Source: an uncultured Eubacteriales bacterium (GTDB lineage: Bacteria; Acidobacteriota; Aminicenantia; Aminicenantales; Aminicenantaceae). From it: a stretch of 64,000 nucleotides of DNA. The DNA is taken from positions 3,582 through 67,581 of the forward strand of contig CAZLBV010000215.1 of the NCBI GenBank assembly GCA_964557845.1, read 5' to 3'. Both the position numbers and the translations under genes were made by a program. Under the pieces are notes generated by a model. It did not search any database and was not told the origin of the DNA. It worked only from the letters and a program-made list of their open reading frames with translations. This document shows, in pieces, positions 1 to 64,000 of this stretch. How positions within the stretch are numbered: the first letter of the stretch is position 1; each line of letters starts with the position of its first letter.

Positions 1-591
1 ATCATGGGTGACAACAGCGATGCCAATACCTTCGCTAGATAATTTTTGCAGGAGCCGGAAAAAACGGATCCCGCTGTGGACATCCAATGCTGATGACGGC
101 TCATCCAGAAGGAGTATTTTAGGTTTCTGTGCCAGAACAGATGCGAGAAAAGCCCTCTTTCTTTCTCCTCCTGAAAGATGGGATAGACGCCGGTCTCGAA
201 GGGAATCCATACCGGTAATTTCAAGGCTCTCCTGAATTATGGTAAGGTCATGGCTTCCCATCGTTCCCCAACCATGAAGGTGGGGATACCGCCCCATATA
301 TGCCAGTTCCTCAACCGTATAATCATATTCATTGGTAAGATATTGCGGCAGATATCCAATAGTGCGGGCGATGATCCGTCTTTTTATTTGACTAATATTT
401 TCTCCGTTGATCTGTACTGTTCCTTTATTAGGTTTAAGGATTCCTGCTGCGATGCGTAATAATGTTGTTTTTCCTGAACCATTGGGCCCAATAATTCCCA
501 AAACATGGCCAGAGGGAACAGCAAGGCTGGCTATGCTGAGTTTCCAGCTTGATTCCGGGTAAAGATGCCATATATTGCTTAATTGGAGCAT
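1..591 (-). CDS. ABC transporter ATP-binding protein of the iron-siderophore/cobalamin (FecE/BtuD) type; N-terminal ~197 aa, C-terminus lies beyond the window edge
   Basis: Not in the ORF track because it runs off the window. Reverse-strand translation from ATG (complement of 589-591) gives MLQLSNIWHLYPESSWKLS...GPNGSGKTTLLRIAAGILKP (Walker A), YLPQ (Q-loop), LSGGERKRAFLASVLAQ (ABC signature) and LLLDEPSSALD (Walker B). The start lies 3 nt from the stop of the upstream binding-protein gene. Confidence 0.8.
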   Translation of the reverse strand, partial: MLQLSNIWHLYPESSWKLSIASLAVPSGHVLGIIGPNGSGKTTLLRIAAGILKPNKGTVQINGENISQIKRRIIARTIGYLPQYLTNEYDYTVEELAYMGRYPHLHGWGTMGSHDLTIIQESLEITGMDSLRDRRLSHLSGGERKRAFLASVLAQKPKILLLDEPSSALDVHSGIRFFRLLQKLSSEGIGIAVVTHD

Positions 592-594
592 TTT

Positions 595-1530
595 TTAATT
601 TCCAGGGAAATCATAGATTCCGGGATGTATGACTTGGGCCATTTTTATAGCAGCCTTGGGGATACGCATCCCTGGGATCAAGAGATAATCATCGGTAAGA
701 AAATGAATGTTGCCGGTTCTAACTGCTGTCAGAATATCCAGGCGCTGCCAATCTTTTTTTAGCATTTTCTTATTTTCGACAGAAAATCCATCAGGAAAGA
801 TCTCAATTATGATATCTGGTTGACGCATAAGCAATGCTTCTTTGGATATATGAGGGTATAATCCTTCAAGGTTTGCAAAAATATTCTTGCCGCCTGCAAT
901 TTCAATGATCTCATTCAGAAATGTACCGGATGTCGTGGTCATTAATCCGGTCAGATCCCCTGGGGTATGTCCTAATGTTATGAACACCTTTTTTGGGGTC
1001 AGGCGAGAGGTTTTTTCTCTGATCTCATCCAATTCTCTTTTAAGCTGGTTAGCCAGACATTCAGCCTTAACCTTTCGATCTAATTTGCTGCCAATAATAT
1101 GAATGGCTGAGAAGACATCCTCCAGTGAATCCATATTAACAGAGAGAAAATCAATCTCCTGAGACCGGCAGAACTGGGCCAAAGATTCATGTTTCCCTTG
1201 GGTTATCACAAGGTCAGGCTGAAGTGCTGTTAAAATCTCCAGGTTAGGATTGAATAAACCCCCGATCTTCGGTTTGTTTTTGGCATTAGGAGGGAAAATA
1301 GTAAAATCACTCACTCCTATTATATGATCGCCCCTACCGAGTGCATACACAATCTCGGTTATTCCTGGGGAGGCAGTTATCAACCGTGTTGGATTTTTTA
1401 ATTTTGACGAGGGTTGATCCTGAGATGATGAAGCCGAAGACGATATTTCAGAGTTACACCCAAGAGACAACAATAAGGTCAAAACAACAAAAAACTTCCA
1501 GGAAACTGACAAAACCTTTTGTAAGATCAT
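595..1530 (-). CDS. ABC transporter periplasmic substrate-binding lipoprotein, class III (FecB/BtuF/FepB-like, iron-siderophore or cobalamin)
   Basis: 311-aa ORF with an N-terminal signal and lipobox (LLLSLGC). Its topology and motifs (ITASPGITEIVYALG, DLVI) fit the FecB/BtuF family. It is co-oriented with the downstream ABC ATPase and almost abuts it. Confidence 0.7.
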   Translation of the reverse strand: MILQKVLSVSWKFFVVLTLLLSLGCNSEISSSASSSQDQPSSKLKNPTRLITASPGITEIVYALGRGDHIIGVSDFTIFPPNAKNKPKIGGLFNPNLEILTALQPDLVITQGKHESLAQFCRSQEIDFLSVNMDSLEDVFSAIHIIGSKLDRKVKAECLANQLKRELDEIREKTSRLTPKKVFITLGHTPGDLTGLMTTTSGTFLNEIIEIAGGKNIFANLEGLYPHISKEALLMRQPDIIIEIFPDGFSVENKKMLKKDWQRLDILTAVRTGNIHFLTDDYLLIPGMRIPKAAIKMAQVIHPGIYDFPGN

Positions 1531-1858
1531 CTGTTTTTTTCTGAGAAAATAGTCAACCTAAGAAAAACACATACTTAAATAGGTAGAAAAAATAATTGTT
1601 GCTGTTTGAACACTTTTTGTCAACTTGGATTAAAATGATTGTGTGAGAATCTACTAAAATAATAAAAAATATTTTGACATTATAATATTAGAATAATAAA
1701 ATTATTAATGGACACAGAGTGAAAGGGCTGCATAGCTGCTTTTAGGGATTTGTAAAAATTGTCTTCAGAAAGACTAGGAACAGATTACAAAAAAGGAATT
1801 TGATCATAAAAAGGCTATGATAGATACCTCGAAACAAATAATTAAAAGGAGAATAAAA

Positions 1859-2020
1859 ATGGAAAAATACAGATGTACAGTTTGTGGTTATGTTTATGAC
1901 CCTGAAAAGGGTGATCCTGATTCCGGGGTACCTGCCGGCACAATCTTCGCAGATCTGCCGGATGATTGGGTATGTCCGGTTTGCGGCGCGCCTAAAGATG
2001 CTTTTGAAATAGAGGAGTAA
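1859..2020 (+). CDS. rd: rubredoxin
   Basis: 53 aa, [19 protein letters not shown]...[19 protein letters not shown], with the two canonical CxxCG knuckles. An AGGAG Shine-Dalgarno sits 7 nt upstream of ATG at 1859. The ORF track starts further upstream at 1817, which probably over-extends the gene. Confidence 0.9.
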
Positions 2021-2023
2021 AAA

Positions 2024-3199
2024 GTGGTGCCGTTAGAAATAAGTAAAGATCTATATTGGGTCGGAGGGATAGACTGGGATCTCAGGGATTTTCACGGATA
2101 TCTGACCCAGCGTGGTTCAACGTATAATGCTTACCTGATACTAGATGAAAAGGTTATTCTGGTTGATACCGTAAAACATTATCTTTTCGATGAGATGATC
2201 AGCAGGATAAGTCAGATAATAGATCCGGCCAAGATCGATATAATTCTTTCCAATCATGTTGAGATGGATCATTCCGGTTCAATTCCGAAGGTGCTGGAAT
2301 TAGCCCCTAAAGCAGAAGTGATCACTTCAACCCAAGGCGAAAAGGGGCTGCGCAGACATTACAAGCAGGACTGGAAATTCCGTGTAATGAATTCCGGAGA
2401 ATCTTATAAGATAGGGAAAAGAACACTGCATTTTGTCCATACTCCTATGGTACATTGGCCGGATAATATGGTGACTTATTTAGAGGAAGATAAGATTCTT
2501 TTATCCAATGATGCCTTCGGACAGCATATTGCATCTTCTGAAAGATACGATGCTGAGGTTGGCTGGGATATTGTTAGAGAAGAAGCCGCCAAATATTATG
2601 CCAATATTGTGATGCCCTATGGAGACCAGACCAAAAAAGCTTTAGATGTAGTTTCAGGATTAGAGATCGAGAAGATTTGTCCCAGTCATGGAGTGATCTG
2701 GCGGTCATACATTCCTCGTATAGTGGAACAATACAAAAGATGGGCCGATTACGCGAGCGAAAACAAAGCGCTGATCGTATATGACTCCATGTGGGGATCT
2801 ACCGCTAAGATAGCAGAGAAACTCAAGGAGGGGCTGGAAGAAAGCGGCCTTGGGGTTACAATTAGAAACTTAAAGACAAATCACATATCCGATATCATGA
2901 CCGATCTAATAGATACCCGCTTGATATTGATCGGTTCTCCTACTCTGAACAATGGAATGCTTCCTACTATGGGAAGTTTTTTAACTTATTTAAAGGGTTT
3001 AAGGCCCAAAAAGAGGATCGGATTTGCTTTCGGTTCTTTTGGGTGGGGCGGTCAGGCTGTCGGTGAGATAGAGTCAGTTATGAAAGGGCTTGGTTGGGAG
3101 ATCCCGGAGCGATCGTTGAATATTAAATTTATTCCAGATGAAGCTGAACTGAATACAGTTAAGGAAGCTGCGGTAAAATTAAGAAAACACTTAGAATAA
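2024..3199 (+). CDS. fprA: flavodiiron protein (rubredoxin:oxygen/nitric-oxide oxidoreductase, FprA/ROO family)
   Basis: 391 aa with a GTG start 4 nt after the rubredoxin stop. The N-terminal metallo-beta-lactamase-like diiron domain carries HVEMDHSG (HxExDH) and the C-terminal part is a flavodoxin-like domain (GSPTLNNGMLP). Pairing with rubredoxin is typical for O2/NO detoxification in anaerobes. Confidence 0.85.
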   Translation: MVPLEISKDLYWVGGIDWDLRDFHGYLTQRGSTYNAYLILDEKVILVDTVKHYLFDEMISRISQIIDPAKIDIILSNHVEMDHSGSIPKVLELAPKAEVITSTQGEKGLRRHYKQDWKFRVMNSGESYKIGKRTLHFVHTPMVHWPDNMVTYLEEDKILLSNDAFGQHIASSERYDAEVGWDIVREEAAKYYANIVMPYGDQTKKALDVVSGLEIEKICPSHGVIWRSYIPRIVEQYKRWADYASENKALIVYDSMWGSTAKIAEKLKEGLEESGLGVTIRNLKTNHISDIMTDLIDTRLILIGSPTLNNGMLPTMGSFLTYLKGLRPKKRIGFAFGSFGWGGQAVGEIESVMKGLGWEIPERSLNIKFIPDEAELNTVKEAAVKLRKHLE

Positions 3200-3577
3200 C
3201 TTGGAGAGATCACTATAGAAAGGAGGAGGTTACCGCTTTCTTTCCTTCTAGCAAGATCGGCAGGATGGATGAAAATCTAAAAGAGACGGTATACCATCCT
3301 TTTTCATCTTTTGAAATTTTAGCCAAAAATAGGCAAATCGAAGGAAGCCTTCGGTTAAGCCGATATTAAACGGGGGCTTTTTTCTTGATCCGATTTTTAT
3401 CTTTCCACAAGAGAGTTTCTTTTTTATTAGGCTTTTTTCATTCCCTGTATTTAATCTTATATAAAATGGCATAAGAATTGCTTTTATATATTATGATTGA
3501 AACATAAGCTTAACCTTAAAGAAGGAATGGCCTGTAAAATAGGGCTTGACTATTAACGAATGAAATAGGAGACAACA

Positions 3578-4720
3578 ATGGAACATGAAAAGAATTGGTG
3601 GGTATATCCGGGCTTTAAAATTAAAATGGTTGTGTCTGACCTTTATTTGCCAGTTAATATTTCTTTTGTAAAGAAACCTGGTGAAAGTAATCGAGACCCC
3701 CTTTTTTATGTGACTGAATTGTATGGTACCGTAAAAGTTATAACAAAGAATTACACGGTTCATACTTATGCTGAAGATTTATTGAATTATAGGGGAAGCG
3801 CTGAATTCCCCGGGAGCGGAGAATCTGGGTTGACCGGGATCTGCGTGGAGCCGGAATCTGGGGACCTTTTTCTTTCCATGCTTTACAAAGACGGAGATGA
3901 TTTCAAAGGTAAAGTTATAAGAGCTATCAGTAGCCGAGATGGTTTGAAGATGAAGGCTAGTGAAACAGTTATCGATAATATTCCTTCAACAAGACGTGCT
4001 CATCAGGTCCAAGCGGTTACTATTGGTCCAGATAATAAACTGTATATCAACATTGGTGACGGAGGAGATTGGACAAAATCTCAAGATAAAAATGATCTAA
4101 GAGGTAAAATTTTACGGTTAAGCCAAAATGGTAAGATCCCGTGGGATAATCCCGATCCAAATAGTCCGGTTTATGCTAAAGGATTAAGGAATCCTTTTGG
4201 AGCTGTTTGGAGAAAGAGCGACAGCTCTCTTTATATTGCAGGAAATGGACCTGATGTGGATGACCGCATCGCTAAAATCATGCCTTTTGAAAATTACGGA
4301 TGGCCAGGTACGATGAGAAAAAATAGCATTTTTTGGTGGCATTATACCCAAGCCCCGACAGCCCTCGATTTTATGCAGGACGGTCAGTTCCCGGCTCAGT
4401 TTGGGGATCATCTCTTTGTAGCTTTATTTGGAGCCGCTTATCAAAAAGGTCCACATGAGAAGGGGAAAAAAATAATCAAAATCCAACTGAATGAATCAGC
4501 AACATCAGTCAAATCTTACGATCACTTTGTGGTATATAAAGGAAAAGAAGCTGCTAGTCCCTGTGGTCTTGCATTTGGCCCAGATGGTTTATATTTTTCT
4601 GATCTTCATGGAGAAAAAATGGGTGCAGGGAATATCTTCAAGATTGTTCCTGATTGGGATAAACTAAAAGAAATGAGAAAGAAAACAGAAGAATATGATA
4701 AGATTTGGAATTCTTCTTAG
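3578..4720 (+). CDS. PQQ-dependent sugar (glucose/sorbosone) dehydrogenase-like beta-propeller protein
   Basis: 380 aa containing the GLRNPFG motif and a beta-propeller-like repeat pattern characteristic of the soluble quinoprotein dehydrogenase family. No signal peptide is visible. Confidence 0.5.
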   Translation: MEHEKNWWVYPGFKIKMVVSDLYLPVNISFVKKPGESNRDPLFYVTELYGTVKVITKNYTVHTYAEDLLNYRGSAEFPGSGESGLTGICVEPESGDLFLSMLYKDGDDFKGKVIRAISSRDGLKMKASETVIDNIPSTRRAHQVQAVTIGPDNKLYINIGDGGDWTKSQDKNDLRGKILRLSQNGKIPWDNPDPNSPVYAKGLRNPFGAVWRKSDSSLYIAGNGPDVDDRIAKIMPFENYGWPGTMRKNSIFWWHYTQAPTALDFMQDGQFPAQFGDHLFVALFGAAYQKGPHEKGKKIIKIQLNESATSVKSYDHFVVYKGKEAASPCGLAFGPDGLYFSDLHGEKMGAGNIFKIVPDWDKLKEMRKKTEEYDKIWNSS

Positions 4721-4843
4721 CGCCGGATATCAGATCCTGCGTGACAATTAAGACGATTAATAACACTCGAAGATTATATAAAGCGGCTTAGGGAATTGAC
4801 ATGATGATTAATCCGTATTATTGTTTTATCCACGAGGACTTCG

Positions 4844-5263
4844 ATGTCAAAAGTCACAAGATTTGGTGTGTCGCTTGATGATGAATTGCTTCATAAATTT
4901 GACGCCTTGATCGAGAAAACTGGTTATTCCAGCCGCTCCGAAGCCATTCGAGACCTGATTAGAAATAGAATGGTAGAAGAAGAGTGGAAAGAGGAAAGTA
5001 CGATTACAGTAGGAATACTCGGCCTTACTTTTGATCATGACGCCCGGGAGCTTACTGAAAAGTTAACCAAGATCCAGCATCAATATATTGATGCTATTGT
5101 ATCTTCTACCCATCTTCATCTGGATTCCCATAATTGCCTCGAGGTCATTTTACTTAAAGGGGAAAGCGGCCTGATCAAAAAGATCGCAGACGAACTTATT
5201 AGCACCCGAAGAGTTAAGCATGGGAAGTTATTAACGATGTCCACTGGCTCACAACTTTCCTGA
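4844..5263 (+). CDS. nikR: nickel-responsive transcriptional regulator NikR
   Basis: 139 aa. The N-terminus is a ribbon-helix-helix (RFGVSLDDELLHKFDALIEKTGYSSRSEAIRDLIR) and the C-terminus is a His/Cys-containing metal-binding domain (HLHLDSHNCLEV). Both are diagnostic of NikR. Confidence 0.85.
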   Translation: MSKVTRFGVSLDDELLHKFDALIEKTGYSSRSEAIRDLIRNRMVEEEWKEESTITVGILGLTFDHDARELTEKLTKIQHQYIDAIVSSTHLHLDSHNCLEVILLKGESGLIKKIADELISTRRVKHGKLLTMSTGSQLS

Positions 5264-5472
5264 ATCATCAGTAAAATAGGCCGATTTGTATCAATCTCTT
5301 TTCAATCTTGGACAAATAGTTTTCAAAATTAAGGAATATTGAATCGGTCATGGTGCTGGTTTAATTTATTATCAGCCTCTTTTACCCCACTGGGGTGGGG
5401 CGCGCTGATGTCAGCCCAAACACGTCAATGCCTCGAGTTCGAGGTGTTAATCATGAAACAAGAAAAAAGATA

Positions 5473-5504
5473 AAGGCTGCCCTTTTATGAAAAAAGGGCA
5501 GCCT
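5473..5504. terminator. perfect 14-bp inverted repeat hairpin (AAGGCTGCCCTTTT-atga-AAAAGGGCAGCCTT), candidate bidirectional rho-independent terminator
   Basis: Read directly from the sequence. The GC core of the stem is flanked by T/A runs on both arms, and a T-rich tail follows on the minus strand (read as TTTATCTTTTTTCTTG). It lies about 210 nt downstream of the nikR stop. Confidence 0.5.
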
Positions 5505-6100
5505 TAAAAGGGGATGGATTAAAAGATTAGGTGATTTATGTAAAATCCTTCGAAAAAAGGAGGGGTTAAAAGGAGGGATTTACATTTTCTGTTGCGTCTT
5601 TCTTTCCTCATTTTTGTCATTCCATATATATATACGCTGGTTTTGGGAAAAAAGTTGCCAATTATGCTTGAAAACAAGAGATTTTTATGTTTTTTTCCTA
5701 AATTAGGAAATTCATTAAAAAATTTGGTCATCAATTTAGTTTTTTAATCATGAAAAGAAATATGAAAGTATCCTAAAAGAAGGGAAATTATACTGTAACT
5801 TGTTGAAAACAAATAATATGTTTTACTTTTCTTATTTGATCTAACCCCTTAACCAATGCTATGAAAATATTATATCATAAATTATTATAAAATATCAAGC
5901 TTTTATTCAAATTTTTTATTATTTTCAATTAATTAGTTTGTTATGGCAGTTTTTTGCCTTATATTGCACCAAATTTACATGTTTTTTTGACTTTATATAA
6001 AAACAACACCTGATCGCTAATTTCTAAAAGAACCTTTGACTTAGGAAAAATGTTATTTTACTATGAATAATCCGGGTAAATTTTTAAGAGGATAAGTAAC

Positions 6101-7516
6101 ATGGATAAAGAGGAATTTAAAAAATACGGATATCAGTTCATCGATTGGATCGCTGATTATTTAGATGAGCTTGAAAAGTATCCTGTGTCTGCAAAAACAA
6201 GACCAGGTGAGATAAAAAGGAATTTGCAGGATAAAATTCCTGAGCATGGTGAAGATATGGATGTTATCTTCAGGGATTTTAAGGAGATTATCCTCCCGGG
6301 CATGACTCACTGGCAGCATCCTTCCTGGTTTGCCTATTTTCCGGCAAACAACAGCCAGCCTTCCATTCTGGCTGAGCTTTTGACCGCAGGCATGGGAGCC
6401 CAATGTATGAGCTGGCAAACTTCTCCGGCAGCTACGGAACTAGAGGAAGTAGTCATGGAATGGCTGCGCAAGATGCTTGGTCTTTCCGAAGGAATGGAGG
6501 GCGTTATTCAAGATACGGCTTCTACATCTTCTTTAGTGGCCTTGCTTTCAGCGAGAGAAAAAGCCACAAACTTTGTTTCTAATCAAAAGGGGATGAATAA
6601 TGACCTGGTTGTCTATACTTCAGAAGAGGCACATTCTAGTATTGAGAAAGGGGCCAAGATTGCCGGTTATGGGAAAGAGAACATAAGACTTATTCCAACT
6701 GCTCTGAATTATGCTATGATCCCGCCCCAATTGGAAAATGCCATAATCAGAGATAAAGAGAGGGGCTTGAAACCTGCTTGTGTTGTCGCTACTGTAGGCA
6801 CAACATCTTCCGGTGCGCTTGATCCTCTTTTGCTCATTGGCAAGATCTGCAAGTACTATGATGTCTGGCTTCATGTGGATGCTGCCTATGCTGGATTGGC
6901 TGCCATGCTACCCGAAAAAAAACAGATCCTGAATGGGATCGAATATGCTGATTCCTTTGTCTTCAATCCTCATAAATGGATGTTAACCAATTTTGACTGC
7001 TCTGCTTATTTTGTGAAAGATAAAAACACTCTACTGAAAACATTTGAGATCCATCCGGAATATTTGAAAACTCAGATGGATGCCATGGTTAAGAACTACA
7101 GAGATTGGGGGATACAATTAGGAAGACGGTTTAGAGCTCTGAAATTGTGGTTTGTCCTTAGGTATTATGGAGAAGAAGGCCTGCGTAGGATGGTGAAAGA
7201 ACATATACGCCTTGCTCAGCTCTTTAAGGGTTTCATAGAAGGTCATGATAATTTTGAATTAATGGCACCGGTTGATCTGAGCTTGGTGTGTTTCCGGTTA
7301 AATGACGGCCGGCCGGAAGAAACCATGAATCTGATTAATAAAAAGTTCTTAGATAGAATAAATCAAACCGGAAAATTATTTTTGACATCAACCAATTTAA
7401 AAGGAAAATTTGTTCTCCGTTTTGTGGTCGGGTCCAGAACGACAGGAGAAGTCCATGTCCGGGCAGCATGGGATTTGATTATGAAGACTGGAGAAGATAT
7501 CCTTTCCAAGATGTAA
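6101..7516 (+). CDS. PLP-dependent aromatic-L-amino-acid (tyrosine/tryptophan) decarboxylase, group II decarboxylase family
   Basis: 471 aa with the group-II decarboxylase PLP-lysine motif FNPHKWMLTNFDCS. The overall layout is similar to DDC/TyrDC. Confidence 0.8.
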   Translation: MDKEEFKKYGYQFIDWIADYLDELEKYPVSAKTRPGEIKRNLQDKIPEHGEDMDVIFRDFKEIILPGMTHWQHPSWFAYFPANNSQPSILAELLTAGMGAQCMSWQTSPAATELEEVVMEWLRKMLGLSEGMEGVIQDTASTSSLVALLSAREKATNFVSNQKGMNNDLVVYTSEEAHSSIEKGAKIAGYGKENIRLIPTALNYAMIPPQLENAIIRDKERGLKPACVVATVGTTSSGALDPLLLIGKICKYYDVWLHVDAAYAGLAAMLPEKKQILNGIEYADSFVFNPHKWMLTNFDCSAYFVKDKNTLLKTFEIHPEYLKTQMDAMVKNYRDWGIQLGRRFRALKLWFVLRYYGEEGLRRMVKEHIRLAQLFKGFIEGHDNFELMAPVDLSLVCFRLNDGRPEETMNLINKKFLDRINQTGKLFLTSTNLKGKFVLRFVVGSRTTGEVHVRAAWDLIMKTGEDILSKM

Positions 7517-7543
7517 CGCCTATTGTACAAATAATTCAGAAAT

Positions 7544-8554
7544 TTAGCTGATAACTCCGTTGGTGTATAACTTAACATGCAAAATATAATCCACTAATAC
7601 ATCATAGTTTTCGGCAAACCTATTAACTCTTTCTTCGAGTGAGCTTTTCCCTAGGAGTTTAACTTCGATCTGATCAAGATATATATAATTAACAACAGCA
7701 CGTGCATGTATGGCTTCCAGAGGTTCCAGTGCTTTAAAAAGTTTTAAGGCCTTATTTTTTACAAGGGTCACGTCCCATTTTTTTAAATCAAGAAGATGTC
7801 GTATTTTAAGAGAAGGATAAATTAAATTCCGTGCCAGAAAAGTCTGTCTTATTGTTTGCTTGCATTCCTCGATAGTATCTTCGGAATACAGACCTTTTTT
7901 TTGAGTGGGGATGGGAAGAAATTCTGCGATCGTATCGAATATCAGCTTTTTGTTTTCTTTTCCATAGATCCAACCTACATATGGAATGAGAATGCCGCTC
8001 TTTAACAGATTTAATTTTTTTTCTTTGAACCTGGATCCTAAAAAACTATCCTGATAAACATCTCTTGGTTGTTCGTTATAGTATTTACTCAAATAGTTTC
8101 CCAACCCATACATATATGAATTCATTATCATCCCTATCTGAGAAAGGTCTAAAAATGTAATGGGATCCGTTCGGACACCCTTTTCAACTTTACCAGAACA
8201 CATCATAAAAAGATCACAAGCCAGAAACAAAGATTTTCTGGTGAAATCTAGAATATATTTCCTTTCTTCATTAGGCAGGTCTTTTATAATAAACAAAACA
8301 TCAATATCATCTTCAATAGTGGGTATCCCCCGCAGCCAGCTGCCTCTCAAGTTTATGGACAAAAAATTATCCCCATATTTAGCCTTCAGTTTCTCTCCTG
8401 TTTCATTAAGAGTGTCTTCGAGCAGGTCAAACAGTCTATTTCTTCTAAGGGGATTATCCGGGTGGAAAAAAGGAAACCTGAACTCATGGCTTGCTCTGAG
8501 GTAAAATTTAATGGTTTTGATGTCTGTTTTTTTATTAATGGAATATTCAGCCAT
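7544..8554 (-). CDS. orphan Pol-beta-superfamily nucleotidyltransferase with a ~220-aa C-terminal helical domain; substrate unknown
   Basis: 336 aa. The minimal nucleotidyltransferase signature GS-x11-DDIDVLFII sits at residues ~70-90 (LRGSWLRGIPTIEDDIDVLFIIKD), followed by a possible third acidic residue (LACDLF). There is no recognisable partner gene, and it lies between convergent and divergent neighbours. Confidence 0.55.
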   Translation of the reverse strand: MAEYSINKKTDIKTIKFYLRASHEFRFPFFHPDNPLRRNRLFDLLEDTLNETGEKLKAKYGDNFLSINLRGSWLRGIPTIEDDIDVLFIIKDLPNEERKYILDFTRKSLFLACDLFMMCSGKVEKGVRTDPITFLDLSQIGMIMNSYMYGLGNYLSKYYNEQPRDVYQDSFLGSRFKEKKLNLLKSGILIPYVGWIYGKENKKLIFDTIAEFLPIPTQKKGLYSEDTIEECKQTIRQTFLARNLIYPSLKIRHLLDLKKWDVTLVKNKALKLFKALEPLEAIHARAVVNYIYLDQIEVKLLGKSSLEERVNRFAENYDVLVDYILHVKLYTNGVIS

Positions 8555-8678
8555 TTTATGATTTCTCTAACGGCAATTTTAATTCTTATGATCGATATTT
8601 TCAACGTTTTAAAAACTTGAAGATACAGAAGTAAAAGTGTACATTATTCACTGAAATCTACGAAAAATAGCCAGAAAA

Positions 8679-9617
8679 ATGATCGTTCTTACCGACAGTA
8701 TCTCTTTTGCAGAATGTTTGATCCTTCCAGGACAAAGTTGGGTTAAAAGGGATATTTCTTATTTTGATGAAAATACTGCTTTAAAGGAAATAGCCTCTGA
8801 GATTTTTCCTGATGGATCATTCTATCAAACAGATGTTTTCTCAGGGTGGAGATGGAGTTTTGCTTTCATTTCTGAGAAATTAGGACTTTCTAATTATGAT
8901 TTAATGATAGATGTAGGCAGAATAAGAAATGATCTCCCGCATGGGCTTGTGTTTGTGGCTGGAGAGAGTAATTTCTGCCATGGACACCACGGCCGTAAAT
9001 GGACAGCTCTACCCGGGAACCTGCATTTAACGGTTTTCCTTACACCCAAATGCCGGATGGCTTTTTTCGGGACAGGATTTTCCATACTTGCGGCTGTCTC
9101 AGTGGTTGAAACCATTGATGGTTTCCAAGGATTAAAGGGAAAGGCTCAGATCAAGTGGGTCAATGATATTATTATTGGAGAGGCAAAAATCGCTGGATTC
9201 CTGGCCCATACTCACAGCATGGGAACTGAGGTTGAATCTGCCATCATCGGCATAGGAATGAATGTTGAAACTAATCCTGGTATCGGGAGTGATGATTTTA
9301 TTCCGGATTCAGTCTCCCTTTTAGAACTGGTATCGACCGAGGAAGATTGTGATCTAGGTAAGGTTTTCCGGAGGTTGCTGACTAGATTGGAGAAAAATTA
9401 TATTCAGCTTAGGACCGGAGATTATAATAAACTCCTCTCTTTTTATCGAGAAAGGTCACTGGTCATAGGACGCAAGGTGAAGATCCTTTCGGATAGAGAG
9501 GATAGCGACAAAAGTGTCATTGCTTCGGGAGTAGTCAGGAAGATAGGTGATAATTTGGAACTTTATCTTGAAGGGCGGGAGCATCCAGTCACCCATGGAC
9601 GGCTGATTTTGGAATAA
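8679..9617 (+). CDS. biotin--[acetyl-CoA-carboxylase] ligase (BirA-like catalytic domain) with a non-HTH N-terminal extension
   Basis: 312 aa. It carries a BPL catalytic-loop variant (CHGHHGRKW, versus the canonical GRGRxGRxW) and KWVNDIIIGEAKIAGFL. It sits immediately upstream of the biotin-dependent oadGAB genes. Confidence 0.7.
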   Translation: MIVLTDSISFAECLILPGQSWVKRDISYFDENTALKEIASEIFPDGSFYQTDVFSGWRWSFAFISEKLGLSNYDLMIDVGRIRNDLPHGLVFVAGESNFCHGHHGRKWTALPGNLHLTVFLTPKCRMAFFGTGFSILAAVSVVETIDGFQGLKGKAQIKWVNDIIIGEAKIAGFLAHTHSMGTEVESAIIGIGMNVETNPGIGSDDFIPDSVSLLELVSTEEDCDLGKVFRRLLTRLEKNYIQLRTGDYNKLLSFYRERSLVIGRKVKILSDREDSDKSVIASGVVRKIGDNLELYLEGREHPVTHGRLILE

Positions 9618-9812
9618 TTGAGAAAAAGATTTATATTAAGTCAAATACAGGTCATATCTTGACTTGTTAGAAATGGGATTCTATACTTGCGTGTATTCCA
9701 CGACGTGTAATTAATGTGGGAGAAGATGAATTAGGATAGATCAAAACTGAAATATCATGTTGAAAATATATTATTTCAGGATTTCTTTTCGTCTCGTCAA
9801 GGAGATTAATAA

Positions 9813-10025
9813 ATGGGAACAGCAAACTTATTAGTAATATGTTTATTAGCGATTTTCTGGGTTTTTACCATTTTAGCTGTTTTGGCTCTCCTGATGAGAT
9901 TGATCATCCTGGTCTTTCCTGAAAAAAGGGGGAAAATAGATGGGGCTATAATTTCAGCGATAACGGCAGCGGCTTTTTCCGTATTTCCTGGACTGAAAAT
10001 TACGAAGATAGAGGAGAAAAAATGA
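9813..10025 (+). CDS. oadG: oxaloacetate decarboxylase gamma subunit (OadG family)
   Basis: 70 aa with a single N-terminal transmembrane helix. It directly precedes oadA and overlaps it by 4 nt. Confidence 0.65.
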   Translation: MGTANLLVICLLAIFWVFTILAVLALLMRLIILVFPEKRGKIDGAIISAITAAAFSVFPGLKITKIEEKK

Positions 10026-11878
10026 TATTCACCAAGACAGAAAAAACCATTCGTGTAATGTTCATGCCTTTTCGGGATGGCCTGCAGAGTTCATTTGGAG
10101 GAAAGGTCCGCCTTGCAGATATCCTGCCGGCCATGCAGGCTTCTGCTGAAGCCGGGATACATCATTTTGAGTTTGGTGGGGGCGCTCGCTTTCAAGCTCC
10201 TCTTTTTTATTTAGGAGAAAATCCATTTGAAGATATGAGGAAGATGCGTGAAGTGGTAGGTCCTGATGTCGATCTTCAAATCCTGACACGTTCAGTTTCA
10301 GGTGTTACTCTTACTACTCAGTCTCCTGAGACACTGAGGATGCAGGCAGAGTTAATGAAAAACGCCGGGACCACTTGGGACCGTAATTTTGACTATATGA
10401 ATGATGTAAGAAATCTGATTAATACAGGCCGTCCTATTGTTGAATCCGGAATGCATCATCAAGTTGCCATCGCATTGATGGGGATGCCTTTTCATTCGGA
10501 TAAGGTTCATACCGCGGATTTTTACATAAATATTGGAAAACAGTTGCTTGACAGTGATCTACATATTGACAGTATTTGTTTAAAGGATGCCAGCGGCACA
10601 ACTGATCCTAAGACCATATACGATACTGCAGTTGGCCTAAAAAAACTAATGCCGCCTGAGATGATATTGTGGATGCACACCCATGACACAGCCAGCATGG
10701 CAGTCGCCTGTTATATGGCGGCGGTTGCCGGAGGGGCTGATGGGATTGATCTGTCAGTGCGGCCGATGGCAAGTGGAACAGTTCAGCCTGATGTACGGTC
10801 CATGGCTCACGCGTTAAAGGGGACCGGATACAAACTGGATGTAGATCCCTCAAAAATGAATGAAATAGAGAATATGCTCAGTGAATTGATGAAAGATTAT
10901 GACTTTAATCCTACCACAACTACACCCGACGCCCGCGTTTTAGGGTTTCCTATGCCGGGTGGTGCTATCGGGCCCAATGTTCATATGATGGTTAAAGCCG
11001 GGATCCTGGATAAATACAGTGATGTCTTAGCAGAGTTCCCAGTTGTAGTGGAAGCAGGTGGGGCCTGGACTAGCGTAACCCCAGGCAGTCAGCAGTACTG
11101 GCTGCAGGCTTTTAATAATGTTCTTTACGGAAGATGGAAGAAGATCGATGCCGGTTATGGAAAAGCTGTGCTGGGTTATTTTGGGAAAACTCCCCTTCCT
11201 CCTGATCCAGAAGTCGTCAAGATTGCCTCAGAACTATTGGAGATGCCTGTTTTTGAAGGTGATCCTTTAGAGGCTGCGCCTAAGAATATCGAACCGGCAA
11301 AAAAAGCTTTGGAGGAAAGAAATATACCGGTCACGGATGAGAATATATTTTTGGTGATGGCTGCGATGGTTCCCGGAAAGAAAATGGAGCTTAATGAGGG
11401 AATTCGGCTTTTGACTGGAAAGGCCAAGATAGATATTCCGCTTAAAGAAAAAGAGGAACCAAAAGCTGAAACTCAGCCTCCTGCTCCTTCTACAGCAGTT
11501 CAACCGATCACAAGTGGTCCGGTAACATCACGTTGCACTGTTACGGAGAATAATATTTCCCGTGTGTTTACAGTGATACTGGAACCAATTAACGCCCCTC
11601 AGACTAATCAGGCAACTTCTGTGTCTCCTTCTCCCAATGAATCTTTGGATACAGTGGCTGGAACCTCTGTTTATTCCACCTTTGCTGGTACCGTAGAAGT
11701 TGTTGATATTAAAGTCAAAATAGGTGATGCGGTAACCAAAGGCCAGGTGGTGGCTAATGTGGAAGCCATGAAGGCTACCCATGACATTGTGGCTCCCAAA
11801 GATGGAAAAGTTACGGCCATACATGTGAAAGTCGGGGATGAGGTAGATTCCACCAAACCCATCCTGACTCTTTCATAA
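10022..11878 (+). CDS. oadA: oxaloacetate decarboxylase alpha subunit (carboxyltransferase + C-terminal biotinyl domain)
   Basis: 618 aa. The N-terminus is a TIM-barrel carboxyltransferase (FRDGLQS). A Pro/Ala/Thr-rich linker connects to a C-terminal biotinyl domain (VEAMKATHDIVAPKDGKV). Confidence 0.85.
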   Translation: MIFTKTEKTIRVMFMPFRDGLQSSFGGKVRLADILPAMQASAEAGIHHFEFGGGARFQAPLFYLGENPFEDMRKMREVVGPDVDLQILTRSVSGVTLTTQSPETLRMQAELMKNAGTTWDRNFDYMNDVRNLINTGRPIVESGMHHQVAIALMGMPFHSDKVHTADFYINIGKQLLDSDLHIDSICLKDASGTTDPKTIYDTAVGLKKLMPPEMILWMHTHDTASMAVACYMAAVAGGADGIDLSVRPMASGTVQPDVRSMAHALKGTGYKLDVDPSKMNEIENMLSELMKDYDFNPTTTTPDARVLGFPMPGGAIGPNVHMMVKAGILDKYSDVLAEFPVVVEAGGAWTSVTPGSQQYWLQAFNNVLYGRWKKIDAGYGKAVLGYFGKTPLPPDPEVVKIASELLEMPVFEGDPLEAAPKNIEPAKKALEERNIPVTDENIFLVMAAMVPGKKMELNEGIRLLTGKAKIDIPLKEKEEPKAETQPPAPSTAVQPITSGPVTSRCTVTENNISRVFTVILEPINAPQTNQATSVSPSPNESLDTVAGTSVYSTFAGTVEVVDIKVKIGDAVTKGQVVANVEAMKATHDIVAPKDGKVTAIHVKVGDEVDSTKPILTLS

Positions 11879-11890
11879 AGGGCTGCGATC

Positions 11891-13018
11891 ATGAATGCCG
11901 TCGCTAAACTATTACAGCAGTCGGGATTTGCCAATCTTAGTTGGGGAAATTGGGTTATGTATCTGGTGGGAGGAATTCTTATCTATTTAGCCATAACCAA
12001 AAAATATGAACCGTTACTTTTAATCCCCATTGGTTTCGGGACGGTTCTAGCCAATCTTCCTTTAGCTGAAATGGGTGCTTATGATGATGGTATTATAGCC
12101 CTTATTTACAATCAGGGTATACGGACAGAATTGCTTCCGCCTATAATCTTTTTGGGAGTGGGCGTGCTGACGGATTTCCGGCCTTTATTAGGAAGACCTT
12201 TAACCTTTCTTTTAGGAGCATCGGCTCAATTAGGTATTTTTGTGGCTGCCCTGGGAGCTGCTTATCTTCTTGATTTTAACTTCAAGGAAGCGGCCTCCAT
12301 TGGAATTATCGGTGGAGCAGACGGCCCTACATCAATTTTTCTCTCGAGCCAGCTAGCACCTCATCTCCTTGGACCTATTGCCGTAGCCGCTTACAGCTAT
12401 ATGTCTTTGGTGCCTATTATCCAGCCTCCCATAATCCGCATACTTACGACCAGAAAAGAGCGGGAGATCGATATGCCCCAGGCTATTCCAGTATCCAAGA
12501 CTGCGGTCATTTTATTCCCAATCATTACCGGGATTGTAGCTTCCCTGGCCATTCCTTCCAGTGCGCCTCTGATCGGAATGTTGATGTTTGGTAATCTTAT
12601 ACGGGAGTGCGGAGTTACCGAACGCCTGAAAAAAACTGCCGGTGGAGCCTTGATCGATATAGTGACTATTTTTTTGGGAATCGCAGTGGGAGCAACTATG
12701 GATGCCGGCCATTTTTTAAATCTCAAGACTCTTTATATACTTTTATTAGGCGCTATTGCATTTTCCTTCAGTACAGCAGGGGGAGTGGTTTTCGCGAAAA
12801 TAATCAATATCTTTTTAACCAAAGACAAAAAGATCAATCCCTGCATTGGTGCAGCCGGGGTGTCGGCTGTCCCCATGGCTGCCCGGGTTGTGCAGCAGTT
12901 TGTTTCAAAACATACAGATGGGAAAGTTAACCCTTTGATGCCTGCTATGGGACCGAATGTAGCCGGGGTTATCGGATCAGCCATAGCTGCAGGAGTTTTT
13001 CTCACATTTCTTGGCTAA
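11891..13018 (+). CDS. oadB: Na+-translocating oxaloacetate decarboxylase beta subunit
   Basis: 375-aa polytopic membrane protein with the characteristic OadB/GcdB N-terminus (NLSWGNWVMYLVGGILIYLAI) and conserved motifs. Confidence 0.85.
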   Translation: MNAVAKLLQQSGFANLSWGNWVMYLVGGILIYLAITKKYEPLLLIPIGFGTVLANLPLAEMGAYDDGIIALIYNQGIRTELLPPIIFLGVGVLTDFRPLLGRPLTFLLGASAQLGIFVAALGAAYLLDFNFKEAASIGIIGGADGPTSIFLSSQLAPHLLGPIAVAAYSYMSLVPIIQPPIIRILTTRKEREIDMPQAIPVSKTAVILFPIITGIVASLAIPSSAPLIGMLMFGNLIRECGVTERLKKTAGGALIDIVTIFLGIAVGATMDAGHFLNLKTLYILLLGAIAFSFSTAGGVVFAKIINIFLTKDKKINPCIGAAGVSAVPMAARVVQQFVSKHTDGKVNPLMPAMGPNVAGVIGSAIAAGVFLTFLG

Positions 13019-13140
13019 AATTCTGGTGATGTCACCAGAACAAGAGGGATTCTTAATAATTTTTAACCATTCTATCTTTATAATATATTAATATATAGTA
13101 CAATAATAAAGAGCTAAAAATTAAAAAGAGGAAGGAAGGC

Positions 13141-13566
13141 ATGAAAAAATTTTGGCGCTGTCATGTGTGCAATGACATTCATTATGGAGTAAGGCCGCCT
13201 GAGATCTGCCCGACCTGTATGGTAAAAGATGCTTATGTTGAAATATCTTCCCAGGAAGCGAAAAAGATAATAGGCCCGGCTGAAACAACTTTAGACAAGG
13301 GGAAATTCAGGGCTGCTATAGAACAGCTTTCTGAAAAAAGAGAATTCCAAGTCAATCCCGACAATGAAAAGGTTACTCAACTGATTGAAGGAGTCTTTAG
13401 TAATGAGAAAAATCAAGAATTAAAATATTGTCCCTGCAGAATGATCGAAAAGGATTTTGAAAAGGATCTTCAGTTGATCTGCCCGTGCAATTTTCTTATC
13501 CATGAAACCTATAAAAATAAAGATGAGGGGGAATGCTGGTGTGGCTTATTTAAAAAAAGGAGTTAA
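13141..13566 (+). CDS. ferredoxin:disulfide reductase-like protein: rubredoxin-like domain fused to a ferredoxin-thioredoxin-reductase catalytic-subunit-like domain
   Basis: 141 aa. The N-terminus is a rubredoxin-like zinc ribbon (WRCHVCNDIHYG...EICPTC). The C-terminus carries FTR catalytic-chain cysteine pairs (YCPCR...ICPC...ECWCGLF), with Trp where FTR has His in the CHC motif. Confidence 0.65.
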   Translation: MKKFWRCHVCNDIHYGVRPPEICPTCMVKDAYVEISSQEAKKIIGPAETTLDKGKFRAAIEQLSEKREFQVNPDNEKVTQLIEGVFSNEKNQELKYCPCRMIEKDFEKDLQLICPCNFLIHETYKNKDEGECWCGLFKKRS

Positions 13567-13568
13567 AT

Positions 13569-13847
13569 ATGAGTACATTGATCATGTTTCATGGTAAGGA
13601 GTGTCCCCACTGCGCAAAAATGAGGCCGTTAGTCGATAAATTGGACAAAGAGGAAGGCATAAAGATAGAAAAATTAGAAGTATGGCACGACGAAAAAAAT
13701 GCGGATAAGATGCGTTCCTATCGAGATGTTATAACCGCAAAATGCGGGGGTCAGCTTAGGGTCCCGACTTTTTTAAATACGGAAACCAATGATGTTTTCT
13801 GTGGTGAAGTCGAATATGACGAGCTGAAAGCCTGGGCCAAAAAATAA
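13569..13847 (+). CDS. small thioredoxin/glutaredoxin-fold protein with a CPHC active site
   Basis: 92 aa with HGKECPHCAKMRP near the N-terminus, typical of a Trx-fold redox site. Its start is 3 nt after the FDR-like stop, so the two are translationally coupled. Confidence 0.7.
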   Translation: MSTLIMFHGKECPHCAKMRPLVDKLDKEEGIKIEKLEVWHDEKNADKMRSYRDVITAKCGGQLRVPTFLNTETNDVFCGEVEYDELKAWAKK

Positions 13848-13896
13848 AGATTTTTGGCAGGGATCTTCAGATAAATTAAGTTCTGGAGGAAATTTT

Positions 13897-14967
13897 ATGC
13901 CTGTTTCACATGAGACTAAAAATATGTTTCGGATCATGGATGATGAAGGCAGGGTAATCGAAAAAAAGGATCCCGAACTATCAAAATCCCAGCTTGAAAA
14001 TATTTACCTCTATATGATTACAACCAGGCTGGTTGATGTTAAGTCTCTGAAACTTCAACGTCAAGGGCGGCTTGGTACCTTTGCTCAAAGCCTGGGGCAT
14101 GAGGCCTGTCAGGTGGGATCAGCCTTGGCCCTTACGAAGGAAGATTGGTTTTTTCCCTATTTCCGTGACCTGGGCGCTTACGTTACTTTAGGGCTGCCGC
14201 TTGACTTATATTTTGTTTACTGGATGGGTAATGAGAGGGGTATGTCGATACCACCAGAATTAAATATATTTCCTCTTGCTGTGCCGGTGGCTTCTCAAAT
14301 CCCCCATGCTGTGGGTGCTGCCATGGCAGCTAAAATAAAAGGTGATAAGCGTGTATTTTTAACCACGTTTGGAGATGGCGCCACCTCAGAGGGAGATTTT
14401 CATGAAGCTTTGAATTTTGCCGGTGTTTATAAAACTCCTAATGTGTTTGTATGCTTTAACAATCAGTACGCCATTTCCCTTCCCAGAGACAAACAGACCG
14501 CTTCGAAAACCCTGGCAGAAAAAGCTGAGGCATACGGTTTTTCAGGCCGATTAGTCGATGGAAACGATGTGTTGGCTGTGTATGTTTCCACCAAACAAGC
14601 ATTGGACAAGGCTAGAAAAGGCGGAGGACCTTCGATGATCGAAGCCTTTACATACAGGATGAGCGACCATACAACTTCTGATGATGCCACCAAATACCGC
14701 TCAGAAAAGGAAACCAAAATATGGGAAAAAAGAGACCCGGTTTTAAGATTTAAAAAGTATCTTCAAAACAAAAAAATATGGAACAACCAATTTGAGGAAA
14801 GGATAACCAGAAAAGCAAATGAAAACATAGAAAAAGCAGTAAAACAGGCAGAAGCGATGCCTCAGCCCAAAATAGAAGATCTGTTTGAATATACCTATAA
14901 AGCAATGCCTTCCCACCTGAAAGAGCAGTTGAATGAGCTTAAGATATTCCTAAAGGAGAAAAAGTGA
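13897..14967 (+). CDS. 2-oxoacid (pyruvate/branched-chain) dehydrogenase E1 component, alpha subunit (TPP-binding)
   Basis: 356 aa with the TPP-binding region GDGATSEGDFHEALNFAG and phosphorylation-loop-like YRMSDHTTSDD. Confidence 0.85.
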   Translation: MPVSHETKNMFRIMDDEGRVIEKKDPELSKSQLENIYLYMITTRLVDVKSLKLQRQGRLGTFAQSLGHEACQVGSALALTKEDWFFPYFRDLGAYVTLGLPLDLYFVYWMGNERGMSIPPELNIFPLAVPVASQIPHAVGAAMAAKIKGDKRVFLTTFGDGATSEGDFHEALNFAGVYKTPNVFVCFNNQYAISLPRDKQTASKTLAEKAEAYGFSGRLVDGNDVLAVYVSTKQALDKARKGGGPSMIEAFTYRMSDHTTSDDATKYRSEKETKIWEKRDPVLRFKKYLQNKKIWNNQFEERITRKANENIEKAVKQAEAMPQPKIEDLFEYTYKAMPSHLKEQLNELKIFLKEKK

Positions 14968-15941
14968 TGAAGTTGAATATGGTACAGGCTTTAAATCTGA
15001 CCCTTGTAGAGGAGATGGAGAAGAATTCCGATGTTGTGATATTAGGCGAAGATGTGGGGATTGATGGAGGGGTTTTCCGGGTTACAGATGGCTTGATAGA
15101 AAAATTTGGTCCTGAAAGAGTCATAGATACTCCTTTGGCTGAATCGGCCATGATCGGGGCTGCTATTGGAATGGCGGCATATGGCCTGCGGCCGATTGCC
15201 GAGATTCAATTTATGGGATTTGTATATGAAGCTTATCATCAAATAGTGGATCATGCTGCCCGGTTGAGAAACCGTACCAGAGGAAGATATTTTGTGCCCA
15301 TGGTGATCAGGATGCCCTATGGAGCCGGAGTTAAAGCCCTCGAACATCATTCGGAAAGTACGGAAGCGATTTTCTGTCACATTCCCGGCCTGAAGGTGGT
15401 AGTGCCTGCAACACCCCATGATGCACGAGGCCTTTTAATCTCAGCTGTCCGGGATGATGATCCGGTCATATTCCTTGAACCCAAAAGGCTTTACCGAGCC
15501 GGAAAACAGGAAATTCCTGATGAGCCAGAAGAGATTCCATTGGGTAAAGCCAAAATCCAAAGGGAAGGTGAGGATATTACTATAATTGTATGGGGCGCCA
15601 TGGTGCCGGTTGCGGAAGCTGCTGCTGAACAGGTAGAAAAAAAGGGTATTTTTCCCGAGGTCATAGATCTTCGGACACTAAGCCCCATGGATTCAGCCGC
15701 CGTAGTGGATTCAGTGAAAAAGACCGGCAGAGCTCTAATCGTCCATGAAGCCCCGCGAACCTGTGGTCTGGGTGCAGAGATCGCCGCACTTATCGGCGAA
15801 AAGGCGCTCCTTCATTTGAAGGCCCCGGTACTGAGGGTTACTGGTCAGGATATCACAGTTCCTCTGGCTAAAAGTGAACACTATTATTATCCCTCTCCTG
15901 AGAGGGTGATTTTTGCTATAAACAAGATCATGGAGTGGTAA
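14967..15941 (+). CDS. 2-oxoacid dehydrogenase E1 component, beta subunit
   Basis: About 324 aa (VILGEDVGIDGGVFRVT..., transketolase-like pyrimidine and C-terminal domains). ATG at 14967 overlaps the E1-alpha stop (GTGATGA) and has AGGAGA 7 nt upstream. Confidence 0.85.
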   Translation: MKLNMVQALNLTLVEEMEKNSDVVILGEDVGIDGGVFRVTDGLIEKFGPERVIDTPLAESAMIGAAIGMAAYGLRPIAEIQFMGFVYEAYHQIVDHAARLRNRTRGRYFVPMVIRMPYGAGVKALEHHSESTEAIFCHIPGLKVVVPATPHDARGLLISAVRDDDPVIFLEPKRLYRAGKQEIPDEPEEIPLGKAKIQREGEDITIIVWGAMVPVAEAAAEQVEKKGIFPEVIDLRTLSPMDSAAVVDSVKKTGRALIVHEAPRTCGLGAEIAALIGEKALLHLKAPVLRVTGQDITVPLAKSEHYYYPSPERVIFAINKIMEW

Positions 15942-15942
15942 C

Positions 15943-17181
15943 ATGGCAAAGCAATTTAAATTTCCGGATGTTGGGGAAGGTATAACCGAGGGAGAAATTG
16001 TAAAATGGCGGGTAAAAGAAGGTGATGAGGTCGAGGAAGATCAGACTTTGGCCGATATAGAAACAGACAAAGCGGTAGTTGAAGTTCCATCTCCCTATTC
16101 TGGTACAGTACTCAAGCTTCATTTTAAAGAGGATGATATTGTGAAAGTGGGAGAACCTCTGGTAACCATAGGTGAGAAAGGGGAAGATCCGGAAAAGGTT
16201 ACAACAGAAGAGATTCCTGAGGAGGAAGAGACCACAGCGCCTTCGGTTGTTGGCGATATAAAGGAAAGCAAAAGAGAGATCATCGATATCCTGGCTACTC
16301 CAAAAGTGAGAAAACTGGCCCTGGATTTAAAAGTCGATATCAAGGATGTACACGGCACAGGAAAATACGAGAGGATAACCGAAGAAGACGTTAAAAAGGC
16401 GGCCGCTGGTGAAAAAAAGAAATCACCAGATAAACCTGCGGTTAAAATTAAGTCAAATTATGATTTTTACGGGACTCTGAAAAGGATCCCCCTGCGAGGG
16501 GTGAGGAGGGCAACTGCCAAAAAAATGGCGGAATCTGTCTCTCATGCCGCCCATGTAACTCACTGTGATGAAGCAAATGCAGAAAAGTTGGTGCATATCA
16601 GGGAAACGATGAAATCGGAAGCAGAGAAAGAGAATATTAAATTAACCTACCTTCCTTTTATAGTTAAAGCTTTAATAGCTGCTCTTAAAAAACACCCTGT
16701 TTTAAATGCGACACTGGAAGAAGATACCGAAGAGATCGTGATCAAGCAATACTACAATATTGGTATAGCAGTGGATGTTCCTGAGGGACTCATTGTTCCG
16801 GTAATTAAATATGCGGAACAAAAAGACCTATTCGCTTTGGCAGAGGAGATTCAACAACTGGCTGAGAATGCCAAGGCCAGAACATTGGATCTGGCAGATT
16901 TAAAGGGAGGGACCTTTTCCATAACCAATGTCGGTTTACTGGGAGGGGAATTCGCTACGCCGATTATAAACTATCCTGAGGTCGCGATCCTGGCTACTAT
17001 GAAAATAGCGGACAGAGTCCGGATGGTTGATGGTGAGATAAAGATCGTAAAAACACTGCCCCTCTGTCTATCCTTTGACCATAGGGTGATAGACGGAGCT
17101 GAAGCAGCCCGGTTCATGAATGATCTTATTCAGCTTTTGGAGGATCCGAATCAGATCTTGAAGGGAGAAGAACGTTCTTAA
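15943..17181 (+). CDS. 2-oxoacid dehydrogenase E2 component, dihydrolipoamide acyltransferase
   Basis: 412 aa. It has an N-terminal lipoyl domain (IETDKAVVEVPSPYSG), an E3-binding segment, and a C-terminal catalytic domain with DHRVIDGA. Confidence 0.9.
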   Translation: MAKQFKFPDVGEGITEGEIVKWRVKEGDEVEEDQTLADIETDKAVVEVPSPYSGTVLKLHFKEDDIVKVGEPLVTIGEKGEDPEKVTTEEIPEEEETTAPSVVGDIKESKREIIDILATPKVRKLALDLKVDIKDVHGTGKYERITEEDVKKAAAGEKKKSPDKPAVKIKSNYDFYGTLKRIPLRGVRRATAKKMAESVSHAAHVTHCDEANAEKLVHIRETMKSEAEKENIKLTYLPFIVKALIAALKKHPVLNATLEEDTEEIVIKQYYNIGIAVDVPEGLIVPVIKYAEQKDLFALAEEIQQLAENAKARTLDLADLKGGTFSITNVGLLGGEFATPIINYPEVAILATMKIADRVRMVDGEIKIVKTLPLCLSFDHRVIDGAEAARFMNDLIQLLEDPNQILKGEERS

Positions 17182-17302
17182 AACAGTCAGTTTGAACCGG
17201 CTGGTATTAATCTATAGATCACCTTAACATGTACCCAATTAATATTAGAATCTCCATTTAATGGGATGTTGTGATCCTTGATATTTCAATATCAAATGGA
17301 CA

Positions 17303-17791
17303 TTGAAAAGGACAAACCGACATGATAATATTTCGGCTAAAGAAAATATGTTTTTAAGAAAAAGATACTATTGGATTTTTTATCTCTTGCTCATACTGGG
17401 TATTACATTTATTTTTCTGAGTAATAACTATTTACTAAACAGGACGGTCAGAGAAATATCAATGAGACTGGTCCAGATTGAGATTTTATCAAGTAAAACT
17501 GCTGTGGATTATAAAGTGTCATTTTATAAGGATCACTATGAAGTGAAAGTCTATAACAATATTAATGATCTGTGGGAGATATACACACGAGATTTTTATC
17601 CTAAAGGTATCATTACAGATTCTCTGCCAGTAGAGTTCTACTTTTCAAGAGGAAGATTCAGAGAGTATCAATTTAAAGACAGAAATAGAAAAACTCCTAA
17701 ATCAATGATTCTCTATTTTTCTTATAAGGGGAGTGAAAAGAAAAGAGCGCTTATATTTTTCAAGGATAATGACTGGAAAGTTTTAGGTTAG
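17303..17791 (+). CDS. hypothetical membrane-anchored protein
   Basis: 162-aa ORF with one N-terminal transmembrane helix. I recognise no family. The true start may be the internal Met at 17348. Confidence 0.35.
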   Translation: MKRTNRHDNISAKENMFLRKRYYWIFYLLLILGITFIFLSNNYLLNRTVREISMRLVQIEILSSKTAVDYKVSFYKDHYEVKVYNNINDLWEIYTRDFYPKGIITDSLPVEFYFSRGRFREYQFKDRNRKTPKSMILYFSYKGSEKKRALIFFKDNDWKVLG

Positions 17792-17797
17792 ATTTAC

Positions 17798-19186
17798 ATG
17801 AAAAAACTTTTGTCTTTCGTAGAAAGATCCTGGCCTTTCCTTGTTTTTTTAGTATTTACTATCGGGATCCGCATTTTTTCCTATTCTATTATGCAGCCTG
17901 TTGTCCATACGGATACTATCAGTTATCTTTTTATTCAGGAATTGGATTCAGTTAGAACACCAGGATACCCTCTTTTTCTTGAGATTTTCTTTTCTTTAAA
18001 TGATCTTTTTTTTCTGACTGTTGATTATTTTGATCTAATATGCTTCGCGCAAATATTTTTCCTTGGATTCCTTAACTCCCTTCTTATATACAAGATCACA
18101 GAGGCTTTAACAGCGAATAGAATATTTTCAATGCTGATGGGTATTATTTATAATTTTAACTTTTTTGTCGTAAGCTTTGAATATCAAATCCTAACTGAAT
18201 CTCTTTCCATTACACTTATTTTAGCGGGGATACTCTTCTATATAAGTATCCATAAAGCCAAAAAAAGCTCGGCAGTTTTAGCAGGGATTATTTTCGTTTT
18301 GCTTATATACACGAGGCCTGGTTTTCTTCTTTTAGGTTTTGCACTTCCGGTGCTGACCTTTTTGGGATTTATGCCCCGCTCCAAGGAAAAGAAATTCTGG
18401 AAGGATCTTGGTCCTTTCCTTGTTATTTTTCTTTTAATAAATATCCTTGGTATCGGTGCTTGGTCCATGCGCAATCAGATCAAATATGATTATTTCGGCA
18501 TGTCAAGTCTTATGCCTTTTAACCTAAGGTGGTATACCAATACTCTTATCCATAAATATAGACCGCGTGGTGATGAAAAATTGAACAAGATAGCCGCTGT
18601 CTATGCGGAAGAATACGAGAAAACAGCTTCTTCTTCTGTGACATTTTATAATTTTCAGAAAAGGGTGAGTGAAGAGATGGGCCTTACAGAAACAGAAATA
18701 TCTAAAGCCCTTTTAAAAATAAATATCCACTTGATTATGGATTATCCAGGAGAATATTTTGAACAGGTGCCTGGGTCCATGGTAAATTATTACCAACAAT
18801 ATTCACCGTTGTGGGCAGGTGGAAATACCAAGAAATTTATTCTAAGTAAAAATCTGTTCTCAAAAATCTTTAAATTCTTTTTCTTCATTTATCAAAAATT
18901 ATTCACCAGCACTTTGTTTCTGATTATTCTTGTGGCTGCCGCCCCAATCATAGTTCTTATGCTCACGTTTAAAAACAAGCCGGTCTTTCATGGATGGGTG
19001 ATTATTGAGACATTTATACTTTATAATTGTATTGTTTCTGTTTTTTCCACGAATGCAGGTGTCAATAATCTTAGGTATAGAGCGCCGGTTGAGCCTTTGA
19101 TCCTTTTGGTTTTATATGCTGCGATTTTTTATCTTTTTATGAGGATCAGGGAATCTGGAGTTTTTTTATCCCGGCATTCTTCTTGA
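17798..19186 (+). CDS. polytopic membrane protein, possibly a GT-C-fold glycosyltransferase (ArnT/PMT-like)
   Basis: 462 aa with at least 10 predicted transmembrane helices and an RTPGYPLFL motif in the first loop, as in GT-C enzymes. Family assignment is tentative. Confidence 0.4.
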   Translation: MKKLLSFVERSWPFLVFLVFTIGIRIFSYSIMQPVVHTDTISYLFIQELDSVRTPGYPLFLEIFFSLNDLFFLTVDYFDLICFAQIFFLGFLNSLLIYKITEALTANRIFSMLMGIIYNFNFFVVSFEYQILTESLSITLILAGILFYISIHKAKKSSAVLAGIIFVLLIYTRPGFLLLGFALPVLTFLGFMPRSKEKKFWKDLGPFLVIFLLINILGIGAWSMRNQIKYDYFGMSSLMPFNLRWYTNTLIHKYRPRGDEKLNKIAAVYAEEYEKTASSSVTFYNFQKRVSEEMGLTETEISKALLKINIHLIMDYPGEYFEQVPGSMVNYYQQYSPLWAGGNTKKFILSKNLFSKIFKFFFFIYQKLFTSTLFLIILVAAAPIIVLMLTFKNKPVFHGWVIIETFILYNCIVSVFSTNAGVNNLRYRAPVEPLILLVLYAAIFYLFMRIRESGVFLSRHSS

Positions 19187-20264
19187 CAACATAGGCTTTT
19201 GCTCTAGGTTCTCCATTTTTGGAATCGGAAATTTGGATTCTGGGACCGACAGGCAAATCACATACAATCTGATCGAATTCCAACCCCCTAGATCTTATTT
19301 TTTCTATGATTCCGAAAATCTTATTACTCGGTCGGGATGTAGTAAGGATAAGAGAATATCCATTGTCCTGCAATTCCTTTAATTTTTCTAAAGAGCCGCC
19401 TATAAATTCTATATCCTCAACCTCATCAAGAGGGACAGCTGAATGTTTTATGATTATACCTTCCAGATCACAGAAAATTGTAGCTTTTCTATTTTGACGA
19501 AATGTTTTTTCGGTGATAGGAATAGGAATGTGAGAAACATTTTCAATCTCAGGGAAAGGGGTCATGTTTCCTTCTGAATCACAAGCAATGGTTTTATCTG
19601 AGAAGTTCTTAAAAAGGAGTTTAAAGAAAATATTTTCGCTGTACATAGTGATAAGATTGCGGATCATGATCTCAGGAAGACTGCGGCGGGTAGTGTCTTT
19701 TTTAAGGATTCGTTCATGACATAGGATATCCGGAGTATTGACCAGTAAGATAATATCCAGATTTTCAAGATATTCGACTCCGCCGAGAATGCAGTTCTCA
19801 AAAAGAATGATACCCTTTTCTATCCCGGCGACATCTATAGTGAGGTCTTTTTTCCCGCTGAGACGGTTATAAGCATTTTTTATATAAAGATCCTTACCCA
19901 TGATCAATTCTCTTAGATCCCGGAAGATAAGCTCAAAATTCCACCAGCTGAACTGGTTGATGGCGTAGAGATAGGCATCTATACCAGTTCTCCATTTTTC
20001 CTGCATCCATAATTTTCTTTCTGCCGAATCAAGATTGAACCTCCAGTCGCCCGAATAAATGATGTTTTCAATTTTATTATGTTTCAGTTCATTTGAAATC
20101 TTATTGACCAGAGTTGTTTTTCCGGAGCCGGCCCTGCCGCACACACCCGCTAGAACTCGCTTTTTGTGGACAGCTAACTCTTTTATTCTATTAACGATTA
20201 AATCAGTGATCTCCACTGATGTATCTCCTTGTTTTTGTGAGCGTGTCTTCAGTTCCGAATTCAA
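19146..20264 (-). CDS. bifunctional fusion: uridine-kinase/phosphoribulokinase-family P-loop kinase + HAD-superfamily phosphatase-like domain
   Basis: 372 aa. The N-terminal half is a UK/PRK-family kinase with Walker A GVCGRAGSGKTT and DIILLVNTPDILCHERILKKDTTRR. The C-terminal half has HAD motif I-like FCDLEGII. Confidence 0.6.
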   Translation of the reverse strand: MNSELKTRSQKQGDTSVEITDLIVNRIKELAVHKKRVLAGVCGRAGSGKTTLVNKISNELKHNKIENIIYSGDWRFNLDSAERKLWMQEKWRTGIDAYLYAINQFSWWNFELIFRDLRELIMGKDLYIKNAYNRLSGKKDLTIDVAGIEKGIILFENCILGGVEYLENLDIILLVNTPDILCHERILKKDTTRRSLPEIMIRNLITMYSENIFFKLLFKNFSDKTIACDSEGNMTPFPEIENVSHIPIPITEKTFRQNRKATIFCDLEGIIIKHSAVPLDEVEDIEFIGGSLEKLKELQDNGYSLILTTSRPSNKIFGIIEKIRSRGLEFDQIVCDLPVGPRIQISDSKNGEPRAKAYVVKKNAGIKKLQIP

Positions 20265-20958
20265 ACATTTTTGTCAGAGGCAGAACAATGGTTCGTGCCT
20301 TTTTAATATAAGGTCGAACAACATCAAAGGCATAATCAATATCTTCAGATTTTGGGTTCAATACGGCTGCATTGTATACGATAGATTTCAGGAGCATGGT
20401 ATTATGGCAGATCATAATTCCTGTGAATCCATTTTTTTTGATAGAATTAAGGTCTTCATTCTCAATAAGGTCTAGTGCGACGCCTTCTTCAACAACAGCC
20501 AAGGTTTTGTATGTCCCATAGACATATCTTTCTTCAGGTATACAAACACCGATAGCATCGTAGTCAACCGAGAATTGTTCCTCGATGATATAATCACAGA
20601 AAGTGATCAACGTGGGGATTCTTGAATTGGCCCGATCCAGAGCGTAGATCAATGATTTTCCGGGACCCCTGAGTTCTGAAACCTCCTCCCGGCTGAATAA
20701 AAGGTTTAGTGATGAATATTTTCCTTTCACATAATTTTTTAGCAGGTCTGCACTGTATCCGACAGTAATAATTATCCGTTCAGCGAGATACTGGTACTTA
20801 GAGATTAAATAATCAATGGCGCGCAGTTCCCCCAGTTCAACCAGGGCTTTGGGAATATAATCCGTCTCAGGTTTAAGCCTCGTGCCGAGTCCGGACGCTA
20901 GGATTATGACATTGAAGGTTTTATTTTTTATACTGAACAATGGCGAAACTTTATACAT
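20203..20958 (-). CDS. sugar-phosphate/phospho-alcohol nucleotidyltransferase (LicC/G1P-NTase family)
   Basis: Called from the internal Met at 20958 (MYKVSPLF...NVIILASGLGTRLKP, the GxGTRL NTP-transferase motif). The track ORF extends further upstream into the neighbouring gene. ATG at 20958 lies 1 nt after the stop of the upstream GT2 gene. Confidence 0.7.
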   Translation of the reverse strand: MYKVSPLFSIKNKTFNVIILASGLGTRLKPETDYIPKALVELGELRAIDYLISKYQYLAERIIITVGYSADLLKNYVKGKYSSLNLLFSREEVSELRGPGKSLIYALDRANSRIPTLITFCDYIIEEQFSVDYDAIGVCIPEERYVYGTYKTLAVVEEGVALDLIENEDLNSIKKNGFTGIMICHNTMLLKSIVYNAAVLNPKSEDIDYAFDVVRPYIKKARTIVLPLTKMFEFGTEDTLTKTRRYISGDH

Positions 20959-20959
20959 A

Positions 20960-21709
20960 TTAAGCCTCTTGGTTTTGTTTATTTTTTTTATTTGGTTTCC
21001 AAAATGCCAGATGGATAATAGTTTTGAGAACAGACCATATATTTTTTGGCTTGAATATCTTCGTTGCTCCTCCACCAGGCCTTTCCACATGAATATAGGG
21101 AACTTCAATATATGTTTTACCTTCTTTTATCGCTTTTATTAGTAGCTCTGATTGGAAGCCGAAGCCGGTGCTGTTGAGTTTTATTTTTTTCAACCACTCT
21201 GTCTTGTGAATCTGTATCCCATTATAATACTTCAGGGATAAACGAAAAAAAACATTCATAAACTTAGTGAATGCCTTTGAGATCAACTGCCTGATTCTAT
21301 TTCTGGATTCAGGATTTTTTATATACCCGCACACTACATCAGCTTTTCCGACAGCCGAAAACACTTCATCAAGTGTTTCTCTAGGAAAAACATTATCGCC
21401 ATGTACCATAACTGAATACTGCATTCGGGCATCATTTCTGCCTGAATTGTAACTGGCACCGAATCCCCTTGTTTCAGGATGTGTGATAACGCGTATCTTG
21501 TTATTATTTCTGAGATTTTCCTCGATGATCGTAAGGGTTCCGTCAGTGCTGCCGTCATTGACAACGATGATCTCGTAATCTTCAAAATTTTTTTCTGCGG
21601 CATACACGGCCGCATCGATAGAGCCTTGAATGTTACCTTCTTCATTCAAGGCTGGGATGATTATGCTTATAGATCTTTTTTTTAATATTTTTTCCCTTTC
21701 AGATGTCAT
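20960..21709 (-). CDS. family-2 glycosyltransferase (dolichyl/polyprenyl-phosphate sugar synthase-like)
   Basis: 249 aa with GT-A motifs: SIIIPALNEE, IIVVNDGSTDGT and a DxD-like VHGDN. Confidence 0.8.
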   Translation of the reverse strand: MTSEREKILKKRSISIIIPALNEEGNIQGSIDAAVYAAEKNFEDYEIIVVNDGSTDGTLTIIEENLRNNNKIRVITHPETRGFGASYNSGRNDARMQYSVMVHGDNVFPRETLDEVFSAVGKADVVCGYIKNPESRNRIRQLISKAFTKFMNVFFRLSLKYYNGIQIHKTEWLKKIKLNSTGFGFQSELLIKAIKEGKTYIEVPYIHVERPGGGATKIFKPKNIWSVLKTIIHLAFWKPNKKNKQNQEA

Positions 21710-21990
21710 GAAGATTTTCTCTATGTTCTGTTATGCTTTTTATATAATTAGTTACCTTAAATTGAAACATCCAAATTTTATAGGCAAACAAAAGATTTTT
21801 CAAGCTGAGAAAGAGAGGAGTTTCCGGCCTTATATCACAAAAAAAGCAAGTTAAACACCATTGATGAAGATCATGCGGGCTATCAACTTGTAAAAAGACA
21901 CTAAATTAACTGGAAAATATAGACTGATTTAAAATAGTGGGATCAATTATTCTGAGTGGAGTGACTTGATCGGATTGGCCATGGACGCGG

Positions 21991-22743
21991 TCATAAGCTT
22001 TTTGCAGCCGAAAGGCCGGGAAATAGACATAACGAAAGTCCCCAGAAAAAATACGATTTGTGGCCAATGACTTCAAGTAGAACGAGAGTACCTTGGACAA
22101 AAGGAGTTATCTGAAGATCGCCCAGGGAAATAGGGAATTCGAATTTTAAATTCAAGTCGCTGAATCCCGTATCAGTGTCATCAGGTAGCCATTGCCCGCC
22201 ATTATAACCGAGAGACCCATATGCATTAATTCCGAAAGATTTCAATGCCTGGAAAAAGAACTCTGCCTCCAGTTCGGCATAAAAACCATCTCCATTGGTA
22301 AAGTCATAATATATATTAAAGGAAGGGCTAACTGGGAGATCGGTCACCTCAACCTGGAGGAAGATCTCATGAGAGGTGTCTTTATTAAATTGAAAATCCT
22401 CGGCAAAATACCAGCCGTAATGGATGATCCCTCCAGTTAGTTGGATCTTTTTGATTCCCGAATAAGTATAGGACAATGTAAGATCAAACTCGTTTACTTC
22501 CTTGTCTTGGAAAGAAAATATTCCATATGCCTCCACGTAAAGTCCTGTATTACCTAAGTTATAGGCGAGCCAAGGGGCCAGAATTGGTTTTTCCCTTGGG
22601 TTAAGATCGAATCCTCTCCATATATAGCTTGAATTGTAATCAGTACCGATCTCCAACTGGGCAGAGAGGGAATTGATTAGAATTAAACTAAGGAGAAGAA
22701 TGGATGTCGTTATAGCCTTAATCATATTTACAGTTTTTCTCAT
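21991..22743 (-). CDS. putative outer-membrane beta-barrel protein (signal peptide + amphipathic beta-strands)
   Basis: 250 aa with an N-terminal signal peptide (ITTSILLLSLILINSLSAQ) and alternating aromatic/hydrophobic beta-strand periodicity. It suggests a diderm host. Confidence 0.45.
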   Translation of the reverse strand: MRKTVNMIKAITTSILLLSLILINSLSAQLEIGTDYNSSYIWRGFDLNPREKPILAPWLAYNLGNTGLYVEAYGIFSFQDKEVNEFDLTLSYTYSGIKKIQLTGGIIHYGWYFAEDFQFNKDTSHEIFLQVEVTDLPVSPSFNIYYDFTNGDGFYAELEAEFFFQALKSFGINAYGSLGYNGGQWLPDDTDTGFSDLNLKFEFPISLGDLQITPFVQGTLVLLEVIGHKSYFFWGLSLCLFPGLSAAKSL

Positions 22744-22825
22744 GGTCAGGTCCGTTGAATCCAGGAACTAGTCTTGTCTATTTCAGCGAGCATTTGCTTC
22801 GACGAGTAAAAATATTAGTAGTCTT

Positions 22826-23533
22826 TTAATCAGTTGAATATTCCCTGATCTTTTTGGCGATCTCGTCTGCCACGATTTCAGCACCGGCATCATTGAGATG
22901 AACACCATCAATAGTGTAGTGAAATTTTCTTTTTTCCGCCTCTTCTGCGATCTTGCGTTTTGATCTTGGGAAGGAAAGGCTGAAAAGCAGCTTAGTTATG
23001 CTGTTGGGTACATAAGGCGAGACTGCTTTGCTTTCCAGAAAAAGTGAAAATACTTGCTGAAGATCTATAAAAGCGGCCTGTTTGAACTCCCTGCATATCT
23101 CTTCAATTATTTTACTTATATCATTTAACTTCCGGTTCCAAATATTGTTAAGATCCTCACCTATAAAAAGAGGTGAAAGTGTAATGACTTTGGAAGATTT
23201 TCCTGTGACAAATTCCATTAGCTTTTTATAGGTGTCTTCAAACTCCTTATAATCTTTAACCCATGGTTGCCCTCTGAGCTTTTTCAGGATCGGAAAGGTC
23301 CAAGAGGTTTTAACAAAAACATCATTGACGCCCACCCAGAGGACCGAGAAATCAAAAGGACTTTCCAATGAAGTGGTCTTAAGCCTTTGGTATAAGCTTA
23401 TTACCGTGTCCCCTCCCTTTCCGTAATTAAACAGATTATGATTTGGTAATTTATTTGCCAGGGCAGATACATAAGAAGCCCCAGGAAATCCTTGGGTGAT
23501 GCTGTCTCCGAAGAAGGCTATTTTCATGGTCAT
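22826..23533 (-). CDS. SGNH/GDSL-family hydrolase (lipase/esterase)
   Basis: 235 aa with the GDSL block at the N-terminus (IAFFGDSITQG) and a C-terminal DxxH block (DGVHLNDAG). Confidence 0.75.
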   Translation of the reverse strand: MTMKIAFFGDSITQGFPGASYVSALANKLPNHNLFNYGKGGDTVISLYQRLKTTSLESPFDFSVLWVGVNDVFVKTSWTFPILKKLRGQPWVKDYKEFEDTYKKLMEFVTGKSSKVITLSPLFIGEDLNNIWNRKLNDISKIIEEICREFKQAAFIDLQQVFSLFLESKAVSPYVPNSITKLLFSLSFPRSKRKIAEEAEKRKFHYTIDGVHLNDAGAEIVADEIAKKIREYSTD

Positions 23534-23594
23534 ACACAGAAAATATTTAGCTTACTATGAATCCGTGCTCCCTATCAAAATGTTTTCAACAGAT

Positions 23595-25130
23595 TCAATT
23601 GCCCGGCAGTTCCTTTGTTTTAAAAAAATTCATGGCTTTGGCAATTCTTACTTTTTCTGATTGAACATCCAGAGGAAATACCTGAATTATAAGATCTTCC
23701 TCAAGGATCTCCTCCGGCATATTGGGATTGGTGTAATTGATAGGTGAGGGGGAATTGGACGTTAGATCGTTTTTGAGAGATTCCGCATCTTCAGTAATTA
23801 TGGCGATATAGATATTCTCATAGTTTAGATATTTTCTTACAGCTTCGTTCACCTGTTCCCGTGTTATTTTGGGCAGCCTTTCCTGTACTTCAGCTAAAAG
23901 ATCTTCATAGCCGTAATAATGAGAATCCATCAGCCAGCCTAATCTTTCACTTAGAGTTTGAGCATAAAGCCGCGTGTAGTTTAAAAGATATGTCCGGGTA
24001 AGTTCAAACCTCTCCTGGGAAATTCCCTCTTCAACCAGGGTTTTTAATTCTCTTAGGGCTTGCCGGATAACAAAGTGCCGGTTGGAATTCGCGAGTGGTC
24101 TTATCCAGATTGAGAAATACTGCTGCTGGCGGCAGTAGTTCGGAGCAGGAAATTTTCCCCGTCCTTGGACAAAGTGATCTGAATAGGCATAATCCCCATA
24201 ATTCTGGCCTCTCTCCTCTCTAATTTTTTGAAAGAGATGGGAGAGGTGCTGCCGGTGTTCTCCAAAATGGGACACAGCGATCCAAAGAGGAAAAAAATCT
24301 TCATGAGCCTTAGTAATAGGGATCGGAAATCCCATTGATATGGCTGTGGCCGGTGTCGGCTTATCAGCAATGCAAATTTCTAAACCTTCAGGTGATCTCT
24401 GAGGCGGCAACTCTAAAGGGGGAGTTTCTTTTTCTGGAAGGATTGAAAAATCCTGAATGATCCTATCTGGGAAATCTGAAGGATATCCTCCAGCTAATCC
24501 AACTATAATATTTCCTTGGACAAAGTGTTCTTGAAAAAAGGATTTAACCTCATCTAAGGTCATGCTCTTGACACTTTCAACTGTACCTGATTCGGTATGG
24601 CCGTAGGGATGATCTTCATACATCATTAGATTTAAGATTTCTTTTCCGAACTGCTCGTCATCATTTCCTGGCAAGGTTTTTTCCAAATAGTTAAGCTGAT
24701 TGGATTTGATCCTAATGAAATCTTCTTCTCGAAATCCGGGATTTAAGAGCATTTCTTTGAAAACTGCGTAGAAATTCTTAAGATTGTCACTGTGGATAGT
24801 ACTGGAGAAAACAGACATTTCCTTTCCTAAATTCAAATGAACAGAAGCTGCCATGGGGTAAAATTTTTGACTTATCTCCGGGTAGGACAGCTCTTTACTA
24901 CCGCCTTCAGCAATCATGCTTAATGCTAAGGCACAGAGCCCTTCTTTCCCAACCGGATCGTTTGCTGACCCTAACTTTAATAGAATACGAAAATTTATGA
25001 GTGGGTTTCCCTGTTCTGGAAGTAATTCCACCTTTAATTGTTGTGTCGATTTTTCTCCGCAGGAAACCAGCAAATAGGATAATCCGAACAAAACAATAAT
25101 TATGGAGGTGATCATAAGGCCGTTTTTCAT
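23595..25130 (-). CDS. M16-family (pitrilysin/insulinase-like) protein, non-catalytic partner subunit, secreted
   Basis: 511 aa with a signal peptide and M16 fold-like layout but no HxxEH motif. It overlaps the upstream active M16 gene by 4 nt. Confidence 0.65.
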   Translation of the reverse strand: MKNGLMITSIIIVLFGLSYLLVSCGEKSTQQLKVELLPEQGNPLINFRILLKLGSANDPVGKEGLCALALSMIAEGGSKELSYPEISQKFYPMAASVHLNLGKEMSVFSSTIHSDNLKNFYAVFKEMLLNPGFREEDFIRIKSNQLNYLEKTLPGNDDEQFGKEILNLMMYEDHPYGHTESGTVESVKSMTLDEVKSFFQEHFVQGNIIVGLAGGYPSDFPDRIIQDFSILPEKETPPLELPPQRSPEGLEICIADKPTPATAISMGFPIPITKAHEDFFPLWIAVSHFGEHRQHLSHLFQKIREERGQNYGDYAYSDHFVQGRGKFPAPNYCRQQQYFSIWIRPLANSNRHFVIRQALRELKTLVEEGISQERFELTRTYLLNYTRLYAQTLSERLGWLMDSHYYGYEDLLAEVQERLPKITREQVNEAVRKYLNYENIYIAIITEDAESLKNDLTSNSPSPINYTNPNMPEEILEEDLIIQVFPLDVQSEKVRIAKAMNFFKTKELPGN

Positions 25131-26470
25131 TGATTGTTTCCTCCTGAGAGGGCGGCCACGGTGCTATTTGTGATGGCCAGGTATTTGTTTGCCATATCTT
25201 GCAGATCCTGAGGAGTGATTTTTTCATACAGATCAAAAAGTTTGTTAACGGTTCCTGGGTCAGCGGTTAAGCTGAGATAGAAAGCCAAGGTACTGGCGAT
25301 GCCATCTGTCGTTTCCAAAGATCTGGAGAAGGTGTATTTAAGGTTTGATTTTATATCGGAAAGAACATCGTTGGATATCAGTTCAGTCTTTAAGCTTTTT
25401 AGTTCCTTGAAGATTTCATCTTCAACCAGGGCCAGGTCTTTATCATCATTTAAAACTGCATTGATGGTGAGAAGGTGTGGATCTCTTCGGTCGGGAAAAC
25501 TGGCATATAAAGAAACGCATTTTTGTTCTGCTATTACCAATTTTTGATAAAGGCGAGATCTTTGCGAAAAAGCAATTTCACCAATGAGGTCGAGGGCGGC
25601 CTTATCTATAACTTCATCTGAATAAGCAGGGCCATGAAATCCGATGGCCAATCTGGGAAGTGTCCTGGTAGGCCATTCATAATGGATTCTTTTCGCTTCG
25701 ATCTGGTCCGGTTCCTCTGGAGTTTCCAGAACATACCCGGATTTTTCCCAATCACTGTAATAATTACGAATATATTCCATTAACTGTAAATGATCATAAT
25801 CACCGGCAACAAGAAGGATACAGTTATCCGGTGCGTAAAAACGTTTCTTATACAGTTGGCTGTATTCATGCTGATTGGGCATATCCTGAATGTCCTCAAG
25901 ATAACCAATAGTGGTATGTTTATAAGAGTGTTTTTCAAAGGCATTATCCCTGAGGATTTCATTTATTTTTCGGCTGGGATTGGAGACGCTGGCATAATAT
26001 TCCCCTTCGATAACAGATGCTTCTGTTTTTAGCATTTCTTCATCATAGTAGAGGTTGATGAATCTGTCGGCTTCTGTTCTGACTACGCTTTCCAGGTTTT
26101 CCCTGCCGGCAAAAATGATAAAATATATGGTGTAATCATCGCTGGTATAACCATTTGTTTCTGCACCAAGATGAGTGAGAAAATCATCGTATGCTTCTCT
26201 AGGCATTGTTTTGGTACCTTTGAACATCATGTGTTCAAAAAAGTGGGCAAACCCTGATTTTCCTGGTTCGATCTCGTTTCTCGATCCTGATCTTACGATG
26301 GTATAGTAAGCTATGATATGAGGATTATTTAGCGGAATAGATACGATTTTCAGTCCATTCTCAAGTTCTTCAAGCTTGTATTCATAAGGGAAAATTTCAG
26401 AAGCCTGGAGCAGCACCGGCACGACTAAGAGAAAAACAAGAATGAGTGTGCAGTGAAGAGATTTTAACAT
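25127..26470 (-). CDS. M16-family zinc metallopeptidase (active subunit), secreted
   Basis: 447 aa with a signal peptide and the inverted zincin motif HFFEHMMFKGT (HxxEH). Confidence 0.8.
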   Translation of the reverse strand: MLKSLHCTLILVFLLVVPVLLQASEIFPYEYKLEELENGLKIVSIPLNNPHIIAYYTIVRSGSRNEIEPGKSGFAHFFEHMMFKGTKTMPREAYDDFLTHLGAETNGYTSDDYTIYFIIFAGRENLESVVRTEADRFINLYYDEEMLKTEASVIEGEYYASVSNPSRKINEILRDNAFEKHSYKHTTIGYLEDIQDMPNQHEYSQLYKKRFYAPDNCILLVAGDYDHLQLMEYIRNYYSDWEKSGYVLETPEEPDQIEAKRIHYEWPTRTLPRLAIGFHGPAYSDEVIDKAALDLIGEIAFSQRSRLYQKLVIAEQKCVSLYASFPDRRDPHLLTINAVLNDDKDLALVEDEIFKELKSLKTELISNDVLSDIKSNLKYTFSRSLETTDGIASTLAFYLSLTADPGTVNKLFDLYEKITPQDLQDMANKYLAITNSTVAALSGGNNQ

Positions 26471-26565
26471 TATTTTTCTCCTACTAAAAAGTAAAGGGCA
26501 TTTTCTCCTGAAAGGAATATATCAAAAAACACTTTTTTAAACAATAAGGCAGACAAATCCCAGGC

Positions 26566-27048
26566 CTATTTTTTTCTTTGATCAAAATTGTCTAACCATC
26601 CAATTCGGATATTTTCCTTCCTGTCTCTGTCCGTATAGGGTTTGATGTCGAGAACCGGTGTGCCGTCGAGCATATCTATGCCTGAGACAGAGATGATATT
26701 CTTTTTTATATCCAATAAACGGGCTACAGTCATTCCTATCGGATTAGGCCGATGAGGGCTGCGGGTCGCGAACACTCCCCGTTTTTTCCCATCAAAAGGC
26801 GGATTAGCGTGTAGTTTATCCACTTGTTGGCTATGATGGAAAGCAAAGATCAAGATAATATGAGAAAAACCTTTCAGATCCTTAAGGCCGTTTACATATT
26901 CCTCAAGGACTTCGACTTGACCAACTATGTCTTCATAACCAGAGGGATCCGTATTCTTTTTAGAGGGGATATCTTCCTTCTTTTTATATTTAGAATGAAC
27001 GAATCCGATCGGTTTAAACTTGAAGTCACCTTGATTTGATTTAATCAT
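26566..27048 (-). CDS. trmO: tRNA (adenine37-N6)-methyltransferase TrmO/TsaA (YaeB family)
   Basis: 160 aa with RSPHRPNPIGMTVARL and DGTPVLDIKPY, the hallmark motifs of the YaeB/TsaA family. Confidence 0.8.
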   Translation of the reverse strand: MIKSNQGDFKFKPIGFVHSKYKKKEDIPSKKNTDPSGYEDIVGQVEVLEEYVNGLKDLKGFSHIILIFAFHHSQQVDKLHANPPFDGKKRGVFATRSPHRPNPIGMTVARLLDIKKNIISVSGIDMLDGTPVLDIKPYTDRDRKENIRIGWLDNFDQRKK

Positions 27049-28006
27049 ATATCATTGTCAGCCATTTGTGGAACTTCGGGATCTTGCCTTGAACAACATT
27101 AAGGTATGTTTCCCTAATCTTTTGGGTTAATTCACCGCTTTTTCCGGTTCCGATCTTTATCTCTGATGGATTTTCAGCTTTCTCGGAGCCATCGGTTATC
27201 TGAATGATGGGAGTTACTTCTGCTGCGGTACCACAGAAGAATGCTTCGTCTGCTTCGAACAGCTCATTTTTTGTGATGGGGGCTACTTTCGTCTTAATTC
27301 CCATTTCTTCAGCCATCTCGAGGATGCTGGTACGTGTAATCCCCTCTAATATCGAAGCTGTTCTGTCATTAGTTTTTAATATTCCCTTATGGTAAATAAA
27401 AATATTCTCTCCTGGCCCTTCTGCGACATGTCCTTCCAAATTCAAAAAGAGCGCTTCATCAAACCCCTTCTCCCGCGCTGTCATTCCACAGATGGTAGAT
27501 TGAACATAAGCTCCCCCTAATTTTGCTCCCATGTCGAATTGGCTGTGGTGAATTCTTTTTTGGGGGAGAATATAAACATGAACCCCGGTGACGGCTTTGT
27601 CTCCCAAATATGCACCCCACTCCCAGGCGGCAACCAGAAGTTCCACCGGACAGAATTTTGGCGTGAGGCCTAAATTCCCGAAGGAGTAGAAAAGAAGCGG
27701 CCGGATATAGGCTGCTTTAAGCTGATTTTCTTTCATTATGGTTTTTATTATGGAAATTATTTCTTCTTTGGAATGCTGTACCTTCATTTTTAAAACAGAT
27801 GCAGAGTGAAAAAAACGGTCCATATGCTCAGATAAGCGGAATACAGCCGGCCCTTTCTCTGTCTCATAGGCGCGGATTCCCTCGAAAACAGAAGTCCCAT
27901 AATGAAGAGTATGGGTAAAAGGATGGACCGATGCTTTGGAAATTTCGTGGATTTCACCCTGGAACCAATACTTTTTCGCTTTGGGAAAATGGGATGAATC
28001 AAACAT
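27041..28006 (-). CDS. ilvE: branched-chain-amino-acid aminotransferase (fold-type IV PLP)
   Basis: 321 aa with SVFEGIRAYETEKG and the class-IV aminotransferase signature. The layout is IlvE-like. Confidence 0.85.
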   Translation of the reverse strand: MFDSSHFPKAKKYWFQGEIHEISKASVHPFTHTLHYGTSVFEGIRAYETEKGPAVFRLSEHMDRFFHSASVLKMKVQHSKEEIISIIKTIMKENQLKAAYIRPLLFYSFGNLGLTPKFCPVELLVAAWEWGAYLGDKAVTGVHVYILPQKRIHHSQFDMGAKLGGAYVQSTICGMTAREKGFDEALFLNLEGHVAEGPGENIFIYHKGILKTNDRTASILEGITRTSILEMAEEMGIKTKVAPITKNELFEADEAFFCGTAAEVTPIIQITDGSEKAENPSEIKIGTGKSGELTQKIRETYLNVVQGKIPKFHKWLTMIYD

Positions 28007-28059
28007 GTTCTCTCCTTTTTAGTATTTTATTGTTTATTAAAGATTATAAGATCGCATGG

Positions 28060-28629
28060 TTATTCAATGACTGTAAATTCCCACGCACAATAGACATCCG
28101 GAGGATGAGGATCAGGAGGGCAGGTTATACATCTGGTCTGTATTCTGGGATCGATGGTGCGGGCAAAACCGCTGTACTCAACGACCCCTACAGGCTTGCA
28201 GGGAAAATCCGGTAATCCCTTTCTTTTCCTAGCATCCTGGACCCTGCACTTGTTCATCCGGAAAACACAACTGTTTTTCTGGATGTCGATGACCTCCTGG
28301 ACGTTGATATGGGCATAGAGCCTGAATTTTAAAGCTTGAATTAAAGCAGGTATACCACCCCCTGGCTGGATATTAAGACGATTCATGATCCTTTTGGCTT
28401 CAATGACGGTAAAATCCTCCCAGGCTGTTTTGTCCAACTCCATCGCTGTTTCCATCCCGAATTTTTTTTCTGCAGCCTGAAACCATAATCCGTCATGGGC
28501 CAACCAGTTTTTAGCGGCGTCTTTAAGAAGTTCCCTTAATTCCTCCTTGGACATATCTTGGATTTCTTTCATTATTTCTCCTATGACCTGATTTTTATTG
28601 TTTACAGAAGTTCTTTCAGACCGGTTCAT
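28060..28629 (-). CDS. hypothetical cysteine-rich protein, co-transcribed with a radical SAM gene
   Basis: 189-aa ORF whose start overlaps the radical SAM gene end by 14 nt. The C-terminus is Cys/Pro-rich (CRVQDARKRKGLPDFPCKPVG...RCITCPPDPHPPDVYCAWEF). I recognise no family. Confidence 0.35.
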   Translation of the reverse strand: MNRSERTSVNNKNQVIGEIMKEIQDMSKEELRELLKDAAKNWLAHDGLWFQAAEKKFGMETAMELDKTAWEDFTVIEAKRIMNRLNIQPGGGIPALIQALKFRLYAHINVQEVIDIQKNSCVFRMNKCRVQDARKRKGLPDFPCKPVGVVEYSGFARTIDPRIQTRCITCPPDPHPPDVYCAWEFTVIE

Positions 28630-29563
28630 AATATTTTAGATTTTTATATATAACGATTTTTATTTTATTTTCTTGCAGGAGAGAATTCAATTCTTTTAGG
28701 ACCGCGTTTCTATGTTTCCCAAGGGATGAGGAAATATCTTCAAGAGTGACAGGCCTCCTTTTTACCATATCAAGAATTTGGCTGGCTATATTTTCCTGAT
28801 AAGGAGGCTGGTCTCCACCCTGGAATTCTGCGATGATTTCTGCTTTATCACCGAGAAATTTTTGAATTTCTTCTAACCGTGACCTGCTTATCGGTTGAGC
28901 TGTAATTTCAGCAGGTGGGCGAACTACCGTATTGAGATGGATTTTGTCCGGGCGGATTTTTTCTATGACTTTTTTTAATTTTAACAGATGAGTATGTGAG
29001 TCATTGACATTTTTGACAAAAAGGATCTCGAGCCATATTTTACCATTGTATTGCTTTCTGAATTCAATCAAACCTGATAAGATCTCTTTAAGTTCAAGTT
29101 TAGGGTGAGGGCGGTTAATCTGTAAAAATACATCCTGAGAGGCCGCATCCAATGAAGGAACGACCAGGTCTGCCTTCTTTAAGTCCTGCCTGACTTCTTC
29201 TTGAGAAAGGAGAGTACTGTTAGTTAAAACAGCAACCGGAATATCAGTAAATGCTTTGATATTAGTTATCAATTCTCCAATTATTTTATTGAGAGTGGGT
29301 TCTCCTGAACCTGAAAAAGTAATGTAGTCGATATGGTGCCCAGTTTCGATGGCTTTCTTTATGCCAGCTAGAATTTCTTTTATAGAAAAGTATTTTTTTC
29401 TTTCTACAGTCTTTTTAGGGGTCGTCCCCAACTGGCAGTAGATGCAATCCAAACTGCAGGTTTTATATGGCAAGATATCTATTCCTAAAGAATAACCTAA
29501 CCTGCGTGAAGGTACTGGTCCATAAATGAATGTCTTTAGGTTTTTATTTTTAATTTTAGTCAC
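28616..29563 (-). CDS. radical SAM enzyme (CxxxCxxC) of a subfamily with an N-terminal YGPVPSRRLG motif and a C-terminal winged-helix-like tail; function unknown
   Basis: 315 aa with the radical SAM cluster motif CSLDCIYC after GPVPSRRLGYSLGIDI. A paralog with the same architecture lies at 59993-60943. Confidence 0.8.
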   Translation of the reverse strand: MTKIKNKNLKTFIYGPVPSRRLGYSLGIDILPYKTCSLDCIYCQLGTTPKKTVERKKYFSIKEILAGIKKAIETGHHIDYITFSGSGEPTLNKIIGELITNIKAFTDIPVAVLTNSTLLSQEEVRQDLKKADLVVPSLDAASQDVFLQINRPHPKLELKEILSGLIEFRKQYNGKIWLEILFVKNVNDSHTHLLKLKKVIEKIRPDKIHLNTVVRPPAEITAQPISRSRLEEIQKFLGDKAEIIAEFQGGDQPPYQENIASQILDMVKRRPVTLEDISSSLGKHRNAVLKELNSLLQENKIKIVIYKNLKYYEPV

Positions 29564-29645
29564 CGGATTTAAATACGGTCTATATATATATCAATGAATC
29601 TGAGAAGGGAACGATCATAGATCTGTTCCACCTCATATTACTTGC

Positions 29646-30116
29646 TTAAATTTTTCTGTATTGTTTTTTCCAGGGTGATTTCTTTTGATAGAGATAATCA
29701 GCCAAAGCCCGGCGTAGTGTTTCCGATGCCAATTGAGCGCAGTGGATGTTTTCTTCGGGAAGCCCTCCCAGCTCTTTCAAAATAACATCGGCACTGATGG
29801 AGGCAAGAGCCTGGTTGAAGGTTTTGTCTCTTGAGAGTTCCGAAACCACACTTCCACAAGCCAAAGTAGCTCCACAACCATCGGTAAGAAAAGTGCATTT
29901 GCTTATTCTGTCATCCTGAAATTTTAAAAAAATTTCCATAGTATCTCCACAGGATCCAGTTACCTTTGCATATCCATCAGGCTGCTCCAGTTTTCCCAGA
30001 TTAAGAGGATGGAGCCACAGATTGATAACCTTATCGGTATAGATCTGTCTGGCTTGCTCCATGATCTGCTCCTGAAGCTGCTGCGTTATTTTTTCTAATT
30101 CCTCGTCTTTATCCAT
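29646..30116 (-). CDS. IscU/NifU-N-like Fe-S cluster scaffold protein
   Basis: 156 aa with the three scaffold cysteines in conserved contexts: GSCGDTMEIFL, TDGCGATLACGS and HCAQLASE. Confidence 0.8.
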   Translation of the reverse strand: MDKDEELEKITQQLQEQIMEQARQIYTDKVINLWLHPLNLGKLEQPDGYAKVTGSCGDTMEIFLKFQDDRISKCTFLTDGCGATLACGSVVSELSRDKTFNQALASISADVILKELGGLPEENIHCAQLASETLRRALADYLYQKKSPWKKQYRKI

Positions 30117-30180
30117 TTTTATTGACTCTTAAAACTTTAGGTTTAAATTAAATATTTAATAATCAGATTTTTAACCTAAA

Positions 30181-30283
30181 GGCGAGTCGATCTTGGCCCA
30201 TTTACTGCATTGCGGCGGGTTCGCAGTGGACAATCACAGCTTCACCCGCTGGCGCCTTGTAACTGGACCAATCTCGACTCGTG
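30181..30283. ncRNA. candidate structured RNA or small palindromic element: ~103-nt GC-rich segment closed by an ~18-bp imperfect terminal stem
   Basis: GGCGAGTCGATCTTGGCC (30181-30198) is the reverse complement of GGACCAATCTCGACTCG (30265-30281), with 2 mismatches and 1 wobble. The interior contains nested complementarity (GCGGCGGG / CCCGCTGGCGC). GC is about 58% against an AT-rich surround. It sits between the IscU-like start (30116) and the DUF4405-like gene end (30409) and is preceded by an AT-rich 9-bp-stem hairpin at 30134-30180. Confidence 0.3.
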
Positions 30284-30408
30284 AATAATCCAAATTAATT
30301 TAATTCATCATTATAACAAAAAATAGTGTTTTTATTGAAATGGAATTACAAATAGTTCTAGATGAATATTTCCCATTTAATGGATATATTTCCATCAGTT
30401 TGGTTCAC

Positions 30409-31281
30409 TTACTTTTTTTGTCTCTTTTGCAACTCAGCGGTTATAAAATCCCTCAATTCTTGTATAGAGAATCCATAACTCTTTCTTAATCTGCCCAGGT
30501 GGTCAAACTCTGAAACATTTGCAGGCAATCCCATTCCCTGGATAATGGTTTTTGTGTTTATTCCGGTTTTTAATTCTATGTCTCTTAAACACATCTGCCC
30601 TGTGATCACAATGCCGGATGTATCTTCCTCCAGCCTTCCATGAACGAGCTTATCTTCATGTTCCTGGGTTTCTTCGTGAAGGTGGACAGCTGGATAACTC
30701 TCAGATTTCACCTCAATTTCTTTTTCTGGTTTCTGCTGGTTATTGGCTGCTCCAGATAAAGACTTTTCCGAGCTCTTACCAGGTACGGATGCTTTTTTTT
30801 GCTGTTCGATAATCGAAGGGGCAGGAGAAGGCACCGGGGCAGGGATCGAAGTCGCAGCCGGCACACTTTGCTCAACAATTCTGGACCTCCCAAATTCTCC
30901 GTTTCTTCTTCCATAGTTGGAATACAAAGGAGAGTCCTTAGGCATGAATGCCCAGATAAAAAAAATGGTAAAAAAAGCAGCTGCTACGGTAAGGCCGATA
31001 ATTAGAGGGGCCTTATTTTTAAATAGACGGCGTGACTGCGCTTTAATCCAGCTCCATTCAAGGATCAGATGAATAATGACTAATGCTGTGAATGCTAGGG
31101 ACAAAATTAGATGAATGTCGCCCCATTGATGCCGGTGCAGACCTAAAAAATATTTTCCCTGGTCATTGACTGTCGGTCCTTCTGCGAGAAAGAAAGCCAT
31201 CAGTATTCCTATAACTGCTATTCCAAAAAGAAATATGAAAAGAAAAGTATCTACCAGATATTTCCATATGTTTTTATTCAT
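30409..31281 (-). CDS. membrane protein with an N-terminal DUF4405-like His-rich transmembrane domain and a C-terminal soluble domain
   Basis: 290 aa with three TM helices and conserved histidines (HRHQWGDIHLILSLAFTALVIIHLILEW), typical of DUF4405 putative haem/cytochrome-b-like modules. A Pro/Ser-rich linker follows, then a C-terminal domain of unknown family. Confidence 0.45.
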   Translation of the reverse strand: MNKNIWKYLVDTFLFIFLFGIAVIGILMAFFLAEGPTVNDQGKYFLGLHRHQWGDIHLILSLAFTALVIIHLILEWSWIKAQSRRLFKNKAPLIIGLTVAAAFFTIFFIWAFMPKDSPLYSNYGRRNGEFGRSRIVEQSVPAATSIPAPVPSPAPSIIEQQKKASVPGKSSEKSLSGAANNQQKPEKEIEVKSESYPAVHLHEETQEHEDKLVHGRLEEDTSGIVITGQMCLRDIELKTGINTKTIIQGMGLPANVSEFDHLGRLRKSYGFSIQELRDFITAELQKRQKK

Positions 31282-31313
31282 GGTGGCCCTCCTTTCATTG
31301 TTTTTGTTATCTA

Positions 31314-32186
31314 TTAATTATCCACATTTTTTAGATTAAGCCAAATTTCTTTTATCTCATTGGCAAGGTCAGAATTAGGAAGTTCTGGAATAGGGATGCC
31401 TTGAGTGACAGCTTTAATCGCATCTTCTGAATAGGAGATTTTTCCTAAAATTTTGATGTTGTTTTTTTGACACCAAGTAATGATTCCGTGTGTGTTTTGC
31501 TTATTTATGTCGTATTTATTGATAATACAGGCAGTTTTGATTTTAAAATATTTGGATGTCTCGATAACTCTTTCCATATCATGGACCGCAGAAAGAGTGG
31601 GCTCAGTGACCACAACCGCTAAATCAACTCCGGAAAGAGAAGCGATGACTGGGCAGCCTATTCCGGGAGGCCCGTCGATAAGGACCCAATCCAAATTGCC
31701 CGACTCTGCGATCTCTCTGGCTTTTTCTCTAACCAGTGAAACAAGTTTTCCGGAATTTTCTTCCCCGGGATACAGCCGGGCATGAACAAAGGGGCCGTAT
31801 TTTGTTTGAGAAATATACCATTCTCCGCAAACCGCAGGTTTCATTTCGATCGCCTGTACAGGACAAGATAAGGCACAAACTCTGCATCCTTCGCATGAAA
31901 AAGGATCTATAGAAATTTTTCCTTCATCGGAAGAGTGAATGGCATCGAACCGGCATAAACTCACACAAGCACCGCAGTATGTGCATTTTTCTTCATTGTA
32001 AACGGCTTTTTCTCCGCTTGTAAATGTGTGTGTTTCTTTGATCTCAGGATGGATCATTAAATGCAGATTGGCTGCATCAACATCACAGTCAGCGAGTACT
32101 TTCTTTTCTGCAAGGGAGGCAAAGGCAGCGGTCACAATTGTTTTCCCAGTTCCGCCTTTTCCGCTGATAACAACTATTTGCTTCAC
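31314..32186 (-). CDS. MinD/ParA-superfamily P-loop ATPase with inserted 2x[4Fe-4S] ferredoxin domain (CooC-like, COG1149-type)
   Basis: 290 aa with a deviant Walker A (GKGGTGKT) and two CxxCxxCxxxCP motifs (CTYCGACVSLC, CEGCRVCALSCP) inserted in the ATPase fold. Confidence 0.75.
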   Translation of the reverse strand: MKQIVVISGKGGTGKTIVTAAFASLAEKKVLADCDVDAANLHLMIHPEIKETHTFTSGEKAVYNEEKCTYCGACVSLCRFDAIHSSDEGKISIDPFSCEGCRVCALSCPVQAIEMKPAVCGEWYISQTKYGPFVHARLYPGEENSGKLVSLVREKAREIAESGNLDWVLIDGPPGIGCPVIASLSGVDLAVVVTEPTLSAVHDMERVIETSKYFKIKTACIINKYDINKQNTHGIITWCQKNNIKILGKISYSEDAIKAVTQGIPIPELPNSDLANEIKEIWLNLKNVDN

Positions 32187-32217
32187 TTCTTTTCCTTATT
32201 TTAAATATTATCGAGAT

Positions 32218-33099
32218 TCATCTCTTGGTTAGATTGTCGGTCTGAATTTTAATCTTGTATTTTAAGCTGTCATAGAGTTCTGAGAATTTGGTCTTAAAAC
32301 TTGGATCTATATCAATCAAGGCTTCTCCTTTAGAGTAAGCTTCTGCTATTTTTCTGTCCAATGGAATTTCCATGATTAAGGGAATGTTTTCCTTCTGACA
32401 GTATTCATGAATGATCTCATCACCTGTTCTTGCCCGGTTTAAGATCACACTAAAGGGAATGCCCATTTGCCTGAGAGTATCAACTGAGAGCTTGAGATCA
32501 TTTAAACCAAAAGGAGTCGGTTCTGTGACAAGAAGGGTGTGATCGCTGCCCTTAACTGTTTCGACCATAGGACATGATGTGCCGGGTGGAACATCCAGGA
32601 TCACATCTTGTTCGTGGTCGATCATTTTTTTCATCTGCCGGATCAACGGAGGAGACATTGCCTGGCCCACATCCAATTTTCCTGATAGAAAAAATATGTT
32701 TCCGGCATGACCTGATTTGATCACTCCGATTCTTTTGCCAATTTCTTTTATTGCGTTTTCAGGACAGAAAAGTTTACATGCCCCGCAGCCATGGCAGAGT
32801 TCAGGAAAGGTAAGAACGCTTTCTTTGAGTACGGCCAAGGCATTATAAGCACAGACTTCAGCACAGCGCCTGCAGTAGGTGCATTTATTATCATCAATTT
32901 CAGGAATAGGCAGGTAAGAGATTTTTTCTTTCTCAAATTCTGCTTTTATGAAAAAATGGGCATTTGGTCCTTCTACATCACAATCTAAAAATTGCAGCTT
33001 CTGATCTGCTGAAATGGAAAGAGCTATATTTACAGCAACCGTTGTTTTACCCGTTCCTCCTTTACCGCTGGCAATGGAAAGGATCATTAAATACTCCAA
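32218..33099 (-). CDS. MinD/ParA-superfamily P-loop ATPase with inserted 2x[4Fe-4S] ferredoxin domain (paralog)
   Basis: 293 aa with GKGGTGKTT, CTYCRRCAEVC and CHGCGACKLFCP. It is the tandem paralog of the downstream gene. Confidence 0.75.
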   Translation of the reverse strand: MEYLMILSIASGKGGTGKTTVAVNIALSISADQKLQFLDCDVEGPNAHFFIKAEFEKEKISYLPIPEIDDNKCTYCRRCAEVCAYNALAVLKESVLTFPELCHGCGACKLFCPENAIKEIGKRIGVIKSGHAGNIFFLSGKLDVGQAMSPPLIRQMKKMIDHEQDVILDVPPGTSCPMVETVKGSDHTLLVTEPTPFGLNDLKLSVDTLRQMGIPFSVILNRARTGDEIIHEYCQKENIPLIMEIPLDRKIAEAYSKGEALIDIDPSFKTKFSELYDSLKYKIKIQTDNLTKR

Positions 33100-33800
33100 A
33101 CGCTTCCGGCGCCGAGTTCAAGAAAATCATCCTTATACTCTTCTTTAAAGAGAGTTCGGGCTTCTAGTCCCGAGCAATGGGTCGGCCCCACTTTTTCTAT
33201 TCCCTCTCTTTTAAATAAACGAATGATCTCTTTGATCTCTCGGTCTTCAAATCCACCTAAATGGAATCCCCCAAAGACCATATAAATATTTTTCTGGAAT
33301 TGTTTTTTAGTAAGATCGATTATGTTTGTGATCCGTGGGTGGGCGCATCCAGTTATAAGAATCAAACCTTTATTGGTTTCTAAAATCAGGGATTGCTCTT
33401 TTATCCATCCGTTTATGACGCCGGTTGTAAAGGCTCCAGGTGATAGGTTTTGAGGGCCAGTGATGTAAACCGGGCAGCTTCTGGCATCAGTAACGGCTTT
33501 TTTTATTTTATTTGGAAAAAAATCAGGAATAAATACAGTTACATCGGAGTTTACTGCCAAGAATCCCTCTAAACCCCCTGTGTGATCGAAGTGTTCATGA
33601 GAGAGAAATATTTGATCTACCATTCCAGGCGATTTTCCCAACTTGTTTATATTATCCAGCAAGATTTTATGTTTTGCCCCGGTGTCGAAGAGTATGGTTT
33701 TTTCCATTCCTTGGATCAGGCAGGAAAACCCCCAATCTGTAGCGAATTCTGTTTTATAAGCAATATTGTCATAGAGAATTGAGAAGGTTAATGGAGACAT
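33087..33800 (-). CDS. MBL-fold metallo-hydrolase
   Basis: 237 aa with the HxHxDH motif (LSHEHFDHTGG) and later His/Asp ligands (GCAHP, GGFHLGG). Confidence 0.7.
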   Translation of the reverse strand: MSPLTFSILYDNIAYKTEFATDWGFSCLIQGMEKTILFDTGAKHKILLDNINKLGKSPGMVDQIFLSHEHFDHTGGLEGFLAVNSDVTVFIPDFFPNKIKKAVTDARSCPVYITGPQNLSPGAFTTGVINGWIKEQSLILETNKGLILITGCAHPRITNIIDLTKKQFQKNIYMVFGGFHLGGFEDREIKEIIRLFKREGIEKVGPTHCSGLEARTLFKEEYKDDFLELGAGSVWSI

Positions 33801-33857
33801 CTCTTATTGGCCTTAAAATTCTGATTAGATTTAATATGATAATTATTTATTCAACTC

Positions 33858-35060
33858 TCATTCAACAACAGCTAGGGCCTGCTCCAGGTCTGCCTCAAGA
33901 TCTTCATATCCTTCACAACCCACTGAGATGCGGATCAGATCATCTGTTATCCCTGCTTCCAATTTATCTTTCCTCGAGACATTTGCATGAGTCATACTAG
34001 CCGGATGTTGGATAAGGGTTTCAATTCCTCCCAGGGAAACCGCAAGGGTACATAATTTAACTGAGTCGATGAATTTTCTACCGGCATCTAACCCGCCTTT
34101 CAAGCCAAAACTGATAAGAGCACCGAAACCACGCATTTGTTTTTTTGCCAGTTTGTGTTGGGGATGGCTTTCCAAACCAGGATAGTTTACCCAGGCTATT
34201 TTTGGATGATTCTCAAGATAAGTGGCCAGTTTCATGGCATTATCCTGGGATTTCTCTACCCTGAGTGCTAAGGATTTTACTCCCCGTAAGACCAACCATG
34301 CTTGATGCGGGTCCATGTTACCACCCAGAAGGGAGAGAGCTGACCTGAGTTTATTATAAAGTTCTTCGTTTTTGGGAATAATTATTCCGCCTACTATATC
34401 TGAATGGCCGTTGATAAATTTAGTAACACTGTGGTAAACAATATCGGCGCCCAATTCCAGGGGATTTTGAAGATGTGGGCTGGCAAAAGTATTGTCAACC
34501 ACCAGCAGAAGGCCTTTAGAATGGGCTAGCTTTGCACAAGCCTCGATATCTGAAATAATCATGGTTGGATTAGCTGGAGTCTCGATAACAATAAGTTTAG
34601 TATTTGTTTTAATAGCGGATTCAATTTTTTTTGTATCCGAGGTATCCACATAATCGAAACTGATGCCGAATTTGTACGCTAATTTTTCAACCAGGACTCG
34701 AGAAGCCCCATAAACAGAAGCTGTGCTTATCATGTGTGAATTTTGTTCTAATAGACCAAAAAGCAGTGTAGATAGAGCGGACATCCCTGATGAGGTAGCC
34801 ATGGCCCCGTAGCCCTGTTCTAAATAGGCTATATTGTCCTCCAAGGCTCTTATTGTGGGATTACCCATTCTGGTATAGATATATCCTTCTTCTTCTCCGG
34901 CAAACCGGGCTGCGCCCTGCCGGGCATTTTTAAATGCAAAGGTAGACGATTGATAAATGGGTGTCGATACACCCCCAAATACTGGGTCTGGATGTTGAGC
35001 GGCATGGATAACACTGGTATGCCTGCTTTTCATTTTAATATCAGTCACATTTTCCTCCAT
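33858..35060 (-). CDS. Cys/Met-metabolism PLP enzyme (methionine gamma-lyase / cystathionine gamma-synthase / O-acetylhomoserine sulfhydrylase family)
   Basis: 400 aa with PLP-lysine in SVTKFINGHSD and trans-sulfuration-family motifs. The real start is possibly the internal Met at ~35033 (MKSRHTSVIH). Confidence 0.8.
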   Translation of the reverse strand: MEENVTDIKMKSRHTSVIHAAQHPDPVFGGVSTPIYQSSTFAFKNARQGAARFAGEEEGYIYTRMGNPTIRALEDNIAYLEQGYGAMATSSGMSALSTLLFGLLEQNSHMISTASVYGASRVLVEKLAYKFGISFDYVDTSDTKKIESAIKTNTKLIVIETPANPTMIISDIEACAKLAHSKGLLLVVDNTFASPHLQNPLELGADIVYHSVTKFINGHSDIVGGIIIPKNEELYNKLRSALSLLGGNMDPHQAWLVLRGVKSLALRVEKSQDNAMKLATYLENHPKIAWVNYPGLESHPQHKLAKKQMRGFGALISFGLKGGLDAGRKFIDSVKLCTLAVSLGGIETLIQHPASMTHANVSRKDKLEAGITDDLIRISVGCEGYEDLEADLEQALAVVE

Positions 35061-35211
35061 AAAATTTAACTAAGCGATATTAATAAATATAATAATTTCT
35101 GGCTTAAGAGATATTATAATACCGTTTTTAATCTCTGCGGCAGGATCTTTTGTCGAAACATATTTAGAAAATTCCACCACAGTTTTGGCATTCGTATCTG
35201 CAGATAGGAAG

Positions 35212-35397
35212 CTACCTTCCCCGGATCATCTTGGAACCGCATTTAGGGCAGGTTAATTCAAAACAGGGTTTTCCAGGTTGATGAGAAATTTTGTGTCCGC
35301 ATTTAGGGCACACACATGAACCGCCTGGCCCAAGCCCCTGTCCTCCGCCTAATCCTCTACCTCCTTGCCCATTAGGATCTCCGTTCGAATTGGACAT
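35212..35397 (-). CDS. small Gly-rich zinc-ribbon protein
   Basis: 61 aa with a Gly-rich N-terminus (GQGGRGLGGGQGLGPGG) and two CPKCG knuckles (CVCPKCGH...CPKCGS). Its position inside the conserved island supports it being real. Confidence 0.45.
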   Translation of the reverse strand: MSNSNGDPNGQGGRGLGGGQGLGPGGSCVCPKCGHKISHQPGKPCFELTCPKCGSKMIRGR

Positions 35398-35412
35398 GAT
35401 TTTCTCCTCTTT

Positions 35413-35853
35413 TCAGTTATAGGCTTCCATTATCTTTTTGTCTTCATTCATGAGATAATCCAGTTCTTTTCTGAATTTATCATCCCAAAAATTAAGCTTG
35501 TTATGAATTTCAAGATATTTCAGGGGAATAGGATGGGTTCCAATAACAACAGGGACTCCGTACTGAGTTTCAATGTATTCTTTGAATTGAAATAGATAGG
35601 GACAAGGTGGGTACCCGACCACCAAACCAGTGGCCAGATGAATGACTTCTGCGCCATTTTTTATCATTTCTTCTGGAACATATTCAATATTCCCCCCCGG
35701 GCATCCCCCGCAATAGGAATATCCTACGACCTCTATTTCTTCATCTTTTGGATAACGAGCAAAACCTCCGGTCCGTTCCCGGACGGAACGGAAGCATTTC
35801 CCGCCACCGCATAACTGATAGCGTCCACATATTATGATGCCGATTTTTTTCAT
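35413..35853 (-). CDS. CGGC-domain protein
   Basis: 146 aa with MKKIGIIICGRY...CGGGKC and YCGGCPGG. I recall these as the CGGC-domain family signature. Confidence 0.55.
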   Translation of the reverse strand: MKKIGIIICGRYQLCGGGKCFRSVRERTGGFARYPKDEEIEVVGYSYCGGCPGGNIEYVPEEMIKNGAEVIHLATGLVVGYPPCPYLFQFKEYIETQYGVPVVIGTHPIPLKYLEIHNKLNFWDDKFRKELDYLMNEDKKIMEAYN

Positions 35854-35874
35854 TTTATTTCCTATTATTATTAA

Positions 35875-36681
35875 TTAATTTTTTCCGGTAGATTCCAAGA
35901 TCCTTTCAGCGACTTCGAGAAAAGCCTTGGCTGTTTCTGACTCGGCAGTATCTTCTAAGAACGATTTGCCAATGTCGCCGAGGATTACGATCTGAGGATC
36001 AATGGGAATTCTTCCCAGAAAAGGAACACCCAATTCGCCAGCGGCTGTTTCGCCTCCGCCCTGTTTAAAAAGGTCGATCTTTTTACCACAATGGGGGCAG
36101 GTCAATCCGCTCATGTTTTCTATGATTCCATACACCTGTAAATTCAATTTGCGGGCAAAGGCGACTGCCTTTCTTGAATCCATAAGAGAAACCTCTTGTG
36201 GGGTTGTAACCACAACTGCGCCGCTAGCAGGAATCAACTGGGCTACTGAAAGAGGTTCATCTCCTGTGCCTGGAGGCGAGTCGATAATCAGCCAATCAAG
36301 GTTTCCCCAATCAACGTCTCCAAGAAACTGCTGGATGGCTTTCATCTTCATAGGCCCCCGCCAAATTACGGGGAGATCAGGGCTTTCGAGTAAAAAAGCC
36401 ATAGATACGAGCTTTAAATTCTTATCCACCTGAACAGGTTTAATTCCGTTAGGTGAAACATCAAGCCGTTTCGTCTCAACGCCCAGCATTTTTGCCAGGT
36501 TGGGCCCATGAATATCTACGTCTAATAATCCAACTTCTAATCCTTTTTTTTCAAAGGCATAAGCGAGGTTGGCAGCTACTGTGCTTTTCCCAACTCCTCC
36601 TTTTCCACTGAAAACAAGAAGTCGGTTTTTGATTTTTTCTAAAGCTTTCTTGATTTTTTCTGATTCATTTTCGTTTGGCAT
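35875..36681 (-). CDS. Mrp/NBP35/ApbC-family Fe-S cluster carrier ATPase
   Basis: 268 aa with Walker [18 protein letters not shown] and the conserved CPHCG cluster-binding motif. Its ATG overlaps the stop of the upstream NifX-like gene (ATGA-type overlap at 36679-36683). Confidence 0.85.
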
Positions 36682-37400
36682 TATTCTTCTCTTTCCATGA
36701 AGTTTTCAAGGACATCTTTTACCTTTCCTGAGACTCCTGTGATCATTTTAATTCCGGATTCCTGCAACACTTTATCTGCATTGGGTCCAAAGTCTCCGGT
36801 CATAACAAGTGATGGATTTTTTTCGGCAATAAATTGGGCTGCTTTAATTCCAGCGCCATGAGCAGTATCTATATATGGATTGGAGATCGCTTCAACCTGA
36901 TCTGAACCAGGTGTCAAAAATAAGAAATATTGGGCTCTTCCGAATTTCGGATCAACCTCGGAATCAATGGTGTTTCCCAGTGCAGTAATACATATCTTTG
37001 TACGGGTATCATGAGACAGGGATTGATGTTCGTGATGTTTAGGATGTCCTTGATTCATATGGCGTTCGCTCCCGTGATCGCAAAGGTCTTCTCCAGGTTT
37101 CAGTTGGCCTAGCCTATATTTTTCGATAACTTCGTCGATCGGGCCTTGGACACCTATGATCGTTTGAATATTCTTTTTTCTAAACAATTCCTGGGCACGG
37201 GGGCCCATCCCACCGGTAATGATGAGATTGACCCCTCGCGCACTTAAAAATTCTGGTAGAAACCCTGGTTGGTGACCCGGATTATCAATTTCTTCTTTTT
37301 GGGAGATCCGGTTATCTTCTATGTCAACTATTGTATACTTCGAACACCGCCCAAAATGGGCGGCAACAAAACCATTCTCTGTAGAGACTGCAATTTTCAT
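36681..37400 (-). CDS. tandem fusion of two dinitrogenase FeMo-cofactor-binding (NifX/NafY/NifB-C-like) domains joined by a His-rich linker
   Basis: 239 aa. Domain 1 starts [29 protein letters not shown]. The His-rich linker reads [18 protein letters not shown]. Domain 2 starts [27 protein letters not shown]. Confidence 0.7.
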
Positions 37401-37460
37401 TCAAACCTCTTTATCATGATTCAGGGTATACTTTTTATCTTAGAAATTCAACATCAATAT

Positions 37461-37805
37461 TTATTTTGCTTTTTCTTCTTTTTCAATTTTACTGATTCTT
37501 TCTGAGAGATCTTTTAGCTCCTTTTCCATTAGGTCTTTTTCCTGTTTCAAATATCCGAGTTCTTCTTCTTGTGACATCGAAGGGGCACCTGCTCCATAGG
37601 GGTACCCTGGATAACCATAACCATAGCCATAAGGATTATATCCTCCCATTGGGTATCCCCAACCGTAACCTCTTCCGTATCCGCGTCCAAATCCGTATGA
37701 CATATAACCCGGGTAAGTATATCCTGCGCAAAATCCTCTTGCACGGCCTGTCATAGATCCGAAGCCCCAAGGTCCTGTTCTATCGCCTCCTGGCATTTTC
37801 TTCAC
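37461..37805 (-). CDS. small Gly/Tyr-rich low-complexity protein with a C-terminal coiled coil (DUF5320-like)
   Basis: 114 aa. MPGGDRTGPWGFGSMTGRARGFCAGY is followed by GYG/YGY low-complexity repeats and then EEELGYLKQEKDLMEKELKDLSERISKIEKE. This matches my recollection of the DUF5320 architecture, which is commonly adjacent to NifX-like/Mrp genes. Confidence 0.5.
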   Translation of the reverse strand: MKKMPGGDRTGPWGFGSMTGRARGFCAGYTYPGYMSYGFGRGYGRGYGWGYPMGGYNPYGYGYGYPGYPYGAGAPSMSQEEELGYLKQEKDLMEKELKDLSERISKIEKEEKAK

Positions 37806-37810
37806 CTCCT

Positions 37811-38257
37811 TTATTGGCAGTTTTTACATAGACCGATAAATTCAATATTATGGTCCAATATCTTAAAAGAAAATTTAGCTTCCAATTTTTTTTCTGCTTT
37901 ATTGATAAATTCTAATTCTTCTTCAACGAATTCTCTGTAATCAATTATTTTGCCGCAGTTGGAACAGATCAAATGGTGATGATGATCAGATTTTTTTCCT
38001 GATCTGAATTCATATCTATTCTGTCCATCACCGATAGAAATTGTTTGTATCATTCCTGTTCGAGACAGTAAATCTAGTGTCCGGTATACTGTGGTAAGCC
38101 CCAGGCCAGGATAGATTTTTATCAATTCGCTATAGATGTCCTTGGCACTTAAATGCTTATTTGTCCGGATGAGCAGATCTACGATCGCCTGACGGGGTGC
38201 TGTCCACCTGCATACCTGTCCTCTGAACCGATGATGCCATTTGTTTGCTTTATACAA
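37811..38257 (-). CDS. fur: Fur-family metalloregulator (Fur/Zur/PerR)
   Basis: 148 aa with an N-terminal winged helix, HHHHLIC-x-CG and a C-terminal CxxC (LCKNCQ). Confidence 0.8.
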   Translation of the reverse strand: MYKANKWHHRFRGQVCRWTAPRQAIVDLLIRTNKHLSAKDIYSELIKIYPGLGLTTVYRTLDLLSRTGMIQTISIGDGQNRYEFRSGKKSDHHHHLICSNCGKIIDYREFVEEELEFINKAEKKLEAKFSFKILDHNIEFIGLCKNCQ

Positions 38258-38272
38258 TTTAATCTTTCCTTT

Positions 38273-38294
38273 TGATAATGAAAACCATTATCAT
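38273..38294. promoter_or_regulatory. Fur box-like operator (TGATAATGAAAACCATTATCAT) in the fur/queF divergent promoter region
   Basis: About 16 of 19 positions match the classical GATAATGATAATCATTATC palindrome. It lies 16-37 nt upstream of the fur start codon (38257, minus strand). Confidence 0.55.
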
Positions 38295-38488
38295 TAACAA
38301 ATTACCTTAGGTACACTTATTTGTCAAGTTATAATTTTACCCAAACCCCTATTTACTTGTTTTATTTCCAATCTGCAAATTTTCATTTAAAATAATATCC
38401 TGGATCAGGATCATATAGTTGAAGGTAAAATCCACCTGTTGTAAAAGATTGTCTTCATCCTTGGGTTATTATATACTTTTCAAAAGGA

Positions 38489-38899
38489 TTGAAAATGAAA
38501 GAATACGGAGAAAAAGAGGCAAAAGCAGGTCTGAGAGATGAACTGCCCTCCTTAGCGACTTTTCCCAACCAGTTTTCTGATTATGAAATAAAAATTGAAA
38601 TTCCTGAATTCACATCTATCTGCCCGAAAACAGGGCTTCCTGATTTTGGAAAACTGACTATCCAATACATACCGATCGATCTGTGTCTTGAGTTAAAATC
38701 GTTAAAAATGTATATCCTTGCTTATAGAAATCTTGGTATATTTTACGAAAATGCAGTCAACCGGATACTGGAGGATATTGTTTCGGCCTGTAAGCCCGCC
38801 CAAGCAATTGTTACAGGAGAATTCACACCCAGGGGGGGGATAAGATCCATAATTGTGGTTCATTATCCCCGAAAAAAAACATTAAAAGAGAATAATTGA
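38489..38899 (+). CDS. queF: NADPH-dependent 7-cyano-7-deazaguanine (preQ0) reductase, type I
   Basis: 136 aa with EFTSICPKTGLPDFGKL (catalytic Cys) and the QueF motif region KSLKMYILAYRN. Confidence 0.85.
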   Translation: MKMKEYGEKEAKAGLRDELPSLATFPNQFSDYEIKIEIPEFTSICPKTGLPDFGKLTIQYIPIDLCLELKSLKMYILAYRNLGIFYENAVNRILEDIVSACKPAQAIVTGEFTPRGGIRSIIVVHYPRKKTLKENN

Positions 38900-38979
38900 C
38901 AGGTTTCTGATCGGATTTAAATGGGACCAATCTTTTAGGTCGGCTGTTTATAATAACATCAATAGTTCTAAATTGATAC

Positions 38980-39912
38980 ATGACAAAATATAAAAAGATC
39001 GGATTGAGCGATGTTTTGATGTTATTAGTTGTAGTTGTATGGTCAGTTAATTTTCTGTTTGTGAAGCAATCATTGTTGGAACTCCCTCCACTTATATTCA
39101 ATGGGATCAGATTGATGGTGGCAGCTATAACGTTGCTGATATTTGCAGCTGCCGCTGGAGAGAATTTTAAGGTTAAAAAAAGAGACATATGGAAAATATT
39201 CGTTCTTGGAATCATAGGGAATACTTTTTACCAGATATTTTTCATCCTTGGCTTTGATTTGACCACAGCCTCCAATACATCTGTCATTTTAGCTATGACC
39301 CCTGTTTTTGTGGCTTTGCTGAGTACGATGATAAGACAAGAAATACTCCACTGGGCTGTTTGGATAGGAATTTTTCTTTCCTTTGTTGGTTTGTATCTTG
39401 TTATTGCGGGAAAATCAGGCACTTTTCAGGTTTCCTGGGAGTACATCCGGGGCGATGTGATCGTATTCTCTGGAGTATTTTTTTGGGCTTTTTATACCGT
39501 ATTTTCCAAGCCGATGCTGGAGAGAATATCTCCCCTGAAATGGACGGCTCTCACTATGTCTGCGGGAGCATTAATGTTCTTTTTAGTTTCCCTGAATAAA
39601 ATAATTGTTTTTGACTTCCAGGGAGTATCTCTGGGGACCTGGATAAAGTTGGGATATTCCGGTGTTTTCGCATTGGGCGTGGGCTATTTTATATGGTATT
39701 TGTCAGTAAAAAGAATTGGAAGCAGTAAGACATCTGTTTACTCCAATATGGTTCCTGTTTTTACTATTATTTTGTCCTATTTTTTTTTAAAAGAATCTGT
39801 TTCTTTCATCCAAGCTTTAGGTGCAGTCACGATCCTTACCGGAGTTTATCTTACCAGAGCTGGCGATAGATGGTTTGAACGAAAGAAAAAACTGCCGGAA
39901 TATCCATATTAA
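38980..39912 (+). CDS. DMT-superfamily (EamA-like) transporter
   Basis: 310 aa with 10 TM helices and a duplicated EamA-like architecture. Confidence 0.75.
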   Translation: MTKYKKIGLSDVLMLLVVVVWSVNFLFVKQSLLELPPLIFNGIRLMVAAITLLIFAAAAGENFKVKKRDIWKIFVLGIIGNTFYQIFFILGFDLTTASNTSVILAMTPVFVALLSTMIRQEILHWAVWIGIFLSFVGLYLVIAGKSGTFQVSWEYIRGDVIVFSGVFFWAFYTVFSKPMLERISPLKWTALTMSAGALMFFLVSLNKIIVFDFQGVSLGTWIKLGYSGVFALGVGYFIWYLSVKRIGSSKTSVYSNMVPVFTIILSYFFLKESVSFIQALGAVTILTGVYLTRAGDRWFERKKKLPEYPY

Positions 39913-41675
39913 ATCAACTTTTTTCTTATGATGATCTTTGCTAAGCGTTTGCGGATTTTTTGTAATTTCTGCGCATTATGGGAGAATGAGTAGGCATTCT
40001 TTATGAGATTTTTCATTTCAGATATTGCCTTCCTTCTGAGCCCGTTTTTCTCCAGGATGATCATATATTCATAATCCTCCATTCCCTCTCGTATCTGCTT
40101 AAGCCTGATGCTGGTTATGGGAATGTGAGTTTTTCCACCGATCTTATCAGGACTGCCCGGATAGAACAGGGTCCCGTCCCCATTGCCTCCGAAGTAATAT
40201 TGATCTTTCCACGGATTGCCTTCGGTGTAAGCATAGATAGTGCTGAAATACAGCTCTCCATAGATGTCATAAAAGAAAGTCATCCATGACATGATCCTGT
40301 TCATGACTGCAGGATGATCGATCATGTAGGAAGGATAATCGGATTCACATCGGTCATTTGGAGGCATGCCGGTGCAGCCATGGCTCATGCAGGATTGATA
40401 CCACCAGAGCTCTTTTCCCTGATAGAGGATATGGTTGTAGCTTTTCCTTAGGTTTTTATTGTAGACATTGGAATAACACAGCTTGAAGGGTTTGCCATGA
40501 ACACAGTTAACAATTGGAACCCAGATATCGATCTTATCTTTTACACCATATTTCCGGGCCTCCTGAATATCGGTGGTAACCAATGTGCGGAGGGAAGGAT
40601 CCGCCCGGTGGATCAAAGCTGCCCGGTTTATGATCAAGGTATAATCTTCAGCTGTCTGAGGCTCATCAAAGGAATAGTCAAATAAAATATCAAACCATCC
40701 TTTGTTTTTAAAATGGGTTGAAAAATCTTTCCAAAAATCAATTTTTTGGAACTCTGATTTTCCTTTTTCTGGGATCTCGGCACTCGTCATTTTTGCATTT
40801 TGCAAACCGAAGGGGAGGTCTTTGCCTTCTAAAAATGGTCGCCAGGTACGGTCGAACCGGGTGAAATCGATCGGCATAGAACCATAGATCGACCAGTCCT
40901 CATGAAATACACTACTGAGGGTTAACCGGTGCATAAGGGCAGCGTCCAGGTACTTCATGGATAAAGGAATGATATCTTCATAATGGTTATCTGGATCATT
41001 AAAGTGTCCGAAGAGGACATCCCATCCGGAAAACCCAAACGCAGTAGGCAGACTGGAGATCGAAGGCAGAGTGAAGTCCCATACCGTTACTTTAAATTCA
41101 ACCGGAATAACTGTATTCTGTTCAAGACATATGGAAATCTCTCCTTTATATAAACCTGAAGGGGTATCAGGAGGGATGAAAAGATCGACCCAGATCGCTC
41201 TGTTTTCATGAGCAGGAATATCGATCGGAAAGGCATTCCTCATCTCTCTGCTGTGGACATCTTTTCTGGGGATCAGGGCATCGGGCCACCAACCTCTAGC
41301 TCCATCATAGTTGGATTTTTTATTTACTTTGATGAGTTCTTCCCGGTAGATTTTGATGTATTTAGCTGAGATCGAAGCAGCCCCATCCAGCCGTCTCGGA
41401 ATCATATCAAGGATTTTTATTGGTCCTTCCACTGCGATCTGGAAAGATTCATATTCATTTTTGGCAGCATAGAGCTGGATCGTTTTCTTTTTTCCCACGG
41501 CTTGATGGGGGCGGATTTTTTTAGTTGAAGGGAAAAGGCCGTAAGTGACTGATTTGTTTTGGCCGTAAATATTGGATTGCACATTTAAAAAAACAATTAG
41601 GAAAAAACTAATAAATGTACACCAAAAGATCTTTTTGGCTGACCGGGATCGGGAGAAATTATCTTTAGTATTCAA
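39909..41675 (-). CDS. secreted protein, probable DUF4091-type glycoside-hydrolase-like protein
   Basis: 588 aa with a signal anchor and a large soluble domain. FDEPQ and GGNGDGTLFYPG resemble DUF4091/GH123-like families. Family assignment is tentative. Confidence 0.4.
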   Translation of the reverse strand: MNTKDNFSRSRSAKKIFWCTFISFFLIVFLNVQSNIYGQNKSVTYGLFPSTKKIRPHQAVGKKKTIQLYAAKNEYESFQIAVEGPIKILDMIPRRLDGAASISAKYIKIYREELIKVNKKSNYDGARGWWPDALIPRKDVHSREMRNAFPIDIPAHENRAIWVDLFIPPDTPSGLYKGEISICLEQNTVIPVEFKVTVWDFTLPSISSLPTAFGFSGWDVLFGHFNDPDNHYEDIIPLSMKYLDAALMHRLTLSSVFHEDWSIYGSMPIDFTRFDRTWRPFLEGKDLPFGLQNAKMTSAEIPEKGKSEFQKIDFWKDFSTHFKNKGWFDILFDYSFDEPQTAEDYTLIINRAALIHRADPSLRTLVTTDIQEARKYGVKDKIDIWVPIVNCVHGKPFKLCYSNVYNKNLRKSYNHILYQGKELWWYQSCMSHGCTGMPPNDRCESDYPSYMIDHPAVMNRIMSWMTFFYDIYGELYFSTIYAYTEGNPWKDQYYFGGNGDGTLFYPGSPDKIGGKTHIPITSIRLKQIREGMEDYEYMIILEKNGLRRKAISEMKNLIKNAYSFSHNAQKLQKIRKRLAKIIIRKKLI

Positions 41676-43642
41676 AACCCTCTCTCAGGAAAAATAGTGT
41701 ACAAATTACGGGGTTTAAAGGTTTGGATGCGGCTGTATATATTTTTAGCTTCCTGTGTCTGTCCTGTCCGGGTGTAGCAGAGAGCTAAATGGCCCAAGAT
41801 GCGGAATCTGACTTTTGGATTTTTTTCTATTTGAAGGGCAGCTTCGAAACAAAAGGCGCCTTTTTGATAGTCTCTGCTCTTAACGAAAGCATTTCCCTGG
41901 GATATAAGCTCTGGTACACCGGGAACAGAAGGATGGCTACGCGAATAAAATTCTTCTAGAAAATCTTTGAATTCCAGGGAATAAAGGTGGAAAAATTCAA
42001 GGGGTCTTTTGATCAATTTTATGGATTTATCCCTTTCTTCAGGTAAAAGAATGGGATCCCCGGATCTTAGCCTTTCCTGATAAGAAAACAGGGGCTGGAG
42101 CAGGCCTTTATCGATTGTGCCGGTAAAAATATAAAACCTTCGCTCAGGAAAGCAGGAGAAAAGTTCTTGATTATTCTTACCCTGATCCCTTGCGTAGATA
42201 ATATCATTATTCAATTCAGGATCGTTGTAAATAAACCCTGACCTCCACCAATATCCGGGGAAATATTCCATGGGATGATAGAGAAAATTCATAATAATTA
42301 AAGCATTATCCAATGAAAGTTCTCTCAAGTCTTTATGAATTTGTGATGTGGTTCCCTGGAAATCTTTATCGATATGGTAATAATACCAGTTCTGATCCTC
42401 TGGATGGATCCATTTGGGAAAATGAATGAAAAAAGCATGGATAGTTAAAAGAATTAATAGGAATATGCCGACTCTTTGAAGATTGGCGGTCGAAAGGTGT
42501 AAATTGCATCTTTTCAGAAGCTGGGGAATTTCCCTTATTCCTCTGGCACTAAGTAGAACGAATAAAGGCAAGGTCTCAAAGAAAAGCCGTGCGCCCAAAA
42601 GGATCAAGGCTGCCCAGTAAAAGAAGTTTCCCATAAAAAAACTTAAGATTCCGGCTCCCAGCAACAGATCCTTTTTTCTATATTCAGGCCGGATTTTTCT
42701 GATCAACAAAAGAGGAATTAGAGCTAAGAAAGATGAGAGCGGCCAGCCGAAAAGATGCTGGTTTATTTCTGATAAATTTTCGATGGTGTTGGTCACACCC
42801 AACATAGGTGTATGGGGGATGTCGGTAAAACCTGTTTTGTTAAATCCGACACCATGGGTCTCTCCATATCGGACAGTATACCCCATACGAAAGGGATGTC
42901 CGTTGGTGGCTTGATTATACAGCATGAGAATGGATAAGCAAATAACAGCCGCAATGATTGCCGCCGCCATATTTTTAAATTTTTTCCTTCCACAAGGAAT
43001 AGATCGCACTAGAAAATAGATCAAAAAAGGAAAGGAGAACAGAATGGTTGTATAAGGCCGAATAAGAAAAGCTGCTCCCCATCCTATTCCGGTCAGCAGT
43101 CCGTGGGTGATAGATGGGGACCGGAGCGATCGGAAAAGGAACAACAGAAAAATTAAAAGGAAAAACATGCAGGATGTGTGAGAAAGAAAAGTTGAAGACA
43201 TCAGAAGAAGCCATATAGATAATGATCCCAGTGCTGCGGTAAGTATCCCGGTTTTACGGTCGTAGATCTCTGTCCCCACCAAGTAGAAAAGTAGAATCGA
43301 TACAAATCCCAAAAAAGGATTGACCAACCAAGGTATGCTGAGAAATAAAAATGGTACAAGGAGCAATGGGAATCCAGGTGGGTATTGGCTGTACCATTTG
43401 CCGTTATTTATGATATGCGGAAAATCAAAAGATTCCTTGCTGCAGGGAGAATCAACATAAAAATGACCGGATTTAAAGATCTTGGCTTGAAAGAGGTAAC
43501 CGATTTCATCATGGATATGGGGAATATGATCAAGAACAAAATATGAGAATAATCCTGAAAATAGAAAGACAAAGAGTGCTGCAGCCAAAACATTTTTGGG
43601 GAATCCCGGTTTCTCTATATCGGTTTTTTTTGATTTAGTCAC
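41672..43642 (-). CDS. GT-C-fold membrane glycosyltransferase (ArnT/PMT family-like) with C-terminal TPR repeats
   Basis: 656 aa. It has many TM helices in the first ~400 aa, followed by a soluble C-terminal region with TPR-like repeats (GNAFVKSRDYQKGAFCFEAALQI...GHLALCYTRTGQTQEAKNIYSRI). Confidence 0.5.
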   Translation of the reverse strand: MTKSKKTDIEKPGFPKNVLAAALFVFLFSGLFSYFVLDHIPHIHDEIGYLFQAKIFKSGHFYVDSPCSKESFDFPHIINNGKWYSQYPPGFPLLLVPFLFLSIPWLVNPFLGFVSILLFYLVGTEIYDRKTGILTAALGSLSIWLLLMSSTFLSHTSCMFFLLIFLLFLFRSLRSPSITHGLLTGIGWGAAFLIRPYTTILFSFPFLIYFLVRSIPCGRKKFKNMAAAIIAAVICLSILMLYNQATNGHPFRMGYTVRYGETHGVGFNKTGFTDIPHTPMLGVTNTIENLSEINQHLFGWPLSSFLALIPLLLIRKIRPEYRKKDLLLGAGILSFFMGNFFYWAALILLGARLFFETLPLFVLLSARGIREIPQLLKRCNLHLSTANLQRVGIFLLILLTIHAFFIHFPKWIHPEDQNWYYYHIDKDFQGTTSQIHKDLRELSLDNALIIMNFLYHPMEYFPGYWWRSGFIYNDPELNNDIIYARDQGKNNQELFSCFPERRFYIFTGTIDKGLLQPLFSYQERLRSGDPILLPEERDKSIKLIKRPLEFFHLYSLEFKDFLEEFYSRSHPSVPGVPELISQGNAFVKSRDYQKGAFCFEAALQIEKNPKVRFRILGHLALCYTRTGQTQEAKNIYSRIQTFKPRNLYTIFPERGF

Positions 43643-44413
43643 AGTTTTTAACAGTTCTCCAGGACTTGTTTATAAAGCTCTTTTAATCTTTCCAACTGAT
43701 TTATGATGTTGTATTCTCTTTCGATCTCGAAAACAAGAAAATCTTTACGCATGTTTTTTTTTATCCGTTATGCCCCTTCATCAATTCCTCTAATCATATC
43801 AGAAAAAGTATATAACATATGCCCTGAACCAAGTCAAAGAGGTGCTGTAGAGGTACTGTAGATAGGGGCTAACATAAGGAGGGTTTTACTGATGCTTTGC
43901 GATAAAACACTAAATATTAAGGCAGTCTGTTTGAATTAATCTTTTAATAAAAATTATGTATACTTTAATAAAACCAAGAGGAGCTTTCCTTCGAGAAATT
44001 GACATCCAGGGCAAAGAGATTAATTTTACATGGCGGCCTGAGAGCATGTGATCTTAACAGCTATTGGCCAGGCCGGGCCCCAACTGTAAAACCGGTTTGA
44101 GAATTTAGGATAGGATTGGAGTTCTTCAGACAGGCAGACGATCTGAATGGTTTCCATTCTGGCATCCGTAATGTGAAGTCTATTTTCTTCCTCACTCACT
44201 TTCCCAGGAAAAATCAGTAGCTTTTCCAGGTATTTCCTGTTTTGGAGTGGGGATCTCTCCCCGGCCGATAAAAGATCTTGCTTTGCCCACCAGACATGCG
44301 TTTCTCGGTCACGCCTTTGCTTATTTTATGGTTTGCCATTTATAAAATAGCATGAAGCATAAATCCAGCGCATTTATTAACGAATTCAACACCGTTTATT
44401 TCAATAAACATAA

Positions 44414-45157
44414 CTATGTCCTTTTGAATCTATCTATCGTTTGTTCAGAAATAAATACTGGGTTTGTTCTTCGCAACTGAGGCATTCCCAAAATAATTTC
44501 TGGTACTTGTTCATATATCCCAAAGAGAAAAAAACCTCTATTCTCTAAGTATATTTCGAATTTTTCAAAGGCCACAAATTTTTTATTGTTTGGGTTCATA
44601 CCGGCCTCAACCTGTACGAAATCAATCTTTTGTTGACTTAACATTTCTTGTGCACCTTTAAGAACCTCAAAATCATATCCCTCGGTGTCTATTTTTAAGA
44701 ACCCAATTTTTTTAATTTTTTGTCTAGAACAAAAATCGTCAATGGTGTCTATTTCAACATTTTCTATTTGTGTATTCGTCGTAGAGTAATTCACTATTGG
44801 GTTAAGAGAACTAAATAATGATTCTGCCGCTACATAAATATTGCTCCAGCCTTTTGAACTCCCGAGTGCCTTCTTAAAGCAATGCACATTAACAAAACTA
44901 ATTACATTTCTTTCAAGCTCAGAAAAAGTTGTACTTACTGGCTCAAAACAATAAATCTGGGATCCGGGAAAACCAGTTAAATATTGTTTCGTCGTTTGGC
45001 CAATGTTTGCACCAACATCAAAAATTATGTCCGGTACGTAACCCGGAAGCAAAATTTTAATATCATTTAGTAAATCGGTTCCATGCGGAATTATTTTATA
45101 TATATGTAGATGGGTCAACCGCTCTATCAATTTTTTAATTTTTCCTTTTAAGGTCAT
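44414..45157 (-). CDS. FkbM-family SAM-dependent methyltransferase
   Basis: 247 aa with FDVGANIGQTT (motif I) and KIDTEGYDFEVLKGA, typical of FkbM. Confidence 0.7.
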   Translation of the reverse strand: MTLKGKIKKLIERLTHLHIYKIIPHGTDLLNDIKILLPGYVPDIIFDVGANIGQTTKQYLTGFPGSQIYCFEPVSTTFSELERNVISFVNVHCFKKALGSSKGWSNIYVAAESLFSSLNPIVNYSTTNTQIENVEIDTIDDFCSRQKIKKIGFLKIDTEGYDFEVLKGAQEMLSQQKIDFVQVEAGMNPNNKKFVAFEKFEIYLENRGFFLFGIYEQVPEIILGMPQLRRTNPVFISEQTIDRFKRT

Positions 45158-45172
45158 TTTTTAAAATTTTTT

Positions 45173-45841
45173 CTAAATTTTAAAACAATTATCGTTCCGG
45201 TAAAATATTGATGTACACCAACAATAATTATTTATTGGTCCTAAACCTTTAAAATCAATGAATTTAAAACCATTATGCTTAAGAAACCGGATTCCTTCTT
45301 GATAGGCATCTCTTTCACTGTTGTCTAAAATAACGATCCCACTATTAGTAAGAGCTCCAAGAGAATTCTTTATGCAATTAACTCTATCCCGGCCATCGAT
45401 GACAACAATTTCAAACTTTTTTTGGTATTTCTTGATCACTTCAGCATATCCCCCATCGACTAATTCACAGAATAGGTATTCTACATTTGGAGGAATTTTG
45501 TTCTTCATTATATTATACCACTCAATATCATGCTCACACGCTTTGACCTCAGTCACGCGAACACTCCACCATAGAGTAGAATTTCCACTTCCGTATTCAA
45601 ATACTTTCATATTTAAATTCACTTTTTTTTCTAGAAAATAAATTGCAGAGTAAGTAAACCAGGATAAAGGACAGCCATTTTTATCCACAGGTAATCCTAC
45701 TATGCGGCTTTTTAACCAACCAATATTTTCAAAGTAATGACGCAGCCGGTAAAGAGATATAATCTTCATTCCCGTTCTGTTCTTTTTTATCATGCCGAAA
45801 ATCGCTTTTCTTATCAAATGCCTCATTGAAAATGATCCCAA
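45173..45841 (-). CDS. class I SAM-dependent methyltransferase-like protein
   Basis: 222 aa with a glycine-rich motif-I-like VFEYGSGNST and an acidic motif II (VVIDG). Confidence 0.5.
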   Translation of the reverse strand: MGSFSMRHLIRKAIFGMIKKNRTGMKIISLYRLRHYFENIGWLKSRIVGLPVDKNGCPLSWFTYSAIYFLEKKVNLNMKVFEYGSGNSTLWWSVRVTEVKACEHDIEWYNIMKNKIPPNVEYLFCELVDGGYAEVIKKYQKKFEIVVIDGRDRVNCIKNSLGALTNSGIVILDNSERDAYQEGIRFLKHNGFKFIDFKGLGPINNYCWCTSIFYRNDNCFKI

Positions 45842-47217
45842 ATTTTAGCTCTAAACAGAAACAATCTTAACGGAAAAATAAAAGCTTTGCTAATTTTTAT
45901 GGCAAGATTTCTACTTCTTGAATAAAAGAACAGGAATAAATAAGAAGAAGCTGCATATGATAACAAAGTGGCAACTGCAGATCCTATTCCCCCAAACTTA
46001 GGTATTAGAATAAAATTAAGAAGTACATTTAATAAGGCCCCTCCTCCATGAATCATAAGTTGAAAATGCAATGCGTTCTCTATTAAAACCCATTTATCAA
46101 TAATGGCCTTCATGAACATGAATATCCCGGCCCATATATGAATAATCAGAATGGGAGAGGTTCTAGTATATGCTTCACCGTACAAGAAAGGTATCCCAGG
46201 GACCGCCAAAAAGCTTGTTATTACTGCTACAAAAAACGCCAAAGCAAATAGAATGTCAAAAATTTGTTGCAATCTTTTATCATACTCTGAGAGGTTAGTT
46301 TTATTCAGTTCAATCAACCTAGGATAAACAGAGATTGCAATAGTAGTTGGAATGAAATACCAAACTTCAGAAAAAATGACCGCCACAGAATAAATACCAA
46401 CCTCATATGCATCAGTCATCCAGCGAAGCATGATTTGATCCACTCTGAGATTAACTAATGCCAGAAATCCAGAAAGAAAGATGATCCAGGACTGGCTTAA
46501 CAATTCCTTTGCCTTGGAAGGCAGAGCTTTCCATTGAAAAACCGAAAATCCTTTATAGCGATACATGAAAACAAGCAGCAGCGCGGTTAGAAAAAATTCC
46601 AAACTGGATGCTGCGGCAATGGCGATAACTGTTGCTCCTAAGAAAACAAGTAATACTTTTATAATTGCTGCAGCAATAAAGGCCGTGCTCTTGGCCAACA
46701 CCGTATACATTGATTGAACTTGAGACTGAAACCATAAGTCTATTGTCTCAAAGGGCCTTGCAAAAAGACTAAAACCAATGATCAAAAGAACCCCGAACTC
46801 AATGTCTCTAGTATCATGAACGAATTTAGCCACGCATAATATTATCAGGAATGCGAGCAAACTGCCTACAAACTTTAGAAAAAGGGTGGTTCCCAATAGC
46901 TTCTCTTTTTCATCGGGATGCCTAACAATATCTCGTACTACTAGTCCGCTAAGACCTAAATAGACAAATACTGCCATAAACGAGACCAAAGAAAGAGCAT
47001 AACTCAATATACCGAAATTCTCAGGTCCTAAATGCCTGGCAACGAATATATTAACTATTAATCCAATTCCAAGCGTTAATATTTTTTCTGAAATGAGCCA
47101 ACCTGCGTTGGTAAGAATTTTTCTTTGATCTTCGTGTTTCCTAATGTATTCCCTTATAAAAGAAGGAAGCAACTTTAGAATTATAGAGGGATAAAATCTA
47201 GAATTTTTAACTATCAT
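45823..47217 (-). CDS. wzx: Wzx-type polysaccharide/O-antigen flippase (MOP superfamily)
   Basis: 464 aa with about 12-14 TM helices and the typical polysaccharide-biosynthesis-protein N-terminus (NAGWLISEKILTLGIGLIVNIFVARHLGPENFG). Confidence 0.7.
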   Translation of the reverse strand: MIVKNSRFYPSIILKLLPSFIREYIRKHEDQRKILTNAGWLISEKILTLGIGLIVNIFVARHLGPENFGILSYALSLVSFMAVFVYLGLSGLVVRDIVRHPDEKEKLLGTTLFLKFVGSLLAFLIILCVAKFVHDTRDIEFGVLLIIGFSLFARPFETIDLWFQSQVQSMYTVLAKSTAFIAAAIIKVLLVFLGATVIAIAAASSLEFFLTALLLVFMYRYKGFSVFQWKALPSKAKELLSQSWIIFLSGFLALVNLRVDQIMLRWMTDAYEVGIYSVAVIFSEVWYFIPTTIAISVYPRLIELNKTNLSEYDKRLQQIFDILFALAFFVAVITSFLAVPGIPFLYGEAYTRTSPILIIHIWAGIFMFMKAIIDKWVLIENALHFQLMIHGGGALLNVLLNFILIPKFGGIGSAVATLLSYAASSYLFLFFYSRSRNLAIKISKAFIFPLRLFLFRAKIWDHFQ

Positions 47218-47751
47218 TCACATTATCAATATGAATTATTATGGATTACTTATAAAAAATATTATATTAGCAATTTTAGGTATTTTTCACAATTCTTGTC
47301 AACCAAATGTCAAACAAAGTCCCTGCGTTGTCATGCTTTGTTTTGTCTTATTTTGTCAATTTTTTGATCGGTGGATGCATGATTTTAATTTAGTTAATGA
47401 ATAATGCTTTTTTTAGGTATCCTACAAATACTTTAAAAAATTTATACATGGAAGAATTTCAGGGATTTGGCTTCAATAGAAAGCCTGGCAAGTACTGCAA
47501 GTGTAGCAAAACGCAGCAATGTTCCACCAAGCATAGAAATACTGCTCCATTTAACTCCGGAGATGGTTTTAGATTTCAGATCAACGGCCATTATAGTATT
47601 AGATGAGTGTTTCCGTATATTGCTGGTGATCGAGAAGCATGGCTGTTAATAATAACAATGGTGTTTAAAAATCCTTCTGGATTATATTTCAGTTGAAAGA
47701 CATCCCAATTATTTAATTTATTATTATATAGGACAGGGATAATAACTCTCA

Positions 47752-48903
47752 TTATCCCTTTAATATGTCCTTAACAGCTTCAATCACTTCTTCAACAACA
47801 TCATCGGTTAACTTCGGAGAAAGAGGAATGGAGACGGTTCTCTCAGAGATCCATTCCGCGTTGGGAAAGTCACCAGATCGGTAGCCATAGACTTTTTGAT
47901 AATAAGGATGAAGATGGGGGGCGATATAGTGAACGCCGGTGCCTACATTTTTTCGGTGCATTTTATCCAGAAATTGGTCCCGGCTCATATTCATCCGCTC
48001 GATATCTAGGATTAAAGTATACAGATGATACGCATGCCGGGTGCCTGACTCTGCAGGTGCTGGTGTAAAAACAGGGAGGTCTTGAAATGCATAGTTGTAT
48101 TTTTCCCATATCTGTTTCCGTCTTTCCCAATATTTTTCAACTCTCGGTAACTGATGTATACCGAGGGCTGCCTGAATATCCATCATGTTATTCTTAAAGC
48201 CCGCACAAACAACTTGATAGTGTTTATAGCCCTCATCGCTGAAGCGTTTCCAAGCATCTTTCGACATGCCATGGAGGGCTAGAACCTTTATTTGATCAGC
48301 GTAATCCTCCTTGTTGGTGATAATCATTCCTTCTTCACCTGTAATAATGTTTTTAGTGACATAAAAACTGAAACAGCCCAGATCGCCGAAAGTTCCGGTC
48401 TTTTTTCCATGATACTCACTTTCGATGGCATGAGCGCAATCTTCGATGACTTTAAGCTTTTTTTAGCAGCAATTTCCACGATCTTATCCATTTCGCAGGG
48501 CCTGCCGGCAAAATGAACCGGGATGATGGCTTTGGTTTTAGATTAGATCTTTTTCATGATGTTGTCAGGCTCTATATTCATGGTCTGTTGGTTACAGTCG
48601 GCCAGGACAGGTTTACCTCCGGCGTGGATAACAGCATTGGCTGTGGATGCAAAGGTCACAGCTGGAATGATTATTTCGTCTCCTGGTCGAAGCCCTATGG
48701 CTAGCATGGAAAGATGGAGGGCAGCTGTGCAGGAGTTTACAGCCAGGGCAAAACAGGTCCCTTTATACTGTTGAACATCTCTTCGAATCGATGCACTTTC
48801 GGGTCGGTCCCCAACCATCCGGAACGAAGAGAGAATCAACTACTTCATCGATCTCCGCCTGTTCGATCAAAGGGCTTCCGAAAACGAGGAAATTATCGCG
48901 CAT
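47752..48903 (-). pseudogene. decayed DegT/DnrJ/EryC1/StrS-family sugar aminotransferase (ArnB/WecE-like): at least 3 frameshifts plus 1 in-frame stop
   Basis: Reverse-strand translation from ATG (complement of 48901-48903) gives MRDNFLVFGSPLIEQAEIDEVVDSL. The canonical continuation RSGWLGTDPKVHRFEEMFNS is found only in a second frame, after an extra CT in a TCTCTC repeat near 48825-48835. YKGTCFALAVNSCTAALH...PGDEIIIPAVTF...MKKI is in a third frame, after a T-run deletion. An in-frame TAA lies at the complement of 48543-48545. A further frameshift lies in a poly-A(7) tract at the complement of 48458-48464, where AAKK-SLKSS should read AAKKKLKVIEDCAHAIE. The C-terminal part (47752-48327) is intact. 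Confidence 0.75.
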
Positions 48904-49322
48904 TCATTATCTCTTTTTTTTAGTTTTATCCCCTGTTTCCATTCTGCTCAACACATCTGAAAAATTTATAGCACATGGCCTGACTGAAGTCAAAGTTATT
49001 AGAGGTAAAACTTATTTTAATGCTGCTGCCTGGACATGTGATTCACTTGATAATTTCGAAATAAAGAGTGAAAATTTCAGGAGCATGTGGTATCAGAATA
49101 AAATCAAAGAATTAGGACAATTAAGCGAAGGAGTATACAGATGTTGAACAGAGAAAAACTAATAGAATGTGCAGCCTAAATGGAATGTGGAAATGCTATC
49201 GTTCACATGCGACGGAGTTGCCTTCTACTTGATTTGGAAAATATAAATACACAAAGGCCTGCAAAGACAAGAACAGCGAAATTTCAGGAAATACTATCTC
49301 AATTGAAACTGATACTATGTTT

Positions 49323-52300
49323 TTAAAATCCGATTATCAGGGTTTTCTCTTCTCGTTTCTTTCCGTTTTTGTTCTCCCAGGTCACGATCGATTTGGCTGC
49401 TTCATCTAGATTCGAGCTTCTGTAAAGCATAACTGACATAGTTGAATGTTGTTCGAGATTAAGATACCCCTGGAATTCATAAGTATCGGCACCGGTTTCA
49501 AGAAGTGTCATATCAAAGCTCAATTGTTTTGTTTCGTCAAAAACCCTAATATTCAGTTCTTCTCTTACTGAAGGATCCGCTCCCGCCAGCCGATCGATGA
49601 TATTTATAAACAAAAGGCGTCCTTCCTCTGTAGGGATGACCTCCATTTCCGCCAGCTGTGTGGAGACACTTTCAGTAGATGTCATAATGGAAAATTCTTG
49701 CAAGTCTTTTCCGCCCTTTCCATCTTCGACTTGAAGAGAGACCAGATTGTAACCGGCTGCAGAATCCTCCGGTTTCCATAAAAGCAAACGTCTGGAGGTG
49801 TCGAGTTGCATTCCTTCCGGGGCATTAACTAAAGAATAGACAAGGCCATCCTTGTCATAATCTTTTGCCTTAAATTTGTATCTATACATGGTTCCTGCCT
49901 GGGCCTCGCACTCAGGTTCAGATATAAAGAAAGGATGATTGTTCATATCACGTGTTCTGTATCTTACTTTCCTGAAATTGCTTATTTCACTTTCGGAGCC
50001 GTCCTGAGCAATTGAGGTAATACCCAATTTGTAAACACGCCCGGGTGTTATCATGGTGTTGTCCAACTCGATCTCAGTAATAGGGGGAATGTTTATACAG
50101 TCGGTGAGAACTTTTGCTTCAATATCATCGCTGTAATAAACGCGAATAAAATCTATATTACTTGTATCCCCTATTTCAGCATCAAAGACAATGGTATCTT
50201 TTTTCACATTGCATTTTCCCATCCGGGGTTGTTCTAGGGGGGTGGCTCCAAAATTAATTTTTTCTGGGAAATAAGCCCTACGCATTGCATGTGAAGAATC
50301 TATGATCTCAGTATAGATGTAACCGTTTTTAAGTGTTAGATTCTCTGAAGGAGACCAGGTGAATTCCAACTGTCCGTCATTTTCATAAGTGCTTCCTATT
50401 GGTATCCCGTTGAATTTTTTGTTGTTTTGGTTGAAGTAGAAATTGACCTTGGCCTTATCATCAGGGTCGTAAGCCTTAGCTATTAATTTGTACTGAGAGC
50501 CACCCAGTTTGACGATCCTTCTGGGGATAATATTGGGTGAAATATTTCCTGAAGCAAAATGGATGGTTGCTTCTCCCACATCATCTGTGTTTCTTACTTT
50601 TACTTCCCATTGGCCCGGAAGGGGATTTCTTATCATGAACCCTGCTGTCTGGTTGGCTTCATCATAGCGGTACAAGAAGTTTTCGTTTTCTTCAGGCAGG
50701 TTGACAGCTGGATCGATAACTTTGCCATTAGGAAGGATAAGAATAACATCCGGTGTTTTGTTTTGTCCCTGAACTGCAAAAATTATTCCCGGAGATTTTT
50801 TAGGGACAGAAAAATAGTGATTTCGGTCTAAAAAGTAATTAGAAACATTCTCAGTCTCAAATCCCTTTAAGGTATAAGTGGGAGAAACAGCTTTTCCATC
50901 ACTCGATTCCCAGAGAGGAGGAACATGGAATTCGAGTGGAAAGAGCCCCAATAATTTCCACCAGGACCAGAAGCCGGTGTCATCGATGTAAATATAACAT
51001 TCAGCCACATCGATCCTATCTTTATCTTTGGTTGCCCACTGCAGCCATTCCGGAATGTCGAAACCAACCGTCCCTAAAAAGGAACCACTCCACCAGTAAA
51101 AAGGTTTGTTCACCCAGAATACAGATAAAGTTCCGTCACCTTTGGCCAGCCCGTACATCAGAGTTAAATGCAGGTTGCCTGATAAGCCCACATTTGTCCA
51201 AATTTCGACAGAGCCATGCATACAGTCGTAACCGAGGGTTTCACCGTAGCCATACAGGGAATAATAGCCGCTCAGGTCAAGGGTGCCACTACCCCCGAAT
51301 TCTATGATCGAGCCGAAATTTTCAATCCTTTCGAAAACACTGAAGGCAATTCCCAGGGTTAATGACATGGGAACATTTTTCGGCTCATCCATGTTAATAT
51401 TGATGTCTTGAAGATAGACAGGGATGTCGTCGATTTGCAAATTAAGATCTTCTCCAAATCCTGAGAAGTGCTCCAGCCAGTTTTCCTTGATCCTTATGCT
51501 GCCCCCGAAGGTTGGCATTTCCTGAATGACTACTTTTTCAGCAGTAAGCTCAAAGGACTTATTGATGGTATCGATGAAACCATATACTCCCTGTAATTCC
51601 ATCAGATCGCCGATCTTAAAATCAGAGTAGTAGATATCTCCAATAAATCCCATGTCTTTGGCCTTAGGTCCTTTTATCTCCATTCTTTGGATATCGCAAT
51701 AGCTGCCTTCTCCGAACATTTCTGGATTGAGGGTTGTTTTTATGCTTAAAGCCACTCCAAATGGGTCGGTTAAAAATTCAATATATTTGACCTCCACGTC
51801 TGTGCCAAAAAGTTCAAGCGGCGAATCATAACTGAATCCATCGATCTTACAGTCAAAGGCATCGATCCTGTGGTTGCCAGCGATGAGGACATTGCTTCCT
51901 ATCATGAACAAGTTCGTTCCGGTGACTTTAAGTGTACCATTAAACTGGATATAGGCTTCGGGTTCGGTTTGCCCGGTTACAGTCCCGGAGATTGAGACCA
52001 TGGGTTTAGTGTAATCTCGGTCAAGAGAATCAATGTCAGTGCTTGATTTGCTGTCCGGTTGATAAAACGCCAGGCGGACATCCCCGCTGGCTGAAAAGGA
52101 ATTTTGATATTTAGTATAAATATCGGCTATTATGCGGATATTGCCGATATCCATGGTGGTGTAGTAAACCTCTATCTTGGTATTTTGGCCTGCTTCAACG
52201 ACCGCGGTCTGTGATGCCGGAGGAACCCAACCTCTGGCACTGGTGAAATCAACGATATATGTACCTGGAGGTAACTCAACCGCTTTGTTGGAATTATAAG

Positions 52301-53042
52301 TGCCTGTTCGGCCTTGGATCCGCCACTTTGCTCCTGCCCTGGTAGCTTGAATTGGATTAATAACCACTTGTAAAAAAGCGGCCAATCTGACATAGGTGGC
52401 GGTGCAAGTGGTGGTCTGACCAGACAAAGACTGGACCCATCTATTGTTTGGTTTGGCCCATCCGTTGATATCCTTGAATTCAACATAGTATTCTCCAGGT
52501 GGAACATCAGTCTCTGTATCACCGCTGTTATACCAGGTTGTTGTACTCACGCGCCGCCATTGTGCTCCCGCATCCACAGCTTCCTGGGGAGTGATGGTGA
52601 CTTGTATGGAGCCATATTGGACATAGGTACCGGTTATCACTACCCGGTCCCAAGGGATATAGACGGTTTGGTTTTCCGGTTTTATCCAGCCTGCGATATC
52701 TTTAAACTCGATCTCCATATATATTTCGGGATCCATATAAACGGTATCCACGTGTCCGCTGTCCAGCCAGGGGCTCCAGTCTCCTGAAGGCAGACGCCTG
52801 GTGCGCCACTGAGCACCTGCGGTTCGCGCTCCGGATGGCTCGATTATAACCTGAAGTTCTGGATCCCCAGCACTGTGAATCAATGTGCCCTTCATCGGAT
52901 CCGGCGGCGGCGATCCATCAGATGAAGCCTGGGTTAAAAATGATGAAAAAATGAATGTAACAAAAAAAATAAACAATAAAATCATTGTTTTTTTAATGTG
53001 GTCTAAATAAAACTTATGAAAAAAATGAGTAGAATAAAACAT
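49323..53042 (-). CDS. large secreted/surface protein with three tandem ~85-aa N-terminal repeats and a C-terminal dystroglycan-type cadherin-like (putative Ig) domain
   Basis: 1239-aa ORF. The alternative start is the Met at 52985 (MILLFIFFVTFIFSSFLTQASS, signal peptide). The tandem-repeat pattern is GAQWR...SG...PGEY.VEFKDI.GW.KP, seen three times between residues ~70 and 300. Near the C-terminus, FKAKDYDKDGLVYSLVNAPEGMQLD...LLLWKP resembles CADG/He_PIG domains. Confidence 0.6.
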   Translation of the reverse strand: MFYSTHFFHKFYLDHIKKTMILLFIFFVTFIFSSFLTQASSDGSPPPDPMKGTLIHSAGDPELQVIIEPSGARTAGAQWRTRRLPSGDWSPWLDSGHVDTVYMDPEIYMEIEFKDIAGWIKPENQTVYIPWDRVVITGTYVQYGSIQVTITPQEAVDAGAQWRRVSTTTWYNSGDTETDVPPGEYYVEFKDINGWAKPNNRWVQSLSGQTTTCTATYVRLAAFLQVVINPIQATRAGAKWRIQGRTGTYNSNKAVELPPGTYIVDFTSARGWVPPASQTAVVEAGQNTKIEVYYTTMDIGNIRIIADIYTKYQNSFSASGDVRLAFYQPDSKSSTDIDSLDRDYTKPMVSISGTVTGQTEPEAYIQFNGTLKVTGTNLFMIGSNVLIAGNHRIDAFDCKIDGFSYDSPLELFGTDVEVKYIEFLTDPFGVALSIKTTLNPEMFGEGSYCDIQRMEIKGPKAKDMGFIGDIYYSDFKIGDLMELQGVYGFIDTINKSFELTAEKVVIQEMPTFGGSIRIKENWLEHFSGFGEDLNLQIDDIPVYLQDININMDEPKNVPMSLTLGIAFSVFERIENFGSIIEFGGSGTLDLSGYYSLYGYGETLGYDCMHGSVEIWTNVGLSGNLHLTLMYGLAKGDGTLSVFWVNKPFYWWSGSFLGTVGFDIPEWLQWATKDKDRIDVAECYIYIDDTGFWSWWKLLGLFPLEFHVPPLWESSDGKAVSPTYTLKGFETENVSNYFLDRNHYFSVPKKSPGIIFAVQGQNKTPDVILILPNGKVIDPAVNLPEENENFLYRYDEANQTAGFMIRNPLPGQWEVKVRNTDDVGEATIHFASGNISPNIIPRRIVKLGGSQYKLIAKAYDPDDKAKVNFYFNQNNKKFNGIPIGSTYENDGQLEFTWSPSENLTLKNGYIYTEIIDSSHAMRRAYFPEKINFGATPLEQPRMGKCNVKKDTIVFDAEIGDTSNIDFIRVYYSDDIEAKVLTDCINIPPITEIELDNTMITPGRVYKLGITSIAQDGSESEISNFRKVRYRTRDMNNHPFFISEPECEAQAGTMYRYKFKAKDYDKDGLVYSLVNAPEGMQLDTSRRLLLWKPEDSAAGYNLVSLQVEDGKGGKDLQEFSIMTSTESVSTQLAEMEVIPTEEGRLLFINIIDRLAGADPSVREELNIRVFDETKQLSFDMTLLETGADTYEFQGYLNLEQHSTMSVMLYRSSNLDEAAKSIVTWENKNGKKREEKTLIIGF

Positions 53043-53269
53043 TTGATGTTTTCCTTCCCGATTATTTTTTTAAGACAAAATCAAAAAGAAACACGAATTC
53101 AACCTTGGGTAAATATTTATTATAAAAATATTTTTACTATGTCAATAAAAAATCTAAAACTAAATTCTGAGAGATCAAGATCTGAAGTGGCATGATTCTG
53201 GCACGAGCCATATGTAAATCCTATATTTATTTAGCTTAAAAATTTTCTGGAGTTAACAAAGAGGATCCC

Positions 53270-53617
53270 ATGGAAATCCGTATAAAAAGAGCCTATACAA
53301 AACCGGCTAGGTCAGATGGCTATAGAGTATTGGTGGACCGAATATGGCCGAGAGGAGTTTCTAAAGAGGATGCTGAACTGGATGATTGGATGAAGGAAAT
53401 CGCTCCCAGCAGTAAATTGAGAAAATGGTTCGATCACGATCCGGACAGATGGGAAGAATTTAAGCATAGATATTTCGATGAACTAGATAATAAATCAAAA
53501 GAGTTAAATGTTCTTCGAAACAAAGCAAAAATTGGGAGAATCACTCTGGTTTATTCTGCCAAGGATGAAGAACATAATAATGCTGTGGCTCTTAAAGAAT
53601 ATTTGAATGAAGCTTAG
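53270..53617 (+). CDS. DUF488-family protein
   Basis: 115 aa with YTKPARSDGYRVLVDRIWPRGVSKE...APSSKLRKWFDHDPDRWEEF, the conserved DUF488 core. Confidence 0.6.
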   Translation: MEIRIKRAYTKPARSDGYRVLVDRIWPRGVSKEDAELDDWMKEIAPSSKLRKWFDHDPDRWEEFKHRYFDELDNKSKELNVLRNKAKIGRITLVYSAKDEEHNNAVALKEYLNEA

Positions 53618-53675
53618 GTTGTGGACAAAGTAATTGCATGAGATATAATGTTTAGAAAAATAAAAAATAAGAGAG

Positions 53676-54548
53676 ATGTTGAAAAACAATAAGACAGAAA
53701 AAAAGGTCAAAGCAGCACAAAAGCGTGAAATAACAGAGCATTTGATCTATCGGAAACTATCAAGAACAATTAAGGATGCTCATAATCGTGAGATTTTATT
53801 AAGGATCTCGGATGATGAGCTGAAGCATTACAACCTGCTCAAAGATTATACCAAACGGGAAATGAAACCTAATCGAATACAGTTATGGCTGTATTACCTT
53901 CTTTCCAAGGTCTTTGGTTTGACTTTTGGAATCAAGCTGATGGAACGGGGCGAGGAGACGGCCCAGGTTATCTATCGTGATCTGGCGAGTTCCTTTCCCA
54001 GGGCTTTTGACATTGCAAAAGAAGAAGATGAGCACGAAGAACAGCTTATCCGGACGTTTGATGAGAAGAGGCTTGATTACATAGGTTCTATGATAAGGGG
54101 ACTTAACGATGCTTTAGTGGAGCTTACCGGTGCTCTTGCCGGTTTTACCCTGGCACTTCAGGATCCCCGTCTGATCGCTATGGCAGGGCTAATTACAGGG
54201 ATTGCCGCATCCATGTCCATGGGCGGTACCGAATATTTGGCGAAAAGATACGAAAAAAGCGATCAACACCCGATAAAGTCAGGTATATATACAGGAGTAG
54301 CTTATATTTTTACTGTTCTTTTGTTAGTCCTCCCTTATATTTTATTGGGCAATATTTATATCTCGCTGGGGATTATGGTATTTGTGGCAATCGTTATTAT
54401 TATAATATTTAGTTTTTATATATCTGTGGCTAAGGATCTCTCTTTTTGGAAACGCTTTTTAGAAATGGCCGGATTGAGTCTTGGAATAGCTGCATTATCA
54501 TTTGTTATCGGTTATATCGCAAGGAAGATCTTGGGAGTGGGTCTATAA
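53676..54548 (+). CDS. membrane-bound ferritin-like / VIT1-CCC1 fusion (MbfA-like Fe/Mn exporter)
   Basis: 290 aa. The N-terminus is a ferritin/erythrin-like helix pair with ExxH-type ligands (EITEHLIY, ELKHYNLL, EEDEHEEQL). The C-terminal VIT1/CCC1 membrane domain carries MIRGLNDALVELTGALAG and ITGIAASMSMGGTEYLA. Confidence 0.7.
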   Translation: MLKNNKTEKKVKAAQKREITEHLIYRKLSRTIKDAHNREILLRISDDELKHYNLLKDYTKREMKPNRIQLWLYYLLSKVFGLTFGIKLMERGEETAQVIYRDLASSFPRAFDIAKEEDEHEEQLIRTFDEKRLDYIGSMIRGLNDALVELTGALAGFTLALQDPRLIAMAGLITGIAASMSMGGTEYLAKRYEKSDQHPIKSGIYTGVAYIFTVLLLVLPYILLGNIYISLGIMVFVAIVIIIIFSFYISVAKDLSFWKRFLEMAGLSLGIAALSFVIGYIARKILGVGL

Positions 54549-54806
54549 ATGAACTAGCCTGAACTATTCATAAAAAATGCCGATGGTAATGATGATCTTG
54601 ATAAAAAATCCAGTTTTACAGGAATTTGTCTTATTCCACTAAACTTTTCAACAAGTCCGGTAATTTTAGAAAACGACGAGTTAAGTGCATTGAAGAGGAG
54701 TTTAATACATTTTGTGAAGAGTAGAGTATAGGTAAAAATGGTATAATTCTTGATTGTATTGTCATAAGATCTAGACAAAAATGATACTCGGCATCGATTT
54801 ACAATT

Positions 54807-55370
54807 TTGGAGGTTATCATGGAACCCATAGGTCCATTGATGTGGGAGCATAGGACTATCGAACGTGCTGTTAAACTGTTGGAAAAAGAATTGGAAAAGA
54901 TCCAGAAAACAGGAAAAAGCGATCATGAATTTTTAAATATGATCGTTGATTTTTTTCGGATCTATGCTGATAGAACCCACCACGGGAAAGAAGAGGATAT
55001 TTTATTTAAGGCTCTCAATTCTAAATCTTTATCCAGAGAACACAAAAAGATCATGGATGAGTTAATAGAAGAACATAAGAAAGGAAGAAAACTGACTAAC
55101 GAGCTTAAAAAGTGGGATGAATCCCATGGGGAGGATTCATCCGAGGATATAGATAAAGTGACCGATGCATTAAAGGAGCTTCTTCAACTGTATCCTCAGC
55201 ATATCGAGAAAGAAGACAAACATTTTTTCTTCCCAATAATGGATTATTTTTCAAAACAGGAAAGAGAGGACATGCTTGAGAAATTTTATGAATTTGACAG
55301 GCAGTTGATTCATGAAAAATATAAAAAGTTGATCGATGAATGGGAAGATATTTTAAGGACCAGCGATTAA
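54807..55370 (+). CDS. hemerythrin-like (HHE cation-binding) domain protein
   Basis: 187 aa with three H/E-containing helices (WEHRTIERA, RTHHGKEEDILFKAL, EKEDKHFFFPIM) typical of the hemerythrin HHE domain. Confidence 0.7.
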   Translation: MEVIMEPIGPLMWEHRTIERAVKLLEKELEKIQKTGKSDHEFLNMIVDFFRIYADRTHHGKEEDILFKALNSKSLSREHKKIMDELIEEHKKGRKLTNELKKWDESHGEDSSEDIDKVTDALKELLQLYPQHIEKEDKHFFFPIMDYFSKQEREDMLEKFYEFDRQLIHEKYKKLIDEWEDILRTSD

Positions 55371-55382
55371 GGAGGTTTAAAT

Positions 55383-56132
55383 ATGCTGGAGCTCAGAAAT
55401 TTTAGCGTGTCTATTGGAGAAAAGGAAATTGTTCATGATGTTAATATTACCATCAAAAGTGGAGAAACTCATACGCTGTTTGGACCTAACGGCAGTGGGA
55501 AGACCACTCTTCTTATGGCTATCATGGGATTTCCCAAGTATAAAGTGAATAAAGGTTCTATTTTATTTGATGGTAAAGATATTTCAGATTTATCTTTAGA
55601 TGAGCGAGCTCGCTTAGGTATAGGAATGTCATTCCAGAGGCCCCCTGTCGTCAAGGGAGTAAAAACTCGGGATATGGTTGCAGCATCCCTTGGGGATAAA
55701 CAGGAAGAAGCCGATAAAATTATTCTCGGACTGGCTGAAAAGGCTGATCTTGTGGATTTCCTTGATAGAGAGGTTAATTACGGTTTTTCCGGAGGAGAGA
55801 TAAAACGGTCCGAGCTCCTTCAGCTTCTGGCGCAAAAACCTAAGCTAGTTTTGCTTGATGAGCCTGAATCAGGAGTCGATCTAGTAAATATAGCCTTAAT
55901 CGGCAAACTTATTGATGAACTTCTGGAAAAAAACTGCCGTATCGTCGAGAGGAAATGCAGCGGTCTTATCATTACCCATACCGGTCATATCCTTGACTTT
56001 GTCAATGCCCGTACCGGTTATGTCATGTGTGATGGGCGGATAGGCTGTGAAGGGAATCCCCTTGAAATCCTTAAGACTATTAAGGAGAAAGGTTATGAGG
56101 AATGTATCAGATGCATGGTAAGGAGAAGATGA
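55383..56132 (+). CDS. sufC: Fe-S cluster assembly ATPase SufC
   Basis: 249 aa with Walker A GPNGSGKTTL, signature FSGGEIKRSELLQLL, Walker B LVLLDEPESGVD and D-loop/H-loop ITH. Confidence 0.9.
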   Translation: MLELRNFSVSIGEKEIVHDVNITIKSGETHTLFGPNGSGKTTLLMAIMGFPKYKVNKGSILFDGKDISDLSLDERARLGIGMSFQRPPVVKGVKTRDMVAASLGDKQEEADKIILGLAEKADLVDFLDREVNYGFSGGEIKRSELLQLLAQKPKLVLLDEPESGVDLVNIALIGKLIDELLEKNCRIVERKCSGLIITHTGHILDFVNARTGYVMCDGRIGCEGNPLEILKTIKEKGYEECIRCMVRRR

Positions 56133-56133
56133 A

Positions 56134-57366
56134 ATGGCAAGAATAAAATCATCTAAATCAGACCGAAAAAAGGCAGAGGCAGCGGCTCGTAAACCTTCAG
56201 AGATAGGTGAGGATATAGATCTTGATCAATATTCAGATTCATCAGAAGAACTGAGTTATCAGGCAGATCTGACAACCTTGCCGGATAAAGATAAAGAGCG
56301 AATGTTAAAGGCTGGTATCAGTCTTGATGATGCCAGTCAAAGATCCGGAACCTTCATTCAGATGGATAATACTCCAATCCATGCAGCTATGACTCAACCC
56401 GGTGTTGAAATCATGGCAACCAGTGAAGCTCTTCAGAAACATGATTGGCTTTCGGATTACTGGTGGAAAGCTGTATCAATAGATAAAGATAAGTATACAG
56501 CTCAGGTGGAGCTTTCCGGAAGCGATGGCTATTTTATAAGGACTTTACCGGGGAGTAAGACCGAATTTCCGGTACAAGCCTGTCTGTATTTGGCCAAAAG
56601 CGGTCAGATCCAGAAAGTTCATAATATTGTTATAGCAGAGGAAAATTCAGAACTGCATATAATTACAGGTTGTACATCAGCCTCAGATAAAGACATGGGC
56701 TTACATCTAGGTGTTTCTGAATTCTATGTGAAAAAAGGAGCCAAGATCAGTTTTACCATGATTCACAGCTGGGCGCCTGAAATAGCAGTACGGCCGCGTA
56801 CAGGAATTATTGTTGAGGAGGAAGGTGTTTTCCTGAGTAATTATGTGATCATGCAGCCGGTTCATTCTGTACAGACTTATCCCAGCGCCATATGTAAAGG
56901 AAAAAATTCGACAGTAAGATTTAACAGCATCTTGATCGCTAGAGAAGGTGCTACTATGGATGTTGGATCCCGCGTTGCACTCGATGGAGAGGGTTCGCGA
57001 ACAGAGATGATATCAAGGGCCATTGCAATGGGAGGGAAAGTTATTGCCAGAGGATATATTGAAGGTAATTCACCTGGGGTTAAAGGACATTTGGAGTGCA
57101 GAGGGTTGATCTTAACCGATGGAGTCATTCATGCAATTCCTGAGCTTAAAGGAAATTTAGCAGGAATTGACCTGTCACATGAGGCTGCAGTGGGTAAGAT
57201 CGCCGAGGAAGAGGTGGAATATTTAATGGCGCGTGGTCTGACCCGGGATGAGGCAACGGCCACTATAGTAAGAGGATTTCTTAGGGTTGATATCGAAGGG
57301 CTTCCTCCAATCTTGGCTGAGGAATTAGAAAAGGCAGTAAAGGCTAGTGATACTGATGCTATGTGA
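56134..57366 (+). CDS. sufB: Fe-S cluster assembly scaffold SufB/SufD-family protein
   Basis: 410 aa with the beta-helix core typical of SufB/D (ELHIITGCTSASDKDMGLHLGVSEFYVKKGAKISFTMIHSW). Its ATG is 1 nt after the sufC stop. This is a minimal SufBC-type system. Confidence 0.8.
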   Translation: MARIKSSKSDRKKAEAAARKPSEIGEDIDLDQYSDSSEELSYQADLTTLPDKDKERMLKAGISLDDASQRSGTFIQMDNTPIHAAMTQPGVEIMATSEALQKHDWLSDYWWKAVSIDKDKYTAQVELSGSDGYFIRTLPGSKTEFPVQACLYLAKSGQIQKVHNIVIAEENSELHIITGCTSASDKDMGLHLGVSEFYVKKGAKISFTMIHSWAPEIAVRPRTGIIVEEEGVFLSNYVIMQPVHSVQTYPSAICKGKNSTVRFNSILIAREGATMDVGSRVALDGEGSRTEMISRAIAMGGKVIARGYIEGNSPGVKGHLECRGLILTDGVIHAIPELKGNLAGIDLSHEAAVGKIAEEEVEYLMARGLTRDEATATIVRGFLRVDIEGLPPILAEELEKAVKASDTDAM

Positions 57367-57457
57367 ATTGAATTCTGATTGGGATTATTGATTTGACCAT
57401 AAAATCTATCTTTTTCAAATTTGGATAAATAAATTTGACCGATAAGGGGGTTTTATT

Positions 57458-58819
57458 ATGACTGAATTGGATATTTTGATTATAGGGGCAGGCAGTGCCG
57501 GAGAACGTGCTGCCAGTTATTCTGCTGGTGATGATAGGAACGTTGGATTAATTGAAAAGGCCAGAGTGGGGGGAGCCTGTGTATTTAATGCCTGTATCCC
57601 AACCAAAGCCCTGGTCCATGCGGCCCGTACTTATAAACAAATGCGCAAGGCCGATTTTTATGGTCTACCCAAATTAAAGGAGAATGCCGAGTACCAGAAG
57701 GTCAAAGAATTTAAGGATAGGATCATTTTAGGAATTTCTGAAGGCAGGGATGAACGCATGTCTAAAAAAGGAGTAAAGGTTATTAAAGGTACTGCCCGTT
57801 TCATTTCTCCTCATGAAGTGATGGTTGATGAAAAAAAATTAAGGGCGCAAAAGATCATAATCGCTACCGGCTCGGAACCTGTGGCTCCTCCAATTAAGGG
57901 TCTTGAGGATGCTGGATATCTTAATAATATCAGTATTATAGAGTTAAACCATGCTCCAAAAAGATTAGCTGTTATCGGAGGAGGTCCGGTGGGGATTGAA
58001 TTTACCCAAATATTTTCAGCTTTTGGTTCCCAGGTCCATATCTATGAGATGGAAGACCGTATTTTGACGACGGAGGATGAGGATATATCGAACAAGCTTT
58101 CAGAGCTTCTCTTAAAAGGTGGAATTTTCATTTCCGCTGGAGTGAAAGTAAGCGAAGTCCGACAGACTCGAACAGGAAAATTGGTGATAAGTGAAGATAA
58201 AAAAGGATTAACCAACTCTGAAGAGTTCGACGATATCCTGGTTGCTGCCGGCAGAAAACCGGTTATGGATGAGCTGGATCTTTCGGCTGCCGGCGTCACT
58301 ACCTATAAAAAAGGGATCAAAGTGGATCCCTCAATGCGCACAAATGTTCCACACATCTGGGCCGTGGGTGATGTTACAGGAGGTTTTTATTTCACCTATA
58401 TTGCCTCGGAACAGGCCAAGATTGCCGCCTTGAATGCAGCCAATAATGAAGAACGAGCTATACATTATGATGTCCTTCCCAGAGCTACATTTTGCGATCC
58501 TGAAATAGCAAGTGTCGGTTTGACAGAGGCTCAGGCTAGAGAAAAAGGCTATCATGTTCAAACCTCCAAATTCAATTATGCCGATATGACCCGGGCTATA
58601 GTCTCCGACACGACTGATGGTTTTATAAAGATCGTGGCTGAAGAAGGATCAGGCCGCATCTTGGGTGGACATATTTTGGGAGCAGAAGCATCGACCCTGA
58701 TTCATGAAATTGCCGCAGCCATAACAGGAAATTTATCGGTTAATGATATAGGAGATCTGCTCCACTCTTATCCCACCTTTTCCGAAGGCATTCGTTATGC
58801 CTGCCAGTTGATTTCGTAA
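57458..58819 (+). CDS. class I pyridine nucleotide-disulfide oxidoreductase (dihydrolipoamide dehydrogenase / mercuric-reductase-like)
   Basis: 453 aa. The FAD site is ILIIGAGSAGERAA. The redox-active disulfide is GGACVFNACIPTK (CxxxxC). An NAD(P) site follows (AVIGGGPVGIEF). The C-terminus carries the His-Glu pair (HSYPTFSEGI) in a dimerisation domain. Confidence 0.8.
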   Translation: MTELDILIIGAGSAGERAASYSAGDDRNVGLIEKARVGGACVFNACIPTKALVHAARTYKQMRKADFYGLPKLKENAEYQKVKEFKDRIILGISEGRDERMSKKGVKVIKGTARFISPHEVMVDEKKLRAQKIIIATGSEPVAPPIKGLEDAGYLNNISIIELNHAPKRLAVIGGGPVGIEFTQIFSAFGSQVHIYEMEDRILTTEDEDISNKLSELLLKGGIFISAGVKVSEVRQTRTGKLVISEDKKGLTNSEEFDDILVAAGRKPVMDELDLSAAGVTTYKKGIKVDPSMRTNVPHIWAVGDVTGGFYFTYIASEQAKIAALNAANNEERAIHYDVLPRATFCDPEIASVGLTEAQAREKGYHVQTSKFNYADMTRAIVSDTTDGFIKIVAEEGSGRILGGHILGAEASTLIHEIAAAITGNLSVNDIGDLLHSYPTFSEGIRYACQLIS

Positions 58820-58866
58820 GAGCTAGTATCTACTGAATTATCTTTATCTTCATTTATGCTGGTTTT

Positions 58867-59877
58867 TTACAGAAAAGCATTGGTTACATCAAATTTCTTA
58901 TCAGTTAAGCTTACATAAATTATTCCACTCAGTTTTGAGATTAACTTCTCGGCATCTTTGCGGTTTTCTAGGCCACTGGTCAGAATGACAAGGACATAGG
59001 GCTTTCGACCCTCAGGAAAAACAATGGCGGCATCATGGTCGATATGGGTAATGGAGCCGGTTTTATTGGCAACCTTGATTCCTTCCGGAAGTCCGGCCGG
59101 TATCTTGGCCTGGAACTTCTGCTGGGCCAGGATCTCGATCATTTCCCGACATGCCTCCGGCGAACCGGCTTTCCCTTCGGCAATGGAAAGCATGACCTGC
59201 ATTGTGCTCAAAGCATCGGTCCTGTTATTAAGACCTTTTTCATAGGCTCTGGTATCCTCGACTCCCCGTAGGACTTTCATGTTGTAGATCCCCATTTCTT
59301 CCATGGTCGTCATAACATTTTTTGCTTCCACAAGTTCGATGAGGATGTTGGTGGCCAGATTGCTGCTCAATGTGATCATGTGTTCTATCAGTTCTCTGAT
59401 AGACAATTTTTCTCCGATGAGTCCATAAATATCTTCATCTGAATCGTCGGCCGCATAGAGTGAATAAAGACTCCCATCTACGATGCTTTTAAATTGATTA
59501 GTAACGGGGATTTTATCATTCAGGCTGAACTTGCCTCTTTCTGCCTGCTGAAATACTTCGATCATAACCGGGACCTTCATCAAACTGGCGGCATGCATCA
59601 TCTCTTCGGCATGGATCAGCAATTCTTCCCCTGTTTCCAGATCTTTCAGCGCCAAACTCACTTCTGCCTCGGATTTTCTGATCATATTTTCTACGTGATT
59701 TTTTAGCTGTTCGGTTTTTCCGTTATGAAACGTCAAGGGATGGTCTATTAGATCTAACTGACTGCCGAACAAAATATCCAAGTCATCAGGATTGATGGAA
59801 CCTGCGGAGAAGATCAAAGTTCCGGTTATCAGAGAGAATAGTACCAATATAGAAAATGAAGCTTTTATTTTCAGCAA
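58867..59877 (-). CDS. class A beta-lactamase-family serine hydrolase, secreted
   Basis: 336 aa with a signal peptide, SxxK (AASLMK), SxN (SSNLATN) and KTG (NKTGS). Confidence 0.7.
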   Translation of the reverse strand: MLKIKASFSILVLFSLITGTLIFSAGSINPDDLDILFGSQLDLIDHPLTFHNGKTEQLKNHVENMIRKSEAEVSLALKDLETGEELLIHAEEMMHAASLMKVPVMIEVFQQAERGKFSLNDKIPVTNQFKSIVDGSLYSLYAADDSDEDIYGLIGEKLSIRELIEHMITLSSNLATNILIELVEAKNVMTTMEEMGIYNMKVLRGVEDTRAYEKGLNNRTDALSTMQVMLSIAEGKAGSPEACREMIEILAQQKFQAKIPAGLPEGIKVANKTGSITHIDHDAAIVFPEGRKPYVLVILTSGLENRKDAEKLISKLSGIIYVSLTDKKFDVTNAFL

Positions 59878-59992
59878 TCTGGTCTCCTTTTAATGATTTA
59901 ATGTGGTTGAAGACATAAAGTGTGCCCTCCTTATTTTCTGGACAATGCGATCAATAGTTCAGAGTGGATAGATTGAATTCTTTATCAAGAAA

Positions 59993-60943
59993 CTATAGTT
60001 TTCTCATATAATATTTATTCCCTTGATAGCTTAGCTCGATCAGTTTTTTTTCTTTGATCAGCCTTTCAACCGTATCCCAATCTTCCTGAGCTTTTTCCAA
60101 AAAGATCTTCATCGCTTCTTGCCTCATGGGATGTACGGATACGATACTTAAAAGATCCTCCTCCACATTTCCAGTGTAGGCAAAAGCGTTTCCCTCATAC
60201 CCAATAAGGTATTCTGTGCCGAGTTCCTGTTCCTTAAAGATCTGGTAGGCAGAATTAATATTATATTCTGTGGCAGGCTTCACCCATTCTTCGGCTGGAG
60301 GCCTGATCGGAATAGATATATAGCTTTTTTTGGGATTAAGGGTTTTTATAAAAGCTGCAGTTCTTTCGATTATTTCAGCTTTATCATTCATATCCTGTAT
60401 AAGCATGGTTTCAGTTACCAGGTCTCCTTTAAAAGATTTGGAAAACTCTCTGGCCCCATCCAAAATTGAATGAAGATCGAGCCCTTTGTGAGGCCGGTTG
60501 ACTGCATGCCACATATCCTCATCAACCGTGTCCATCTTCAAAGATACCCAGTGTGCCATGCTCAAGTCTTTTCGCACATCCTCCCTCCAAATTAAGGAAG
60601 CATTTGATATGACGGCGATCCTTCTGTCTGTTTTTCTAAGCTGTTCAATTTCCTTTCCCAGATTTTCATCCAGCGTTGGTTCTCCGTCAGGAACAAAAGT
60701 GAGGTAATCGATGGGCTCCTGGCTTTCTTGGGCTTTTTGGATCTTTGTTTTGACAGCTTCTACTACCTCATCCGGCTGATAAAAGGTTTGCCGTTTGATC
60801 TGCATATTTAGAGTTCTTCCTAGTTGACAGTATACACACGCGTATGTGCATATTTTAGGAGGAATATTATTTATTCCAATACTCTGTCCCAAACGCCTTG
60901 AGGGGACAGGACCATAAGCTATCATCGTTTTTTCATCAAGCAT
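59993..60943 (-). CDS. radical SAM enzyme, paralog of 28616-29563 (YGPVPSRRLG N-motif, CxxxCxxC, winged-helix-like tail)
   Basis: 316 aa with AYGPVPSRRLGQSIGINNIPPKICTYACVYCQLG. Its C-terminus ends ...LSYQGNKYYMRKL, and the paralog ends ...YKNLKYYEPV. Confidence 0.8.
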   Translation of the reverse strand: MLDEKTMIAYGPVPSRRLGQSIGINNIPPKICTYACVYCQLGRTLNMQIKRQTFYQPDEVVEAVKTKIQKAQESQEPIDYLTFVPDGEPTLDENLGKEIEQLRKTDRRIAVISNASLIWREDVRKDLSMAHWVSLKMDTVDEDMWHAVNRPHKGLDLHSILDGAREFSKSFKGDLVTETMLIQDMNDKAEIIERTAAFIKTLNPKKSYISIPIRPPAEEWVKPATEYNINSAYQIFKEQELGTEYLIGYEGNAFAYTGNVEEDLLSIVSVHPMRQEAMKIFLEKAQEDWDTVERLIKEKKLIELSYQGNKYYMRKL

Positions 60944-60959
60944 TTATTTTTCCTTTTTA

Positions 60960-61619
60960 TTAAATGGGCCATTCTTGTTTATGATAAACCGCCTCCCAAA
61001 ATAAAAATTCATATCTGCTTGCGGCCGTGAATACGTATTTTAATCTACCATATGGGCACTCTTCTCCGGCTTTATTAACCAGAGTTTGTATCTTTTCTAC
61101 CAGATTGAGGTAGGAATCAGTGAGATAGACATTTCCCCAGTCTTGGTATAGTTGAATTTTGTTGGTTCTTAAACTTTCCCGGTGGTGGCCGGCGATCTCA
61201 GCATAAGACCAGAAACAAGGAAGAACTGCAGTCATTGCTTCAGCATATGATTTCAAAGAGCTGGTAGTCAGGAGAAAACTGCTGTAGGAGAGATTTATAG
61301 GAATAGGATCAATTTCTGAGGCATCTGTTAGAGTGTAGCCGAGCCTTTCCACTAGTTTTTCGTATCCGTCGAATTCGCTGGTGGCTTCCAGGTTGAGTAT
61401 GTTAATGATCTCTCTCATGGCTTCAATGGAAGGCGCTTTGGAGGCGATAATTGCGAAATTTTTCATAGCTGCGACAAGATAGTGATAATCTTGCAGGATG
61501 TAAAATTTGAATTTTTCCAGGGGGAGATCCCCTTTGAATAATTCCACCACAAAGGGATGCTCGAATATTTTATTCCAGATAGGAGCTGCATCTTTTCTCA
61601 GCCGGCCAGATAGACTCAT
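60960..61619 (-). CDS. tenA: TenA/Thi-4-family aminopyrimidine aminohydrolase (thiaminase II)
   Basis: 219 aa with N-terminal W...HPFV..L..G.L....F..Y..QDY.YL, which is the TenA signature. A catalytic Cys candidate is present (LPCFWSY). Confidence 0.7.
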   Translation of the reverse strand: MSLSGRLRKDAAPIWNKIFEHPFVVELFKGDLPLEKFKFYILQDYHYLVAAMKNFAIIASKAPSIEAMREIINILNLEATSEFDGYEKLVERLGYTLTDASEIDPIPINLSYSSFLLTTSSLKSYAEAMTAVLPCFWSYAEIAGHHRESLRTNKIQLYQDWGNVYLTDSYLNLVEKIQTLVNKAGEECPYGRLKYVFTAASRYEFLFWEAVYHKQEWPI

Positions 61620-63091
61620 GATTTTCTTCCCTGAACGACTACATAATCACCTTTGTCATAGCCTTCCACTGGTTCTTCCAGTTCATCATTGGTGTATTTG
61701 GGATGTTTTGTCAAGGTCTGTACAAATTTCAGATCCTTGAAACCTGCTTGCTTTAATAAGGAGATTGTTTCTCCAGTGGAAAGCCATCGGGTCCCTCGGA
61801 TAAATTTGACTGGATAAGGATATTTGGGGGAAATTTCCGGGTCATGCCGTCCGCGAAGATAGGCCAGATCATACATCATGGCATAAGAGCCTTCTCTAGT
61901 TAAATAAGAAATGACCACATGCCCTCCAGGTTTGAGAATACGGTAGGCCTCGTAGACCGCCTGCTGCGGATCTTTGGCATAGCTTAAAATAGTGCTCAGC
62001 AGGACCGTATCAAACATCCCGTTAGGAAAGGGTACCTTCTCGGCAGTTCCGATCTTAACTTCGATTCCTCTTTTTCTCGCCAGATCAGCCATTCCTTTGG
62101 CGGGTTCGACTCCATATTTTATTCCCAGTTTTGAAGCAAATAAACCGCTTCCTACCCCGATACTTATAGCCTTTCCGGGATTTTTTAAAAATTGCTTTTC
62201 TGCCAGAAGCTCCGAATCAAAAATAATCCGGTTTTTATCAAACCAGGCATCAAAATCCCCGGCTTCTTCTTCAAAAGCCGATGGCTGGAGAGGTTCAATT
62301 TTATGGTACAGGGGACCGTTTCCTGATCCAAGATTATCGGGAGCATTTTTAATGGCACGGAAAATATAATCTTTGGCAGCTTCGATCGAGTTATGGATAT
62401 TCATCCCCTTGGCTAAGCCAGCGGTTATGGCGGCAGAGTAGGTGCATCCAGTTCCGTGGGTATTAACCGTATCGATTCTTTCAGATCTAAAATAATGATA
62501 AGAGCCCCCATCAAACAGAATGTCAACCGCCTCTTCTTCCTGAAGATGCCCTCCTTTCAGAAGCACATAGCGCGGGCCTTTTTTATGGATGATTTTAGAG
62601 GCTCTCTGGGCATCTTCGATATTCTTGATCGAGATCCCGCTGATTATTTCCGCTTCAAGGACATTAGGAGTGACAAGATAAGCAATCGGCAGTAATTCTT
62701 CGATCAAGGATTTTTCTGCCTCTTTCTGCAGAAGACGGTCGGAGCTTTTGGCCACCATCACCGGATCGACCACCAAAATATTCAGTCCATATTTTTTTAT
62801 TCTGTCTACAATGGTCTCTATTATTTCTTGATTGGAAACCATTCCTGTTTTTATCCCGTTGGGGCTGATATCTTTGATTACAGCATCAATCTGAGCACCG
62901 ACTATTTCTGCAGGGATATCGTGGACAGCGTACACTCCTTTTGTATTTTGGGCGGTTACAGCGGTCAGCACCGACATCCCATAAACACTGAACGCATGAA
63001 ATGTTTTCAGATCAGCTTGTATGCCTGCGCCGCCCCCTGAATCAGAACCTGCAATGGTAAGTGCTTTTCCCTCATAATTCATTTTTCTCAC
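61616..63091 (-). CDS. thiD: fusion protein: hydroxymethylpyrimidine/phosphomethylpyrimidine kinase ThiD (N-terminal ~265 aa) + class I SAM-dependent methyltransferase domain (C-terminal ~220 aa)
   Basis: 491 aa. The ThiD part carries LTIAGSDSGGGAGIQADLKTF, the ribokinase-fold anion hole GTGCTYSAAITAGLAKG and DVDPVMVAKS-like motifs. The C-terminal part has MTase motif I (ISIGVGSGLFASKLG), motif II (VLLST) and a post-II region. The gene overlaps tenA by 4 nt. Confidence 0.8.
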   Translation of the reverse strand: MRKMNYEGKALTIAGSDSGGGAGIQADLKTFHAFSVYGMSVLTAVTAQNTKGVYAVHDIPAEIVGAQIDAVIKDISPNGIKTGMVSNQEIIETIVDRIKKYGLNILVVDPVMVAKSSDRLLQKEAEKSLIEELLPIAYLVTPNVLEAEIISGISIKNIEDAQRASKIIHKKGPRYVLLKGGHLQEEEAVDILFDGGSYHYFRSERIDTVNTHGTGCTYSAAITAGLAKGMNIHNSIEAAKDYIFRAIKNAPDNLGSGNGPLYHKIEPLQPSAFEEEAGDFDAWFDKNRIIFDSELLAEKQFLKNPGKAISIGVGSGLFASKLGIKYGVEPAKGMADLARKRGIEVKIGTAEKVPFPNGMFDTVLLSTILSYAKDPQQAVYEAYRILKPGGHVVISYLTREGSYAMMYDLAYLRGRHDPEISPKYPYPVKFIRGTRWLSTGETISLLKQAGFKDLKFVQTLTKHPKYTNDELEEPVEGYDKGDYVVVQGRKS

Positions 63092-63220
63092 CTTTCATTA
63101 TTGAATTGATCAAATTATGTATTATAAAGGAATAATAATATAATAGTAAATCAAACTTTTGATCAATGCTGAGCCGTTTTTCTCCGGTTGGATGAACTGT
63201 TTTTTTGGAAGGCATTGGCT

Positions 63221-64000
63221 TTATGAGAACCCTAATAACTTTCCAACCTGATAAACAACGAAGGTTATAACACTGGCCATAGATAGGGACACGAGTAAGC
63301 TCATCAGCAGCCATTTAATACTTCTGGTTTCCTTCCAGGTTGCCCATACAGTGACAAGGCATGGCAGATAGAGCATATAGAAGGTTAGAAAAGAAAAAGC
63401 CGTTAGGGGTGTAATGGTTTGCACCAGATAATTCATAATGGTATGGGAATCTGCCAGAGTCGTTTGTAAACCATATGTCATGGCTAGAGATGAGACAACG
63501 ATTTCCTTGGCAGGGAGGGTAAAAATAAGCGCTGTGAGCATTTCCCCGCTGAGGCCGAAGGGCTGCCCAAATGGGTGTAGAAGGCTGACCATATGGCCAA
63601 CTGCGGTTTGCTCAAAAGCAGAATCGGGCGGGAGATTGCCCATAATCCAGATGATGATCATGGCAGGAGCAGCGATCATTACGGCCCTGCCGATAGTGTG
63701 CCCAACCTGGTGGATCAATGAACGCCGGATGACCTGCCCCCATTTGGGTTTCCGGTAAGGGGGAAGTTCCATTACGAATCCGCCCGGTTCCCGTTTAAAA
63801 AAAATTCGGTTTAAGATCAGTGTCGCCAGAAGCATAGCCCCAATACTTATAGCCAGGAAAGTCAATGTAACCGCCAAGGCATGATCTTTGAAGAAAAGGA
63901 TGATAAGAGCCAATCCTGCTCCGAATCTCCCGTTACACAGTATAAGCGGACTTGTGATAACAGCAATGATGCGGTCTTTAGCATTTTCAATAATACGGCA
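63221..64000 (-). CDS. feoB: ferrous iron transporter FeoB, C-terminal membrane-domain fragment (5' part beyond window edge)
   Basis: The reverse-strand frame is open from 64000 to the stop at 63221-63223. It contains the FeoB hallmark MELPPYRKPKW and gate-motif-like membrane helices. Confidence 0.65.
   Translation of the reverse strand, partial: CRIIENAKDRIIAVITSPLILCNGRFGAGLALIILFFKDHALAVTLTFLAISIGAMLLATLILNRIFFKREPGGFVMELPPYRKPKWGQVIRRSLIHQVGHTIGRAVMIAAPAMIIIWIMGNLPPDSAFEQTAVGHMVSLLHPFGQPFGLSGEMLTALIFTLPAKEIVVSSLAMTYGLQTTLADSHTIMNYLVQTITPLTAFSFLTFYMLYLPCLVTVWATWKETRSIKWLLMSLLVSLSMASVITFVVYQVGKLLGFS

Follow-up and report, generated by a model that had tools for sequence, protein, structure and literature searches.

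The closest described analogue of the element analysed here is bcr1, one of the Group A bcr repeats of the Bacillus cereus group, which is about 155 bp long, non-coding, mobile and transcribed, and is associated with 5-bp direct repeats (PMC3184786). The RNA structure of bcr1 is maintained by compensatory changes, and its stability differs among copies (PMC3184786). The ERIC/IRU and Correia (NEMIS/CREE) elements are often co-transcribed with their neighbours as hairpins, and some of them carry promoters (PMC3184786). The family that we describe resembles bcr1 in its small size, lack of coding sequence, dispersal, mobility and short direct repeats at the flanks, and also in that compensatory changes maintain a predicted RNA structure whose stability varies by copy. 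However, the two share no sequence similarity, and the cruciform-like arrangement of two stem-loops in bcr1 differs from the one long rod-like hairpin with an AT-rich module found here. The 5-bp direct repeats of bcr1 also contrast with the 13-nt terminal inverted repeats (TIRs) and the 3–4-bp duplication of the present family, and transcription is known for bcr1 whereas here the structure is a predicted one. ERIC/IRU of enterobacteria and Correia of Neisseria, intergenic elements of 100–160 bp with TIRs and short AT-rich duplications, are looser analogues. They fold by means of long terminal repeats and duplicate TA, whereas in the present family the hairpin is an internal GC-rich module, apart from the 13-nt TIRs. 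Their hosts are different as well, the present one being an uncultured Aminicenantes-like lineage, as judged by the nearest IscU homologue returned by a homologue search (92% identity), whose source name is Candidatus Aminicenantes bacterium.

The window, which is the whole 64,000-nt stretch of DNA that was analysed, had been described in an earlier note made from the sequence alone. This note put forward a GC-rich segment of about 103 nt as a candidate riboswitch or attenuator, and also offered an independent small RNA and a miniature repeat as readings. The described sequence is present where the note had placed it, flanked by DUF4405 and IscU-like genes (Table 1) in a spacer of 292 nt. Farther downstream of the IscU-like gene are genes for a radical SAM protein, a DUF6125 protein, a class-IV aminotransferase and TrmO, and like the flanking genes they are all encoded on the minus strand. 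Read in the sense of transcription, the locus therefore runs from DUF4405 through the promoter-like box, the GC hairpin and then the AT hairpin to the iscU-like start, and the AT-rich hairpin that had been placed before the GC-rich segment does adjoin it, but comes after it once the minus-strand orientation of the genes is considered. The exact IscU-like protein was found on five contigs, all with an identical spacer, and on this sequence identity the five contigs represent the same strain. Within the spacer, the TTTTTTGTTATAAT block is invariant in five of five aligned genomes while the rest diverges, and this conservation suggests that the TGTTATAAT box is likely the promoter of the iscU-like operon.

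Table 1. Coordinates in the window of the genes, the MITE copy and the associated features.
Feature	Coordinates	Strand	Remarks
IscU-like (NifU_N) gene	29646..30116	-	First gene of the operon whose leader carries the insertion
AT-rich hairpin, chimeric	30135..30181	-	Inverted-repeat search and whole-leader fold
TTAA, target-site duplication, downstream side	30171..30174		120 + 4 = 124 nt, the exact insertion size versus L013
MITE copy, 5' half ("short form"), 120 bp	30175..30294	-	Minus-strand sequence TTTGGATTATTCACGAG...CGACTCGCCTTTAGG
GC-rich rod-like hairpin module (predicted)	30183..30281	-	Four helices with an apical loop and two internal loops of tandem G·A
Left terminal inverted repeat, degenerate	30282..30294	-	TTTGGATTATTCA versus consensus CCTGGATTATTCA; TTTGG for CCTGG
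TTAA, target-site duplication, upstream side (transcription sense)	30295..30298		Read directly; fits (N)TAR of the full-length copies
Promoter-like extended -10 box TGTTATAAT	30310..30318	-	About 16 nt upstream of the element
DUF4405 gene	30409..31281	-	Upstream of the spacer
5'-truncated subfamily B copy	5256..5446	-	nhmmer model positions 73–261, 32.9 bits, E = 5.6e-9
3'-terminal fragment	54554..54649	-	nhmmer model positions 172–262, 30.6 bits, E = 2.7e-8

The segment from 30181 to 30283 has a GC content of 58.3%, compared to 20% in the remainder of the spacer. An inverted-repeat search placed the arms of a closing helix at 30183–30205 and 30259–30281, each of 23 nt and 83% complementary, and so the imperfect helix by which the two ends of the segment were said to close it was borne out. 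On the minus, gene-sense strand a 116-nt stretch folds at -51.4 kcal/mol (z = -5.93), which none of 200 shuffles matches, and on the plus strand it folds at -47.0 kcal/mol (z = -4.52), again with no shuffle as good; such stability is far beyond chance. The minus-strand fold is a rod-like hairpin of about 100 nt, on which the minimum-free-energy and centroid predictions agree. At the gathering score no Rfam family was detected in the entire window, in 20 related loci or in a full-length copy of the repeat described below. ARAGORN found no tRNA and no tmRNA in the window, which together with the Rfam result agrees with the failure of the first reading to match the segment to known RNA classes. 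A scan for intrinsic terminators between 29900 and 30600 found none. When the Rfam search was relaxed to E values up to 10, using the spacer and one full-length copy, only noise was returned, comprising mir-1502, snoRNAs, CRISPR-DR50, IS605-orfB-II (17.7 bits) and MIR1435.

The locus was compared to those of four relatives, L013, L014, L017 and L018, in which the IscU protein is 92%, 81%, 77% and 78% identical, respectively. The gene order DUF4405, IscU-like and radical SAM is kept in all four, and their DUF4405–iscU spacers are of 142–170 nt versus the 292 nt of the window. None of the four carries the GC-rich element in the orthologous leader, where the promoter-like box is retained. Excising 30175–30298 (124 nt) from the window gave an alignment to L013 that is 83% identical and without a gap at the junction, and what the relatives are without is exactly these 124 nt, that is, a 120-nt element (30175–30294) plus one copy of TTAA. 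The gap-free alignment after excision indicates that the element is an insertion in the lineage of the window. A scan of the genome collection with the IscU-like protein returned only distant Desulfobacterota loci (35–51% identity) with short spacers from which the element is missing, so that they were of no use for comparison; in six more distant loci the element is absent. Across these alignments the orthologous conservation with covariation that would mark a conserved cis-regulatory leader was not found, and by the same comparison what looked like a "structured leader" in the iscU-like operon is a strain-specific insertion of a mobile repeat.

Copies of this repeat were found elsewhere by scanning metagenomes with a 21-nt degenerate pattern covering both arms of the hairpin. 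The scan gave 33 metagenome loci, of which about 29 have copies that are 85–94% identical over the entire 120 nt by BLAST, and there were no matches among the viral contigs scanned with the same pattern. In the window itself the pattern hits only the two arms of the element, and an exact-seed repeat search found no second full copy. The flanks of the copies are mutually unrelated, and the similarity starts sharply at (N)TAR followed by CCTGGATTATTCACGAG. Other copies run about 130 nt beyond the end of the window copy and close at ...TTATGAATAGTTCAGG followed by (N)TAR, giving full-length units of 250–268 bp (about 252 bp) with no conserved ORF. The 13-nt TIRs CCTGGATTATTCA and TGAATAGTTCAGG are present in all 14 full-length loci. 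The target duplication, of the form (N)TAR, is perfect (4/4) in six of these 14 loci and matches at 3/4 positions in seven more. By position the matches are 9, 13, 13 and 12 of 14, and because the first position matches in only 9 loci the duplication may be of 3 rather than 4 bp. There is also a subfamily B, with the co-varying TIRs TCTGGATCATTA and TGATGATTCAGG.

The genes beside the copies vary, and include pyrF, RACo and a heptosyltransferase gene (identified by Pfam) and, next to another copy, a 717-aa RelA/SpoT-like ORF that was recognized by eye from its translation. A tblastx comparison of the repeat-bearing loci with the window found nothing shared outside of the repeat, and the copies occur in both orientations relative to genes. 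MITEs are elements of less than about 500 bp that have no coding capacity. On the basis of its size, its non-coding sequence, the TIRs and duplications, the dispersal of its copies and the empty-site polymorphism, the family is a MITE family, and it is one that was previously undescribed.

Two further members of the family in the window (Table 1) were revealed only by the profile search. The first, at 5256–5446, still has the hairpin's 3' arm together with the AT-rich 3' module and a right terminal repeat, and was aligned with the subfamily B copies of L040 and L023. The second includes a right terminal repeat, CCTGAACTATTCA, at 54558–54570 on the plus strand, which is an exact TIR match. The radical-SAM gene is immediately followed by a copy in L014, L015 and L017, whose contigs end inside that copy, but not in the window. 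The fragments in the window and the copies in L014, L015 and L017 show that the family is present and mobile in this lineage.

The window copy scored 145 bits (E = 3e-43) against an nhmmer profile of 17 full-length copies, and 141.7 bits against the covariance model R1. It consists of the left terminal repeat and the hairpin module, and has neither the AT-rich 3' module nor a right repeat. The unit of about 103 nt that was first proposed must consequently be revised, as the real unit is the 120 nt from 30175 to 30294, which is itself the 5' half of an element of about 252 bp. In long copies the sequence CCTTCAGGTAAAA, just past the hairpin, repeats the right terminus together with the duplication (TTCAGG+TAA/TTAA). 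The 3' half was probably removed by a deletion whose endpoints were the internal TTYAGGT and the identical sequence formed by the right terminus and the duplication (TTCAGG+T); a deletion between those direct repeats would give exactly the junction observed in the window copy. Alternatively, a 120-bp short form may have transposed as such; one other apparent short form was seen, at 4300–4433 of L051. Since it is without the right terminal repeat, the window copy is most likely immobile at present. Taking these results together, we consider it very probable that the window element is a truncated MITE copy that inserted in the iscU-like leader and was mobilised in trans by a cut-and-paste enzyme of the DDE type.

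The enzyme responsible would be a DDE-type cut-and-paste transposase acting in trans, possibly IS5/PIF-like or IS1380-like. The 294 kb examined yielded no autonomous element, in which such terminal repeats would enclose a transposase gene; the search covered TIR matches in all loci, ORFs by the solitary TIRs in L022 and L050, and Pfam analysis of five neighbouring ORFs, and none gave a transposase. Elements of the IS1380 family have an IS1380-type DDE transposase, ends that start with CC and a duplication of 4–5 bp, and a TAA/TAG-centred duplication of 3–4 bp is typical of IS5/PIF-type elements. The CC termini of the present family, its AT-rich 3–4-bp duplication and a partial likeness to ISEcp1 point to enzymes of one of these two kinds. 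For ISEcp1, of the IS1380 family, the IRL is CCTAGATTCTACGT, and the AT-rich direct repeats are of 5 bp, for example TAATA and TAAGA (PMC6061673). Termini that start with CC are common to ISEcp1 and to the present family, in which the TIRs are CCTGGATTATTCA and, in one copy, CCTAGATTATTCA. However, the TIR matches the IRL at only 8–9 of 13–14 positions, and this likeness is a lead and not a test.

The hairpin module was also compared across subfamilies, using the diverged copies at 23–286 and 11885–12010 of L023, 3859–3975 and 3984–4110 of L038, 200–326 of L040 and 4300–4424 of L051. The diverged subfamilies have the same hairpin architecture with different stem sequences. RNAalifold predicted the rod-like structure, with compensatory changes in 16 of 29 pairs. 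In a 31-pair version of the structure, 96.2% of the cells form standard pairs and changes on both sides are found in 17 of the 31 pairs, and none of 500 shuffles reaches any of five measures; in a slid control, where the 3' partners were moved by 1–3 columns, 27–40% of the cells were paired. These counts of compensatory changes are not counts of independent events, as the copies are related by descent. Two U·G wobbles are conserved (pairs 21-98 and 24-95) and a third is common (14-106). Two internal loops able to form tandem G·A pairs are likewise conserved, as are the unpaired motifs CGAGRTTGG, GTGAAG, CGAA and TGAGATCGG. Under energy parameters for RNA, the top strand comes out as more stable than its complement in 25 of 25 copies, the means being -54.2 versus -40.4 kcal/mol. 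The window copy has drifted to Watson-Crick pairs by G to A changes in which the wobbles were lost, and its strand asymmetry, of only 5 kcal/mol, is the smallest after that of L029. A covariance model built from the hairpin alignment found two further degenerate modules in the comparison loci and nothing new in the window.

These sequence comparisons argue for selection on the hairpin module for a strand-specific structure in the repeat family, and a structural constraint on one strand suggests that, in the family at large, the module has a role at the RNA level or as top-strand DNA. Compatible with the MITE is a reading in which the mobile element carries a functional RNA in the form of the hairpin, for example a trans-acting sRNA, a regulator or RNA cofactor of the transposase, or a mobile signal for mRNA stabilisation or processing, and in which the window copy is an active instance of it. 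The compensatory changes across diverged subfamilies, the conserved loop motifs and wobbles and the uniform strand asymmetry are in its favour, and bcr1 offers the precedent of a transcribed MITE-like repeat with compensatory changes (PMC3184786). The copies also show a weak bias in orientation relative to the downstream gene, 12 being in the same and 5 in the opposite sense, although this is not significant. Weighing against the functional RNA are the shared descent of the copies behind the compensatory counts, the lack of a match to any known RNA family or protein partner, and the drift of the window copy, with its lost wobbles and small asymmetry. Moreover, tandem G·A and G·T pairs occur also in folded single-stranded DNA. 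We therefore regard a functional RNA with an active instance in the window as unlikely. Were it true, it would be a new RNA class tied to an element of the TIR and target-site-duplication type in an uncultured phylum, and the hairpin could alter the expression of genes beside the insertions, including the iscU-like/radical-SAM operon. It would also extend the known cases of bacterial MITEs under selection at the RNA level beyond the few model groups studied.

Some other structured elements were considered for the hairpin and its surroundings. CUGAUGA and CUGAAGA are found in the AT-rich 3' module of the long copies, as in a hammerhead, but no GAA follows stem II and there is no Rfam match. The end of the element reads GTTAAAA and fails the GTTRRRY core of an integron attC site, and no reverse transcriptase adjoins any copy, as regards a retron. 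A kink-turn at the GAA/GA loop was rejected since its bulge, of only 1 nt, lies on the wrong side.

Very improbable is a derivative of a single-strand-DNA transposon, that is, a palindrome element of the IS200/IS605 type, a Y1-mobilised REPIN or an orphan TnpB omega-RNA, in which the hairpin would be the strand-specific recognition structure. Such a derivative would be in keeping with the strand-specific structure and with the very weak but full-length Rfam alignment to IS605-orfB-II, at 17.7 bits and E = 1.2. That score is however far under the gathering score of 88, full-length copies give no match, and the shared stretch CCUUUAGGUU is peculiar to the window copy, where other copies read CCTTCAGGTA. 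The copies of the present family have genuine TIRs and, on either side, variable target duplications, whereas IS200/IS605 elements, which insert 3' of a fixed short target, are not known to have terminal inverted repeats or a target duplication. REP and REPIN elements are palindromic units of 20–40 nt, single or in inverted doublets, which are without TIRs or duplication and are linked to RAYT. The unit described here is of about 252 bp with TIRs and duplication, and no RAYT gene was seen in a non-exhaustive search.

Finally, it is scarcely credible that the element is a leader RNA dedicated to cis-regulation of the iscU-like/radical-SAM operon, whether as a riboswitch, an attenuator or a thermosensor, and senses a ligand or the Fe-S status: it is like riboswitch and attenuator leaders in its presumed 5' UTR position, sense orientation and high stability, and the hairpin with the UUUU after the element could serve as a weak terminator, but it is not conserved at the orthologous site in four leaders that keep the operon and the promoter box, its near-identical copies are dispersed beside unrelated genes in both orientations, it belongs to no known Rfam family, and no switching structure is evident, as the minimum-free-energy and centroid folds agree. 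With the element in none of the four orthologous leaders and about 30 dispersed copies elsewhere, both of the outcomes that had been named in advance as refuting came about. The riboswitch or attenuator that headed the earlier note is left unsupported, and it is the miniature element among its three readings that proved right, the dispersed copies having terminal inverted repeats and target-site duplications.

The MITE insertion also explains the AT-rich hairpin that lies next to the GC-rich segment. This hairpin is present, with arms of 13 nt at 30135–30147 and 30169–30181 that are 92% complementary, but it is not the separate structure that it had been taken for. The arm at 30169–30181 combines CCTAAAG, the terminus of the element, with the duplicated TTAA and two native bases, and the arm at 30135–30147 is native leader sequence, for which the L013 homologue reads TTTATCTAAAG. 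The hairpin is thus a chimera of the element end and TTAA with the native leader and a by-product of the insertion.

The insertion site was a TTAA about 16 nt downstream of the conserved TGTTATAAT box. In the mechanism that we propose, the copy would be co-transcribed as part of a leader of about 195 nt, compared to about 70 nt before the insertion. The insertion would add to this leader a hairpin of -51 kcal/mol and a second, AT-rich hairpin, then UUUU. When the entire leader is folded, the stretch AAGAG...AUG is predicted to be unpaired. Because the start-codon region is unpaired in this model, any effect of the insertion is more likely to be on the stability or processing of the transcript, or on partial termination, than on translation initiation, and the insertion is possibly neutral for the operon.

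The analysis removes a false riboswitch or attenuator candidate. For a MITE family of Aminicenantes-like metagenomic genomes that had not been described, it defines the ends, target duplication and modular build. Metagenome assemblies break at such repeats, and several of the contigs analysed here stop within a copy. Repeats of this kind can also bring promoters or signals for RNA stability with them. Given these assembly breaks and the possible promoter or RNA-stability signals, knowing the family aids the annotation and binning of these genomes.

Besides the 5' half of the ~252-bp MITE lying upstream of the iscU-like gene, two further fragments of this family occur in the window, and these are listed below together with other features of the family.

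Features of the MITE family in the window and in metagenome contig loci (L numbers)
Feature	Location	Remark
5'-truncated copy, diverged subfamily	window 5256-5446	terminator-like hairpin abuts, about 5470-5510, minus strand
Right end, ~95 nt	window 54554-54649	terminal repeat exact
Tandem or abutting copies and modules	L038 3859-4189; L023 11885-12179; L040 1-326; L035 1849-2315	
Second common sequence	L035 about 2190-2240; L023 about 12040-12095	
Full-length copies near housekeeping genes	L023 1950-2202; L020 68-318; L049 1518-1769; L023 27-282	
Contig boundaries in or at the MITE	L004 position 1; contig ends of L014, L015, L017, L019, L026, L038, L040, L050	

At four loci, hairpin modules and whole copies of the MITE were found in tandem or directly abutting one another, and this arrangement suggests that insertion took place beside or into earlier copies. 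At two unrelated loci the 3' arm of the hairpin is replaced by a second common sequence, GGCCATCCC.TGTCC...CCTTC..TCAAGGAA, which must represent a different repeat or else a subfamily of chimeric origin. Some copies also carry an extra GC hairpin immediately 3' of the main one. This is a perfect palindrome, CCCCACCCACCTAGGGTGGTGGGG, in L048, L022 (these two being one locus) and L040 (about 200-240), and at about 5380-5400 of the window it is shorter and imperfect (CCCCACCCCAGTGGGG).

In the spacer that separates the iscU-like gene from the radical-SAM gene, the last ~20 codons of a small Cys-rich gene, DUF6485, survive as a remnant that is still in frame (window 29564-29645, minus strand). The gene is intact in the relatives whose IscU is 81% and 77% identical (L014 3408-3611 and L017 3518-3721 respectively); the lineage of the window has lost the gene's Cys-rich N-terminal portion by deletion. 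The same spacer is similarly short in the 92% relative, L013.

Many metagenome contigs begin or end within the MITE or at its edge, evidence that the element fragments the assemblies of these genomes.

It is common for a full-length copy to sit 10-74 nt upstream of a housekeeping gene that has the same orientation; such genes in L023, L020 and L049 are a RelA/SpoT-like ORF, RACo, pyrF and a heptosyltransferase. The L020 contig, which codes for the RACo-type corrinoid activator, also has a match to Rfam PYLIS_3, the pyrrolysine insertion sequence of mttB (4729-4828; 42.6 bits against a gathering score of 38). Because the AT-rich 3' module of the full-length copies contains a -10-like box, GTGATAAT, it is possible that these copies provide an outward promoter.

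Follow-up and report, generated by a model that had tools for sequence, protein, structure and literature searches.

The orange protein (ORP) complex is encoded by a gene cluster that has been published for Desulfovibrio, and several of its parts are biochemically characterised (PMC6345978, PMC8359166). MrpORP binds a bridging [4Fe-4S] cluster, which it passes to Orp3 and Orp4 in vitro, and, through its Di-Nase domain, a [3Fe-4S] cluster (PMC6345978). The complex has been proposed to act in cell division, and its physiological role is unsettled; an orpR mutant is reported to show morphological defects and MrpORP to have a polar location (PMC6345978, PMC8359166). From D. gigas, the orange protein was obtained carrying a Mo-Cu cluster, as cited in PMC6345978. 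A second described protein of interest is P. furiosus IssA (SipA), which joins a Di-Nase domain to a cationic tail rich in glycine and aromatic residues and binds thioferrate (PMC5524996).

In a 64-kb stretch of a Candidatus Aminicenantes contig (the window), ten co-oriented minus-strand open reading frames (31314-38257) form a real, widely conserved operon that is, as judged by sequence, a Fur-controlled variant of the described ORP cluster, not an unknown cofactor-assembly island (Table 1). Eight gaps or overlaps between the ten genes range from -13 to +60 bp, and one gap, from ZnR to MGL, is 151 bp; in gene-caller output a few starts are shifted downstream by some codons, giving for example a DUF5320 protein of 111 aa and an MGL of 396 aa. 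Domains were assigned by Pfam and NCBIfam profile searches, the check that the original prediction had proposed, and these recovered all ten genes with the domains it had named. Downstream, Pfam found DUF4405, NifU_N, radical SAM and DUF6125 genes, including the anticipated IscU-like scaffold and radical SAM gene. A Pfam scan of long ORFs, chosen greedily across the window without overlaps at a minimum of 90 aa (four ORFs of 91-98 aa were left out), returned no nitrogenase, CODH or hydrogenase, as had been claimed, and no family of Mo/W transport or molybdopterin synthesis.

Table 1. Features of the operon, its control region and its downstream neighbours (positions in the window).
Feature	Positions	Strand	Evidence
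Promoter-like TTGACA (38327-38322), 17 nt, TAATTT (38304-38299)	38299-38327	-	Read from sequence
Fur box, perfect 21-bp palindrome TGATAATGGTTTTCATTATCA	38273-38293	.	Read directly from sequence
Fur-family repressor, 148 aa	37811-38257	-	PF01475, 108 bits
DUF5320 protein, Orp5-type (sub-threshold match)	37461-37805	-	PF17253, 87 bits
Tandem Di-Nase (Nitro_FeMo-Co) protein, 239 aa	36681-37400	-	Two domains, Pfam 146 bits
Mrp/NBP35 Fe-S carrier ATPase, MrpORP type	35875-36681	-	PF10609, 330 bits
CGGC-domain protein, 6 Cys	35413-35853	-	PF08821, 93 bits
Zinc-ribbon protein (ZnR), 61 aa, Gly-rich, CxCxxC...CxxC	35212-35397	-	Sub-threshold zinc-ribbon hits only
FmdB-type zinc-ribbon gene remnant, decayed (LPICRYECQNCGGIF*), without start codon	35164-35211	-	
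Cys/Met-metabolism PLP enzyme (MGL)	33858-35060	-	PF01053 Cys_Met_Meta_PP, 500 bits
MBL-fold hydrolase, TM1679 / 7DCK type	33087-33800	-	PF00753, 44 bits
Orp4 orthologue (by score), MinD/ParA-type ATPase, inserted 2x[4Fe-4S] ferredoxin	32218-33099	-	
Orp3 orthologue (by score), MinD/ParA-type ATPase, inserted 2x[4Fe-4S] ferredoxin	31314-32186	-	
DUF4405 membrane protein	30409-31281	-	PF14358, 48 bits
NifU/IscU-type Fe-S scaffold	29646-30116	-	PF01592, 90 bits
Radical SAM protein	28616-29563	-	PF04055, 61 bits

The closest known systems are the clusters of Desulfovibrio vulgaris Hildenborough (orp3-5, orpR, orp7-9) and Oleidesulfovibrio alaskensis G20, which, like window-type clusters, are found in anaerobes. 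Every protein type of the ORP system of Desulfovibrio is encoded in the window operon, namely Orp3, Orp4, an MrpORP-type Mrp, both Di-Nase types and an Orp5-like DUF5320 protein, and for DUF5320, Di-Nase, Orp4, Orp3 and Mrp the gene order of the window is that of the co-directional G20 orp cluster. The combination of NifX-like, Mrp, ferredoxin-MinD and DUF5320 genes that had been described as lacking an assigned pathway is the published ORP cluster (PMC6345978, PMC8359166). The Mrp protein contains the motifs GKGGVGKS and CPHC and is not fused to a Di-Nase domain; it scored 373.6 bits against the NCBIfam MrpORP model (model positions 1-253 of 365) and 223 bits against ApbC, shares 49% identity with DVU2109 across 250 aa, and matched two reference MrpORPs with 257 and 247 bits, scores by which it is the P-loop half of MrpORP. 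Both ferredoxin-inserted ATPases are CbiA/ParA-type in Pfam, with MinD models among their best NCBIfam matches. One, with ten invariant Cys in the alignment, scored 231 and 192 bits against Orp4 of G20 and N. liaohensis versus 129 and 94 against Orp3, and the other 284 and 264 bits against Orp3 versus 94 and 83 against Orp4. Because the best scores are reciprocal, the two are assigned as one-to-one orthologues of Orp4 and Orp3, a closer placement than the earlier term "CooC-like", which holds only at the superfamily level.

The tandem Di-Nase protein joins two domains of different ORP types. Domain 1 corresponds to the C-terminal domain of MrpORP (E 1e-21 to 9e-29), with 34-39% identity to the C-terminal domains of DVU2109, Dde_3202 and a T. 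narugense protein, and its HFGRC, NPGHQPG and CDH sequences align with the HFG.C, PGH.PG and CDH motifs described for MrpORP (PMC6345978). Domain 2 (residues 134-236) is of the orange-protein/Orp8 type and matches D. gigas ORP (2WFB) with E=5e-14. The best solved relatives of the two domains are D. gigas ORP, MTH1175, TM1290 and PH0822; neither NifX nor NafY was among them, and no such model was among the NCBIfam hits. The original prediction was right about a tandem fusion with a His-rich linker (7 His in 30 residues, predicted disordered, with pLDDT <50 at residues 109-132), but its "FeMo-co-binding NifX-like" reflects a Pfam family name only. The partner DUF5320 protein, which probably begins at the ATG of position 37796, has a Gly/Tyr/Arg-rich N-terminal part (pI 9.3, from composition) and an acidic C-terminal part that by eye looks like a coiled coil. 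Its designation as Orp5-like rests on a sub-threshold hit, as N. liaohensis Orp5 matched the DUF5320 profile over 29 residues of the N-terminal motif with E=5e-5 and 24.7 bits, under the 27-bit cut-off.

The window operon also differs from the Desulfovibrio clusters. Its Di-Nase domains are fused to each other, whereas in Desulfovibrio a Di-Nase domain is fused to Mrp; its Mrp lacks the N-terminal Cys-rich stretch of MrpORP; there is no separate Orp7-type gene; and Fur with its Fur box takes the place of sigma-54, OrpR and IHF in its control. The operon gains CGGC, MGL, MBL, DUF4405, NifU and zinc ribbons of two types, and within 9 kb of the Desulfovibrio clusters none of these was found. Fur control and these accessory genes are the new part relative to the described ORP cluster.

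The extent of this arrangement was assessed in 80 related loci, each taken with flanks of at most 10 kb per side. The tandem Di-Nase protein served as bait in gathering them, so that all frequencies are conditional on that protein; their denominators are the evaluable loci, which differ per gene. The expected conserved synteny was borne out across about ten bacterial phyla. Genes that recur in fixed slots are NifU, both small zinc ribbons and, within Aminicenantes, CGGC and MGL; methanogen loci retain a Di-Nase pair and two ATPases only. The DUF5320 gene is present in 57/65 loci. Proteins in which a DUF5320-like (RGMG)n tail (pI 10-12) continues a Di-Nase domain are encoded in 32 related loci, a fusion that links these two parts.

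The Fur protein has the recognition helix TVYRTL with the Fur-type Arg and a CxxC...CxxC zinc site, and its best solved relative is Fur 9IRE (E=4e-29), followed by PerR 2FE3 (9e-20). Its own Fur box, which had been noted from the start, lies 5 bp past the TAATTT -10 element and 15 bp ahead of the Fur start. This palindrome, TGATAATGgttttCATTATCA, amounts to two overlapping 7-1-7 Fur sites and is the sole zero-mismatch match in the window, where five matches with at most 3 mismatches were found versus 0.79 expected. Fur heads 56 of 57 evaluable bacterial loci, and both Fur and a box (<=2 mismatches, upstream of Fur) stand at the head of the cluster in 52/55 evaluable loci from about ten bacterial phyla, versus 2.5% of random 290-bp windows with such a box. 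The TTGACA-17-TAATTT pair is a putative Fur-gene promoter; a consensus promoter scan did not list it because of its weak -10 element. In which direction this Fur acts and which metal it senses are inferred from sequence.

Several accessory genes follow lineage. CGGC occurs in 40/47 Aminicenantes-type loci and 1/16 in other phyla, DUF4405 in 17/31 and 0/9 others, and MGL in 14/40, always in one slot, and 0/15 elsewhere. MGL falls below the TIGR01328 cut-off (475.6 versus 549.7 bits), but its best solved relatives are methionine gamma-lyases (E about 1e-137), and it is a possible source of sulfide or thiol. The MBL hydrolase (solved relatives 7DCK, E=2e-50, 2P4Z and 3H3E) is encoded in 28 of 41 evaluable loci at variable positions, so that neither it nor the C-S lyase is an addition peculiar to this locus, as had been thought. 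Homologues of ZnR are encoded in 40/60 related loci; outside Aminicenantes they immediately precede the Orp4-type gene, and no counterpart was found among the orp-cluster proteins called in the Desulfovibrio loci; an intact FmdB-type gene (Zn_ribbon_8, E=1e-13) is found in 44/80, mostly directly after ZnR. The NifU-type protein has the three scaffold Cys (GSCGD, DGCG, HCAQ), scores 104 bits against NifU_clost, below cut-off, and in 25/38 related loci of various phyla its gene lies downstream of the cluster; given the 292-bp spacer to DUF4405, which contains a repeat element, it may be transcribed separately. Membership of the radical SAM gene (11/36 loci) is uncertain, its matches to MoaA and a tungsten-cofactor maturase being weak (about 54 bits, far under cut-offs).

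The suf operon of E. coli is Fur-repressed and serves Fe-S assembly under iron limitation. The window likewise has an Fe-S scaffold, a carrier and ATPases behind a Fur operator, and iron-responsive Fe-S biogenesis is therefore implied. Unlike in suf, Fur is the first gene of the operon, the proteins are unrelated, and SufBCD, SufS, SufE and a cysteine desulfurase are absent from it. A SufC and SufB-like pair is encoded elsewhere in the window (55383-57366).

The Di-Nase and DUF5320 proteins could instead constitute an IssA-like store, holding a thioferrate-like polymer that the ATPases, Mrp and NifU load and unload. As IssA is described, both systems combine a Di-Nase domain (IPR003731) with a cationic Gly/aromatic-rich low-complexity segment, and both are tied to iron and sulfur handling in an anaerobe; the tailed fusions of related loci and the link to iron through Fur favour this idea. 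In the window, however, the Di-Nase protein is tail-less and the segment is a separate protein, with an acidic coiled-coil-like end that the IssA paper does not describe for its tail, and the system, unlike IssA, sits in a multi-ATPase operon, leaving thioferrate as a candidate only. A Fur box at the promoter also predicts repression in plentiful iron, the opposite of a store's need, and we consider a store unlikely. Somewhat less probable again is the view of the original prediction, that the genes are devoted to assembling a complex Fe-S or heterometal cofactor for a client encoded elsewhere. Scaffold, carrier and ATPases are encoded together, PF02579 is common to the window Di-Nase and the FeMo-co precursor carriers NifX, NafY and NifB-C, and a client could sit beyond the window. 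Against this, the window protein has no nif context and its best relatives are ORP-type, the window's scanned ORFs include no nitrogenase-like enzyme, CODH or hydrogenase, no client metalloenzyme family recurs across the 80 related loci and their flanks (at most 10 kb per side), the methanogen loci are reduced as described above, and the proteins that accept MrpORP clusters in vitro in the Desulfovibrio system belong to the ORP set itself (PMC6345978). The Fe-S handling character that had also been predicted holds.

Two further readings have very little to recommend them. Were the operon to buffer or detoxify thiomolybdate, with the orange-protein domain binding [S2MoS2CuS2MoS2] in Mo/W/Cu thiometallate handling, the Mo-Cu cluster cited for D. 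gigas ORP, the closest solved relative of domain 2, and the weakly MoaA-like radical SAM protein would fit; yet regulator and operator are Fur-type and not of a molybdate-responsive type, the scanned ORFs of the window hold no Mo/W transport or molybdopterin synthesis Pfam family, and the radical SAM gene is both low-scoring and infrequent. A part for the MinD-like ATPases in cell division or spatial positioning, as first proposed for Desulfovibrio ORP, draws on their MinD matches and on the orpR-mutant morphology and polar MrpORP, but seems just as far-fetched here, given that no MinC, MinE or division genes occur in the cluster or recur in related loci, that Fur control, NifU, Mrp and Cys-rich neighbours point to metal handling, and that the division phenotype may be indirect.

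We therefore favour, with a probability of roughly 0.6, a Fur-controlled ORP-type operon by which anaerobes hold and deliver Fe-S clusters in response to iron. Fur, the product of the first gene, would bind the palindromic box right after the -10 element, and with Fur at this promoter box expression of the entire operon would depend on iron. Against this reading, repression in iron-replete cells ill suits the making of a very iron-rich complex, unless iron economy or mobilisation is its task. Together, the Mrp carrier and the NifU-type scaffold would build [4Fe-4S] clusters and hand them to the Orp3/Orp4 ATPase pair, a scheme suggested by the in-vitro transfer between the Desulfovibrio proteins, while the Di-Nase domains and their Gly/Arg/Tyr-rich DUF5320 partner may hold labile Fe-S species. 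More speculatively, in some Aminicenantes the methionine gamma-lyase might supply sulfide or thiol, replacing a cysteine desulfurase.

The minus strand at 31314-38257 carries ten consecutive ORFs, eight of whose junctions are overlaps or gaps of at most 60 bp; at the remaining one, 151 bp separate the gene for the 61-aa zinc ribbon (ZnR) from that for the PLP enzyme. Every domain named in the original prediction was borne out by Pfam and NCBIfam (see table), and Pfam placed DUF4405, NifU_N, radical SAM and DUF6125 genes downstream of the ten, with all three scaffold Cys present in NifU. The tandem protein, which has two Nitro_FeMo-Co domains (Di-Nase, PF02579), was also found with identical sequence on a 159-kb JGI metagenome contig, and its nearest named relatives come from Candidatus Aminicenantes MAGs at no more than 90% identity. 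Scanning the operon for promoter and terminator consensus sequences was uninformative, with counts at or under shuffle levels.

Features of the ORP-type locus and other sites in the window, with the occurrence of each protein in related bacterial loci that had enough flank (conditional on the tandem Di-Nase bait protein)
Feature	Position (nt)	Strand	Basis or remark	Related loci
Fur box	38273-38293	-	21-mer, read 38293->38273	
Fur	within 31314-38257	-	Pfam, NCBIfam	56/57
DUF5320	within 31314-38257	-	Pfam, NCBIfam	57/65
Tandem Di-Nase protein, 239 aa	36681-37400	-	Pfam, NCBIfam	
Mrp/NBP35	within 31314-38257	-	Pfam, NCBIfam	45/53
CGGC	within 31314-38257	-	Pfam, NCBIfam	40/47 Aminicenantes-type; 1/16 other phyla
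ZnR, 61-aa CxxC...CxxC protein	35212-35397	-	Pfam, NCBIfam	40/60
Remnant of FmdB-type zinc-ribbon gene	35164-35211	-	ZnR-MGL spacer; LPICRYECQNCGGIF then stop; start codon lost	
Cys/Met-metabolism PLP enzyme (MGL)	33858-35060	-	Pfam, NCBIfam	14/40 Aminicenantes-type; 0/15 other phyla
MBL-fold hydrolase	within 31314-38257	-	Pfam, NCBIfam	28/41
CbiA/ParA-type ATPase, Orp4-type	32218-33099	-	Pfam, NCBIfam; two-cluster ferredoxin domain inserted	40/48
CbiA/ParA-type ATPase, Orp3-type	31314-32186	-	Pfam, NCBIfam; two-cluster ferredoxin domain inserted	
DUF4405-NifU spacer element	30182-30281	-	in 292-bp spacer	
NifU			downstream of the ten genes; Pfam	25/38
QueF	38489-38899	+	divergent from Fur promoter region	
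Second palindrome	47737-47757		3 mismatches to 21-mer	
VIT1-rubrerythrin fusion, hemerythrin, SufC, SufB/SmsB-like protein, C-terminal part of FeoB	53676-57366 and 63221-63913		iron-related genes	
NikR-type nickel regulator and flavodiiron protein (ODP + flavodoxin)	4844-5263 and 2024-3199			

By sequence comparison, all protein types of the orange protein (ORP) system are present in the window, the Orp5 type as a candidate, in an altered domain arrangement. The system is described as specific to anaerobes, with orp3-orp4-orp5, orpR and orp7-orp8-orp9 as its genes (PMC6345978, PMC8359166). The reference loci were those of Oleidesulfovibrio alaskensis G20 and of Nitratidesulfovibrio liaohensis, which has a D. 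vulgaris-like divergent layout, and the sequences of DVU2109, Dde_3202 and a Thermodesulfobium homologue were rebuilt from the supplementary alignment of PMC6345978. The upstream ATPase scored 231 and 192 bits to Orp4 of the two Desulfovibrionaceae and 129 and 94 bits to Orp3, and the downstream one scored 284 and 264 bits to Orp3 and 94 and 83 bits to Orp4; these one-to-one best scores indicate one-to-one orthologues, in the order of orp4-orp3. Ten Cys are invariant in all six Orp3/Orp4-type proteins, eight in the ferredoxin insert, one in DCDV and one in PPG..C. The original prediction had likened these ATPases to CooC, a likeness that was not upheld, as the best 25 NCBIfam matches for each were MinD, MrpORP, ParA and ferredoxin-type models, without CooC, and the scanned ORFs of the window include no CODH.

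Mrp and the preceding gene together cover the MrpORP protein, an Mrp/NBP35 P-loop ATPase with a deviant Walker A, a CXXC motif and a C-terminal Di-Nase domain, of which the window has both halves, unfused. The window Mrp matched positions 1-253 of the 365 in the NCBIfam MrpORP model at 373.6 bits, below the cut-off of 450 (ApbC, 223 bits), and shares 49% identity with DVU2109 across 250 residues; it lacks the N-terminal Cys motif of MrpORP. Di-Nase domain 1 of the preceding gene product matched model positions 265-361, with 34-39% identity to the C-terminal Di-Nase domain of DVU2109, Dde_3202 and the Thermodesulfobium homologue (E 1e-21 to 9e-29). Present in its alignment are the HFG.C, PGH.PG and CDH motifs, the Di-Nase motifs singled out in PMC6345978, and the His-rich linker that follows has its counterpart in the His-rich tail at the C terminus of the Thermodesulfobium protein (CDHEHGKGHAHKH). 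Unlike in Desulfovibrio MrpORP, this half is the N-terminal domain of the gene preceding Mrp.

The best solved relative of Di-Nase domain 2 (residues 134-236) was D. gigas ORP 2WFB (E=5e-14), and the domain scored 46.7 bits to the G20 orange protein and 40 bits to that of N. liaohensis. The orange-protein (Orp8) type occurs here as a domain of a fusion rather than as a separate protein, and alignment identifies the Di-Nase half of MrpORP as detached from Mrp and joined to this domain. A structure model of the tandem protein predicted two confident Di-Nase domains and a disordered linker at 109-132 (pLDDT <50); with a pTM of 0.47, how the two domains pack against each other is not predicted confidently, so the model neither supports nor refutes a pseudo-dimer. 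A place in the NifX/NafY clade found no backing for this protein, which the original prediction had called NifX-like: neither NifX nor NafY was among its solved relatives or NCBIfam matches, and the scanned ORFs of the window include no nif genes.

The Orp5 type may be represented by DUF5320. The window DUF5320 protein scored 87 bits to the Pfam family, and N. liaohensis Orp5 scored 24.7 bits (cut-off 27; E=5e-5) over its first 29 residues, which carry an MPG..TGP.G motif; direct phmmer of the two proteins gave E=4. The 61-aa zinc ribbon had been assumed to be the Orp5 equivalent from its slot before the Orp4-type gene, and was rejected when phmmer showed no similarity to the called Desulfovibrio orp proteins at E<=10 and Orp5 instead gave the below-threshold match to DUF5320. 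Orp7 proteins matched Nitro_FeMo-Co below threshold.

By its protein set the locus belongs with the ORP clusters, and it departs from the Desulfovibrio archetype in two features, the Mrp-Di-Nase fusion and sigma-54/OrpR control. Desulfovibrio clusters are controlled by sigma-54 and a cluster-encoded, PAS-domain enhancer-binding OrpR, whereas the window has a Fur gene and a Fur box instead; the ORFs scanned in the window include no Sigma54_activat protein. A consistent accessory set is also added relative to the archetype. Neither Desulfovibrio cluster has a homologue of Fur, CGGC, the zinc ribbon, MGL, the window-type MBL, DUF4405 or NifU less than 9 kb away. A flavodiiron protein and a NikR-type nickel regulator are encoded in the window, and the G20 orp cluster is also neighboured by a flavodiiron gene.

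A profile scan with the tandem-protein alignment, one genome per GTDB species, found 462 relatives, and the best 80 loci of the 462 were kept and their six-frame ORFs matched to the window proteins. Most of these were labelled Aminicenantes; the other labels were Omnitrophota, Syntrophaceae/Syntrophobacterales, Atribacteria, Latescibacterota, Spirochaetota, Planctomycetia, WOR-3, TA06, Caldisericia and Nitrospiraceae, with three Methanomicrobiales. The recurring order was Fur, DUF5320, Di-Nase pair, (Mrp, CGGC), zinc ribbon(s), (MGL), (MBL), Orp4-type, Orp3-type, (DUF4405), (Mrp), NifU. The Di-Nase pair was fused in 57/57 Aminicenantes-type loci and formed two adjacent genes in most other phyla. 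The three archaeal loci (Methanocalculus, Methanoculleus) kept the Di-Nase pair and the Orp4/Orp3-type ATPases only, with no Fur, DUF5320, Mrp or NifU near the pair, which suggests these four genes as the system's minimal core.

Upstream of the Fur gene, the minus strand reads TTGACA, 17 nt, TAATTT, 5 nt, TGATAATGGTTTTCATTATCA, 15 nt and a TTG start. This 21-mer, at the predicted promoter, is perfectly palindromic and comprises two 7-1-7 Fur sites (TGATAAT-N-ATTATCA type) that overlap each other; it is the sole zero-mismatch match within the 64-kb window. Of the related loci, 52/55 have a Fur box, with two mismatches or fewer, adjoining the Fur start, compared to 2.5% of random windows from the same loci. 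A 7-1-7 search for further boxes in the window, for example before NifU, MGL or SufCB, returned 12 matches against 9.3 expected, which is no excess. A second palindrome with Fur-box-like half-sites (GGATAATaactctcATTATCC) sits in a 534-bp spacer flanked by a DegT-type aminotransferase fragment and by a gene for polysaccharide synthesis.

The regulator itself has a winged-helix DNA-binding domain (PF01475, 108 bits) and, in alignment, two CxxC pairs forming a Cys4 zinc site. All of its NCBIfam equivalog scores fell below cut-off, so its subtype is not certified by these models. Among solved structures, Fur 9IRE (E=4e-29) ranked ahead of PerR 2FE3 (E=9e-20), and the recognition helix reads TVYRTL, as in 9IRE, where PerR has TVYNNL. 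Judged by the B. subtilis boxes, the TGA...TCA ends of the palindrome are of the Fur type and not the PerR or Zur type. An Asp follows the first CxxC, seen by eye in the alignment, as in PerR, and a PerR identity keeps a low weight; Fur is preferred on overall score, on the Arg of the recognition helix and on the type of operator. In the literature searched we found no link between ORP or Di-Nase clusters and Fur, although the founding 2011 paper may mention Fur-family neighbours. Also found beside the Fur promoter region was a divergent QueF gene, an arrangement present in 13/38 Aminicenantes-type loci, some of which have genes farther upstream that look QueC-, QueD- or QueE-like by sequence; this is probably synteny only.

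The PLP enzyme scored 475.6 bits to NCBIfam TIGR01328, below the cut-off of 549.7, and its best solved relatives are all methionine gamma-lyases. The spacer ahead of its gene holds the remnant of an FmdB-type zinc-ribbon gene, intact forms of which (~85 aa, Pfam Zn_ribbon_8) occur in 44/80 related loci across phyla, mostly directly after ZnR. The spacer between DUF4405 and NifU contains a GC-richer imperfect palindrome of ~100 nt and an adjacent AU-rich hairpin, with a 176-nt fold of -60.8 kcal/mol (z = -6.7). A riboswitch or leader RNA before NifU was considered and rejected, as the element matched no Rfam family and copies lie at unrelated positions on both strands of other Aminicenantes loci (L027, L049, L016 twice and L009). 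Such copies point to a dispersed palindromic repeat, and the element looks like a REP/MITE-like repeat rather than a NifU leader.

Pfam scans of the window's long ORFs found no nitrogenase, CODH or hydrogenase; they covered a greedy non-overlapping set of at least 90 aa, save for four ORFs of 91-98 aa. The scans did show an oxaloacetate decarboxylase, a 2-oxoacid dehydrogenase set, and polysaccharide-synthesis and thiamine-related genes. Iron-related genes also occur elsewhere in the window (see table), among them the C-terminal end of FeoB, which lies at the edge of the window; next to this second group there was no clear Fur box. When all unassigned ORFs of the 80 loci were clustered, the recurring extras were the FmdB-type zinc ribbon, a second DUF5320 paralogue, queuosine genes and a methyltransferase, and no metalloenzyme family recurred among them.

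A further gene lies between those for DUF5320 and the tandem Di-Nase protein in 32 related loci (for example L040:9246-9941, L004:6020-6640 and L013:7670-8404). Its product is a Di-Nase domain with a DUF5320-like tail, a fusion which ties DUF5320 functionally to Di-Nase domains. The tail consists of PNVPSHFGMG(RGMG)n, a Pro-rich stretch and an apparent coiled coil, with a pI of 10-12; the window has no such fusion gene. In Pyrococcus furiosus, IssA, a Di-Nase domain with a cationic Gly/aromatic-rich tail, stores iron and sulfide as thioferrate (PMC5524996). The fusion architecture recalls IssA, and leaves iron-sulfide storage of this kind as a minor but live alternative. In the window, however, the Di-Nase domains have no such tail and DUF5320 is separate, whereas IssA has domain and tail on one polypeptide, and a promoter-proximal Fur box normally means repression when iron is plentiful, which counts against storage as the purpose.

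A bolder reading, given roughly one chance in five, is that the ORP supercluster headed by Fur (Fur, DUF5320, Di-Nase pair, zinc ribbons, Orp4/Orp3, Mrp and NifU, with or without MBL, CGGC and MGL) may be a distinct, widespread, iron-starvation-induced system for Fe-S biogenesis and mobilisation in anaerobic bacteria. It would be a counterpart of SUF without cysteine desulfurase, drawing on sulfide (from MGL in loci that have it) and on a Di-Nase/DUF5320 reservoir of iron sulfide like that of IssA. If so, the physiological role that has long been sought for the ORP complex would lie here. In Desulfovibrio, MrpORP carries a bridging [4Fe-4S] cluster on its CXXC motif, which is passed in vitro to Orp3/Orp4, and a [3Fe-4S] cluster on its Di-Nase domain; the ORP proteins co-purify, and the orange protein binds a Mo-Cu cluster (PMC6345978). 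To these the present comparisons add the orthology of the parts, a conserved Fur-type operator and a NifU scaffold that recurs among the loci. In the probable mechanism, which is favoured over the bolder reading, Fur would repress the operon from the box directly after the -10 element. Once made, NifU and Mrp would load clusters onto an Orp4/Orp3 heterodimer, and the Di-Nase domains with DUF5320 would hold labile Fe-S species. MGL, where present, may supply sulfide, a possibility raised by the lack of a cysteine desulfurase encoded nearby.

To our knowledge, the ORP complex, under study since 2011, has no agreed physiological role, and cell division, Fe-S maturation and Mo-Cu binding have been proposed. 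The gene set is already published; the useful part is the conserved Fur control, which offers a direct test of the purpose of the complex. For annotation, ORP-type names are preferable to NifX, CooC or MinD for these genes. DUF5320, a common family of unknown function in anaerobes, is linked to Di-Nase by gene fusions, suggesting a connection to IssA-type iron-sulfide storage. Outside Desulfovibrio, in about ten bacterial phyla, the ORP protein set is preceded by a Fur gene with a canonical Fur box and mostly has a NifU scaffold beside it, an arrangement that moves the weight toward iron and Fe-S homeostasis and yields a cheap, concrete prediction, that expression would respond to iron and Fur would bind.

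Follow-up and report, generated by a model that had tools for sequence, protein, structure and literature searches.

The locus analyzed here raises the question of whether a PLP-dependent C-S lyase, the gene of which lies among genes for metal-sulfur cluster carriers and scaffolds, has a part in supplying sulfur to them. The window, that is, the whole 64,000-nucleotide stretch of DNA that was analyzed, comes from an uncultured Aminicenantes bacterium and had been given a preliminary description in which the lyase gene and an adjoining metallo-beta-lactamase-fold (MBL) gene were placed within a cluster-maturation island and regarded as a possible alternative sulfur-mobilization module. The positions and Pfam families of both genes were confirmed, and both lie on the minus strand, co-directional with all of their island neighbors. 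The features of the locus are as follows.

28060-29563, minus strand: radical SAM protein and DUF6125, both conserved in the downstream part of the island (Pfam, synteny)
29646-30116, minus strand: IscU/NifU_N-type scaffold (PF01592)
30409-31281, minus strand: DUF4405 membrane protein (PF14358)
31314-33099, minus strand: two MinD/CbiA ATPases with an inserted 2x[4Fe-4S] ferredoxin domain, Orp3/Orp4-like (PF01656, PF10609, PF00037)
33087-33800, minus strand: COG1237-type MBL-fold protein, 237 aa (PF00753 Lactamase_B, E 2.3e-11)
33858-35060, minus strand: methionine gamma-lyase (MGL)-like PLP C-S lyase of the Cys/Met-metabolism family (PF01053 Cys_Met_Meta_PP, end to end)
35212-35397, minus strand: 61-aa Gly-rich Zn-ribbon protein (CPxCG...CPxCG; weak Zn-ribbon Pfam matches), directly upstream of the lyase gene
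35413-35853, minus strand: CGGC-domain protein (PF08821, E 1.7e-26)
35875-36681, minus strand: Mrp/NBP35 P-loop Fe-S carrier, corresponding to the N-terminal half of MrpORP (PF10609, 330 bits)
36681-37400, minus strand: protein with two NifX-like (Nitro_FeMo-Co, "Di-Nase") domains, corresponding to the C-terminal half of MrpORP or Orp8-like (PF02579 twice)
37461-37805, minus strand: DUF5320 protein (PF17253)
37811-38257, minus strand: Fur-family regulator, first gene of the island (PF01475; best NCBIfam models Fur and PerR, both under cutoff)
38273-38293: Fur box TGATAAT-N7-ATTATCA, 16 nt upstream of the Fur-family gene
55383-57366, plus strand: SufC and SufB/SmsB-like pair (minimal SUF), about 20 kb from the island

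The island and its likeness to the ORP cluster

As the list shows, the genes from Fur to the Zn-ribbon protein lie 5' of the lyase gene, and those from the two MinD-ferredoxin ATPases to DUF6125 lie 3' of the MBL gene. Two adjacent separate genes appear to encode the two halves of MrpORP. The MrpORP model NF041136 matched the Mrp/NBP35 protein at model positions 1-253 of 365 (373.6 bits) and the protein with two NifX-like domains at model positions 265-361 (134.8 bits), each score being under the 450-bit cutoff, which is set for the fused protein. The MinD-ferredoxin ORFs occupy 32218-33099 and 31314-32186, and PF00037 matched each of them twice. In the IscU-like protein, alignment to E. coli IscU shows that C56, C81, C126, D58 and H125, and with them every cluster ligand, are kept.

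The Fur box at the head of the island is a perfect palindrome that differs from the 19-nt E. coli consensus at two positions, and 0.09 such matches are expected by chance. We infer that the island is iron-regulated and that its genes are co-transcribed. No riboswitch or leader RNA was found by Rfam at gathering thresholds in the whole window, nor at E<=1 in the region before the lyase gene (33700-35500), and terminator-like matches numbered 9, as compared to 13.4 expected from shuffled sequences. A GC-rich hairpin was seen upstream of the IscU-like gene. Its copies in other loci vary in intergenic position and occur in both orientations; it was therefore rejected as a cis-regulatory RNA and treated as a dispersed repeat.

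Taken as a whole, the gene content of the island appears to resemble that of the Desulfovibrio ORP cluster. Two MinD-type ATPases with 2x[4Fe-4S] inserts are found in both the ORP complex/MrpORP of Desulfovibrio vulgaris (DVU2103-2109) and the island, as are NifX-like proteins and an Mrp/NBP35 carrier, the best model of which is MrpORP. In contrast to D. vulgaris, the island has MrpORP apparently split over two genes, is headed by the Fur-family gene and Fur box instead of a sigma-54 system, and adds the CGGC, DUF5320, Zn-ribbon, MBL, DUF4405, IscU-like and radical SAM genes. A sigma-54 activator was absent from the island of the window, and among the loci compared it occurred only in L028. 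Both MrpORP and the ORP proteins carry Fe-S clusters and can be reconstituted with iron and sulfide, and thioferrate is stored by IssA, a NifX-like protein (PMC6345978). The ORP genes described in that study do not include a C-S lyase (PMC6345978).

Family and residues of the lyase

The lyase ORF encodes 400 aa and matched PF01053 with 500.5 bits (E 3e-150). The public gene call is 396 aa long, and the true start is probably the GTG at 35048, judging from a GGAGG a few bases 5' of it. The score of the class-V aminotransferase family PF00266 was 32.5 bits compared with the 500.5 bits of PF01053, showing that the enzyme is not a class-V desulfurase. Against the MGL model TIGR01328 the enzyme scored 475.6 bits, which is under the cutoff of 549.7, and none of the 25 best-scoring NCBIfam models among the 62 matched reached its own cutoff. 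The closest PDB entry was the Citrobacter freundii MGL, with about 57% identity.

The enzyme shares the fold, length and core residues of MGL (EC 4.4.1.11; C. freundii 3jw9 and 2rfv; P. putida 1gc0). In P. putida MGL numbering, with the window residue in parentheses, the PLP-binding Lys211 (Lys214), Tyr114 (Tyr117), Asp186 (Asp189), Tyr59 and Arg61 (Tyr62 and Arg64), Ser340 (Ser342) and Arg375 (Arg377) are kept, and K214, Y117, D189, R377 and S342 of the window also align with the C. freundii MGL. The MGL-type Val339 is kept as Val341, and Val occupies this position in all of the 75 closest relatives; in CGS and CGL enzymes the residue is Glu. The CGL/homocysteine desulfhydrases (bifunctional; 7mcb, 7d7o), whose chemistry frees H2S from cysteine or homocysteine, belong to the same superfamily but are more distant from the window enzyme (about 294-336 bits versus 460 for MGL in the PDB search), and they have Gly at position 116 and Glu at 339. 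These comparisons support the placement of the enzyme in the trans-sulfuration/gamma-lyase family, nearest to the catabolic MGLs and not to MetB, MetY or MetZ, which agrees with the gamma-lyase-family identity first proposed for it.

In contrast to these kept residues, the MGL signature of Cys116, Lys240 and Asp241 is missing from the window enzyme and from its 75 nearest relatives. The YGC motif containing Cys116 is replaced by Y117-G118-A119 in the window, and the Lys240-Asp241 pair is replaced by Leu242-Ser243. Among the 75 relatives, the Cys116 position is occupied by Pro in 57, Ala in 11, Ser in 4 and Val in 3, with Cys in none; the Lys240 position is occupied by Met in 60, Leu in 12, His in 2 and Val in 1; at position 241 Asp is absent and the residue is variable. 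No PDB structure has been solved within this subfamily, and it is best explained, from its residues and scores, as a distinct, uncharacterized and non-canonical sister group of the MGLs.

The Ala which the window enzyme carries naturally at the Cys116 position is the same residue as that in the engineered C. freundii MGL variant C115A (4mkk/5e4z). This variant, C. freundii C115H (5m3z) and P. putida C116H, the last of which reportedly retains activity towards homocysteine, are laboratory mutants of true MGLs, whereas the window enzyme has the Lys240/Asp241 loop remodeled as well. The Arabidopsis MGL, which also lacks Cys116, still cleaves methionine, and ordinary MGL activity is therefore possible for the window enzyme. 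The activity of the P. putida C116H variant towards methionine falls drastically (PMC11568061), and MGLs also beta-eliminate cysteine derivatives (PMC3848071).

Linkage of the lyase gene and the MBL gene to the island

Seventeen other Aminicenantes-type loci were recovered by similarity to the lyase, one of which (L006) duplicates another (L001), and island genes adjoin the lyase gene in 14 of the 17. A lack of conserved linkage in relatives, which the preliminary description had named as part of what would refute it, was thus not borne out in these loci, and a corresponding linkage was found in an acidobacterium and in about 25 Bacteroidales. When 44 Aminicenantes-type islands anchored on the Mrp gene were compared, a sample which is biased towards relatives of the window, the Zn-ribbon gene was present in 41, the MBL gene in 37 and the lyase gene in only 9, and because of this last count we regard the lyase gene as accessory. 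L086 has an otherwise near-identical island without the lyase gene, and L003 and L004 have kept the lyase gene and lost the island. The insertion slot, between the Zn-ribbon gene and the MBL gene, is constant in all Aminicenantes islands that bear the lyase gene. In L085, L012 and L105 the island also carries an inserted DsrE-TusA-FlpD-Hdr-like block, which adds to its sulfur context.

The MBL protein has the metal motif HEHFDH (HxHxDH type) and matched PDB 7dck over residues 5-235 (E 2.3e-50) as well as 2p4z and 3h3e/TM1679. That is, it shares full-length similarity and the motif with the COG1237 proteins, the bacterial members of which have no established function. JGI gives its relatives the name MJ0301; a role of an MJ0301-type MBL in the methanopterin pathway is implausible in a bacterium. 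A literature search on 7dck, COG1237, MJ0301 and TM1679 found nothing informative. Across the 44 islands the presence of the near-core MBL gene was independent of that of the lyase gene (Fisher p=0.62), the MBL gene adjoins NifU_N without the lyase gene in L083 and L084, and in the loci of relatives outside Aminicenantes that were compared it never adjoins the lyase gene. On these grounds the two-gene module was rejected, and the MBL protein is best explained as a separate, near-core component of the island and not as a partner of the lyase.

Outside Aminicenantes, genes of the DUF134-Zn and/or NifX-like type lie directly upstream of the lyase gene in 26 of 64 loci, and the neighbor families were confirmed by Pfam. 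The lyase subfamily was found just downstream of such genes in an acidobacterium unrelated to the window and in the genomes of about 25 Bacteroidales species, where the conserved unit consists of a rubrerythrin-like gene, a DUF134-Zn-ribbon gene, a NifX-like gene and then the lyase gene. By tblastn, the 61-aa Zn-ribbon protein of the window shares homology with the Zn-ribbon at the C terminus of the DUF134 proteins encoded before the lyase orthologues in Bacteroidales. In L081 the order is DUF134, NifX, two MinD-Fer4 genes and the lyase gene; in L028 a NifX-like gene is followed by the lyase gene, and a CoADR-rhodanese gene and a gene for a sigma-54 regulator stand beside them. A fusion of NifX and the lyase in L028 was considered and rejected, since the NifX-like gene (9359-9745) and the lyase gene (9998-11182) are separate and the 602-aa ORF lies elsewhere (7511-9319). 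About 25 relatives of the lyase in other phyla have no NifX-like or DUF134 neighbors. In the lyase tree, deep branches of the Aminicenantes clade and of the Bacteroidota clade alike show the linkage. The recurrent adjacency across phyla argues for a real functional link, although it may stem from only two or three evolutionary events or from the transfer of one block.

Sulfur supply and the role of the lyase

The preliminary description had reported an IscU-like scaffold and a minimal SufBC without a cysteine desulfurase in the 64 kb, and our search bore this out. No ORF of at least 100 aa in the window belonged to the Aminotran_5 family (Pfam). By tblastn, E. coli IscS and SufS gave no match at E<=1e-3 in the window and related loci (about 1.4 Mb), nor at E<=1e-6 in 80 Mrp-anchored loci, the related loci covered by the desulfurase search totaling about 2 Mb. 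On the parent contig, the sequences flanking the window (10 kb 5' and 7.6 kb 3') also contained no desulfurase, and the absence therefore covers about 82 kb of the 159-kb contig. A literature search on Aminicenantes and desulfurases found nothing usable.

The minimal Fe-S systems MIS (IscS-IscU) and SMS (SmsCB) offer a comparison, because the window encodes both a scaffold of the IscU type and a SufC/SufB-like pair of neighboring genes. In contrast to MIS, no IscS gene adjoins the IscU-like gene of the window, nor is IscS or SufS found in any related island locus. The SufB-like protein lies far under the SmsB cutoff (NF052511, 174.9 bits versus 650), and SufC is under the cutoff of TIGR01978 (196 bits). 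No lyase is implicated in MIS or SMS. SMS and SufBC-minimal systems work with free sulfide, and M. jannaschii lives without a desulfurase (PMC12192291). Thus, an enzymatic sulfide donor is not required, and the earlier proposal that the lyase is the sulfide source for cluster assembly is retained here only as a suggestion.

From the comparisons above, the lyase may plausibly be linked to the handling of metal-sulfur clusters. Since the catalytic core is kept and the residues which tune the enzyme to methionine are lost, the lyase should still catalyze elimination of the alpha,gamma or alpha,beta type with a sulfur amino acid as substrate, the predicted products being NH3, a 2-oxo acid and either a thiol or H2S, and its preference may have shifted from methionine, possibly to homocysteine or cysteine. 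Its gene would be an optional insertion at a fixed slot in a putatively Fur-box-controlled operon for ORP-like carriers and scaffolds, namely the split MrpORP, the NifX-like protein, the Orp3/4-like MinD-ferredoxins and the IscU-like protein. Because the subfamily lies directly behind NifX-like/DUF134 genes in other phyla, a functional coupling of the lyase to these proteins is most likely. In its simplest form, the lyase would free sulfide beside carriers that accept free sulfide for loading, and would be an accessory and not an obligatory sulfur source. We tentatively prefer this reading, in which the MGL-sister lyase is an optional member of the ORP-like island coupled to its Fe-S carriers, while allowing that it may well be wrong; it speaks against such a role that anaerobes of sulfidic sediments need no enzymatic sulfide and that the logic of a persulfide carrier is not evident for a gamma-lyase.

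Somewhat doubtful, yet a serious possibility, is that this is an ordinary catabolic gamma-lyase, acting on methionine or homocysteine in an amino-acid fermenter. It would pass 2-oxobutyrate to energy metabolism and stand in the island by chance or hitch-hiking, with no tie to Fe-S clusters. The catabolic nature of its closest characterized relatives, the accessory status of its gene and its survival of island loss, the relatives that have no NifX/DUF134 neighbors, and the genes for IlvE, M16 peptidases and a 2-oxoacid dehydrogenase complex encoded nearby all agree with such an enzyme. The single constant slot in the Aminicenantes islands and the adjacency of the orthologues in Bacteroidota and another acidobacterium to NifX-like/DUF134-Zn genes do not, nor does the lack of the YGC and KD residues by which true methioninases are defined (PMC11568061).

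It is quite improbable, in our estimation, that the link is regulatory, that is, that the DUF134 (HTH)/Zn-ribbon and NifX-like proteins respond to the state of Fe-S clusters, sulfide or metals and control expression of the lyase, which then adjusts the pools of sulfur amino acids or sulfide, for example in detoxification or redox defense. The lyase is the sole enzyme of an obvious catalytic class in the Bacteroidales unit, DUF134 has a weak HTH_10 match, L028 adds its sigma-54 regulator, and the Aminicenantes operon is headed by the Fur-family regulator with its Fur box. However, DUF134 is not known to act as a transcription factor, no DUF134 part at all is present in the Zn-ribbon protein of Aminicenantes, and NifX-like domains have a known role in binding and carrying clusters (PMC6345978).

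A biosynthetic trans-sulfuration or sulfhydrylation enzyme (MetB/MetZ/MetY-like) making homocysteine or cystathionine is very hard to credit, for although the superfamily is the same and the biosynthetic NCBIfam models gave 340-420 bits, all of these scores are under cutoff and below those of the MGL models, the enzyme has Val at the position held by Glu in CGS/CGL, no MetA/MetX-family gene is found among the window ORFs, and Rfam detected no SAM or T-box leader before the gene.

A lyase subfamily with a recognizable residue signature, which in no fewer than two phyla (Acidobacteriota and Bacteroidota) stands repeatedly beside ORP/NifX-like/DUF134 genes, offers an experimental handle on the function of these anaerobe-specific neighborhoods and on the source of sulfur for Fe-S clusters in anaerobes with minimal machinery. 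The result also bears on annotation, since several sources label the subfamily "methionine gamma-lyase" although by sequence its members do not qualify as MGL. If the lyase serves plain amino-acid catabolism, the finding is ordinary. We consider it unlikely, at present, that the wider claim holds, namely that this MGL-like subfamily without the methionine-specific Cys, Lys and Asp is the dedicated physiological sulfide generator for NifX-like/ORP-type carriers in anaerobes, conserved from Acidobacteriota to Bacteroidota. If the sulfide-generator reading is true, it would mean that carriers of Fe-S or heterometal-sulfide clusters can be loaded enzymatically with neither a cysteine desulfurase nor a persulfide intermediate.

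The PLP enzyme and its gene cluster

ORF calling resolved the interval 33087-35060 into two co-directional genes, both on the minus strand:

33858-35060, minus strand: PLP enzyme (PLP lyase), 400 aa, covered over its entire length by PF01053 (Cys_Met_Meta_PP, E 3e-150)
33087-33800, minus strand: metallo-beta-lactamase-fold protein (MBL), 237 aa, with PF00753 (Lactamase_B) and the metal motif HEHFDH

Both genes are thus present within the maturation cluster, as the preliminary description had placed them. The public gene call identical to the PLP ORF (P0001) has 396 aa, versus 400 aa for the ORF. Because GGAGG lies a few bases 5' of a GTG at 35048, this GTG is probably the true start of the PLP gene.

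The cluster, called the island below, runs from 38257 down to ~28060 in the following order:

minus strand, from 38257: Fur-family regulator, DUF5320 protein, 2x NifX-like (Nitro_FeMo-Co) protein, Mrp/NBP35 ATPase
minus strand, continued: CGGC protein, 61-aa Zn-ribbon protein, PLP lyase, MBL
minus strand, continued: two MinD-type ATPases with inserted 2x[4Fe-4S] ferredoxin domains, DUF4405 protein
minus strand, to ~28060: IscU/NifU_N scaffold, radical SAM protein, DUF6125 protein

The IscU-like protein keeps all of its cluster ligands, and SufC and a SufB-like gene are found ~20 kb from the island; the scaffold and the minimal SufBC described earlier are therefore both in the window. Read together, the Mrp and NifX-like genes span both halves of the NCBIfam MrpORP model, and the MinD-ferredoxin pair fits the published description of Desulfovibrio Orp3/Orp4. 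On these grounds the island is, by homology, a variant form of the Fe-S carrier cluster ORP/MrpORP known from Desulfovibrio (PMC6345978). Fe-S clusters are bound by MrpORP and the ORP proteins and passed on by them; these proteins can also be reconstituted using Fe and sulfide, and IssA, a NifX-like protein, is a thioferrate store (PMC6345978).

Whereas sigma-54 control has been reported for the Desulfovibrio orp operons, the island has a predicted Fur box and a Fur-family gene instead. The box, TGATAATGAAAACCATTATCA, occupies 38273-38293 in the region shared by a divergent QueF gene and the Fur-family gene that heads the island; 16 nt separate it from the latter. It is a perfect 7-N7-7 palindrome with 2/19 mismatches to the E. 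coli consensus, and the chance expectation is 0.09 matches. Its position ahead of a Fur-family gene suggests that the entire ORP-like operon may be iron-responsive and autoregulated. A second, weaker Fur-box-like site (3/19 mismatches) occurs at 47738-47756, close to where a truncated DegT-family ORF (47752-48327) begins. The intergenic gaps from the Zn-ribbon gene through DUF4405 are at most 151 bp, terminator-like matches are fewer than expected from shuffles (9 vs 13.4), and the Rfam search found no element in the whole window at gathering thresholds or in 33700-35500 at E<=1. These features make co-transcription of the island plausible.

Between DUF4405 and the IscU-like gene there is a GC-rich hairpin of ~110 nt (~30185-30290, minus strand; MFE -51.4 kcal/mol, z -5.1) that has no Rfam match. 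Copies were found with nhmmer in related loci (L122, L150, L156, L135, L111, L166 and L011) at varied intergenic positions and in both orientations, for which reason we rejected a riboswitch; the hairpin resembles a repeat dispersed between genes in Aminicenantes. The radical SAM gene, which forms a pair with DUF6125 at 28060-29563, shows weak similarity to MoaA and to tungsten-cofactor maturase, and DUF6125 shows a weak match to ATC hydrolase (thiazoline-opening). The same radical SAM gene directly follows the lyase in an acidobacterial locus (L022, 49% identity) and in L003.

Oxidative-stress and iron genes of anaerobes are dense around the island (2024-3199, 13141-13566, 53676-55370, and the contig flanks L089 and L170). 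They encode a flavodiiron protein, rubredoxins, rubrerythrin-VIT1, hemerythrin, desulfoferrodoxin, FeoAB, NikR and a Cu-Zn-type (Sod_Cu) superoxide dismutase, a density that fits a neighbourhood of iron and redox homeostasis.

Identity of the lyase

The best NCBIfam model for the PLP lyase was that of methionine gamma-lyase (MGL), TIGR01328, at 475.6 bits, short of its 549.7 cutoff; all of the 25 best-scoring NCBIfam models listed stayed below their cutoffs. The best solved relatives were the Citrobacter freundii MGLs (~57% identity). Model and structures thus agree with the earlier assignment to the gamma-lyase family. In the alignment the catalytic core is intact, including the PLP lysine, Tyr114, Asp186, Tyr59/Arg61, Ser340, Arg375 and the MGL-type Val339 (P. 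putida numbering).

True methioninases have been filtered by the Cys in YGC and by Lys240-Asp241 (PMC11568061). The PLP lyase has Ala, Leu and Ser, respectively, at these places, and its closest relatives are as follows.

Residues in the 75 closest relatives of the PLP lyase
Cys116 column: P57, A11, S4, V3
Lys240 column: M60, L12, H2, V1
Asp241 column: Asp in none

Wild-type C. freundii MGL has YGC, whereas the PLP lyase has Ala in place of that Cys; the laboratory mutants C115A and C115H of the C. freundii enzyme are among its PDB matches, and none of the solved structures matched falls within its subfamily. Mutation of Cys116 to His in MGL drastically lowers the activity on methionine (PMC11568061). 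MGL-family enzymes catalyze beta- and gamma-elimination of sulfur amino acids (PMC3848071). We conclude from the sequence comparison that the PLP lyase belongs to a distinct sister group of MGL. It should still be able to eliminate a thiol from a sulfur amino acid, the predicted thiol being methanethiol or H2S, and the alignment shows it as an MGL-like C-S lyase whose substrate pocket has been remodelled. In the literature that we searched, neither this subfamily nor its link to ORP-like genes was found described.

Association of the lyase and the MBL gene with the island

We searched the GTDB species genomes with the PLP enzyme, and island proteins were then sought by tblastn and profile searches. 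Besides the window, 17 Aminicenantes-type loci were obtained, and in 14 of them the lyase adjoins island genes (L006 is a duplicate of L001), always after the CGGC or the Zn-ribbon gene; in L003 and L004 the island is lost and the lyase kept. This conserved linkage, together with MGL as the nearest family, is the opposite of what had been named as evidence against the sulfur-mobilisation proposal, namely clustering with MetB/MetY and no linkage in relatives, and it counts in favour of that proposal.

Outside Aminicenantes, a DUF134/Zn-ribbon and/or NifX-like gene lies directly upstream of the lyase, in the same orientation, in 26/64 loci, most of them from Bacteroidales/Lentimicrobiaceae; Pfam bore out the families of these neighbours. 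Only a rubrerythrin-like gene is left upstream in 12-13 further loci. The Bacteroidales loci L029-L078 share a rubrerythrin/ferritin-like protein of 167 aa, encoded ~0.6-1.7 kb upstream of the lyase and before the DUF134-NifX-lyase unit, and its gene still adjoins the lyase in 12-13 genomes from which the DUF134 and NifX genes have been lost. One Bacteroidales locus (L081) has DUF134, NifX, two MinD-ferredoxin genes and then the lyase. In an unrelated high-GC acidobacterium (L028, 7031-12648) the order is DUF134, a divergent Pyr_redox_2+rhodanese gene resembling CoA-disulfide/persulfide reductases, NifX-like, lyase and a sigma-54 response regulator, the last of these bringing to mind how the orp operons of Desulfovibrio are controlled.

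The Zn-ribbon protein of Aminicenantes shares homology with the Zn-ribbon that ends the DUF134 proteins of Bacteroidales at the C-terminus, and it appears to be a free-standing form of this module. At 35212-35397 it has a Gly-rich N-terminus, which may resemble DUF5320 (37461-37805), and then two CPxCG motifs. A neighbour-joining tree places the lyases of Aminicenantes and those of Bacteroidota in clades of their own, with linkage in deep branches of each. Therefore the association of lyase, NifX-like and DUF134-Zn genes is real and old, though as few as two or three independent events may underlie it.

A metagenome scan anchored on the Mrp gene gave the following counts.

Presence in the 44 islands whose sequence continues for 3.5 kb or more downstream of Mrp
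PLP lyase: 9/44
MBL: 37/44
Zn-ribbon: 41/44
IscS or SufS: 0/44

The presence of the lyase was statistically independent of that of the MBL gene (7/2 vs 30/5, Fisher p=0.62). L086 has an island without the lyase but otherwise the same, the MBL gene adjoins the IscU-like gene in the minimal islands L083/L084, and among the loci compared it never stands beside the lyase outside Aminicenantes. The proposal that the PLP enzyme and MBL form one module is therefore unsupported, and we rejected it. The lyase is an accessory insertion in a fixed slot of the island, for which it is dispensable, and the MBL gene, a COG1237 family member (best PDB matches 7dck, 2p4z and TM1679), is near-core in the island.

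Sulfur supply and the possible role of the lyase

The absence of a cysteine desulfurase from the 64 kb was borne out: Pfam found no Aminotran_5 protein among window ORFs of at least 100 aa, and E. coli IscS/SufS gave no tblastn match in the window and the loci compared (~1.4 Mb) or in 80 Mrp-anchored loci. The window is part of JGI contig ML8_10000347 (159,249 bp), from an uncultured Candidatus Aminicenantes bacterium (Acidobacteriota); its flanks of 10 kb and 7.6 kb on this contig also have none, so that ~82 kb of this genome was covered. The Aminicenantes-type loci L085 (9236-16204), L012 (13301-15730) and L105 (14907-17336) carry, inside the same island, a DsrE-TusA-FlpD-Hdr-like block of sulfur relay and heterodisulfide-reductase-like genes, with which the lyase co-occurs in L012 and L105. 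Sulfur-trafficking genes do become recruited to the island.

Taken together, the idea of an alternative sulfur-mobilisation module stood in part: the enzyme family and the conserved linkage held, but the partnership with MBL did not, and the island can do without the lyase. Our tentative preference is that the lyase is an optional source of sulfide or thiol near carriers accepting free sulfide. Plain amino-acid catabolism, with a fortuitous placement in the island, is possible but somewhat doubtful. That the DUF134/NifX proteins control the lyase, a regulatory relationship, seems to us unlikely, and a biosynthetic role of the lyase is highly improbable.

Free sulfide is used in vivo by SufBC-minimal systems (PMC12192291). 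If the lyase is an optional source as we tentatively prefer, expression of the island operon would let it release sulfide, or a different thiol, in the vicinity of carriers able to take up free sulfide, and the enzyme would serve the island carriers as an optional supply of sulfur.
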